Below the pieces are notes generated by a model. That model ran no database searches, was not told the origin of the DNA, and worked only from the letters and a program-made list of their open reading frames with translations. Of a stretch of 64,000 bases of DNA, positions 1-64,000 are shown one piece after another. Position 1 is the first letter of the stretch, and each line of letters opens with the position of its first letter. The translations under genes were made by a program, and so were the position numbers. Source of the stretch: Macrostomum lignano (Eukaryota); assembly GCA_002269645.1 (NCBI GenBank), contig NIVC01001255.1, forward strand, positions 62,001 to 126,000, given 5' to 3'.

Positions 1-1
1 G

Positions 2-3000
2 CCGCATGCCGACAAGCTCGAGCGACTCGTTGCCAAACTTGACGAACTGCGTCAGCTGTTGCGCCGGAAGTGGCGCGAAGCCGAGCAGAAGCTCATTTGC
101 GTCGGGCAGCTCGGCGTCTACCGGAGCGCCGCCGAGGCCACTTTGGAAGGCCTGGAAAAAGCGGCAGCCGCTGCCAAGCGCATCCGATCCTCGTGTGCCC
201 ACATTGCCAGCCAGCAGGCCGCTGAAGACGCCAAGGAGCGGCTGCGGCTGCAGGCATCGGCGCCGGCCGCGACTCGTCTGGCCGAGGGTCGCGAGCTGCT
301 CAAGAAGGTGCGCCGGTTGGCAATGTCTACAGACCCGGCGACGGAGCCTCCGACTAGCGGCCGGGATGACTCGCTGCGTCAGAGGCCGGCCAGCTACGCG
401 GCCGAGCTGGAGTCCCGTTTGACCAGCTGCTCCGAGACGGTGCGGACGACCGAGGACTGGCTCGCCGGGCTGTGCGGCTTCTTTGACTGCTGCGCCGCGG
501 TGAGAGGCCAAGTCTACGCCCGATTTTAGTTGTTAGATGCTAAACCAGCTTAAAAAAGCAAGTTAAAAAATGTGCAATCATAAGTCGTCATCACTACAGA
601 CTGGCTCAATTTTCTCAATATCAATCAACAGATGATGCGTTGGTATTCGTTATGCCTGGAGCAGCTACCGGTTGAACTGCTGGAGCATCATCAGCGAATG
701 CGGCCGGCCCAGTCGCTGACCCTGACAAGCCGCTGGGTGGAGGCAGTCCGGCCGCTGCTGTCCAAGTATCCGTGTCCGAAGCCGGCCCAGCTGGACGAGC
801 TGCGCCAGGCGATGGAGCCGGTTGAAAGCAGGGAGGCGCGGAGAGAGGCGGCGCAACTGCTGCGCAGGTGAGACACACTTGAAACCAATCGAACCAGTGA
901 CTGCCTTGAGGGTTGATGCGAGCATATTCATCTGCGTACTAACCATGTCCAGCTCTGCTTAACTTGCCCATTGGGCTAGTGAACAGCAAAAAATATGTGC
1001 GAATGTCGCACCTTCAAAAACTATAGTGGTCGACGTAGCGCTGAACTTATGGCAAAGACGTCTAACATGAATTTCATGATAAGCGGACCTAATTTGGTGC
1101 TAAATTAAGCATGGCAAAGGTGAAGCTTGCAGTCTCTTACACAAATTTTAACGCCTCAGCCAAACCCACTCCAAATCGCAGAGTGGAGCTGCTGATTCGG
1201 CTGCTGGACAAGCGGAGCATCACAGTGGGCGAATTTCGCGAGTTGCTCGATTGGCGCAACAAATCTGCCTCGTCGCAGGGCGACCCCGACTTGGCCGGCC
1301 TCGACCCAGGGCCTGGCGATGGCTCTTTCGGCGACGCGCAAGACGGCGGCGACTTCTTCGAGGCCGAGCTGCGCGATCTGGAGGACTCGATTTCTCAGCA
1401 CAATGCTCAGCCCGGCGCTAGCGGAATCGGCGGTGGAGGTGACACCGGCTCGAACTTGACCACGGGATCCTCAGACACGCGCAAGTACAGGAAGAAGCGA
1501 GAAACCAAGCCACAGCCGCACCAGATGCAGCAGCCGCCGCAACAGGCGCAGCAGCAGCCCGCAGTTCGCGAGTACCGCCCCCGATCGAATCTGGGCGTCG
1601 AAATCGACGATGAAGTTCGTGGAGGACCGCATGGTGTTTCGCTGGAGTCACAACCCAAGGCCGAGACTGTGTGGAAGTTCCTCGAAAACATGGCCAGTCC
1701 GCACTCGTCGGATTCCCTTCCAGCTTCATACAGGACCGATGAGAGAGACGACTCACTGAACCAGCCGACATCGTCACTTGAGTATCCATTCGGCAGCTAT
1801 GTCAAGCGCGACAACCCCGCCGCCGCGGCCGCGGCCAATTCCACTCGATCGGCTGCTCAACCAACCAGCGGAGTGCAACCTCGAGCAGCTGGTGGGCCCA
1901 GATCCGCTCGCAGCCTAGGCAGTGGGTCCCATGGTGCGCGGTCGCTGTCTGACTTAGTTGGCGAGCTAAAGGAGCTTGGCGATGCACTGTTCAGCGGCGG
2001 CGGCAAGCAGAAGCAGCCGCCGGTGTCACGAAAGCAACAAAAAGTGTCAAAGCAGCAGCAGCAGCAGAGAATGCGACCGAGTGGTGATTATACCGGCTCT
2101 TTACCAATGAGAGGCAGCCGCTCTGTGGAGAACCTGTTCGTTAGTCCGGAAGGCGACCCAATGCGACGGGTGGCCACTCCGAGGCTTCTTGGTAACTCAA
2201 ATGCCGACGTTTCGGCGACGCTGCCCTCGCGTGCTGCATCGGAGAGGCTGCTCCTGAATGAAAACGACGATGCAATATGGGATCCGCCGCTGGCGCCGGA
2301 GGAGTTTGCACTGCTGGCTGCGGAGCCGCCACTGCCAAGCCAGAAGGCTGCTGGACCAGCCGGTAAGAAAGTGAAATCGGACAGCGGGTTGAGCGCGGTC
2401 TCAGCAGTGGATTCGGCGCTGAACAACTTCCGTCAGGATCGACAGGACAGGGAGAGACTAGAACGTGACCGGCGTCTGCAAGAGTTGCTGCAGGAGGCTG
2501 ACAGGAGTCTGGCTCAGGCCGAGGACAACCAGTCTGACTCGGGACTCAGCGACCACACAATGCCGCGCTCTGTGATCGACTTTCGCAGCCGGGCCGCTTG
2601 GGGCAAGACCAAGCCAACGATGCAACAGCCAGCACCAAATCCGGCGACTCATTCTTCTGCCACCGCCGCCGCGCCGCCAACTCGCAATCAAGACAGCGGC
2701 AGGCCCAGCTCCGAAACAGATGATGTCGACCAAATCATCAACGACATTCAAGATATCACCACCGGACGGTATCCTAGACAAGAGCAGCAGCATCCGCTGA
2801 ACTCGCATCATCCTCACCCGAGTAACCAACTGCTGGCACCTCCGAGACGAGGTCGCGCATACAGCGACTACGAGTACGATAGCAATGACTTGGCGACTGA
2901 GCAGCAGCTTCGGCCGCCGCAGCAGAAAGAGCAGCCGCAGCAGCAGTCCAGGCAGCAGCATCCGCAGCGGCCACCGTCACAGCAGTCGTCGCAGTTTCGG

Positions 3001-3258
3001 CGCCACACGCCGTCTTTGACGCGCATGTCGGACACGGACTTGGCCGGCGGCGGACTGTCCGGATCGCCTTCGCCGTCGTCGTCATTGCTGCAAATGCGGC
3101 CGTCGCGGCACTCGGACAATTTCCTGCTGAGCGCGAGGAGCCGCCGCATCCGGCGCCAGATCGCACAGCCCTCTGCTGGTGTCGCCGCCGCCGTCGATTC
3201 TGGAAGACGACTCGGACGGCCACTCTGGAGGCCTGCGCCGGCCACAGCAGCGGCATGA
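2..3258 (+). CDS. 3' part of a large coiled-coil (possibly spectrin-repeat-like) protein with a long Q/S/P-rich disordered tail; 5'-partial
   Basis: Frame open from base 2. Exons <1-499 (GCG|GTGAGA), 632-867 (CAACAG|ATG ... AG|GTGAGA) and 1182-3258 (CGCAG|A GTG GAG) have matching phases 0 and 2. The true end may be 3439 (see finding). Family not recognised. Confidence 0.7.
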
Positions 3259-4786
3259 GCAGAGGCCAGATAGCAGCTATCTCAGCGTGCGGAGGTACAA
3301 CCGTGACACGCCGGATGCTATCAATCCGCTCAGCGACGGCGAACTGCAGGAGCGTTACCAAGGCAACGGGGGGACAGCCAGGCACCAGCAGAAACAGCTT
3401 CAGCAGCCAGAACACACAGGAAACAGTGTGTTTTACTGATATTTTTAACTGTATTCTACTAATTCGGTCCTAATATTATGGGGCACTTCTCCGATACTTT
3501 AATATTGTTCGTAATCTTCGTTTTCCGATTCAAAATAATTGTTGCCGCGAAATCAGAATGCTTTTCGTAGTTTCCTGAGCGAGTTCATACGAGTCGCTGC
3601 TGCACTGTATATTGTAAAAAACAATGTTTCTGCGACTACATATTTATTGGCAAACACGATAGTGCTTTAAATCCAATGTAATGTTCCCATCAAATCAACT
3701 TTGAAGGTTCCCAGTTTTTTCCACATAAATTGCCTATTCTTTCCATTTGCAAAAGGAATCCGGAAAATATCAAATGGCCCATTTTTTCATGACTCTTCAG
3801 CGCCTTGATAGGACGGCATTAATCTACTATACTGTTACCTGCTTCTGCTCCCAAAAATATACAGCAAAGATATTTAAAAAATAAAGACTAAAACGTTAAC
3901 TTACATCATTTACTGTGCTTATGCAACCAATGACTGCATGTGTTTTAGTAACCGGATGCATGCAACGACTACTCAGCAGGAAAGTACGTGAGCCCAACTT
4001 CTTTGGCCTCTTTTCCTGGGCTTTATCATAAAGGGATTATATTACCTATTCAGATAAACAAATCCAGCAGATTTGCCTGCTGCATGCACTGCCTACCCTG
4101 CCCATCAAAATCTATTAAATTGCACAGCTAAGAAGCTGAGATTGTTTCGGGCTTACGTCGTAAATGTGCATGTCCGTAGATCCGAAAGGTTTTACTTATA
4201 TTTTCCCTGCACTCCTAGGTCGATTGCCTCAGCACCTATGATTATGGAGTTGGGAACTGCTCTCTATAAATTACACACATTTTATCAGTTACGTCTGCTC
4301 ATGCATGTAGTGGCCACAACTGTGACTCACTGCTAGTTTACTTTTAGTATTTTAATTATTAAACGTACATGTTAGGAGTACAATGCAAAAATTTGCATCT
4401 TATTTTTATATGCGATTTTTATTTCTGCCCTTCAGTTTTTAAGTTCTAGAGATATTTAAATCCATATCGATATCTACGTAACGGGTGTCCCAAAAAGGGT
4501 AACACTTTGTGCGCTAACTGTGCGTAATCCGTTTTGCCTATCACCCTGTAATTCAACAGTTCGACAGAAAGCATCTGTAATTATTGAGTTATTGAGTTAT
4601 TGATTTTTATACGGCAAAGATTGTCTGTGGCCGCTGTCTATGGCAAAGTTTGACAGAAAATGAGCAAGCGTACAATTCTAAGCTCAATAACTCGCCTCCT
4701 GAATAAGTTTTTGCGGCCGTACATTTTCTGGGGAAAAACTTACAGATGTTTTTCTATCGAACTGTTGAATTACAGGGTGATAGGCA

Positions 4787-5067
4787 GCACGCGAAGGCGT
4801 ATTCAGCATGCCAGTGAAGTATGAGACAGACTAGGCCCATGGGCCAAGGTCTGCGATGCTTCACGCCTGCCCCTATCTTCAGCAGGTCAAGGCTGGTGGG
4901 AGGTCTGCACCCTCTATTTGCCTCTGGCAGCCGCAGACCCCCCCCCCCACGCTGTCTCGCAAGTCGACCCAGGGTACTCGTCCCCGCGTGTGTTCAAGGC
5001 TGCTGGACAGACTGGGCTCCGGCGCTGGCGACCCTATCCAGTGGCTTCGGCCGAATTTGGGTATGCG
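4787..5067 (+). ncRNA. Candidate HDV-like self-cleaving ribozyme
   Basis: P1 GCACGCG(4787-93)/CGCGTGT(4985-91); P3 GGG/CCC around L3 TACTCGT; P1.1 AC/GT; 11-bp P4 (4997-5007/5037-5047); J4/2 CGAA (5052-55); P2 ACCCA/TGGGT. Folded by eye. Confidence 0.65.
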
Positions 5068-5413
5068 GGTCTGGCTCGCCAACCTGCAGGCCGTGGTACT
5101 GCTCAACGTACTCTCTAATGCCTAAGGTGTTGACCGTGCCGATGGGCTGGAAGGCCGGGGAGTAGTCCGGTCGCTAGCGGTCCCCCTCCTGGTGTCGGGC
5201 CAGCCTTGAGGGTTCTATTGGCCTACTGCCTGGTCAGGTGGAGCGGCCGGGTGGGTACCGCGCCCCTTTGAGGGTAGCCCACCAACCTTTATCATGGCCT
5301 TCGAGCCGACTATGGAAAACCGTCCATAGCGACGCGTCGGCCGTTCAGGGACTAGCGGAATGGGCGCTGTGTCCCCTCCGGGACAGCCCTGCAGCTAAGT
5401 CAAGTAAGTAAGT
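4787..5413 (+). mobile_element. Short non-autonomous non-LTR retroposon (RTE-like/SIDE-like), 627 bp
   Basis: Perfect 14-bp target-site duplication CAGGGTGATAGGCA (4773-4786, 5414-5427). GC-rich, structured body with a 3' stem-loop and a (TAAG)n tail. No credible ORF. Confidence 0.85.
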
Positions 5414-5629
5414 CAGGGTGATAGGCAAAACGGATTACTCGCAGTTAGCGCACAAAGTGTTACCCTTTTTTGGGACACCCGTTATACGATCAATAATTTT
5501 TCTTGCCTAAATGATCTGAGTTATAGATATAGAAATAATATGCTTGAAGAATATTTCTATGCTTGAACTATATATGCTTGAACTATGATGATTTTCCCGA
5601 CGCCAATTCCGCAACCAAATAATAAAAGT

Positions 5630-5723
5630 ATACTGCTACTACTACTACCTACTACTACTATTACTACTACTACTAAACTACTACTTCTTACTATACTACT
5701 ACTACTCTACTACTACTACTACC

Positions 5724-5768
<45 letters not shown>

Positions 5769-5772
5769 TTAA
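5630..5772. repeat. Compound (TAC)n/(AAT)n microsatellite
   Basis: Directly visible trinucleotide runs. Confidence 0.9.
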
Positions 5773-6433
5773 TAATGCTGATACTTCAAAGCCATGTCTT
5801 ACTAGAACTCTAAGAATAAATCCCCTGCACAATTTTAACCAACTTCCGTGAAATATCTTGCTTTGAGTTGTAATCGTGTACCTAAATAGAAAAGTACTAA
5901 TAATACAATTGAAGAATAAGCTAAAGACATAAAAAGTAGAATAAGCAATATTCAAACCAATACGTTATATTATTAACTCTTAAAAGAGAGCCAGAAATAT
6001 TTTGCCGTGAATTTTTTTATTAAAATGTTGCTCTGTTTGATTTTTATTTGTCGTGGAAGTTTTCTAGGAAATCTTGTCTAGACTTTTCACAAGGAATTCT
6101 GCAGCTTTCGCGCGTACTCATGCTTTAAGTTACTTGAAAAATGAATGCTTCAGAAAACTTACACTGATAATCGCAGTGAAAGCGTTTACATTTCTTCTAA
6201 CTCAAGGTTTTCAGAACTATAATTGCGAATATAAAAATAAAAATACTACTCTACCTAGATACAAGCTCCGACTCCGATAAAGACTTAAAGTTTAATCGTT
6301 ATTCGTTTTTTAGATCGCCGGTTTAGTAGTCTAAAAGCCTACATACCTAAGCCTAAGCTTTAATTTTGCCCATGTGTACTGCAATTTCTACTTGGATGCT
6401 GTCAAGGTTTTCATTTTCACCGTGCCAATTGCA

Positions 6434-9400
6434 ATGAGTTTCTGGCCTTTTAGTACACTCAATGGCTACACGCGTGCCCAAACTGTCTCAAGTAGTCCAG
6501 ACAATTCCACCGTTTTTTACTTTGGACCCAAAAATCCTAACCGAAAGAAAAAGCGGAAATCTAAAAACTCGCCAGACCATTCTGCTTATCCACAAAACAA
6601 TCAGGATAATGCCACATCAAGTAGATATGAACATGAGTTGCTTATTGTAAAAAAGCAAGATCGTTTTGAATATTATCGTGTGCCTTTATTAAAGAATGAA
6701 AATCTTCATACTGTTGCCATGAAGTATGGATGCTCGTTAGTAAATTTAGTATTTTTTCTATGGAGTGATTTATACTTTCTATTTTTTAATCCTAACTTCT
6801 GTTTGTAGTTTCTAACAAAAATTCAATAGTTGGCTTTAGTTTCTTAGTTATAATTTCTTTTTTATTTTTTTCTTCCTTTTCTATGGAGTATGTCTATCTG
6901 TTTACTTTCTTATCTTTCTTATCTTATAATCTTTCTATTATTCTTTATTAGTCATTGTTTTACCTTTTTCATTTTAGGAATGGGTCAATTTCGTGACCTA
7001 AATAGGCTAGTTGGCCTCTACTTGACTAGATTAGCCATGTATTATGTATTTGTATACATGTTTATAAGCTAATAGCAAATTAAATTATTTTTTTACTATT
7101 TAAATGTTTTTTTATAAATAAACCATAAAAACAAATTTTATACAAAAAAAATATTGATATTTTATAGACTGTAGTCCAGTGTTAGGCACTAGTCCATTAA
7201 TCAGTAAGCATTAATCTGTTAATAAGTGTTAATAAGCATTAAGATTTTTCATTAACATTAATGGCAATGTCAATGACCAACAATACAAAGAAAAAACAAA
7301 AATATGTCTAATGAGAAGTTATAACATTACAAATGTTTTTGAATTTACCTAAGTGCCTTATTCATCTCTGTTTATAACAATGATCATGCAAATGTAACAA
7401 CTTATTAATGAACTTTAATAAAGAATTAAAATTGTGAAATTTATTGCTCTCATGTAAACATCAATCACTTTGATTCACTTCTTTAACAATCTTTTGTAAC
7501 TTTCTACTACGCCTGCTAATGCTACTAAAGCAACCTTCCTTTTTGTATTTTATTATTAACTAATTAGCTTAGTTAGTTAATAATAATCTAAGCTAAGCTT
7601 AATTAGCTTTAGCTTCAAAAATTACTTTTTACCACATATATACTTTTAGTAGTATTATGTGTACAAGTTTTTTTAATTATTATTTATTACTTTTTAGCTT
7701 GTAAATCGCTTAGATGACCCCTGTGTTTTGCTAAAAAAATGGAAAAGCAAACACAGTGAATTATGAAGTCTGTTTTGGAAAAAAAGTGCAAGATTTATCT
7801 ATTTTGTGAGTTAGGCCTAACTTTAATGGATTAACACTTATTAAGGATTATCAGTTAATTTTCAGTTAACTTTAATGAAATTAAGAGTTAATAAGTTAAG
7901 ATTTTTTGTTTTAATGCTAATGTTTTTGCTATTAACAGAAGTTAAGATTTTCATTAATGGTGCCCAACACTGCTATAGTCTATAATGACAACTAATGGCA
8001 ATCACTATAATAACTTTAAATTATAATAAATATATAACTTTGCTATATCCTAACAAAAATTAGATAAAAACTGGAGCAAAATTTAGATGACCTCTGGACA
8101 AGAGTAGTTTTTTCATCCAGAAATTGATCCGGTATTTCATCCACTCATTTCTCTACTGTTTAAGATGGATCAACCAGATCAAATACCAGATTAAATTTTA
8201 CTTATATCCTCCCTACAGTTTTGAGTCAATATGGTTTATGTAAAGCAGATTTTCTATTCTAAATAGTCATGGAGATTATAGAAGGAGCCTCCAAGGGAAA
8301 ACTGATGGAAGATGACCCCATTATACGATGATCCCCTTAGGCAATCTGTGGCATATACCTAGTTAGCATCAGAAGATGAAGCACACTAGGTAGATGCATC
8401 CAAACAGGTTGTTAACATATCAGAGCTGGATGGGACTAACAACATGCTGAACCTAATAGTTTGCAATTAATAACATAAGAATTTAAAGTTAACTAAAAAG
8501 TAAAATTTTGTGGTCCCCTTTGGTGTCCAATTTGGAGCCCTTAATCTGTAGTGTTAGTCTATATAATGGTTTATCTCTTAATCTGTGGTGGAGCCCCCAG
8601 TGTGTACTGTTAGCAATCTATGGTGGTTTATGGAATGTATAGTAAACAAAATATATGGAATGGATGCATGGATATGGAATATTTTGCCAGGTGTGAATTT
8701 TGAAGCCGGAATAACTGCACTAGACTGTGTTATGTGTTTCCCATTTTTTCATTTCTTATTAGTAATCAATTTTATACTGCCAAATCTATCTCTGTGTCTA
8801 TAGAGATCTGGCTTTTTATCTGGAAATTCACCCAGTGTTCTATCCATTAAGAAACCCAGTTGTGTTGGTCCAGTTTTTTATCTGGATATTCACCGCATAT
8901 TTCATCCTGCACTGCTGATCCAGATTTGATCTGGTTTGTCATCCGCATTTACATCCACTAAAAACTGGAGATTTTTCCAGATGTACCCCTGGAGCTAGAC
9001 CCAGATGAAAGTACTCAAAATTCACACTTTCATCCAGAATGTTAACAATTCATCCGGCTTTTGTCTGGCATTTTAAATGGGCATTTTATATTACAAACTG
9101 GATGAAAATCCAGATTTATGCCTGGAGAAATTGGCGGATGATTGGGCCAGGTGGGAAATATAATAGTCTTAGCAGTGAGATATTTGCTCAAAATTTTAAC
9201 GAAATAGGTTTATATATATTAACACAATATATAATATATATTATTATATCTTAACCAATCATTGTCTGAACCAAAGATACTAGAATAACTAGATGGTCCA
9301 CTCTGCCATATATACTTGGCAAAACAGCTTTCTACTTTCAGTTCAGTAGCAAAGAAGAATACAAAAGCTATTTTATAATAATAAGGCAGCTGAGATGACT

Positions 9401-12400
9401 TCAATAAGTTTAGAAGCCAAGCTTGCAGATGTAAACAGCTTGCTAATTAGTTCAGCCAAAATGTACATTAGCCACTGAAATGTACAGGGCAGATTCAGGC
9501 TGGAACAACCAAAGAAGGTAATAAAATTAGGTTGTGGACGGGGTTAGAGGTTCTATGAGGAGCTGGAGGGTTTAATAGCTTGGGGGGGGTAAGAGCCAAT
9601 AAATAAGCTTTGTTTTTAAAAATACATTAAAATGCTTCTGTTTAACTTACTACTGAACTGAAAGTAGCTGGCTCGCAAATGTGCCGAGTGGCCTATCTAG
9701 TTATTCTAGTATCTGTGGTCTGAACTAATATAGCTAGTTATTAAAAATACTATTGTTCTATAAATATGATTTTTATTAGAGCCAGAATGTCAAAAGGACA
9801 TCTTATTTTTTACCCTCTATTATAGCTAAGCCATGTTCATAGGCTCAAATGTTGGGATCAAAGCCCCTATATGTTTATAACACTAATCTGAATCTGGCTA
9901 ATAGAAATGACTTAATATCTTAATATTATAATATTTAATCTTTATGCAATATTTATGATTATAAGCTTGGCTTAGGCAATTTATTTTTATAACCTATCAC
10001 AATTCTGGTAGTAATATCAGTTAAAGAAAAAAAATTTTTTTTTTGGTGTTTCATAGTAAAGAAATTTATCATATCTCTCTAACTGATAGTATTTATTTTC
10101 CTCACAGGTGTGGGAGCTAAAGCGAGCCAACCACCTCTGGGGACTGCAGGATGTTCACGCACTGCCCAGTTTAGTGATTCCTGCTCCAAAGAACAGCTAC
10201 AGAGCGGAGCTGCTAGCAAAGTCTGGAGGCCGGCTAGTAGGTGAGAATCAGCAGTCTCTGCAGGCAGGTGGCAGTCGCGATCCAGATGGTGCTGATGAGG
10301 ATTTGCAGGACACGTCTGGCGACCTCGCCAGCGGTGTGTTGGAAGTCGGGTCTGCCTCTGCGGGAGCGACTGGCAGTGACGACCAAAGACGGCCGGTAAA
10401 AATTCTTTGGAGATTCTGCCATGCTGACAGATTTATCAGATTTCCCAAAAAACTTTGGGAGATTTTCTCTCAAGTTTGCGGATTTCAGTGCATTTTGGGG
10501 GGTTTTTGTGAAGTTTGAGGATTTCTGTGAAGTTTAGGGATTTCTGTGTAGTTTGGGGATTTCTGTGTAGTTTGGGGATTTCTGTGTAGTTTGGGGATTT
10601 CTGTGAAGTTTGCGGATTTCTGTGTAGTTTGGGGATTTCTGTGTAGTTTGGGGATTTCTGTGTAGTTTGGGGATTTCTGTGTAGTTTGGGGATTTCTGTG
10701 TAGTTTGGGGATTTCTGTGTAGTTTGGGGATTTCTGTGAAGTTTGCGGATTTCTGTGAAGTATGGGGATTTCTGTGTAGTTTGGGGATTTCTGTGAAGTT
10801 TGGGGATTTCTGTGTAGTTTGGGGATTTCTGTGTAGTTTGGGGATTTCTGTGTAGTTTGGGTATTTCTGTGTAGTTTGGATATTTTGTGTAGTTTGGGGA
10901 TTTCTGTGTAGTTTGGGGATTTCTGTGAAGTTTGAGGATTTCTGTGAAGTTTGGGGATTTCTGTGTAATTTAGGGATTTCTGTGAAGTTTGGGGATTTCT
11001 GTGAAGTTTGGGGATTTATATGCAGTTTGGGGATTTCTGTGTAGTTTGGGGATTTTGTGTAGTTTGGGGATTTCTGTGTAGTTTGGGGATTTCTGTGAAG
11101 TTTGGGGATTTCTGTGAAATTTGAGGATTTCTGTGAAGTTTGGGGATTTCTGTGTAGTTTGGGGATTTCTGTGTAATTTAGGGATTTCTGTGAAGTTTGG
11201 GGATTTCTGTGAAGTTTGGGGATTTATATGCAGTTTGAGGATTTCTGTGTAGTTTGGGGATTTTGTGTAGTTTGGGGATTTCTGTGAAGTTTGAAGATTT
11301 CTGTGTAGTCTAGGGATTTCTATGCATACATGCGCAACTGCTGGCCGACCTGGCCGATCCGGCCACCGTAAATCGTGGCTGACCAGAGGTAAGTCGCAAA
11401 ATTGAGTCAACCAAAAACAGAAAAACACAAGAACCAAGAAAGGCAAGAGGAAAGCGAAAGAAAGAGCAGTTCAGGGAAAATGGTGAAGCAAAAGAAAAAC
11501 AATTCGCAAAAGAAGCAAACTAAGTTGTAAAAATAATCAGGTAAGTCGCAAAAAGGATCAGGTAAGTCGCAACAGGAATCAGGTAAGTCGCAAAAGGGTT
11601 AGGTAAGTCGCAAAAAGGATTAGGTAAGTCCAAAAAGGATTAGGTAAGTCGCAAAAAGGATCAGGTAAGTCGCAAAAGGGTTAGGTAAGTCGCAAAAAGG
11701 ATTAGGTAAGTCACAAAAAGGATTAGGTAAGTCGCAAAAAGGATTAGGTAAGTCCAAAAAGGATTAGGTAAGTCGCAAAAAGGATTAGGTAAGTCGCAAA
11801 AAGGATTAGGTAAGTCGCAAAAAGGATTAGGTAAGTCCCAAAAAGGATTAGGTAAGTCGCAAAAGGATTAGGTAAGTCGCAAAAAGGATTAAGTAAGTCG
11901 CAAAAAGGATTAGGTAAGTCGCAAAAAGGATTAGGTAAGTCGCAAAAAGGATTAGGTAAGTCACAAAGGGTTAGGTAAGTCGCAAAAGGATTAGGTAAGT
12001 CGCAAAAAGGATTAGGTAAGTCGCAAAAAGGATTAGGTAAGTCACAAAGGGTTAGGTAAGTCGCAAAAGGATTAAGTAAGTCGCAAAAAGGATTAAGTAA
12101 GTCGCAAAAAGGATTAGGTAAGTCGCAAAAGGGTTAGGTAAGTCGCAAAAGGATTAGGTAAGTCGCAAAAAGGATTAAGTAAGTCGCAAAAAGGATTAGG
12201 TAAGTCGCAAAAGGGTTAGGTAAGTCGCAAAAGGATTAGGTAAGTCGCAAAAAGGATTAGGTAAGTCACAAAGGGTTAGGTAAGTCGCAAAAGGATTAAG
12301 TAAGTCGCAAAAAGGATTAAGTAAGTCGCAAAAAGGATTAGGTAAGTCGCAAAAGGGTTAGGTAAGTCGCAAAAGGATTAGGTAAGTCGCAAAAAGGATT

Positions 12401-15400
12401 AGGTAAGTCGCAAAAAGGATTAGGTAAGTCACAAAGGGTTAGGTAAGTCGCAAAAGGATTAAGTAAGTCGCAAAAAGGATTAAGTAAGTCGCAAAAAGGA
12501 TTAGGTAAGTCGCAAAAGGGTTAGGTAAGTCGCAAAAGGATTAGGTAAGTCGCAAAAAGGATTAAGTAAGTCGCAAAAAGGATTAGGTAAGTCGCAAAAA
12601 GAAGCAACTAAGTCGCAATAAGAGGGAAGTAAGTCACAATCAGAGGCAATCAGGGGGTAGTAGGTGCAAGTGTGGCAAGAGAGCAAAAACAGAATAGAAG
12701 CCTTCAACCACAGGCAAGATCTTTGAAATCAGAAGCCCGCGTCAACAGTTTCCCATTGATTTCTTAAACTCTGGAGCAGGGGTTGGCAAACTCTGGCTCG
12801 CGAAGCCCCTCTATCTGGCCCTCGCTCCTCGGGTTCTTTGAAACTTCCTAACTACGAGTAGCAAGGTTGGTGTCTCTTCAACTCTCATCTCTCTCTTCTT
12901 CTCTACCTTGCCTCCCCTCTTCTCTCTCTCCCCCTTTTCCCTCTTCTCTCTCCTCTCATTTTTACTCTCCTCTCTTCTCCCCCTTTCTCTCTACCCTTTC
13001 TCCTCAATGCCCTCTTCTCTCCTCTTATCTTCAGCAAAAATATGTGCATATTTTCTTACTTCAAAGTAGAGGGAATAGAAGATTAGAGATAAGCAAACAG
13101 AGGAGAGGCGAGCGATGCGATGGGAGAAAAGATAGAAGAGGAGAGAAAAGCTGAGGGAGGAAAAAGAGATGAGAGAGAAGAGGAGATGAGAGAAAAGAGG
13201 AAAGAAAAGATGATAGATGAGATCAGAAGAGAGGAAAGAGGAAAGAGGAGAGAGTAGATGAGAGAAGAGAGGATAAAGAGGAGATGAGAGGAGAGTGAAG
13301 AGAGGAGAGATGAGAGAGTAGAAAAGAGAGGAGAGATAATGAGAGAGTAGAGTGGAGAGAGACGAGAGGGAAGATAAGATGAAAGAGTAGAGTGGAATGG
13401 AGAGAGACGAGAGGAGAGATAAGAATGTAGAGAGGAGACAGAAGAGATAGGAGAGGAGAGGAAAGAGAGAAGGGATAAGGGATGAGAGAGAAAAGAAAAA
13501 GAGGATGAGAAGATTGAGGAATGGAGAGAATTTGCAAAGGCCTCAAATCTTAGTTTAACATGCATTACTCCCATCTTTGCCTTTTTCCTAACTGTTAACA
13601 AGTTTTTGTTTGAGCATGACTTCAAATTTAGAATCTATGCAAAAATAGTTCCGGGAATTAGAATTCAGTGGTTTAAAAATCTGTGGGTTTTCACAGCTTG
13701 TATCTCTACTGGATTTGTATTCTGCATCTGATGAGCCATCTGAATCAGGGCTCTCATCTTCCATGCCAAATCGTTCTTGAGCTATAGGTCACACTGTATT
13801 CACTTCACTTACTTCTGGACATTCATGAATCATGACTTTTGTAGTATGCTCACTACACTGTACTGACAATTTACTAATTGCTTCATGCCGCCACTAGATG
13901 ACACACTGATTAGCTGTTATAAAAACGCGGAATCTGCACGCAGCACTAATTAGCTGGCGAGGCATTTAGCTTTAAAAAAAATAGTCATAGTTACTCCTGC
14001 CGTTTACCTAAAGTTTTTGCTTGGCTCTTTCATAGGTAAGTCGCATTTTTTATCGAAAACTAAGTCGCACGGCCAGCGTAATTTCAGAAGTTGCGCATGT
14101 ATGTTTCTATGAAGTTTGGGGATTTCTGTGAAGTTTGAGGATTTCTGTGTAGTTTGGGGATTTCTGTGAAGTTTGGGGATTTCTGTGTAGTTTGGGGATT
14201 TCTGTGTAGTCTGGGGATTTTGTGTAGTCTGGGGATTTCTGTGTAGTTTGGGGATTTCTGTGTAGTTTGGGGATTTCTGTGAAGTTTGGGGATTTCTGTG
14301 TAGTTTGGGGATTTCTGTGTAGTTTAGGGATTTCTGTGTAGTTTGGGGATTTCTGTGTAGTTTGGGGATTTCTGTGTAGTTTGGGGATTTCTGTGTAGTC
14401 TGGGGATTTTGTGTAGTTTGGGGATTTCTGCGTAGTTTGGGGATTTCTGTGTAGTTTGGGGATTTCTGTGTAGTTTAGGGATTTCTGTGTAGTTTGGGGA
14501 TTTCTGTGTAGTTTGGGGATTTCTGTGTAGTTTGGGGATTTCTGTGTAGTCTGGGGATTTTGTGTAGTTTGGGGATTTCTGTGTAGTTTGGGGATTTTGT
14601 GTAGTTTGGGGATTTCTGTGTAGTTTGGGGATTTCTGTGAAGTTTGGAGATTTCTGTGAAGTTTGAGGATTTCTGTGAAGTTTGGGGATTTCTGTGTAAT
14701 TTAGGGATTTCTGTGAAGTTTGGGGATTTCTGTGTAGTTTGGGGATTTCTGTGTAGTTTGGGGATTTCTGTGTAGTCTGGGGATTTTGTGTAGTTTGGGG
14801 ATTTCTGTGTAGTTTGGGGATTTTGTGTAGTTTGGGGATTTCTGTGTAGTTTGGGGATTTCTGTGAAGTTTGGAGATTTCTGTGAAGTTTGAGGATTTCT
14901 GTGAAGTTTGGGGATTTCTGTGTAGTTTGGGGATTTCTGTGTAGTTTGGGGATTTCTGTGTAGTTTGGGGATTTCTGTGTAGTTTGGGGATTTCTGTGAA
15001 GTTTGAGGATTTCTGTGTAGTTTGGGGATTTCTGTGAAGTTTGGGGATTTCTGTGTAGTTTGGGGATTTCTGTGTAGTCTGGGGATTTTGTGTAGTCTGG
15101 GGATTTCTGTGTAGTTTGGGGATTTCTGTGTAGTTTGGGGATTTCTGTGAAGTTTGGGGATTTCTGTGTAGTTTGGGGATTTCTGTGTAGTTTAGGGATT
15201 TCTGTGTAGTTTGGGGATTTCTGTGTAGTTTGGGGATTTCTGTGTAGTTTGGGGATTTCTGTGTAGTCTGGGGATTTTGTGTAGTTTGGGGATTTCTGCG
15301 TAGTTTGGGGATTTCTGTGTAGTTTGGGGATTTCTGTGTAGTTTAGGGATTTCTGTGTAGTTTGGGGATTTCTGTGTAGTTTGGGGATTTCTGTGTAGTT

Positions 15401-18400
15401 TGGGGATTTCTGTGTAGTCTGGGGATTTTGTGTAGTTTGGGGATTTCTGTGTAGTTTGGGGATTTTGTGTAGTTTGGGGATTTCTGTGTAGTTTGGGGAT
15501 TTCTGTGAAGTTTGGAGATTTCTGTGAAGTTTGAGGATTTCTGTGAAGTTTGGGGATTTCTGTGTAATTTAGGGATTTCTGTGAAGTTTGGGGATTTCTG
15601 TGTAGTTTGGGGATTTCTGTGTAGTTTGGGGATTTCTGTGTAGTCTGGGGATTTTGTGTAGTTTGGGGATTTCTGCGTAGTTTGGGGATTTCTGTGTAGT
15701 TTGGGGATTTCTGTGTAGTTTAGGGATTTCTGTGTAGTTTGGGGATTTCTGTGTAGTCTGGGGATTTTGTGTAGTTTGGGGATTTCTGTGTAGTTTGGGG
15801 ATTTCTGTGTAGTTTGGGGATTTCTGTGTAGTTTGGGGATTTCTGTGTAGTTTGGGGATTTTGTGTAGTTTGGGGATTTCTGTGAAGTTTGGAGATTTCT
15901 GTGAAGTTTGAGGATTTCTGTGAAGTTTGGGGATTTCTGTGTAATTTAGGGATTTCTGTGAAGTTTGGGGATTTCTGTGAAGTTTGGGGATTTATATGCA
16001 GTTTGGGGATTTCTGTGTAGTTTGGGGATTTCTGTGAAGTTTGGAGATTTCTGTGAAGTTTGAGGATTTCTGTGAAGTTTGGGGATTTCTGTGTAATTTA
16101 GGGATTTCTGTGAAGTTTGGGGATTTCTGTGAAGTTTGGGGATTTATATGCAGTTTGAGGATTTCTGTGTAGTTTGGGGATTTTGTGTAGTTTGGGGATT
16201 TCTGTGTAGTTTGGGGATTTCTGTGAAGTTTGGGGATTTCTGTGAAGTTTGAGGATTTCTGTGAAGTTTGGGGATTTCTGTGTAGTTTGGGGATTTCTGT
16301 GTAATTTAGGGATTTCTGTGAAGTTTGGGGATTTCTGTGAAGTTTGGGGATTTCTGTGTAGTTTGAGGATTTCTGTGTAGTTTGGGGATTTCTGTGTAGT
16401 TTGGGGATTTCTGTGTAGTTTGGGGATTTCTGTGAAGTTTGGGGATTTATATGCAGTTTGGGGATTTCTGTGTAGTTTGGGGATTTCTGTGTAATTTAGG
16501 GATTTCTGTGAAGTTTGGGGATTTCTGTGAAGTTTGGGGATTTATATGCAGTTTGAGGATTTCTGTGTAGTTTGGGGATTTTGTGTAGTTTGGGGATTTC
16601 TGTGAAGTTTGAGGATTTCTGTGTAGTTTGGGGATTTCTGTGAAGTTTGGGGATTTCTGTGTAGTTTGGGGATTTCTGTGTAGTCTGGGGATTTTGTGTA
16701 GTCTGGGGATTTCTGTGTAGTTTGGGGATTTCTGTGTAGTTTGGGGATTTCTGTGAAGTTTGGGGATTTCTGTGTAGTTTGGGGATTTCTGTGTAGTTTA
16801 GGGATTTCTGTGTAGTTTGGGGATTTCTGTGTAGTTTGGGGATTTCTGTGTAGTTTGGGGATTTCTGTGTAGTCTGGGGATTTTGTGTAGTTTGGGGATT
16901 TCTGCGTAGTTTGGGGATTTCTGTGTAGTTTGGGGATTTCTGTGTAGTTTAGGGATTTCTGTGTAGTTTGGGGATTTCTGTGTAGTTTGGGGATTTCTGT
17001 GTAGTTTGGGGATTTCTGTGTAGTCTGGGGATTTTGTGTAGTTTGGGGATTTCTGTGTAGTTTGGGGATTTCTGTGTAGTTTGGGGATTTCTGTGTAGTT
17101 TGGGGATTTCTGTGTAGTTTGGGGATTTCTGTGTAGTTTGGGGATTTCTGTGAAGTTTGGGGATTTCTGTGTAGTTTGGGGATTTCTGTGTAGTCTGGAG
17201 ATTTTGTGTAGTTTGGGAATTTCTGTGTAGTTTGGGTATTTCTGTGTAGTTTGGGGATTTCTGTGTAGTCTGGGGATTTTGTGTAGTTTGGAGATTTCTG
17301 TGTAGTTTGGGGATTTTGTGTAGTTTGGGGATTTTGTGTAGTTTGGGGATTTCTGTGTAGTTTGGGGATTTCTGTGAAGTTTGAGGATTTCTGTGAAGTT
17401 TGGGGATTTCTGTGTAATTTAGGGATTTCTGTGAAGTTTGGGGATTTCTGTGAAGTTTGGGGATTTCTGTGAAGTTTGGGGATTTATATGCAGTTTGGGG
17501 ATTTCTGTGTAGTTTGGGGATTTTGTGTAGTTTGGGGATTTCTGTGAAGTTTGAAGATTTCTGTGTAGTCTGGGGATTTCTATGAAGTTTGGGGATTTCT
17601 GTGAAGTTTGAGGATTTCTGTGTAGTTTGGGGATTTCTGTGAAGTTTGGGGATTTCTGTGTAGTTTAGGGATTTCTGTGTAGTTTGGGGATTTCTGTGTA
17701 GTTTGAGGATTTTTGTGTAGTTTGGGGATTTCTGTGAAGTTTGGGGATTTCTGTGAAGTTTGAGGATTTCTGTGTAGTTTGGGGATTTTGTGTAGTTTGG
17801 GGATTTCTGTGTAGTTTAGGGATTTCTGTGTAGTTTGGGGATTTCTGTGTAGTTTGAGGATTTCTGTGTTGTTTGGGGATTTCTGTGAAGTTTGGGGATT
17901 TCTGTGTAGTTTGGGGATTTCTGTGTAGTTTGGGGATTTCTGTGTAGTTTGGGGATTTCTATGTAGATTGGGGATTTCTGTGTAGTTTGGGGATTTCTGT
18001 GTAGTCTGGGGATTTTGTGTAGTTTGGGGATTTCTGTGTAATTTGGGGATTTCTGTGTAGTTTGGGGATTTCTGTGTAGTTTGGGGATTTATGTGAAGTT
18101 TGGAGATTTCTGTGAAGTTTGAGGATTTCTGTGAAGTTTGGGGATTTCTGTGTAATTTAGGGATTTCTGTGAAGTTTGGGGATTTCTGTGAAGTTTGGGG
18201 ATTTATATGCAGTTTGGGGATTTCTGTGTAGTTTGGGGATTTTGTGTAGTTTGGGGATTTCTGTGAAGTTTGGGGATTTCTGTGTAATTTAGGGATTTCT
18301 GTGAAGTTTGGGGATTTCTGTGAAGTTTGGGGATTTATATGCAGTTTGGGGATTTCTGTGTAGTTTGGGGATTTTGTGTAGTTTGGGGATTTCTGTGAAG

Positions 18401-21400
18401 TTTGGGGATTTCTGTGAAGTTTGAGGATTTCTGTGAAGTTTGGGGATTTCTGTGTAGTTTGGGGATTTCTGTGTAATTTAGGGATTTCTGTGAAGTTTGG
18501 GGATTTCTGTGAAGTTTGGGGATTTCTGTGTAGTTTGGGGATTTTGTGTAGTTTGGGGATTTCTGTGAAGTTTGAAGATTTCTGTGTAGTCTGGGGATTT
18601 CTATGAAGTTTGGGGATTTCTGTGAAGTTTGAGGATTTCTGTGTAGTTTGGGGATTTCTGTGAAGTATGGGGATTTCTGTGTAGTTTGGGGATTTCTGTG
18701 TAGTCTGGGGATTTTGTGTAGTCTGGGGAATTCTGTGTAGTTTGGGGATTTCTGTGAAGTTTGGGGATTTCTGTGTAGTTTGGGGATTTCTGTGTAGTTT
18801 GGGGATTTCTGTGAAGTTTGAGGATTTCTGTGTAGTTTGGGGATTTCTGTGTAGTTTGGGGATTTCTGTGAAGTTTGGGGATTTCTGTGAAGTTTGAGGA
18901 TTTCTGTGTAGTTTGGGAATTTCTGTGTAGTTTGGGGATTTCTGTGTAGTTTGGGGATTTCTGTGAAGTTTGGAGATTTCTGTGAAGTTTGAGGATTTCT
19001 GTGAAGTTTGGGGATTTCTGTGTAATTTTGGGATTTCTGTGAAGTTTGGGGATTTCTGTAAAGTTTGGGGATTTCTGTGAAGTTTGGGGATTTATATGCA
19101 GTTTGGGGATTTCTGTGTAGTTTGGGGATTTTGTGTAGTTTGGGGATTTCGGTGAAGTTTGAGGATTTCTGTGTAGTTTGGGGATTTCTGTGAAGTTTGG
19201 GGATTTCTGTGTAGTTTGGGGATTTCTGTGTAGTTTGGGGATTTCTGTGTAGTTTGGGGATTTCTGTGTAGTTTGGGGATTTCTGTGTAGTCTGGGGATT
19301 TTGTGTAGTTTGGGGATTTCTGTGTAGTTTGGGGATTTCTGTGTAGTTTGGGGATTTTGTGTAGTTTGGGGATTTTGTGTAGTTTGGGGATTTATGTGAA
19401 GTTTGGGGATTTCTGTGAAGTTTGAGGATTTCTGTGAAGTTTGGGGATTTCTGTGTAATTTAGGGATTTCTGTGAAGTTTGGGGATTTCTGTAAAGTTTG
19501 GGGATTTATATGCAGTTTGGGGATTTCTGTGTAGTTTGGGGATTTTGTGTAGTTTGGGGATTTATGTGAAGTTTGGGGATTTCTGTGAAGTTTGAGGATT
19601 TCTGTGAAGTTTGGGGATTTCTGTGTAATTTAGGGATTTCTGTGAAGTTTGGGGATTTCTGTGAAGTTTGGGGATTTATATGCAGTTTGGGGATTTCTGT
19701 GTAGTTTGGGGATTTTGTGTAGTTTGGGGATTTCTGTGAAGTTTGAAGATTTCTGTGTAGTCTGGGGATTTCTATGAAGTTTGGGGATTTCTGTGAAGTT
19801 TGAGGATTTCTGTGTAGTTTGGGGATTTCTGTGAAGTATGGGGATTTCTGTGTAGTTTGTGGATTTCTGTGTAGTCTGGGGATTTTGTGTAGTTTGGGGA
19901 ATTCTGTGTAGTTTGGGGATTTCTGTGAAGTTTGGGGATTTCTGTGTAGTTTGGGGATTTCTGTGTAGTTTGGGGATTTCTGTGAAGTTTGGGGATTTCT
20001 GTGTAGTTTGGGGATTTCTGTGTAGTTTGGGGATTTCTGTGAAGTTTGGGGATTTCTGTGAAGTTTGAGGATTTCTGTGTAGTTTGGGAATTTCTGTGTA
20101 GTTTGGGGATTTCTGTGTAGTTTAGGGATTTCTGTGTAGTTTGGGGATTTCTGTGTAGTTTGAGGATTTCTGTGTAGTTTGGGGATGTCTGTGTAGTTTG
20201 AGGATTTCTGTGTAGTTTGGGGATTTCTGTGAAGTTTGGGGATTTCTGTGTAGTTTGGGGATTTCTGTGTAGTTTGGGGATTTCTGTGTAGTCTGGGGAT
20301 TTTGTGTAGTTTGGGGATTTCTGTGTAGTTTGGGGATTTCTGTGTAGTTTGGGGATTTCTGTGTAGTTTGGGGATTTTGTGTAGTTTGGGGATTTTGTGT
20401 AGTTTGGGGATTTATGTGAAGTTTGGGGATTTCTGTGAAGTTTGAGGATTTCTGTGAAGTTTGGGGATTTCTGTGTAATTTAGGGATTTCTGTGAAGTTT
20501 GGGGATTTCTGTGAAGTTTGGGGATTTATATGCAGTTTGGGGATTTCTGTGTAGTTTGGGGATTTTGTGTAGTTTGGGGATTTCTGTGAAGTTTGGGGAT
20601 TTCTGTGAAGTTTGAGGATTTCTGTGAAGTTTGGGGATTTCTGTGTAATTTAGGGATTTCTGTGAAGTTTGGGGATTTCTGTGAAGTTTGGGGATTTATA
20701 TGCAGTTTGGGGATTTCTGTGTAGTTTGGGGATTTTGTGTAGTTTGGGGATTTCTGTGAAGTTTGAAGATTTCTGTGTAGTCTGGGGATTTCTATGAAGT
20801 TTGGGGATTTCTGTGAAGTTTGAGGATTTCTGTGTAGTTTGGGGATTTCTGTGAAGTATGGGGATTTCTGTGTAGTTTGGGGATTTCTGTGTAGTCTGGG
20901 GATTTTGTGTAGTTTGGGGAATTCTGTGTAGTTTGGGGATTTCTGTGAAGTTTGGGGATTTCTGTGTAGTTTGGGGATTTCTGTGTAGTTTGGGGATTTC
21001 TGTGAAGTTTGGGGATTTCTGTGTAGTTTGGGGATTTCTGTGTAGTTTGGGGATTTCTGTGAAGTTTGGGGATTTCTGTGAAGTTTGAGGATTTCTGTGT
21101 AGTTTGGGAATTTCTGTGTAGTTTGGGGATTTCTGTGTAATTTAGGGATTTCTGTGAAGTTTGGAGATTTCTGTGAAGTTTTGGGGATTTCTGTGAAGTT
21201 TAGGGATTTCTGTGTAGTTTGGGGATTTCTGTGTAGTTTGGGGATTTCTGTGTAGTTTGGGGATTTCTGTGTAGTTTAGGGATTTCTGTGTAGTTTGGGG
21301 ATTTCTGTGTAGTTTGAGGATTTCTGTGTAGTTTGGGGATTTTTTGTGTAGTTTGGGGATTTCTGTGTAGTTTGGGGATTTCTGTGTAGTCTGGGGATTT

Positions 21401-22011
21401 TGTGTAGTCTGGGGATTTCTGTGTAGTTTGGGGATTTCTGTGAAGTTTGGGGATTTCTGTGTAGTTTGGGAATTTCTGTGAAGTTTGGGGATTTCTGTGT
21501 AGTTTGGGGATTTCTGTGTAATTTAGGGATTTCTGTGAAGTTTGGAGATTTCTGTGAAGTTTTGGGGATTTTTGTGAAGTTTTAAGTTTTCTGTAAAGTT
21601 CTGCTAAAAGTTCTGTCTACTGTTACTCTTAGTAGCCACAGTACGAGTTTTAACGCAAAGTTTATTTATCATTTTGTTCAGGTGAGCCTCCGCCAGGCCA
21701 TGTCATCCAGCGATTCTCTCACCGCCACCGACTGCGACAGGTTCCTGCGCACCCTGGACGCCGACTTGGAGCAGATTAAACAGTCCACCTGCTTCCTGAA
21801 GGAGTCACTGCCCGAGGCTGCCAGCTATTTAAACACTCTGTCAGTTTTCCCTCCCCATTCGTCCGGCTACTTGGTGCCCAGCTGGCTTCGCCGGTTGAAA
21901 GGCAGCGGCGTGGACGGTGGCCTGTCGTGGCGCGGTGCCGTCTGCCTGGTGTGTGTCCTGTGCCTGCTGGTGCCGGCTCTGCTGTACCTGCTCATTGTTC
22001 GCGGCCGGTAG
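6434..22011 (+). CDS. LYSMD3: LysM-domain membrane protein, LYSMD3/LYSMD4-like
   Basis: Exons 6434-~6739, 10108-10395 and 21682-22011, with phase-0 junctions. LysM motif ENLHTVAMKYGCS..VWELKRANHLW..ALPSLVIP; conserved FLRTLDADLEQIK and GVDGGLSW before a C-terminal TM helix (GAVCLVCVLCLLVPALLYLLIV). LYSMD3 versus LYSMD4 orthology cannot be resolved. Confidence 0.88.
7177..7972. mobile_element. hAT-type MITE in LysM intron 1
   Basis: TIRs CAGTGTTAGGCACTA / TGGTGCCCAACACTG (13/15). 8-bp TSD CTGTAGTC/CTATAGTC (7/8). AT-rich interior with ATTAA subterminal repeats. Confidence 0.75.
9272..9717. mobile_element. MITE of the CACAGATACTAGAATA family (P or hAT superfamily), copy 1
   Basis: TIRs CAAAGATACTAGAATAACTAGAT / ATCTAGTTATTCTAGTATCTGTG. 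Perfect 8-bp TSD GTCTGAAC (9264-71, 9718-25). The interior matches 38298-38748. Confidence 0.9.
10500..11324. repeat. 19-bp satellite (AGTTTGGGGATTTCTGTGT), left block
   Basis: Period of 19 counted directly. Starts ~100 bp after the intron-2 donor. Confidence 0.95.
11538..12640. repeat. 20/21-bp tandem array (GGATTAGGTAAGTCGCAAAAA) inside the TIR element
   Basis: About 50 units, an expansion of the element's subterminal TAAGTCGCA motif. Confidence 0.95.
12777..13545 (+). mobile_element. Charlie/hAT-like MITE with CT-rich then GA-rich tracts, nested in the TIR element
   Basis: Left end CAGGGGTTGGCAAAC preceded by CTCTGGAG. The first ~80 bp match the copies at 23781, 25211 and 26599. Right end degenerate and approximate. 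Confidence 0.6.
14104..21590. repeat. 19-bp satellite, right block (~390 units) with higher-order structure
   Basis: Same unit as the left block. Ends ~90 bp before the intron-2 acceptor at 21680-21681. Confidence 0.95.
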
Positions 22012-22184
22012 CCCGTCTGCTGTCCCAGACAGCTTGTGATTTATCAACAGCGTTTTGTGCTCTCTTCCCTTTCCTCTGTCTGACTGCCTGCCTGCAATTT
22101 AAGCTGCTGAGGTTGCAGCATTTATTGAAATTGTGCTCTGATGTGTGGGATTGTGTGCTCTGTTGTAGTTTGGATGCCCAATGT

Positions 22185-23260
22185 CGGATGCTAATGTACA
22201 TTCTTCAATCGGATGCTAATGTACATTGTTCAATCGGATGCTAGTGTACATTGTTCAATCGGATGCTAGTGTACATTGTTCAATCGGATGGTAATGTACA
22301 TTGTTCAATCGGATGCTAGTGTACATTCTTCAATTGGATGGTAATGTACATTGTTCAATCGGATGCTAGTGTACATTGTTCAATCGGATGGTAATGTACA
22401 TTGTTCAATCGGATGCTAGTGTACATTGTTCAATCGGATGCTAATGTACATTGTTCAATCGGATGCTAATGTACATTGTTCAATCGGATGCTAATGTACA
22501 TTGTTCAATCGGATGGTAATGTACATTGTTCAATTGGATGGTAATGTACATTGTTCAATCGGATGGTAATGTACATTGTTCAATTGGATGCTAATGCACA
22601 TTGTTCAATCGGATGCTAATAATGTACATTGTTCAATTGGATGCTAATGTACATTGTTCAATCGGATGCTAATGTACGAGTACATTGTTCAGTCGGATGC
22701 TAATAATGTACATTGTTCAATCGGATGCTAGTGTACATTGTTCAATTGGATGCTAATGTACATTATTCAATCGGATGCTAATAATGTACATTATTTAATC
22801 GGATGCTAATAATGTACATTATTCAATCGGATGCTAATAATGTACATTGTTCAATCGGATGCTAGTGTACATTGTTCAATCGGATGCTAATAATGTACAT
22901 TGTTCAATCGGATGCTAATGTACATTGTTCAATCGGATGCTAATGTACATTGTTCAATCGGATGCTAATAATGTACATTGTTCAATCGGATGCTAATAAT
23001 GTACATTGTTCAATTGGATGCTAATGTACATTGTTCAATCGGATGCTAATGTACATTGTTCAATCGGATGCTAATAATGTACATTGTTCAGTCGGATGCT
23101 AATGTACATTGTTCAATCGGATGCTAATGTACATTGTTCAATCGGATGCTAATAATGTACATTGTTCAATCGGATGCTAATGTACATTGTTCAATCGTGT
23201 GTTAGTGTACATTGTGCAATTGGATGCTAATGTACATTGTGCAATTGGATACTAGTGTAC
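22185..23260. repeat. 25-bp (28-bp variant) minisatellite AATCGGATGCTAATGTACATTGTTC
   Basis: Period of 25 counted, with +AAT variants. Starts ~175 bp after the LysM stop codon. Confidence 0.95.
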
Positions 23261-23780
23261 ACTGTCTAATTGGGTAAGCCAGCGTTCGGCTGTGTTGTTT
23301 TTTTCTAATTCTCCAATACACAGTGTCGAAGGCAGTTTGTTAAGTAAATTCACAAGTAAATTTGTTTTACAGGTATGTCTGTTTTACTGTCTGAGTTATT
23401 CAAGCGTCACCAGCTCTCCGGCACATTGGCGCAGTTTAATTAGTCAAGTTCAATTCTCATTCCAATGCATTGTAACCTGTTATTTCTTCCTTTGTCTCGT
23501 TTCGTGTTAAAATTGAAAATTTTGACATCAGCAACTGGTACAGGATTTCTCATGCTTTCTAACGTTCTAAGTAGCTATTATTGTACATAGCTGGGTCTAC
23601 GGACAGCTGTAGCAGAAGGAAGGTACACTCGATTTTCTTAGAAATGGGCTGGAGGTCGGTAAGGAAAGTGCATTTGTCGTATCGCTTGTGCATTTAGTAT
23701 GATGATCTGGAGAACGCATAGCGCTGAATGGGGTTTTGCCATAGACGAAGTCAGTCGAGGAAAATTCGATTTCTTTAGAG

Positions 23781-24658
23781 CTGAGGTCGGCAAACTCCCA
23801 TAGCAAACATGCAGCCCGCGAAGCCCCTCTATCCGGCCCTCGGGTCCTTGGAAACTTCACAATAGCAATCCGGGCCGCTCAGGGTTTGCGTCTCCTCAGT
23901 TCTCATTTTTGTGGTTCTTTCCTCTCTCCCCTCTCCTCTCCTCTCTTCTCTCCTCTCCTCTCCCCTCTTCCCTCCTCTCTTCTCTCCTCTTTTCTCTCCT
24001 TTCCTCTCCTCTCCTCTCCTCTCTTCCCTCCTCTCTCTCCTCTCCTCTCCTCTGCTCTTCTCTCCTCTCCTCTCCCCCTCTTCTCTCCTCTCTTCTCTCC
24101 TCTCCTCTCCCCTCTTCTCTCCTCTCTTCTCTCCTCTCCTCTCCCCTCTTCTCTCCTCTCTTCTCTCCTCTCCTCTCCCCTCTTCTCTCCTCTCTCCTCT
24201 CCTCTCCTCTCCTCTTCTCTCCTCTCTTCTCTCCTCTCTCCTCTCCTCTCTTCCCTCCTCTCTCTCCTCTCCTCTCCTCTGCTCTTCTCTCCTCTCCTCT
24301 CCTCTCCTCTCCTCTCTTCTCTCCTCTCTTCTCTCCTCTCCTCTCTTCTCTCCTCTCCTCTCCCCTCTTCTCTCCTCTCTTCTCTCATCTCCTCTCCTCT
24401 CCTCTCCTCTTTCCTATCTTCTTTATCTTTCATCTTCTCTCCTCTCTCCTCTCATCTGTCCTCTTTCCTTTCATCTCCTCTCCTCTCTTCTCTTATCTTC
24501 TCTATCCCATCTCTAATCTCGCCTCTCACCTCCCCTCTTCTCTCATATATTTTATCCTCTTATTCTCTCTCCTCTATTCCCTCTTCCTCTCTCATCTGGC
24601 TCGCAGCAATGATCTAGATTTTTTATCGGGCCCCTGGGGTAGAGTTCGCCGACCCCTG
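23781..24658 (+). mobile_element. Charlie/hAT-like MITE carrying a ~700-bp polypyrimidine tract
   Basis: Ends CTGAGGTCGGCAAAC ... GTTCGCCGACCCCTG. Degenerate 8-bp TSD CTTTAGAG/CTTAAGAT. Confidence 0.75.
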
Positions 24659-25210
24659 CTTAAGATAATACTAAGTGCACAAGCGTTACGACAAATGTCT
24701 GAGAAAGTCCAGTGCGTCGTCTTTCTACTGTGGTTGTCAATGACTGTGCCGTGCATAACCTCTACCGTTATATCTCTATTTTGAGTGCTGGGGGTTTATT
24801 GCAGTTGATTATTGAATTTTTCTTGTGTCTAATAGAGGTTAAGACTTGCAGATTTATCTGCTATTATTTTTCATATTTGACTATTTTAAAGAAGATTTTC
24901 ATATCAGTTCATTGCGGGCTATTCAACTCTTATAAACCCGAATATCATATGAGATTTAAATAATCGGTTTGTTATATTTAACTATATAGATTTGATTTAC
25001 TGATGCTCTTAAAATTTGTGGTGGAGATTTTTAAACCTGTCAAATTTTTCAAGTATTGTATTTTTGGTTTTTTATCTTTTATCAACCATCAACTCTTTAA
25101 GCAAGTTTGGCGGACCAATGGAAAGGATGAAAAGTGGTGTTCACAAAATCGAAATTAAATCATTTTTTATTCTGAAAAACTTTCATTTCATAATAAGTCT
25201 CATTGGTTTA

Positions 25211-25970
25211 CAGGGGTCGGCCAGCTCCGGTCCGCGGGCCACACGGGGTCTTTTGAGACTTCACAATAGCAATCCAGCCCGCTCAATATTCATGTTTCTT
25301 TTCAGCTGTTTCTTCTCTCCTCCTCCCCTCTCCTCTCTCCCCTACCTCTCCCCTCTCCCCTCTTCTCTTTACTCTTCTCTTCCTTCTCTCCTCTCCCCCT
25401 CTCCCCTCTCCTCTCTCCCCTCTCCATTCTCCTCTCTTCCCTCCTCTCTCCCCTCTCCTCTCCTCCTCTCTTCCCTCCTCTCTCCTCTCCTCTCCTCTCT
25501 CCTCTCCTCTCTCCCCTCTCCTCTCCTCTCCTCTCCTCTCCTCTCCTCTCCTCTCCCCTCCTCTCTCCCCTCTCCTCTCCTCTCCCCTCCTCTCTCCCCT
25601 ACCTCTCCCCTCTCCCCTCTTCTCTTTCCTCTTCTCTTCCTTCTCTCCTCTCCCCCTCTCCCCTCTCCCCCTCTCCATTCTCCTCTCTTCTCCCCTCTTC
25701 TCTCTCCCTTCTCCTCTCTTCTCCCCTCTTCTCTCTCCCCTCTCCTCTCTTCTCCCCTCTTCTTTCCCTTCTCCCCTCTATCCCCTCCCCTCTCTCCTCT
25801 CCCCCTCCCTCTCTCTCCTCTCCTCTCCCCTCTTCTCTTCTCTCCTCTTATCTCCTGCCTTTTCTCTCATCCCATCTCTCGCCTCTCCTCTCCTTTCTTC
25901 TCCCATCCCTCATTTTCCCTCTTCTTTCCTCTCTCATTTGGCCCGCAGCTATGAGCTGGTTTCCTTATCT
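25211..25970 (+). mobile_element. Charlie/hAT-like MITE with polypyrimidine tract
   Basis: Left end CAGGGGTCGGCCAGCTCC and the shared internal motif CTTCACAATAGCAATCC. Right end degenerate. Confidence 0.6.
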
Positions 25971-26598
25971 GCCCATTGGGGTAAATAAGTTTTCTGACGT
26001 CTGGTTTAGCATCTTTTTTGCAGCGTAGAAGAGACAACTGGTAAAATTTTGAGGGAGTACCGCTTTCATTTCTCCTGTGTTTTTGTTGATACCTTGCCAG
26101 CTTGCATGCTATCTGCTGGTTGCATCGCGAATTTGACTTACGCAATCCAGCGTTCCTGTATGAGTCACGTGCTTTGGGTAGCTATAGCGCCACCTTTACT
26201 TCGCAACTTGTAGCAGCGACGCATTCCAGATATCAATCAATATAAGAAATTTTACTTCAGTTTAGTTGAAGAAATAACAGTTGGCTGCTTGGCATGGCCA
26301 CTGCAGGTAAACATTCTTCTAGTTTAGCAGTAACTGCGTATTTCATCCTGCCTGCAGCGAGGCGAGTGGAAAATTTTTATGTTGGACTGAAGCTTTCACG
26401 TAAACAGCAATTTGCAGTCAAGAATCTGGTGTCTTGAAAACTGTACACATGCACAGTTTCCGTTCGAGATTAGCGTCTAATAGGGGCATGCTTTTGTTCT
26501 TAATGTTATAAACTAACCAGGCGTCTGTCTGTTTCTTTACACTCGTTGCTGAATCACCGACCGATGGCATTGCTTAACTAGTGCCGCATGGCTTAGAG

Positions 26599-27134
26599 CA
26601 GGGGTCGGCAAGCCCCCTTCGGGGGGAGAAGTGGAGAGAGGAGAGGGGAGGAGATGAGAGAGGAGAGGGGAGGAGATGAGAGAGGAGAGGGGAGGAGATG
26701 AGAGAGGAGAGGGGACGAGATGAGAGAGGAGAGGGGAAGAGATGAGAGAGGGGAGGGGAGAGAGGAGAAGGGAGGAGATGAGAGAGGGGAGGGGAGAGAG
26801 GAGAAGGGAGGAGATGAGAGAGGGGAGGGGAGGAGATGAGAGAGGGGAGGGGAGGAGATGAGAGAGGGGGGGAGAGAGGAGAAGGGAGGAGATGAGAGAG
26901 GGGAGGGGAGGAGATGAGAGAGGAGAGGGGAGGAGATGAGAGAGGAGAGGGGAGGAGATGAGAGAGGAGAGGTGAGGAGATGAGAGAGGAGAGGGGAGGA
27001 GATGAGAGAGGGAAGGAGAGAAAAGAAGAGATGAGACACAAGCCTTGAGCTGCTCGGATTGCTATTCTGAAGTATCAAAGGACCCGAGGCCCAGATAGAG
27101 GCTTCGCGAGCCGGAGTTTGCAAGCCGACCCCTG
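26599..27134 (-). mobile_element. Charlie/hAT-like MITE, reverse orientation (GA-rich on + strand)
   Basis: TIRs CAGGGGTCGGC / GCCGACCCCTG. 8-bp TSD GCTTAGAG/GGTTAGAG (7/8). Confidence 0.8.
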
Positions 27135-28420
27135 GGTTAGAGGGTGTTAGCTGTTGCTGAGCATAAAAAGTGCTCACAGGGGAAGTTATCTCATCAAAGG
27201 AAACAAGTACTATTTCTTAGAAGTTCTGTGAGACTGAAGATGAAGAAATGGGGTTCTTGCTACATTGTTGGCATCTCTGAAACCAACGAAAATGTCTGGT
27301 TTGGGGTGGATACAGAGCAGCTCACCGGTGACTTGTCTGACTTTCGCGTCAAAGTACGAGCTGATCTCTGCGTTTGATTCCGTGTGCAGTTGCATTAAGT
27401 TGAATTGCATCATGCTCGAAAATGGGTGCGGCCCGCGAGGCCTCTATCTGGCGGCCCTTGGGTCTTTGAACTACACAATGGCAATCCGGCCCGCTAAATT
27501 TTTGTGTCTCTTCTGGGCTCTCTTTTCAGTTCTCTCCTCTCCTGCTCTCTTCTCTCTTCTCTCATCTTTATCTGGTCCTTGAGGTCCTTGAGGCCTCGAC
27601 ATGCCGTTCCCGTCCATTAGGTCCACCCCCCAGGCACGCACCTCCGAACTACGTAGATTTAAGGCTTACAGTGCATGAACAATGTTTACCTCTAAGCAGA
27701 GCCTATTCGTCAGAAGTTTAATTTTCACACCAGCTCTTGTTGTTCAATAAAGCACTGCAACAATCTTTCTATAAATGCCAAATCAAAATGCGGTCTGTTA
27801 TGCTGCAGAATTGACTGCATGTTTTCTGTAATAGTGTTTCACGCGCAGCCAAAGTTATAATAAGATAAATAATGCGCGATCCAATGCAGGAATTTGCGCA
27901 GATGGAGCCGCTTAGCTTATACTTCAGTAATTTATGATTCAACCCGGCTTCACTCGTGCTGAAAATTTCCTGATTTCCTGCAAAGATTTCCAAGCTAGCA
28001 GTAGTACTGAATCTCGCATTTCGTTTGAATATACACTAAACACGTTGTTAACGAGAACTTTCTATAAACTTATTACAATAATTTATTACAATATCAATAT
28101 TGTAATTCTTGATGCGACACTTCTATCAATTATGCTAGCTTGAATATTGTTTGGATGATATTATATACCGGTAGCTGTTAAACTAGACTGACACTTGCGA
28201 GACTCCGGATTGAACTGGCGTTGAACTCGGAACACATTTCGCTGCTTCACCAGACAGGCACGTGATCGTTCAAGTTAACTGAGGGAGAGAATCTAGAAAG
28301 GGTGAGAAAAACTCCATCTTACGCTTTGGTCCAATCTGCATGCACTGCGTGACTCTCTCTCGCATAAACAGATTGCTTGCCCTGCAAAGTAGCTTTGCCA
28401 ACCCCTCATGTGGGGGCATG

Positions 28421-28703
28421 TATAAAGCCAACTGGACCTAAGGTGCGACTTTCATCACTTTCGCCCGCCGTTGTAGCTTTTAACTAATTCAGCCAAGTGT
28501 TTTTATACCGGCTTGCAAAGCGGTAAGCGTAGCTTGTTGCTAAGCTCTGCAGCCTACCAAGTTGTCTATGGTGAAAAGCTGGGTTGACGTTGACCTCAAA
28601 CGTCAACTTGGCATTCGTATTTTTTATTTGCCTTCACTTGAGCACTGATTTGAACAAACAGAATCAACTCTAATAACAAATAACCCCACTATTCTAATTG
28701 AAG
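28421..28703 (+). promoter_or_regulatory. Putative TATA box and 5'UTR intron of the beta-thymosin gene
   Basis: TATAAA at 28421, donor-like GTAAGC at 28523, acceptor AG at 28702-28703, 11 nt before CACCATG. Confidence 0.4.
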
Positions 28704-28714
28704 TTCGAGTCACC

Positions 28715-28984
28715 ATGTCCACCTCTGAGGAAGCCAAGCCCGAGTTCCTGTCCGACGTCAGCAAATTCAACACGGAAAAGTTGAAGAAAGTCGAATCTCT
28801 GGACAAGACGGTGCTGCCGAGCGCTGAACAAGTTGAGCAGGAGAAACGCGAGGTCAGCCTTCGAGAGGAGATTGAGAAGGGCACCGAGCTGAAGCATGTC
28901 GAGGTGCAGGAGAAGACCGTCTTGCCGTCCAAGGAGGAAATCGAAGAGGAGAAGAAGCGTCAGTCGCAGGGTGACAGTTCGTGA
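28715..28984 (+). CDS. TMSB: Two-repeat beta-thymosin (WH2) actin-monomer-binding protein, 89 aa
   Basis: Two repeats: KPEFLSDVSKFNTEKLKKVESLDKTVLPSAEQVEQEK and LREEIEKGTELKHVEVQEKTVLPSKEEIEEEK. Good Kozak context (CACCATG). AATAAA at ~29158 and ~29196. Confidence 0.95.
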   Translation: MSTSEEAKPEFLSDVSKFNTEKLKKVESLDKTVLPSAEQVEQEKREVSLREEIEKGTELKHVEVQEKTVLPSKEEIEEEKKRQSQGDSS

Positions 28985-29416
28985 TTGCGTGCTGTCTGCT
29001 TTCTGATGACTGCCCCCTCTCTGTCTTGGCATAAATTCCAACGACAAATTACTGCTCTCCAAACCTTCCTAAGTAATGATCTGTTTGTGTAACTGATTGG
29101 TTGCCGGCTTCTTAACTAATCAAGCAATTTCATTAATCAGCGTTAGTAAAGCTATTTAATAAATTCATAAAACGATAATAACAAAAAATACGCCAATAAA
29201 CTGGTACCATCAACAACTATTTATTTAAGTGTTTCTCATATAGTTGTTTCTTACAACCAGTGAGATTGTTTTTTTCGTGACTTACTCGTATTTCTGCAGA
29301 GCATGTCGAAGTTCAATTAGAAATGAACGGAGCGGAAATGAAATTGTAATAAAGTTTTTTCCTGGAATCTTTTGCTACGGAGCAAAATAGTGAAAGAAGA
29401 ATTTATTTGTTGCACC

Positions 29417-29753
29417 CAAAGAGTATTGAGGTCGCCTGGTATAGAGTGCCAATAAGGATGAAAATCTGAAGCCGATTTTTAGAATCCACCCACCCCCTCC
29501 GGTCACCAAGCTTTTTAGTCTATGGCACAAGTTGTGGCTAGAATGGTGTACAAAGCCGATGCTCAGAAAGCTGAGTGTTCTAAGTGTGAAATGTCTTATA
29601 TTTCTGAGCATCGGCTTTGTACACCATTCTAGCCACAACTTGTGCCATAGACTAAAAAGCTTGGTAACCGGAGGGGGTGGGTGGATTCTAAAAATCGGCT
29701 TCAGATTTTCATCCTTATTGGCACTCTATACTAGGCGACCTCAATACTCTTTG
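29417..29753. mobile_element. Foldback MITE (long palindrome) with CA..TG termini, P-superfamily-like
   Basis: Arms 29416-29569 and 29601-29754 (152/154 complementary) around a 31-bp spacer. 8-bp TSD GTTGCACC/GTTGAACC (7/8). Confidence 0.85.
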
Positions 29754-30024
29754 GTTGAACCCTACCTATATACTTTTCATTTCGACCGTTAAAATTCGAA
29801 AGACCAATAGCATCATACTACTTATAAATGTAAGTAGCAATAAATAATTTGCTTTAACCTCCGTAGCGCTTCGTAACCTCCGAGGCAGAACTTAAAAACT
29901 ATGAACTAACAGACTGGAACTAGCAGTTTTTTAGCAAAACTGGCAGTTTCCTAAAATCTGCACATGGACGTAAGGAATGCGTGCTTATCGCATCGCATCG
30001 CTAGTGAGTTCATCAGTATGCTCT

Positions 30025-30063
30025 CACAGATACTAGAATAATTATAGTTATCTAGTATCTGTG
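30025..30063. mobile_element. 39-bp minimal derivative of the CACAGATACTAGAATA MITE family
   Basis: CACAGATACTAGAATAATTATAGTTATCTAGTATCTGTG flanked by a perfect 8-bp TSD TATGCTCT (30017-24, 30064-71). Confidence 0.85.
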
Positions 30064-30363
30064 TATGCTCTCGAAAAGATGGAGTTCTCTCGACCGAATT
30101 CGTCTATGGCGAAACCCCATTTCATTCTCCAGAGCATGCGACAAAAATCCGTTCCGTACCGACCTCCAGTTCATTTCTAAGAAAACTGAGAGTATCGTCC
30201 ATCTACATAATTCAGTTGTCTCATGCCTATGTGACGTTGTCAGTTTAAGTAGCCCCGCCAAGGGCCGTTTTGACATACGGTACCAATCTATAATATTACT
30301 AGTTTCGTTCTCTCACGTCTGTTTAAAGTAGTACCCTAAGAATTTTAATCAGCTGCGTACATT

Positions 30364-30907
30364 TGTAAAGCCTGCGTACAGTGCGCGATCGATAATTTCT
30401 GTTTTCTGTTTTTTCCAGCCGGCCAATAGAATAGCCGCGCATTAATTATACTAAGTTCTCCTCGCGCGCCCACCCCCAGCCCGCTCCTTATCAGTTCTGT
30501 CTGGCCGTGCGCTCGGGGTTATCTTGGATCCTGGCTTTGCGTACCCGCCTGTAGACCTTTGCCGCCCCGGCACTCTTGTTTGTTTGCCTTCTCTTCCTGC
30601 CTCACTTCGCCACGGTTCTAGACCACGCCTCTGCCACTCTCAGTCACACCACTCCTACTGTCTGTTCGAACTCTCACTACGAGCACCGCCACCGTACGTT
30701 CACCGCCATCATCTCGTCGCCACTGCCTCAACTCATCGACCCACTCTGCGTTCTACCATCTAACTCGTTGTGTAGCCGCCAGTGCATCGTTACGAATCCA
30801 ACTTGTATTTTGACCTGTCTCTGTTGACAATAACAACTGTTCCAATAAACCAAGTCTGCGGCCATTGATCGCATTAACTGATATTATTGCCAAGTGCTAC
30901 CGCTACA
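30364..30907 (+). mobile_element. Possible solo LTR (~544 bp)
   Basis: TGT...ACA termini, AATAAA at 30844, flanks ACATT/AAATT (4/5), GC-richer than its surroundings. No second copy in the window. Confidence 0.4.
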
Positions 30908-31076
30908 AAATTGTCTCTGCCGTATTCATTTGCCTTCGCTGATTATTCTCGAGGCCGCCACATTGATACGTCACAGTCTCCATACAACCTGAGATCTTTT
31001 GAAGCCAGCATGATTGGTAAATCAACATCCAATAAAACAGACATAACCAAATTTACGTTACTAAATAATTCTTTGC

Positions 31077-31491
31077 AGTGACTCTAGCGACTCTGGGGGC
31101 CATTCTTGTGACTTTAACGACTCAAACACCCGCGTCTAATGCGACGAAGAGGCGACTGTTGGGACACAATAAGCGCGTCACGTCAGGTGTAGAGTCGTAA
31201 AATAGTCTCGAAAAAGAGTCGTCCAAGAATCGTTATGTTGGCGCTTAACTTTCTACTAACTCAGTAGGCTAGTTAGTGCTTCCAACACAACTCCAACCAG
31301 TAACTCTACGGCGACTGTAGCACGCCTCAAATAAGACTCTACGGTCCCTGAGTCGTTATACCGTCGCCCCAGAGTCGTTTCAGAGTCGAATACATTAAAA
31401 CGCTTCAAAGTGATTCTTGGGTGACTCTGAGGACTTTTTGGTAACTCGTACGAGCTACCGTGACATCGTATCTCGTCGTTTTAGAGTCACT
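31077..31491. mobile_element. Possible degenerate MITE rich in GACTC/GAGTC motifs
   Basis: 10-bp inverted ends AGTGACTCTA/TAGAGTCACT. Motifs point inward from both halves. No clear TSD. Confidence 0.3.
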
Positions 31492-31963
31492 TCTTTCTTA
31501 TTTTACCTGTGTTACCTGCAATGACTTTAAAACGACCCTGGGGCGACGCAACTGACTCTGGGACGCTTCTTGGCCTAGGAACCGTTTTCATCGGGTTAGT
31601 CTGGCTCTGCATGGTCCCATTTTGGAGTGTTCTAAAAAACGCTTGAAGCAAAAAGTCTGACAATCTGCAAGGCATAGAGGTTTAGAGGTATGAACAGTTA
31701 TGGGGGGAACTTGAGGGCAGGCGAGGTAAGTGAGGTAACACTGTCAATTTAATGCTGAAAAAACAGAAAACTTTCTATACGTCCAATACGTTAAACATTA
31801 GTTTGTTTATGTTCAAGTATTGTTCGTATGGAATTCTTGACGGTGGCTTCAGACACCATCGGATCAGATGCTGGACTCTCGAATTGTGAACTCCACTGAG
31901 CCGGACGTTCGACTGCACTTTTCCGCGCCGACAGCAGCGGAACCAGAGGGCACTCCTCGACTG

Positions 31964-34900
31964 TCAGCTGTGGCAGCGGCGGTGGCTTCCAGAATCTGTT
32001 GGGGCAGCTTTGTTGGCAAGCTGTTCCGGCTGCTGCTGTTGACTCTCTGCCAGACGCCTTCGCCAGTTGTCGGCGTTGATGATGAGTCGCCTGTCGATGG
32101 GTGGCGACCGCCTGTTGTAGGAATAAACGAGCTTAAAGGTTGGTTTCTGTGCATGGAAATGAGCCTGTATCAAGAACTGTGGAACTGTGGAATAACTGGA
32201 CAGATGGATGAGATAGACACAAGGAAATCAGATGAAGTCTTCTTGTACTTCTTAAAAAGCATATTTCAAAACTTAATACGGGCATTTAAAATCGAATAAA
32301 TGCAACTCACCTGAACTGTTGCTAGTGAACGACTGCGACATTTAAACTGCACTCACAAATGTTCTCTAGTCTTGCTGCACTGGTTTGTTTTTGCTGATAC
32401 TCTGCATTATGGCCGAAATATGCTATTTTTGTTGACATTGCATTCTGGGTTGAGATGTTTTCCGACAGTGCCAGCAAGTCTCCTCATTGGCTGGGAAGGC
32501 CTAGGAGCAGAAATATAGCGATGGGGGAAGAGAGATAAGGAAACTGGACTTTGGGATTCGCTGAAGGTTTTTCTCATTACGAGATGGAGAATGCTGATTA
32601 AGCTGCCTCTGATTGATAATGATAATGATAATAATTTGATAATAATGGGTCCATGAGCACTGCTCGAAATCAGTACGACCATCATCGGCTTACAGACACT
32701 GAGAAGAGATGGAAGTGTCTACCTTGACTATCTACAGACACTGAGGAGAGATGGAAGTGTCTACCTTGACCATCTACAGACACTGAGGAGAGATGGAAGT
32801 GTCTACCTTGACTATCTACAGACACTTGGGAGAGATGGAAGTGTCTACCTTGACTATCTACAGACACTGAGGAGAGATGGAAGTGTCTACCTTGACCATC
32901 TACAGACACTGAAAAGAGATGGAAGTGTCTACCTTGACTACCTACAGACACTGGGGAGAGATGGAAGTGTCTACCTTGACCATCTACAGACACTGAGAAG
33001 AGATGGAAGTGTCTACCTTGACTACCTACAGACACTGGGGAGAGATGGAAGTGTCTACCTTGACTATCTACAGACACTGAGAAGAGATGGAAGTGTCTAC
33101 CTTGACTACCTACAGACACTGGGGAGAGATGGAAGTGTCTACCTTGACCATCTACAGACACTGAGGAGAGATGGAAGTGTCTACCTTGACTACCTACAGA
33201 CACTGGGGAAAGATGGAAGTGTCTACCTTGACCATCTACAGACACTGAGGAGAGATGGAAGTGTCTACCTTGACTACCTACAGACACTGGGGAAAGATGG
33301 AAGTGTCTACCTTGACTACCTACAGACACTGAGGAGAGATGGAAGTGTCTACCTTGACTACCTACAGACACTAGGGAGAGATGGAAGTGTCTACCTTGAC
33401 TACCTACAGACACTGGGGAGAGATGGAAGTGTCTACCTTGACCATCTACGGACACTGAGGAGAGATGGAAATGTCTACCTTGACTACCTACAGACACTGG
33501 GGAGAGATGGAAGTGTCTACCTTGACGATCTACGGACACTGAGGAGAGATGGAAATGTCTACCTTGACTACCTACAGACACTGGGGAGAGATGGAAGTGT
33601 CTACCTTGACCATCTACGGACACTGAGGAGAGATGGAAATGTCTACCTTGACTACCTACAGACACTGGGGAGAGATGGAAGTGTCTACCTTGACTACCTA
33701 CAGACACTGGGGAGAGATGGAAGTGTCTACCTTGACTACCTACAGACACTGAGGAGAGATGGAAGTGTCTACCTTGACTATCTACAGACACTGAGAAGAG
33801 ATGGAAGTGTCTACCTTGACTACCTACAGACACTGAGGAGAGATGGAAGTGTCTACCTTGACTACCTACAGACACTGAGGAGAGATGGAAGTGTCTACCT
33901 TGACTACCTACAGACACTGAGGAGAGATGGAAGTGTCTACCTTGACTACCTACAGACACTGAGGAGAGATGGAAGTGTCTACCTTGACTACCTACAGACA
34001 CTGAGGAGAGATGGAAGTGTCTACCTTGACTACCTACAGACACTGAGGAGAGATGGAAGTGTCTACCTTTACTACCTACAGACACTGAGGAGAGATGGAA
34101 GTGTCTACCTTGACTACCTACAGACACTGAGGAGAGATGGAAGTGTCTACCTTGACTACCTACAGACACTGAGGAGAGATGGAAGTGTCTACCTTTACTA
34201 CCTACAGACACTGAGGAGAGATGGAAGTGTCTACCTTGACTACCTACAGCCGATAATGCAGCACAGAAATAGATTTCTCAGACCTGGAAAGCGGTTAGTC
34301 GAAAGATCAAATTCGATTTTTTTCATGCAGCCGTAAATGCAAAAAAATCCGGCCTGAAAACCGACACTAAGTCGCCCGCAGCGCTCTGCCTCACAGGAAG
34401 ATTCACCATCTTCTTCCGGCAGCTGCAGAATCTTCTTCAGGAAATGCCGGCAGGCGATGGCAGCTGAGCTCCTCCTTGCTGGATGTGAAGAAGTGTCACC
34501 TGACTCAAAGCATTCAGCCTTTTGCGCTGAGATTTCTTGACTCTCCTGACAGAAATCTTCTCTTCTCTCAAAAGGAGAAAGGATTTGCACTTTTAACACA
34601 AATTTTCTCTCGATTTTCTTCTTTTTCCCGGTATTGAAGAAAGCATTTGCTAACGCAGATAATTTCGATAATCATACAGACTGCAAGCTTCTCTGGTAAT
34701 AAAATGTTTTTCTTTCTTACAAGACTTAATAAGCAGTAGAAACTGACAGATCCAAGGCGACCGGTGTTATGCGATGATTTAAACTTTAACCTTTGACCTT
34801 TGACCTTTGACCTTTGAATCACTGTCAGCTTCATTAGACTCTTAAGACTTTTTGATATGGGATTTAAAAGATCTAGATCAAGCAGATACTGATCTAGAAG

Positions 34901-37426
34901 ATACTGATCTAAAAAATACTGATCTAGAAGATACTGATCTAGATGATACTGATCTAGAAGATACTGATCTAGATGATACTGATCTAGAAGATGCTGATCT
35001 AGAAGATACTGATCTAGAAGATACTGATCTAGAAGATACTGATCTAGAAGATACTGATCTAGAAGATACTGATCTAGAAGATACTGATCTAGAAGATCAT
35101 CCAGATGTAGAAGATTCTAATCAAGAAGATTTAGATCTAGAAGATCCAGATCTATAAGATCAGATCTAGAAGATCCAGATCTAGAAGATCCAGATCTAGA
35201 AGATCCAGATCTAGAAGATCCAGATCTAGAAGATCCAGATATAGAAGATACAGCTCTAGAAGATTCAGATCTAGAGGATCCAGATCTAGAAGATTCAGAT
35301 CTAAAAGACCCAGATCTAGAAGATCAATATCTAGAGGATCAGATCTAGAAGGTTCTAATCTAGAGTAATATAAAATTGTTTGTCAATTTCTAGATCGGGC
35401 AATTGATTAATTTATTTGTATTCACACGCTGCACAATAACCAAGGCCGAATCTGTCCCCACGGGACACAGCCGCCTGTTGCAATCAGAGAGCCACAAAAT
35501 TCAATCTCCCTCCATCAGTTCTCCCTCTTGGGTCGATGAGTCTTTTAAGAAAGACCAGCGGACTGAATTTAATCCATCCAGTCCGCCCAAGGACTCACGC
35601 CTCACCACTCATCAGCCTCTAATTTTAATCCAATCCATGTTTGCCTGGTCGGACTCTTTCCTCCATATTCTAGCCTCTTTTCAAGGTGAAGGAGAACAAG
35701 ACACATGGATGAGATTAGAACTACACAGATGGATGAGATTAGAATTAGACAGATGGATGAGATTAGAACTACACAGCTGGATGAGATTAGAAGTAGACAG
35801 ATGGATGAGATTAGAAGTAGACAGATGGATGAGATTAGAACTAGACAGATGGATGAGATTAAAAATATATTTGGTTGAAGTGGAACACAGCAATAATTTT
35901 TATGCATTAGAAACCGGAGCAGCTGTGATTCACACAAGTCCCTCACGTGATGCACCAGATTGCGAACTGTATCTAAAATATGTCTTATTTCGGCATGTAT
36001 TCTTTCAAAGATTCGACGAGCCCGAGCATGCAGCGATGGTTACTTGGAAGGGGAAATAAAGCAAAGCGTGGCCTCCCCCCCCCTTCCTTAGCCCTGGGTG
36101 GTGATACGGACATGGTATTCACGCTTCATATCACACTCAATCTCGCTCTCACTCACTCCCCCACTCACTGGAGGCCGTCAGTGTAACAAGAAGCAAGGGA
36201 CTCGGGTTGGACCTACTTGCATACTACTTTGCGGCAGACGCGAAAGCTAAAGGGATACCCAGCTTTAGACAGGCAGTACGGGAGCGGGAAGAGGGAAACT
36301 CCACTCTACAGCGCGATGGAAATGCAGTTAATCACGATAGAAGCTGAGAAGAAGCCGGCGATAGACATTTTGCTCTCGAGCCACCAAACTCAAATCCGAG
36401 TCCGCCTCCCCCCCGCTACTCAAATAGTTCTCAATCCTCTCGCGCAAGACCTGGCAAGGCCAGGGACTACCAGAGAGACTTATCTGAATCGTCTGTCTAG
36501 AGCACAAGTTTGAGCACCATCTTATTGCAGATAAAATGTTTCTGTATAATGTGAAGACCTTTCTGCTGAGGTCGTTGCGGAGTTCGGTCCGTGTGGGCCC
36601 GTGTTGAGTTGAGCGAGTTAAATAAGTCTGGAAGCTCACCAGGAAATATTTTACTATGCATTGAAAAAAAGAGATTTGCTTCTGTAAATTTTATAAACAT
36701 AAACCAACTCTAACAATATTTCGCACGTTACATTGCATTATAACAAAATAAGGTAAGCCTCGAGCCCTCCAGAATTCCAGTTTAAGATGTCCATGCCTGA
36801 GCTGTTCCAGCTTCCGTGCCCTTGTCCATCCATCCATCCATCTGAGGCTGAGAGCCTCATCGAATCTACTTCCATCCCTCACTCACTCGCTCTCTCCCTC
36901 ATCTAAAGCGGTTTTTTACAGACTCTCAATATACTCGTACATTACCTTACAGCGGCTCCTTGAGGAACTTCGGCTCCTCCCAGTAAAGTAGGTTGGGAGC
37001 AAAATTGCTCTTTAAAATACATCCAGGACGGAAGAGGATGGCTATCCAATGCGGGATCCAATGGTCTCTCTTCAATGCAGGAGTCCTGCGCCGGTGTAGC
37101 GAGAAAAAATCAGCAACTACGGAGAGCTTCAAGTATTCTATTGCTTTGTAAAGTTTGGTTCAGTTTGAGTAGTCAGAACGCCCCTCATCCGGACCGTAAA
37201 TCACTGGAGAGTAGAGATACCGGTGCGCTCGCTTATCAGCCCGCTCTTCTTCGACCTTGGAGAATGCAATCAATAATGTCTGGCAATCAATTATCAGAAC
37301 TTGGTCAGAACTTTCAGACACTCGCCGAACTCGCTTGATTTTCTCCCACCCAACCCAATCAGCGCAGTCGAAGTAGACCGACTTGAAGAATTCGATTGCC
37401 GCACTGCGGACTGCCCGCCCGGCCAT
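31964..37426 (-). CDS. Unresolved multi-exon gene of unknown function downstream of the Slo gene
   Basis: Exon-like segments with plausible splice sites or protein-like frames: 37426-~37160 (MAGRAVRSAAIEFFKSVYFDCADW), 37085-36946, ~36639-36328, ~34566-34284 and ~32169-31964. No single consistent frame could be built. Confidence 0.3.
32689..34249. repeat. 42-bp minisatellite (~37 units)
   Basis: Unit ACCTTGACTACCTACAGACACTGAGGAGAGATGGAAGTGTCT, head-to-tail with no spacers. Confidence 0.95.
34866..35366. repeat. 15-bp tandem repeat GATCTAGAAGATACT / GATCTAGAAGATCCA
   Basis: Directly visible. The unit variant switches at ~35100. Confidence 0.9.
35706..35861. repeat. 24-bp tandem repeat (~6.5 units)
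   Basis: Unit ATGGATGAGATTAGAACTAGACAG. Confidence 0.85.
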
Positions 37427-37737
37427 CCTGTGCCGCAAAGAGAAATCAATTTACCTCACCTCAGCCTATTCTGTCAGATTCTGTCCACCCCTTTGCTTCG
37501 ATTATCAAATAACTGTTTCGTTTCGTGTCGACAGCTTTGTAGAGCCAGTGGAAAGCACACATTCATTTGGAAAGAAAGAAAATACGAAAAAATTTGGAAA
37601 TACAGTTCGCTCATATTCGAAGAAGTATTTATTCCGCAATCATTCGGAATAGGCCCTAGTTACAATATGACCAATAAAGGCTTCTACAATAATAAATTAT
37701 TAATTGATAAGAACTGTTCAAAAAACAAAAGTCTCAG

Positions 37738-50656
<12,919 letters not shown>

Positions 50657-50984
50657 ATTGAAAATCTTTCCTGTCAATCCGCCAACATAAATCAGTCTGA
50701 CATGCAAAGCGTAATTTGCTAAAAGCTCGAGTTTTACAAGCCAGAAAGGCATCGGTTTGAGAGTTCAGCCATAGACATAACTCTACTGAATGACAGGCTC
50801 AGGAGCTGTAAGTCCAAAAGCACTTTTGTGTGGTTTTCAAGCATTTGAGGCTTTTTCCATAGAAGTTGATTAATATGAATAAGTAAATTGAGGTCTCGGT
50901 AAGCTCGGCAAGTATCTAGGTGTGCCTAAATGCTCAGTAACTTAAGCTAAATGTACTTTTTCGTAGCTTCTGCTGTGTTCTCTG

Positions 50985-51005
50985 TCTCTGTCTGTCTTAG
51001 TGTCC

Positions 51006-51097
<92 letters not shown>

Positions 51098-51100
51098 TAG

Positions 51101-51139
<39 letters not shown>

Positions 51140-51140
51140 A

Positions 51141-51237
<97 letters not shown>

Positions 51238-51240
51238 TAG

Positions 51241-51275
<35 letters not shown>

Positions 51276-51290
51276 ATGTCTGTCTGTCTG
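50985..51290. repeat. (TCTG)n microsatellite upstream of Slo
   Basis: Directly visible. Confidence 0.95.
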
Positions 51291-51507
51291 GCATCGTTTT
51301 TGTGCTGATGTGTATGGCCGAACTGTCAACTTGGTTGCCTTTTTCAATCTATTTATATCTATGTCTATGTGCAAGACCAAGTATACTGATGACAAATAGG
51401 AACTTTTGGTTTTGGTTACAGCAGTACTGTAGACTAAGGCAGAGAGGTACGACTGAGAGTTGACGAAGCCTCTTGGCGTTTATTAGATCGATAGGCAGGT
51501 TAAATAC

Positions 51508-51698
51508 TGTAAGACCAGAATTGCGAGAAAATCAGTACGAGGGCTCAAAGGCCAAGTTTGTCGATATATATATTTGTCATTCACTATGTACGCGCGTACA
51601 TTCCGATCGATATAGGTTCAGGTGAATAAAAGCGTGCCCAACCCCCCAGCGCAGGCCAACCCCCAAAACAGCCAACACAACAAACACCAAAACTCACA
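51508..51698 (-). repeat. 3' LTR
   Basis: 191 bp, preceded by the polypurine tract in element orientation. Confidence 0.95.
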
Positions 51699-51755
51699 CC
51701 ACTTTCCCCCCAAGCACGAGGAATAAAACTCTATGGCAAAAGTTCAAAAAAAGGT

Positions 51756-54700
51756 TCACTCAGGGCGATAAAAATCAGAAGGCCTCCGCTGTCTTACCGA
51801 ACGTCTTAGCGCTGGTGGGACGACCGGGTCGATTGCTGCTTCGGTGTCGCCGTCGTCATTGTCATTGCCGCCTGACAGCTGAGCCCAGGCGTCAGGCACA
51901 CCCAGCTGCTCAGGACTGGTGCTGGTAGCCGGAGCCGGCTGCTGCTCATCGGTCAGCTGCAGAGAGCCGCGCCGCTCCACGAACGGCTTGAGGCGGTCAT
52001 GGTGCACCACGAGCTTGCGACGCCGCCGAACCGCTAGGCCAGGTGCCAGCCGCACTCGATAGTTGACCTCACCCAGCCGCGTGAGAACGACGTAGGGCCC
52101 CGTCCAGCGGTTGCTGAGGCTCTTGGAGCGACCAGGCTTCACCGTCTTGCAGCTTAGCATGACCAGAACGCCTTGGTTGTAGGGCTGAAACCGCACGTCC
52201 TTGTTGTATCGTTCGTTTCTCTCAGTCTGCGCGCTCTGAAGCTTCTGGTGGACGAGCCTCCGGCTCTGCAAAAGCCGTTTCTGAACATCCTCGACGTACT
52301 CCAGAGTATCCGAAGCGCCGCTGTTGGTGTGCGGCAGCTTGACATCCAGCGGCAGTCTTGGTGGCCAACCGTGTAGCACTTGAAACGGAGACAGACCAGT
52401 CGTACAGTGCGCAGAGCTGTTGAATGCCCATGTGACAAAAGGCAGCTGTACATCCCAGTCGTCCTGGCTTTCCGCTACGACCGTCGCCAACATGTTACCG
52501 AGAGTGCGTTTCCGCGCTCCACCAGGCCGTTGCCACTCGGATGAAACGGGGAAGTTCGAGTCTTCCGCATACCGAGCTGCTCACACAGAGACTGAAACAG
52601 CTGGCTCTCAAATTGCCGGCCCTGGTCACTGTGAATCGTGTCCGGAACTCCGTGACGTAGGGCTACTTGATGGACCAGAACATCAGCAACTCGCTCGGCT
52701 TCGATACTTGGTAGAGCACGGGTTTCCATCCATTTGGAGAAGCAGTCGCAGATGCTCAGAATGTAGCTGTTGTCTCGAGGCGTCCTTGGCAACGGCCCCT
52801 TAATGTCGATTTGCACGGTCTCCCACGGTCGCGCCGGCTGTGCTGTACTCTGCAGTGGAGCTCGCTGAGGGCGACTATTGTTCTTGCGCCGAAGGCATGC
52901 TGCACAGCTGGCGACCCAGTTCTGGACATCCTGCTGCATATTTGGCCACCAGCAGCGCTCACACAACTTCTGTAGTGTTCTGTCCGCGCCGAGGTGACCG
53001 CTAGCTGCTGCATCGTGGGCGTCGGCCATGAACTCGGCTCGCAGATGGCTCGGAACGACCGGCTTTCCTTGCCTGACCAGCGCGCCATGCGGTCCGATCT
53101 CAATTCCGTCATCGCCCAAGAACTCCTCGACCTTCTGCTGACCGCTGTTGGACAGGTGCTCGCGTCCCTCGATGAGCGCCTTGAAGACACTCTGCAGAAG
53201 CGCATCGCGTTGCTGTTCCTCTAGGAAGTCTTGATTCCTGCTGCTATCGAGCTGAGTGGTGGCGGTTCGACTCAACATGTCCGGGACGACATTCTCTCGA
53301 CCAGGCCGATAGCAGAGCGTGAAGTTGAACTGCTGAATCGTGTCAAGCCAGCGCGCCAGACGCCCTTCAGGTTCCTTAGTCTGCAGCAGGCCCTTCAGTG
53401 GCTGATGATCGGTGAACGCGGTGAAGTGCTTCACGTTACACAGGTATGACCTGAAATGTTTTAGGCTCCAGACTAAGGCGAGCAGTTCTCTGTCGGTAGC
53501 TGAGTAGTTCCTTTCTGCCTTATTCAGAGTTCTTGAGGCAAAAGCGACCGGCAGTTCCGAATCTCCGTGTGCCTGACTGAGAACCGCGCCGACTCCAAAT
53601 GCGCTTGCATCGCAACTCAGGATGAAGGGCCGGCTAAAATCTGGGAGTCTAAGCACGGGAGCCTGGCAGATCCTTTCCCTTAGTTTGGTGAAAGCGCTCT
53701 CACACTCATCCGTCCAGGTGAAGCCGGTCTTTTGCGTTGCTGCATGCAGAGGCGCGGCTATCCTGCTGAAGTCTTGGATGAATCGCCGGTAAAATCCCAG
53801 CATGCCGATGAATCGCCTCACTTCCTCAGCTGAACTCGGCGTCTTAATCTTCGATAAAGCTTCCACCTTACTGGGGTCTGGCTGAATTCCTTCGCTGCTG
53901 ACCACATGGCCCAGGTACTTGACCCTGCGGTACGCAAACACGGACTTCTCCTTGTTCAGCTTCAGGCCAGCGCTTCGAAGCCGTTCAAAAACCCGTCGTA
54001 GGCTGACTAGATGCTGATCAAAGCTCTTACTGAACACTATTAGATCATCCACGTAGACCAGGACATGATCAGCTCCATTAGTCGTTGGAACGTAGCCGGC
54101 GAGTTGCACATTCCAAATCCCATTTTCTTGAACTGCATGAGTCCTTTGGTAGAGTAAAACGCCGTCTTGTAGCGGTCGGCTTCCTCAACTTCCACTTGAT
54201 TGAAACCCTGCTTGCAGTCGATTGTCGTGAACCAAGAGCAGCCTGAGAGCGCGTCCATGGACTGTTGTAGGTGTGGGAGCGGATAGGCGTCCTTTACCGT
54301 AGCGGCATTCAGCTGGCGCCAGTCAGTGCAGATGCGGATGTCTCCATTTTTCTTCTTGACCACGATCAAATTGCTGGCCCATGGAGAGCTCGACGGCTCA
54401 ATGATGTCGTGCGCAAGCATCTGGCCAATCTTGTCGTCGACTTGGTCCCTCAGCGGCAGGGGGAGCGGGCGCTGGCGCTGCCTGAATGGCCGTGCTCCTG
54501 GATCGAGCTCGATGTGGTGCTTTAGTACGCTTGTGGAGCCGAGGTCAAACTCGTGAGTGCTGAATCTTTCTTGCTCTGTCAGTTCGGGGTTCACGTCCCA
54601 GTTCTTCAGTTTCTCCTTCACGTTCCCAACCGGCTCGAGTACATCAGCAGCTTCGAATTCACCGACTGCTTTGTTGGCATACAGTGTCACTGCCTCGGAT

Positions 54701-55340
54701 CCCAGATTGCACATGAGAACGGGAATCCTCTGATCGGCGGACAAGGCGAGAACTCGGGATGCCAGCAGACCAGTCTCTTGAGTAAACTCTTCATTCGGCT
54801 CGAAAACGCCCTGCTCATCTTTTGACTTCACTCGCAGCCAGACCAGCTTCTCACTCCTGGCGGGGACGTTGATGTTGCACTCAATGCGGGCCACCAGGGT
54901 CCCGGTCACCATTTGAATTTTTTGAGCTGTTGGTGAAAAACGGCACGGCCTCATCATTAAAGAAGACAGTCTTGTTGTTGAGGTTAATCCGTAGCTCGCT
55001 GGTTGCCCGACCGATAAAGTCCATCCCTAGGATAAGATCTACGCTTATTCCCTCTACGACGTTGAATACATGGTCCAATCGAGTTGTCTCTCCAACTTGA
55101 ACTGTTCCCCGGGCTGTTCCGAGGCACTGCAGGCGACTACCGTCTACTGACGTTGGACAGCAGCTGCTCCCGGACACGAGCTGCAGGCCGCATGACCGCA
55201 TGAGGCTGTGGCTGATGAGGGATGTCTGTGCACCAGTGTCGAGCAGGAAGCAGACCGGCTTTTCTTGCAGCAGGGCACGCACAAAAACAGAATGAGCAGT
55301 CTGGGCACTTACTTGGCGGGTTGGGGCTGGCCCGTCGCCT
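51756..55340 (-). pseudogene. pol: pol (protease, RT, RNase H, integrase with GPY/F motif) broken into four frames
   Basis: LLDTGA protease; YPLPHL and YVDDL RT; CDASAFGVGAVL RNase H; HLG..RT..CAAC integrase Zn finger; WTGPY. Frame breaks near 54920, 54060 and 52510. Confidence 0.92.
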
Positions 55341-55347
55341 CCAACCC

Positions 55348-56190
55348 TCAGAAGTTACCAGCTGGCCGGGCTTTACTTGGGCAGACCGCTGCATTGTGGC
55401 CCCAACCGGAGCAGTTGAAGCACCGACCTTGCTTGTGGGAACCTTTAGTTGGACATCTGCGCGCGATGTGACCGTCTTTGCCGCACTGGTAGCAACCGGA
55501 TGTTCTCTGGGCCTGCCGACGGTCACCTGGTCCAGCGCGGCCTCCTCTAGCGGCGCCGCTTGTCACGGCAGCTGTCAGTGTCTCCAGCTGCTGCTCGAGT
55601 CGGGACAGCCGGTCGTCAACCACGGAGACCATAGACGAACTTGCGGGCGTGTTCTTGCTCATCACCTGCTCCAGTCTGGTGGCTCTCTCGACCAGCGTGC
55701 CCAGCGTGCATGTATCCGAGTCGCTCTCCCTGAGCAGGGCTTCGCGTATCCCTGCGCTTAATAGCTGGATAATTCTGAACTTGACCTCCCGATCACGGAG
55801 CGTTGATGGGTCATCCGGGCGGGCTCCCATGTACAGCAGCCTGAGAGCGAACGAGAGCTCCCTGATTGACTCGCCATTCTTGCGTTGTCGACCTTGGAAC
55901 TCCTGCATGGCGCGGTGCTGATTGGCAGAGCCGCCGTACTGCTGGAGAAGAAGTTCCTTGATTTTCTCATAACTCTTTTTATCGGCATCTGGCATGTCCC
56001 AAACACAGACCTGGGCCTCCCCTCTCACGTCTCAGCAGGAGCTTCACTTTGGAGGCACGCTTTGCATCGTCCCAATTCTGTCTTCGGCGAAGTCTTTAAA
56101 GATGCTAAGCCAAAAGTGCACGTTTGATTGGCCACTAAACTTGGGCGGTAGCAAACTGGCATCGTTGCTCTTCTCATCTCGCTCTTCCAT
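55348..56190 (-). pseudogene. gag: gag with two CCHC zinc knuckles, interrupted near its 5' end
   Basis: CYQCGKDGHIARRC and CFNCSGWGHNAAVC. The ATG at 56190 is in frame with 56028-55348 but two TGAs intervene. A shifted frame reads NWDDAKRASKVKLLL. Confidence 0.88.
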
Positions 56191-56229
56191 TCTGATCTGC
56201 TAACTTGAATTGGGCTTCGCTGCCACCAG

Positions 56230-56419
56230 TGTAAGACCAGAATTGCGAGAAAATCAGTACGAGGGCTCAAAGGCCAAGTTAGTCGATATATATATTTGTC
56301 ATTCACTATGTACGCGCGTACATTCCGATCGATATAGGTTCAGGTGAATAAAAGCGTGCCCAACCCCCCAGCGCAGGCCAACCCACAAAACAGCCAACAC
56401 AACGAACACCAAACTCACA
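56230..56419 (-). repeat. 5' LTR
   Basis: 190 bp, followed by the PBS in element orientation. Confidence 0.95.
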
Positions 56420-56590
56420 ATACGATACAACGATTGGTACATAACAGGGTATAAAAGATAGAGACAGGGATGGGTGAAAAGCACGTACATGATGTACAAT
56501 AGCAACCCCCAACCCCGCTCTAGCGACTTGCGCATAAAAGTACACTTGCAACTAACTACAGTACTACCGTCAACTGGCCTTCAATAGTAG

Positions 56591-58627
56591 TTATAAGTCG
56601 GCCCGAATAAGTACAAACAGATTGTGCAGGTAAATGCCTTTATCCGTGTAGTTTAAACTGTTCAGCCCATCCTTGTTCATAACGGCTCTGACCCGGCTCC
56701 AGTGAGGCCAGGGCATTGTGTTAATAATCACGTCGCTCGAATGCTTCAGATTAACGAACCTGAAATGTTCGCGAGTTTATAGTGAAATGGTAGTCATAGC
56801 TAAACGGGACATCTTGTCTTAAATTCATCGGTCTCCTACCTGGCCACGTGGCCTCTAGGGTAGAAAATTTGCATCCCGCGGAGCCCCAGCCGAGAGGCCA
56901 GCTCGTCATCCTCCCTGCCCCATCCGTAGTACCGGTTTGAGTTGCCATTGACTCTCTCGAACGCCTGCTTGCTGATTGCCGCCGAGCCGCCAAGGAAATT
57001 GTTGTACATCCGGCCTCGATGGTACTTCCGGGTGGCGTCCCCCTCCTGACGCATAGCCGAAATCATCAGCTTCGGCGAACGGACGCAGTCGTAGATGTTG
57101 CCGACATTCTCAGGCACTTTGTCTGCGTCCTGATCGAGGGAGCGGGTTTTTGATATCATATCAAGTCAGGCTGTCTGGGTGGTTAGATACAAATTATTTG
57201 TCAGTCAGATGTACCACTAAAATAGATGCACATTATAAAGAAACATATCTCAATGTACATTCACATTTAAGCTACACAACAGATTAGTCAGGTGTAAAGG
57301 AAGGGTTTTGTAGCCCAGAGGTTAGAGCGTCGGACTCACGACTTGAAGGTCGGGGGTTCGATTCCCGATCCAACTGAAACAATCTGTTTCCTTGAGCAAA
57401 GATACTTAACTCTGAATTGTTTCAGTTCACCCAGCTGTATGATGGGCTGGGGTAATTGAGGGTGTGTTGAGGGTATGTGCATGCGACCCCCCAGTCCTTG
57501 GACTCAACAGCCGTACGCAGCCTTCAGATGCGCCCCGCTATAGCTGCGGCTGAGCTGTCGGTTGCACACCTGGCCCAACTGAGCAGGTGTAATCAATTAT
57601 TATTACTATTATTAGTTCAAGCATCTTGACGATTATTTTTCACATGCATGCATTTTCATATAGCTATGAATAATAAAAACCCCTTCCACTTGGGTCATTT
57701 AGATGTTAGGCCTACTGTAGACAAGTACAAAACAAAGCAAATTCTGGTTTTGACTTTGTGATTTTTGCAGTGTCCAAAAAGCCCTCCTTACGAGCTAATT
57801 AACTAGAATGATACGAAGCCACGGATTCATAAAGATCTGCTTACGTGCAGCACGAAGCAGTCAAACTTGGCAAACTGTTGGGCCACTCGGAAGCCAACGT
57901 TGAGCAGTTTGGCGCGGTTGAACAGCTTCGTATTCGCCTGCTCAATCACGAAGATGCCGTAGGCGATGTTCTGCTGCTGCAGCAGGGTCTGCATATAGGG
58001 CACGAACTTGTCGAGATTCTCGCTTCGGTTCCGGTACGGCACCAGGACGGCGGTTTTCGACAGCGGCGGCCAGCAGCTCCTGGGCGACCAGAAGCCGCCT
58101 CGGTAAGTCGGTCGAGCAAACGGAAAGCTGGAGGTCGGCTGGTTCAACAGGTGGGCCAGGTTCTTGTCTGGCGGACGGCGACAGGCAGACAGATTATTTG
58201 CGGTGTTGTTTGGCGCGTTTAGAAGATTTGGAGCAACTGCGGCTGGCGATTCGGTCAGCTTGGTGAGATGTCGGTAAAGCTGCGGGTAGACCATCTGGAA
58301 TCGCTTCCAACCAGTCGAGTTGCCTGACTTTGAGCTCGGCACCAGCATAGCGGCCAATTCGTTGAAGGGATCAAATCGGAGCCCTGTTGAGGTCGTCGGT
58401 CGAAGATTCTTCCTCCACGAGTTGTCTCGACGATTTGTATCGTTAAAATCACCACCGCTGTAGCCATTGACGAGCCGGAACGGCAGCCAGGCAATTTCCT
58501 GACTCAGTTTGCGACCCCTGACGGAGCCGGACTGGCCAGCTGTCATCAGCAAGACGAAGGTCAGGCACAGAGCGCACAAACCGATGATGACGCTCTGCTT
58601 GCGAGTCAGTGCGCGAGACTCCGTCAT
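56591..58627 (-). CDS. B4GALT: GT7-family beta-1,4-galactosyltransferase / GalNAc-transferase-like type II membrane protein, 413 aa
   Basis: Exons 58627-57845, 57129-56840 and 56759-56591 with matching phases. N-terminal TM; motifs TAVLVPYRNR, IEQ..FNRAKLLNVGF, HDAD, GWGREDDE, LKHS, KDGLNSLNY. Confidence 0.93.
57303..57613 (+). mobile_element. tRNA-derived SINE with a V/Meta-SINE-like central motif and (ATT)n tail
   Basis: A box GTAGCCCAGAGG, B box GGTTCGATTCC, TCCTTGAGCAAAGATACTTAACTC. Lies in B4GALT intron 1; second copy at 40862-41136. Confidence 0.85.
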
Positions 58628-60354
58628 TGTGCTTGCTGCGATGGGCCTTCTCTATAGCTGTCTGCATGCATCTGTCTCCATGCCGCTGAGCAATAGACTG
58701 CTTTGCATCCTATGCAAGTTGAGCAGGCAACTGGATCGCTCCTACATCCGTGCTAGGATTATAAGCCATCAACGAGGCTTATATTGTTACTTACGTGCCG
58801 GCTTTATACTTGCTTGGCAGGGGCAGAGCCAGCCCACACTTTGTTTGCTGTCCCAACAATCCAACCCCGTCCTCACCTGAGCCGTGTGCGACGATGCAAA
58901 ACAAAATGGGGAAAAGCCGCGCCTGAGGGGAGGGGGTGGAGAGGACGCTAGTCCCGCATCCTGCTGTCCTAAATTGTGGGACACTCTCTGCTGCTCAGGC
59001 TCTTTCATTTTCTCTGCCCGCCCCTCGCCCTCACTCTCTTCCCTGGATCTGTTTTGTTTAAGGAGCCACAATGTACGCAGGTCGCGTCCACAGGCTGCCC
59101 GAGATGGGAGGGGACGGAAGGATCTGAGCCAGAATGGGAAAAAAGCGATATGGCAGATTATTAATGCTAATTGCGCACCACCCACTCGGCAAAATATCGG
59201 GCTGAATGTATTGCAGCTAGCAGGATCTTGAGTGCCTTTGGGCCTCTTGCGGTGCAGCCTCTCGCATATAGTCGTTTTGGTTCTCTTGACAATAATCATT
59301 CCATCGTTGCCTGCAGTTCGTGAGAATCGAGAGACAATTATTGGGTAGGCACGATATTTATAAATTTATGCCGGCGCTATTAATTTCAGGCTTTTTATCT
59401 GGATTTCTTGCTGCAAGTCAAGGCTTGTTGTTCTGCGAATGCTTGCCGAACTATTGTCGCCATGACAACTTCGGCCCAGCTGGAAAAAAACTCACGCCTG
59501 TCAGTCAGGCAGTGTTCTACATCCTACTTTGCTGTCGATTGTAGAGAGAGCCTTTCTCTTCTCTCCTCTCCATACCTCCAGCCTCCTTTCTGCAGGCAGC
59601 CTCCTCTCGTCCAACTCCAACTTTGACTGCATCCAAATTCTGGCAAAACAGCTGGCTGAACTGATGTTCTGAGCCTACCGTAGAGCAAGATCATTCCCTA
59701 CCCCAAGGACTGCTCAACTTGAGGGACGGAAAAAATTTAGGAAGCAGGTTTAACGGGAAAATTACGTTAAGAATCTTAGTTTTCTAAATGAAAAGCTTTA
59801 TGATTATCAGCAGAGCTATCAGAGAGGCAAGTCATATCAAAATATGGACATAGGGTCTGCCTCCTATCAAAGGTAAAAGCAATTTTGATGCTGAAAAAAT
59901 GCTGAATCTGCCTCCTAAAAATTCGTATACTGACTTTTTTCAAGTACTTAGGATCGCTTAAGAACTTGAATAGATAAAATAGAGATACAGAAGGCGCAAT
60001 GCTTTACACAAAGATCTCCGATCTTCCAACTATAAAAAAAGATGTAGCAAAAATGTGCTTTTCTAAATGTTTCAAATGTATCTACAAAGTATATTCACCT
60101 CTGTTACTTACAGTAGGCAGTAGTCTGAGGTAGGTCTTAAATTAATTTTTTGTTATCTTGAGATGTTTTAGGAAAAAGTAATATTTTAAAGGAGAAACCG
60201 ACAAAATTAGATATTTTGAAAACTCAAGGACGTACGTACTTCTAATGTGAGCAATGGAACTCAATCAGAGTGTTGCGTAATAAAATTTCGATCGTCAGAC
60301 TTGTTCACAGTTTTTATCGTTCTTATTGGTTCGGTCAAAAATGGCGCCAAGGCC

Positions 60355-63300
60355 TCAGGCTGGCGCGGTGGCGCCGGTCCCGCTGCCGGCCGCTTTGCAC
60401 AGCGTGAGAACAGCACCGATGGCCAGCGACAGCGCGGCGGCCGAGCACACGACAGCGCCGAGGCCGACGAGCTTGCGGAAGCTGGACAACTGGCTGATGT
60501 CTGCGCCAGCAGCGCCTTTGCTTTTGGGTATTGCAATGATGCGCTCGCAGCCAGCTATGCGGCAGGTGACGTTCTCCAGACCGCTTCCCGGACACGTGAA
60601 TGATTCGGCGCCTGACGGAGCTGGACAGTTGCACAGGCGCTGGCGGTACATGAAGCCGCTGTTGAACGGCCCGGCTGTGAAATTGCCCCAAGGACACCAA
60701 GCTGCTGGAGCGGAACTCGTTGATGCAGCGCCGGTGGTGGACGCTGGGGTCGTGGTGGCGCAGGCGGTTGCATTGCACGGATAGTGCTCGACTGAGACGC
60801 CCGAGCAGGCGACTCCGATGTCATTGGGTGCGGAACAGTTGCACTGTCGGGTGCGCGACACCGCACCATAGGTGTATACGAGTTCAGACCAGGCGCACCA
60901 ACTGCCATTTACCTGAGCCAGCCAATCTGTCGTGTTACCTTGACACGGCTCTCCCAAGACTGACGCCGGTGGGCACTCGCAGGTTCGATTCCGGACGCCC
61001 CAGCCGCCTTCGACGGTGTAGTTGCTCCAGGCGCACCAGCTACCGTTGACAATCTGGCGCGTGTCCACAGCCGAGCCCGGGCAGACAGTTGAACCTCCAA
61101 AGTCGCCGCCAGTCGGGCAGCTGCAGTTTCGCTGTCGGGTCTCGTTGCTAGACCCGTCAGCTGCGTAGGCGGACCAGGCGCACCAGGTTGCGTTTATAGA
61201 GAGGCCAGACTCGGTCGAGTTTCCCGAGCAGACAGCTGAGCCTCCGTAGGCTGGCACAGCAGGACAGGCGCAGCTGCGGTTCCGCGTGCCAACGCCGGTG
61301 GCAGGGTCGACAATGTAACTGGACCAGGCGCACCAGGCTGCGTCCTGCTTCAATCCGGTGTCGTTTCCACTTCCGGGACAGTCGGTGCCCCCGAAGGCCA
61401 CAGCCGGACAGTTGCACGCCCGAGTTCGTGTACCGTAGTCTCCTCCAGGTGACAGGGTTTAGCTACTCCAGGCACACCAACTACCATTAATCACCACCTG
61501 AGTCTCATTGGCAGCTCCGATGCAGTCGGCACCGCCGTACGCCGGGGCGGAGCAGTTGCAAATTCTCGCTCTGGTACTATTAGCGCCAGACACTATGTAG
61601 GGTCCCCATGGACACCAGGTGCCGTTAACTACCCTCTGAGTCTCACTAGCATTGCCTGGACAGGGTTGGCCGCCGAATGCGGGCGCTGAGCAGTTGCAAA
61701 GTCGCGAACGGTTGCTAAACTCCCCGTTGACTTGATAAGCGCTCCATGCGCACCAGCTGCCGTCCACTGCGGAGCCTGATTCGGTTGCCGAACCAACACA
61801 GTCCACGCCGCCGTACTCAGCTGCACTGCAGTTGCACTGACGCGTTCTCGTCCCGACGCCACCAGCCACTGAGAAGGCACTCCAGCCACACCAGCTGCCA
61901 TTGATGACTGTGCCAGAGTCGGTTGCTGGTCCTCCACAGTCGACACCGCCGTACGCTGGTTTGCTGCAGTTGCATTGTCGTGTTCTTGTTCCAACCCCTC
62001 CTGTCACTGAATAGGCGCTCCATCCGCACCAGGTACCATTAACGACCGTACCAGAGTCAGTGCCAGAACCGGGACAATCAACTCCACCGTACGATGGTGA
62101 GCTACAGTTGCACTGACGAATTCTAGTCCCGATGCCGCTGGACACTGCGAATGCACCCCAATCGCACCAGGTGCCGTTCACTGCCGTACCGGAATCGCTG
62201 GCGGAGCCGACGCAGTCGTTGCCGCCGTACGCCGGAGCGCTGCAGTTGCACTGTCGCGTTCTAGTTCCAACTCCAGAAATCACAGAGAACGGGCTCCAAC
62301 CGCACCAGCTGCCGTTAACGACAGCTCCTGAGTCGATGGCAGACCCGGGGCAGTCTGTACCGCCATACGCTGGAGCGCTGCAGTTGCACTGACGTGTCCT
62401 AGTGCCGACGCCTGAAGCCATGGAGAAGGCGCTCCATCCGCACCAGCTACCATTTGTTACCAAACCCGTGTCATTTCCGCTGCCAGGACAGTCCAATCCG
62501 CTGTTTGCCGGTGCCGGGCAAGCGCAGGCGCGAGTCCGGGTGGCAAAACCTCCGCCTGCCGGTGCGTAGGCAGACCACGGGCACCAAGTCCCGTTGACTA
62601 CTGCCCGCCATTCGGTGCTGTTTCCCTCGCATTTTGTGCCGTTGCCAGCAACGCTCGGACAGCTACAGTTCCGTTCGCGCATCTGCCACTCGCTGCTCAC
62701 TGTACTCCAGTCGGTCCAGTTGCACCAGCCGCCGTTGATGTCTAGCTGGTCGCATACGTTCAAATTGGACTTCTCCAGATCGGAGATCTCTTCGAATAGC
62801 CATACAGTAGGAGTGCTTGATTGCAGAGTGAGCACAGAGTAGCCGCTGACAGTGCTTGGCGCCAGGAAGTATCCGGCAGTATCGTTGAACGAAGATTTTA
62901 TTGTGTACAGTCCACTGCCGCCACTGCCACCGGCTGAGTCAACAATCCAAAATTCGCGTTCTTTTGTTATGTTCTCAAAAGTGGCGTCTGCAACATCGGA
63001 GGACCAAGCGTCAGCCGGGGTGTAGCATGGCACAACGCTTCTGAAGATGAAGAAACCGTTAGGCTGAGGCATGGCCTCCCACATGACTGCGGCTTCGGTG
63101 CTTGGAGCGGTCAGAGCCAGTCGTCGCGAACCGTAAGCTGCCAGCGGAGCTGTGGAATTCGCCGCGGCGATGCTAGCGTTGCACAGACTTCTGCCGCTGC
63201 CGCAGCCAGTCTGCAGGTAGATCCTGTAAAAGCCCCAACGTAGCGCGAGTGTCTTGATGCCAACGTAGCTTCTGTAGTAGGGGCAGAATCGGATGCGCTT

Positions 63301-63999
63301 ATTGGGCTGGTAGTAGCGCTCTGTACTGCACCAGATCAGGTACCAGGGAAAGCCGGCCCCACTGGTGCAGTCGTCGTAACACTTTCCATTATAGTAGAAT
63401 GGAAAAGTACAGTTAGCATAAGGATCAGCCTGGGTGTATATGACGGAATAGCTGCTCAGCTGCGGCGTGATGTAGGCCGGCTCTGATGCGTTAAGCCGGG
63501 CGCAGCTCTGCGATGCCGCACCAGAAATTGTATAAGCGCAGTATTTGAAGTTGTTATCGATGATAGCGCTCTCTGCGGTAGTGGCGCACCACGGCTCAGT
63601 TGTAGTGGTCAGGCAGTCATAGTGACACTTACCGTTATACAGAAACGGGAACACACACTTGGTCCCGGAGCCGAGGCCAGCGTAGAGTACAGACGGCTCG
63701 GAACTCTGAGCCGCGGTTGCCAGACCGGAACAGTTTTCCTGCGTCAGGTTTGCTAGCCGATAGTTGCAGTATCGCCACAGGGTGCTGCTGGCGCCGTAGT
63801 CGCAGGAGGTCGCGCACCAGAAGCGGCACTGGCCGCTCGAGCAATACTCGGTGCAATCGTTGTAAGTGTTGGAGCCGTCCGCAAATGGGAAATAGCAGAC
63901 GCTGCCTGAGCCGCCCCCAGTGGTAGAGACTGTGACTCTGCTGTCTGAAGTTGAGTTGGGGGGATTGCAGCTGAGCGCTAGGGAAATCTGAATCAGCAG
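60355..63999 (-). CDS. Intronless type I membrane protein: 3 FN2 domains, beta-trefoil-like region, ~15 thrombospondin type-1 repeats, TM helix; one in-frame TAA; 5'-partial
   Basis: One frame runs from 63999 (LLIQISLALS, likely signal-peptide end) to 60355, with a single stop at 61461-61459. FN2 motifs CxFPF...C...WCAT...C; repeats WCxWS...RTRxCxC; hydrophobic LVGLGAVVCSAAALSLAIGAVLTLC near the end. Confidence 0.88.
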
Positions 64000-64000
64000 C

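Follow-up and report, generated by a model that had tools for sequence, protein, structure and literature searches.

A 627-bp retroposon in the genome of Macrostomum lignano, a flatworm with a free-living habit, is probably an internally deleted copy of a two-ORF LINE, the first ~230 nucleotides of which are predicted to fold into a large HDV-like ribozyme. The element occupies positions 4787-5413 on the forward strand of the window, by which we mean the whole 64,000-nt stretch of DNA that was analyzed (contig NIVC01001255.1, positions 62,001 to 126,000). It is a SIDE-like derivative with a whole 5′ UTR, a 12-codon fusion mini-ORF and a 3′ UTR with its tail. Homology of both ends to a full-length LINE, identical 5′ termini, target-site duplications (TSDs), and helices that are conserved with compensatory changes are all observed. 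Coordinates below refer to the window unless another locus is named, and all features of the element lie on the forward strand.

The boundaries of the insert can be placed to the base. Two identical copies of a 14-bp TSD, CAGGGTGATAGGCA, flank it at 4773-4786 and 5414-5427, and the GC-rich inserted sequence begins with G4787, directly 3′ of the left copy. The host is a foldback or MITE-like element of ~365 bp with nested inverted repeats (left part at 4479-4786, remainder at 5428-5484), the right inverted-repeat arm of which is interrupted by the insert. Arms of 60 nt (95% complementary), 41 nt (93%) and 21 nt (95%) can be recognized in the host, and no second copy of it was found within the window. 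Excising the insert together with one TSD copy restores a foldback inverted repeat of 60-90 nt (4479-4570 versus 4751-4786 plus 5428-5484). Because the excision restores the arms, G4787 is fixed as the first inserted base without any RNA model. The original prediction of an ORF-less, TSD-flanked retroposon of 627 bp is thereby confirmed, with an exact duplication and the same boundaries.

In the remainder of the window, metazoan exons (of thrombospondin/fibronectin-II, galactosyltransferase and Slo-channel type) are accompanied by fragments of Ty3/gypsy pol and by numerous minisatellites. A fragmented Ty3/gypsy pol (RT, RNase H and integrase) lies at 51756-54957 on the minus strand and is 79% identical to M. 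lignano BOX15_Mlig014814g1. Very large minisatellite arrays are found at 10473-11321, 11521-12622, 14104-21582, 22184-23265, 32691-34249 and 45085-48371. One array consists of a 19-bp unit in ~396 copies with an extreme GC skew; other units measure 21, 25, 30 and 42 bp, and the 42-bp array falls within a 509-aa open frame.

A full-length LINE with the same ends as the insert, designated L001, is present on M. lignano contig NIVC01001873.1 (3707-9540, 5,834 bp). It is flanked by an 11-bp TSD, GCGGTAAGGAA, and starts with GCACGCG directly after it; when the LINE is excised, the CCHC knuckle of a gypsy gag is restored. Its ORF1 is 459 aa long; its ORF2, which is frameshifted, has an endonuclease domain of the apurinic type (Exo_endo_phos), RVT_1, RNase_H and a C-terminal Cys/His motif. 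The interval 3696-9551 of this contig is a case of nested dead insertions, the LINE copy, with at least one frameshift in ORF2, lying inside the gag zinc knuckle. BLAST aligned bases 1-397 of the insert (4787-5183) to the 407 nt of L001:3707-4113 with 93% identity and bases 558-623 (5344-5409) to L001:9461-9537 with 78% identity, up to the common end ...CCCTGCAGCTAAGTCAAGTAAGT. Between these two blocks lie the rest of the 5′ UTR and the mini-ORF. Part of that stretch can be aligned to the 5′ UTR of L003, a sister LINE found on a Logan contig, both ORFs of which are intact and the ORF2 of which is 64% identical in amino acids to that of the L001-type LINE: window positions 5218-5258 are 78% identical to L003 515-555.

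That the short element derives from an autonomous non-LTR element had been proposed, and the two ends in common with L001 bear this out. The clade suggested for the partner was RTE, which we ruled out. An RTE-clade partner is expected to encode endonuclease and RT in one long ORF that is free of RNase H, with ORF1 missing or very short, whereas the LINE identified here carries RNase_H (PF00075) in ORF2 and an ORF1 of 459-525 aa.

The core of the predicted ribozyme starts at the very first base of the element. GCACGCG (4787-4793) pairs with CGCGUGU (4985-4991) to form P1, opening with a G4787·U4991 wobble, and cleavage is predicted to fall directly 5′ of G4787. P3, formed by GGG 4972-4974 and CCC 4982-4984, encloses the 7-nt L3 UACUCGU (4975-4981). 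The two nucleotides that follow the P1 3′ strand, G4992 and U4993, pair with C4977 and A4976, respectively, as a 2-bp P1.1. This much agrees with the original prediction, including the G-U first pair and the P1.1 pair made by the A in L3. For comparison of the fold we used three heads (the insert, L001 and L003) from two independent lineages; the closer relatives P0122, P0123 and P0124 were left out, as they yielded either no DNA or contigs that do not include the 5′ UTR. The first base of P1 is the first base of the element in both TSD-defined copies, the insert and L001, and the homologue of G4787 is the base with which the L003 contig opens.

When the window/L001 lineage is compared with L003, every pair of P1, P1.1, P3 and P2 is seen to be intact. 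All six Watson-Crick pairs of P1 are kept, with positions 3 and 4 doubly changed (A-U to C-G and C-G to U-A), and the first pair, G·U in the insert and L001, is G-C in L003, where P1 comprises 6 bp. Both pairs of P1.1 are doubly changed, to U181-A195 and C180-G196, and are thus compensatory. P3 (GGG/CCC) is invariant, and L3 again has 7 nt in L003 (UCUCCGU), keeping U at position 1 and G at position 6. The order P1, J1/2, P2, P3, L3, P3′, P1′, P1.1, P4, J4/2, P2′ is complete in L001 and L003; the window copy has no P4, and its P2 and P3 have a G in common. Covariation of the pseudoknot helices rests on ~5 compensatory pairs in three sequences from two lineages. We consider it quite likely that an HDV-like double pseudoknot at the element's 5′ end is real for this LINE family. 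The window copy itself may be a weakened ribozyme, because it is without the P4 hairpin and has three, not four, Gs at the P2/P3 junction.

More distant relatives were also inspected. In L004, L005 and L006 (~37% amino acid identity), the first 7-8 nt pair with a site 150-190 nt downstream (1-8/154-161, 199-205/~385 and 119-125/~305, respectively). Neither a convincing P3/L3/P2 nor a clean HDV core was seen there, and we set these three aside as support for the ribozyme; their terminal pairing may be a diverged ribozyme or some other 5′ closing helix. A further 80 metagenomic LINE relatives (30-40% amino acid identity) are too distant for comparison of UTRs, and a loose HDV descriptor gave background-level matches among them, none at a 5′ UTR.

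J1/2 is a peripheral domain of 173 nt (4794-4966). RNAfold predicts a closed multi-branch domain in the insert, L001 and L003, and its closing helix (4797-4799/4958-4960 and 4804-4807/4951-4954) shows one compensatory pair, G-C to A-U in L003. The hairpin that had been foreseen within a long J1/2 is found at 4814-4863 (GUAUGAGA...AAGGUCU.CGAUGC; 3734-3783 in L001 and 28-77 in L003), and it is kept in the sister LINE with two compensatory pairs. The primary sequence of the hairpin is far more conserved across lineages than that of the ribozyme stems, which suggests a protein-binding role or one at the DNA level, as part of a promoter. When 597 kb of fetched loci were scanned with a covariance model built for this hairpin, only the three known copies matched, and pattern scans of metagenome and prokaryote-genome collections for the conserved J1/2 block gave 0 matches. 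The J1/4-P4 segment TCAAGGCTGCTGG (4994-5006) recurs inside J1/2 at 4887-4899 with 12/13 bases identical.

The 3′ part of the fold is best described in a revised register. A homologous block, CUG[G/A]GC..CGGCGC, is complementary to the P2 5′ strand, which we now place at CCCAG 4968-4972 (formerly ACCCA 4967-4971) and pair with CUGGG 5012-5016. In L003 this helix becomes CUCAGA/UCUGAG, with one compensatory pair (C-G to U-A). Alternatively, CCAG could pair with CUGG 5003-5006 in a second register. From the sequence comparison, the P2 3′ strand is more likely located within 5003-5016 than at 5058-5062, where it was initially placed; folding energies do not discriminate between the P2′ alternatives. 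In the segment 4994-5016, J1/4 (UCAA) would be followed by what is left of P4, by J4/2 and by the P2 3′ strand, and in the window copy the revised P2 would have to share G4972 with P3. P4 varies among the heads: a 12-nt insert forms a small hairpin in L001, L003 has 11 bp, and the window copy has none. The constrained MFE fold of L003 gives P2, P3 and its 11-bp P4 exactly in HDV order. J4/2 is GGACAGA in the window versus GCUGC in L003, and candidates for the catalytic cytosine are C5008 (CAGA before CUGGG) or C5000 (GCUG before CUGG), with C228 in L003.

Downstream of the rest of the 5′ UTR (5017-5293), a mini-ORF, MAFEPTMENRP* (5294-5329), joins the first two codons of ORF1 in frame to approximately the last nine codons of ORF2. 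In L001, ORF1 starts MATN... and ORF2 ends ...FPTEDNAVDRTGRPP*; the mini-ORF reads like an ORF1 start and an ORF2 end and appears to mark the deletion junction (...ATCATGGCCTTCGAGCCGACT...). One breakpoint lies 6 nt past the ATG of ORF1 and the other ~30 nt short of the stop of ORF2, with both UTRs whole and the frame kept. What the insert retains is a 5′ UTR of ~500 nt, the 12-codon remnant, and ~100 nt of 3′ UTR with the tail.

The 3′ UTR contains a stem (CAGGG 5346-5350/CCCTG 5387-5391, within 5346-5391) enclosing the invariant TAGCGGAATGGGCG at 5353-5366, identical in the insert, L001 and L003, and this stem with its enclosed motif is likely the site recognized by the RT. A terminal motif and short repeat tail, GCTAAGTCAAGTAAGTAAGT, occupies 5394-5413; its counterparts are GCTAAGTCAAGTAAGTCAA in L001, GCTAAGTCAA in L003 and GATAAGTCAAGTCAA in L088. 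The module common to the insert, L001 and L003 is accordingly the stem, TAGCGGAATGGGCG, and then GCTAAGTCAA with one or two AGTAA/AGTCAA units, and a related form of it is recognizable in L088, a relative with 47% identity. A (TAAG)n tail had been proposed; the actual end is the conserved ...CCCTGCAGCTAAGTCAA motif followed by those one or two extra units. Conservation of the 3′ module fits a "stringent" LINE, the RT of which would read its own 3′ UTR, and would explain how the short derivative could be mobilized. Since the 3′ module of the insert is only 78% identical to that of L001, the parent of the short element belongs to a subfamily other than that of L001.

With both ends common to an autonomous element and the coding region deleted, the insert is of the SIDE type. 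Its head contains no tRNA, and Rfam detected no 5S or 7SL head; a Pol III SINE is ruled out on these grounds, in agreement with the original prediction that no Pol III promoter is needed. A non-autonomous "family" had been envisaged, of which a single short copy was found in the window plus 45 kb of other M. lignano DNA. BLAST revealed no second copy in the window, a protein-database search with a spurious 114-aa ORF of the element retrieved no other copies, and when the window ORF at 1111-3258 was looked up by exact match, with allelic or empty sites in view, no record came back.

Descriptor and covariance searches address how distinctive the fold is. A descriptor tailored to the fold as originally drawn had two other matches in 128 kb (both strands), and a looser HDV-like descriptor matched approximately once per 25-30 kb over the 1.2 Mb scanned, which gives a chance of roughly 2-4 × 10^-5 for a match at any single base fixed in advance. 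A descriptor match alone is weak evidence, because the looser descriptor matches often and chance matches can look good. One very good match, at L002 8413-8645 (minus strand), lies antisense to a gypsy gag start and the 5′ LTR region and combines a 7-bp P1, a 170-nt J1/2, an 8-bp P2, a GGG/CCC P3 and CUAA before P2′; it may be due to chance, and it shows how good such matches look. The original prediction called for a search with HDV-like models. Rfam covariance models gave no ribozyme family at gathering score in the whole window and none at E ≤ 10 in 4700-5500, and the HDV-like Rfam models did not match any of 19 related loci, these models being less able to detect a fold with pseudoknots and a 173-nt J1/2 insert.

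Several other explanations have to be weighed against a ribozyme-headed, internally deleted LINE. One of them is that the fold exactly as first drawn is the active one in the window lineage, with an 11-bp P4 (4997-5007/5037-5047), a P2 of ACCCA 4967-4971 and TGGGT 5058-5062, and C5052 of the CGAA at 5052-5055 as the catalytic base. All these pairings do exist in the window; an extra G in L001 would extend P2 to 6 bp (ACCCAG/UUGGGU) and leave one spare U where CGAA is directly followed by TT in the window, and under a shifted alignment CUAA of L003 comes to stand opposite CGAA. Against this, 12 nt interrupt the P4 in L001, L003 has no equivalent of it, C5052 aligns with U in L003 in the MAFFT alignment, and near the CGAA equivalent L003 has nothing complementary to its P2 5′ strand. 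A nearer conserved partner of UGGGU exists in both lineages, GGGU 5059-5062 pairing locally with ACCC 5031-5034, and the CGAA and UGGGU region (5037-5062), which lies in the rest of the 5′ UTR, fits better as a separate downstream stem-loop. We regard the unrevised fold as very unlikely: its P1, P3, L3, P1.1 and J1/2 hairpin stand, and its 11-bp P4, C5052 and P2′ at 5058-5062 are not conserved in L003. It is also conceivable that a GC-rich sequence fits an HDV-like descriptor by coincidence, as the frequency of matches to loose descriptors would allow. The match here is anchored at one pre-specified base, the chance of which is ~10^-5 to 10^-4 (with descriptors written after the fact), and homologous LINEs conserve the fold with compensatory changes, which makes coincidence extremely improbable.

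A more substantial alternative is that the 5′ structure serves as an internal promoter, IRES or protein-binding domain, and that the uniform 5′ end results from initiation at G1 and full-length reverse transcription. This would agree with a J1/2 hairpin conserved in sequence beyond the needs of pairing, as expected of a DNA- or protein-binding signal, with the negative Rfam result, and with the more than one candidate position for the catalytic C. Heads that are both promoter and ribozyme are known (L1Tc Pr77, PMC3383444), so that promoter activity is plausible anyway. A promoter, however, needs no RNA helix at exactly +1 adjoining a GGG-N7-CCC hairpin, nor does it account for P1 and P1.1 pairing kept through double changes or for the order P1-P2-P3-P1′-P1.1-P4-P2′, which is specific to the HDV fold. 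As a replacement for the ribozyme we find this explanation unlikely; any of the three roles could coexist with one. The last alternative concerns the deletion: a full-length LINE may have inserted and later lost ~5.2 kb by genomic deletion, no short RNA ever having transposed. The single copy in the DNA searched and the empty collection scans are in line with such a history, and the 78% identity of the 3′ module to L001 is neutral on it. Breakpoints that hug the ORF ends, leave the UTRs whole and keep the frame would result from random deletion in only a few per cent of cases, and their position at the ORF boundaries with the frame kept argues for a selected mobile derivative. Loss by genomic deletion is nevertheless quite possible, if not the history we favor.

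For the ribozyme-headed, internally deleted LINE, we infer a cycle of co-transcription, self-cleavage and mobilization in trans. The element would be transcribed inside a longer host or read-through transcript, and the ribozyme would cut just 5′ of G1, so that no upstream promoter would be needed for the 5′ end to be defined. Its layout would be P1, the 173-nt J1/2, P2/P3/L3, the 2-bp P1.1, a variable P4, and P2′ at ~15-25 nt after P1.1. A LINE-encoded protein would then bind the 3′ stem (CAGGG...TAGCGGAATGGGCG...CCCTG) and the terminal AAGTCAA motif, and target-primed reverse transcription into a nicked target would produce the 11-14-bp duplications. The short element would be mobilized in trans by the LINE proteins. 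A broader proposal is that RNase H-group LINEs of Macrostomum carry a ribozyme with a J1/2 that has a second job (promoter, translation or protein binding) and give rise to SIDE-type parasites, dispersed throughout the genome, with a translated mini-ORF. We put this forward tentatively and consider it rather doubtful as a whole; if it were true, the parasites would for the first time extend ribozyme-headed short retroposons beyond rDNA-specific elements and trypanosomes.

Many features of the Macrostomum head have precedents. In the natural HDV-like ribozymes of R2 elements, the J1/2 loops measure 216-498 nt, and P4 can be absent; cleavage at the element 5′ end by such ribozymes is also known for R4, Dong, Baggins and L1Tc (PMC3774820). 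These LINE ribozymes share with the Macrostomum element the placement of P1 at the first nucleotide, their cleavage freeing the element RNA from a co-transcript, and the silkmoth R2 ribozyme resembles it in combining a large J1/2 with a dispensable P4 (PMC3774820). Baggins1, similar to the Macrostomum LINE, is an endonuclease-RT-RNase H carrier without site specificity. Structured J1/2 domains activate large HDV-like ribozymes (PMC4908430). In the drz-Agam-2 type, with its P1.2 domain, a helix-closed J1/2 domain brings P1 and P2 together, as it would in the Macrostomum head (PMC4908430); unlike that type, the Macrostomum J1/2 has ~170 nt, is multi-branched, and contains one hairpin that is unusually conserved in sequence. 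Compared with the known HDV-like ribozymes of LINEs, the present case comes from a free-living flatworm and another LINE lineage, has no similarity to Rfam HDV-like families and a non-canonical J4/2 candidate, and includes a sister lineage, L003, with a G1-C pair and a 6-bp P1.

Parallels also exist for the short derivative. SIDEs of Drosophila R2 and the R2/R1 hybrid SIDEs (Eickbush & Eickbush 2012, PMC3414825) join a 5′ ribozyme to a 3′ UTR recognized by the RT, as the 627-bp insert appears to do. Drosophila SIDEs reside in rDNA target sites, whereas the insert is dispersed, inside a foldback element; unlike them, it has kept an in-frame mini-ORF and its 5′ UTR in full, and it is known from one copy. 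NARTc of Trypanosoma cruzi, the partner of which is L1Tc, is likewise a non-autonomous element that shares a ribozyme-bearing 5′ head with its partner (PMC3383444). It differs in that its head, a compact ribozyme of 77 nt, also acts as a promoter, and in that it is a protist element of the ingi clade and ends in a poly(A) tail. From flatworms, the ribozymes so far reported in association with LINEs or SINEs are the hammerhead, twister variants and the R2 ribozyme (PMC8501958, PMC3774820). Within the literature searched, a ribozyme-headed LINE with a SIDE-like derivative is, as far as we can tell, new for a non-R2 flatworm LINE.

If cleavage holds, the elements with HDV-like ribozymes would come to include a LINE from a flatworm that belongs to neither R2 nor RTE, and a dispersed, internally deleted derivative would be added to the known set as well. 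For annotation, such elements explain ORF-less repeats with sharp 5′ ends and can be recognized by a marker that combines the 5′ head with the 3′ CAGGG...CCCTGCAGCTAAGTCAA module. Because M. lignano is a transgenic model, what the ribozyme, the conserved J1/2 hairpin and the 3′ stem contribute to retrotransposition is testable in vivo.
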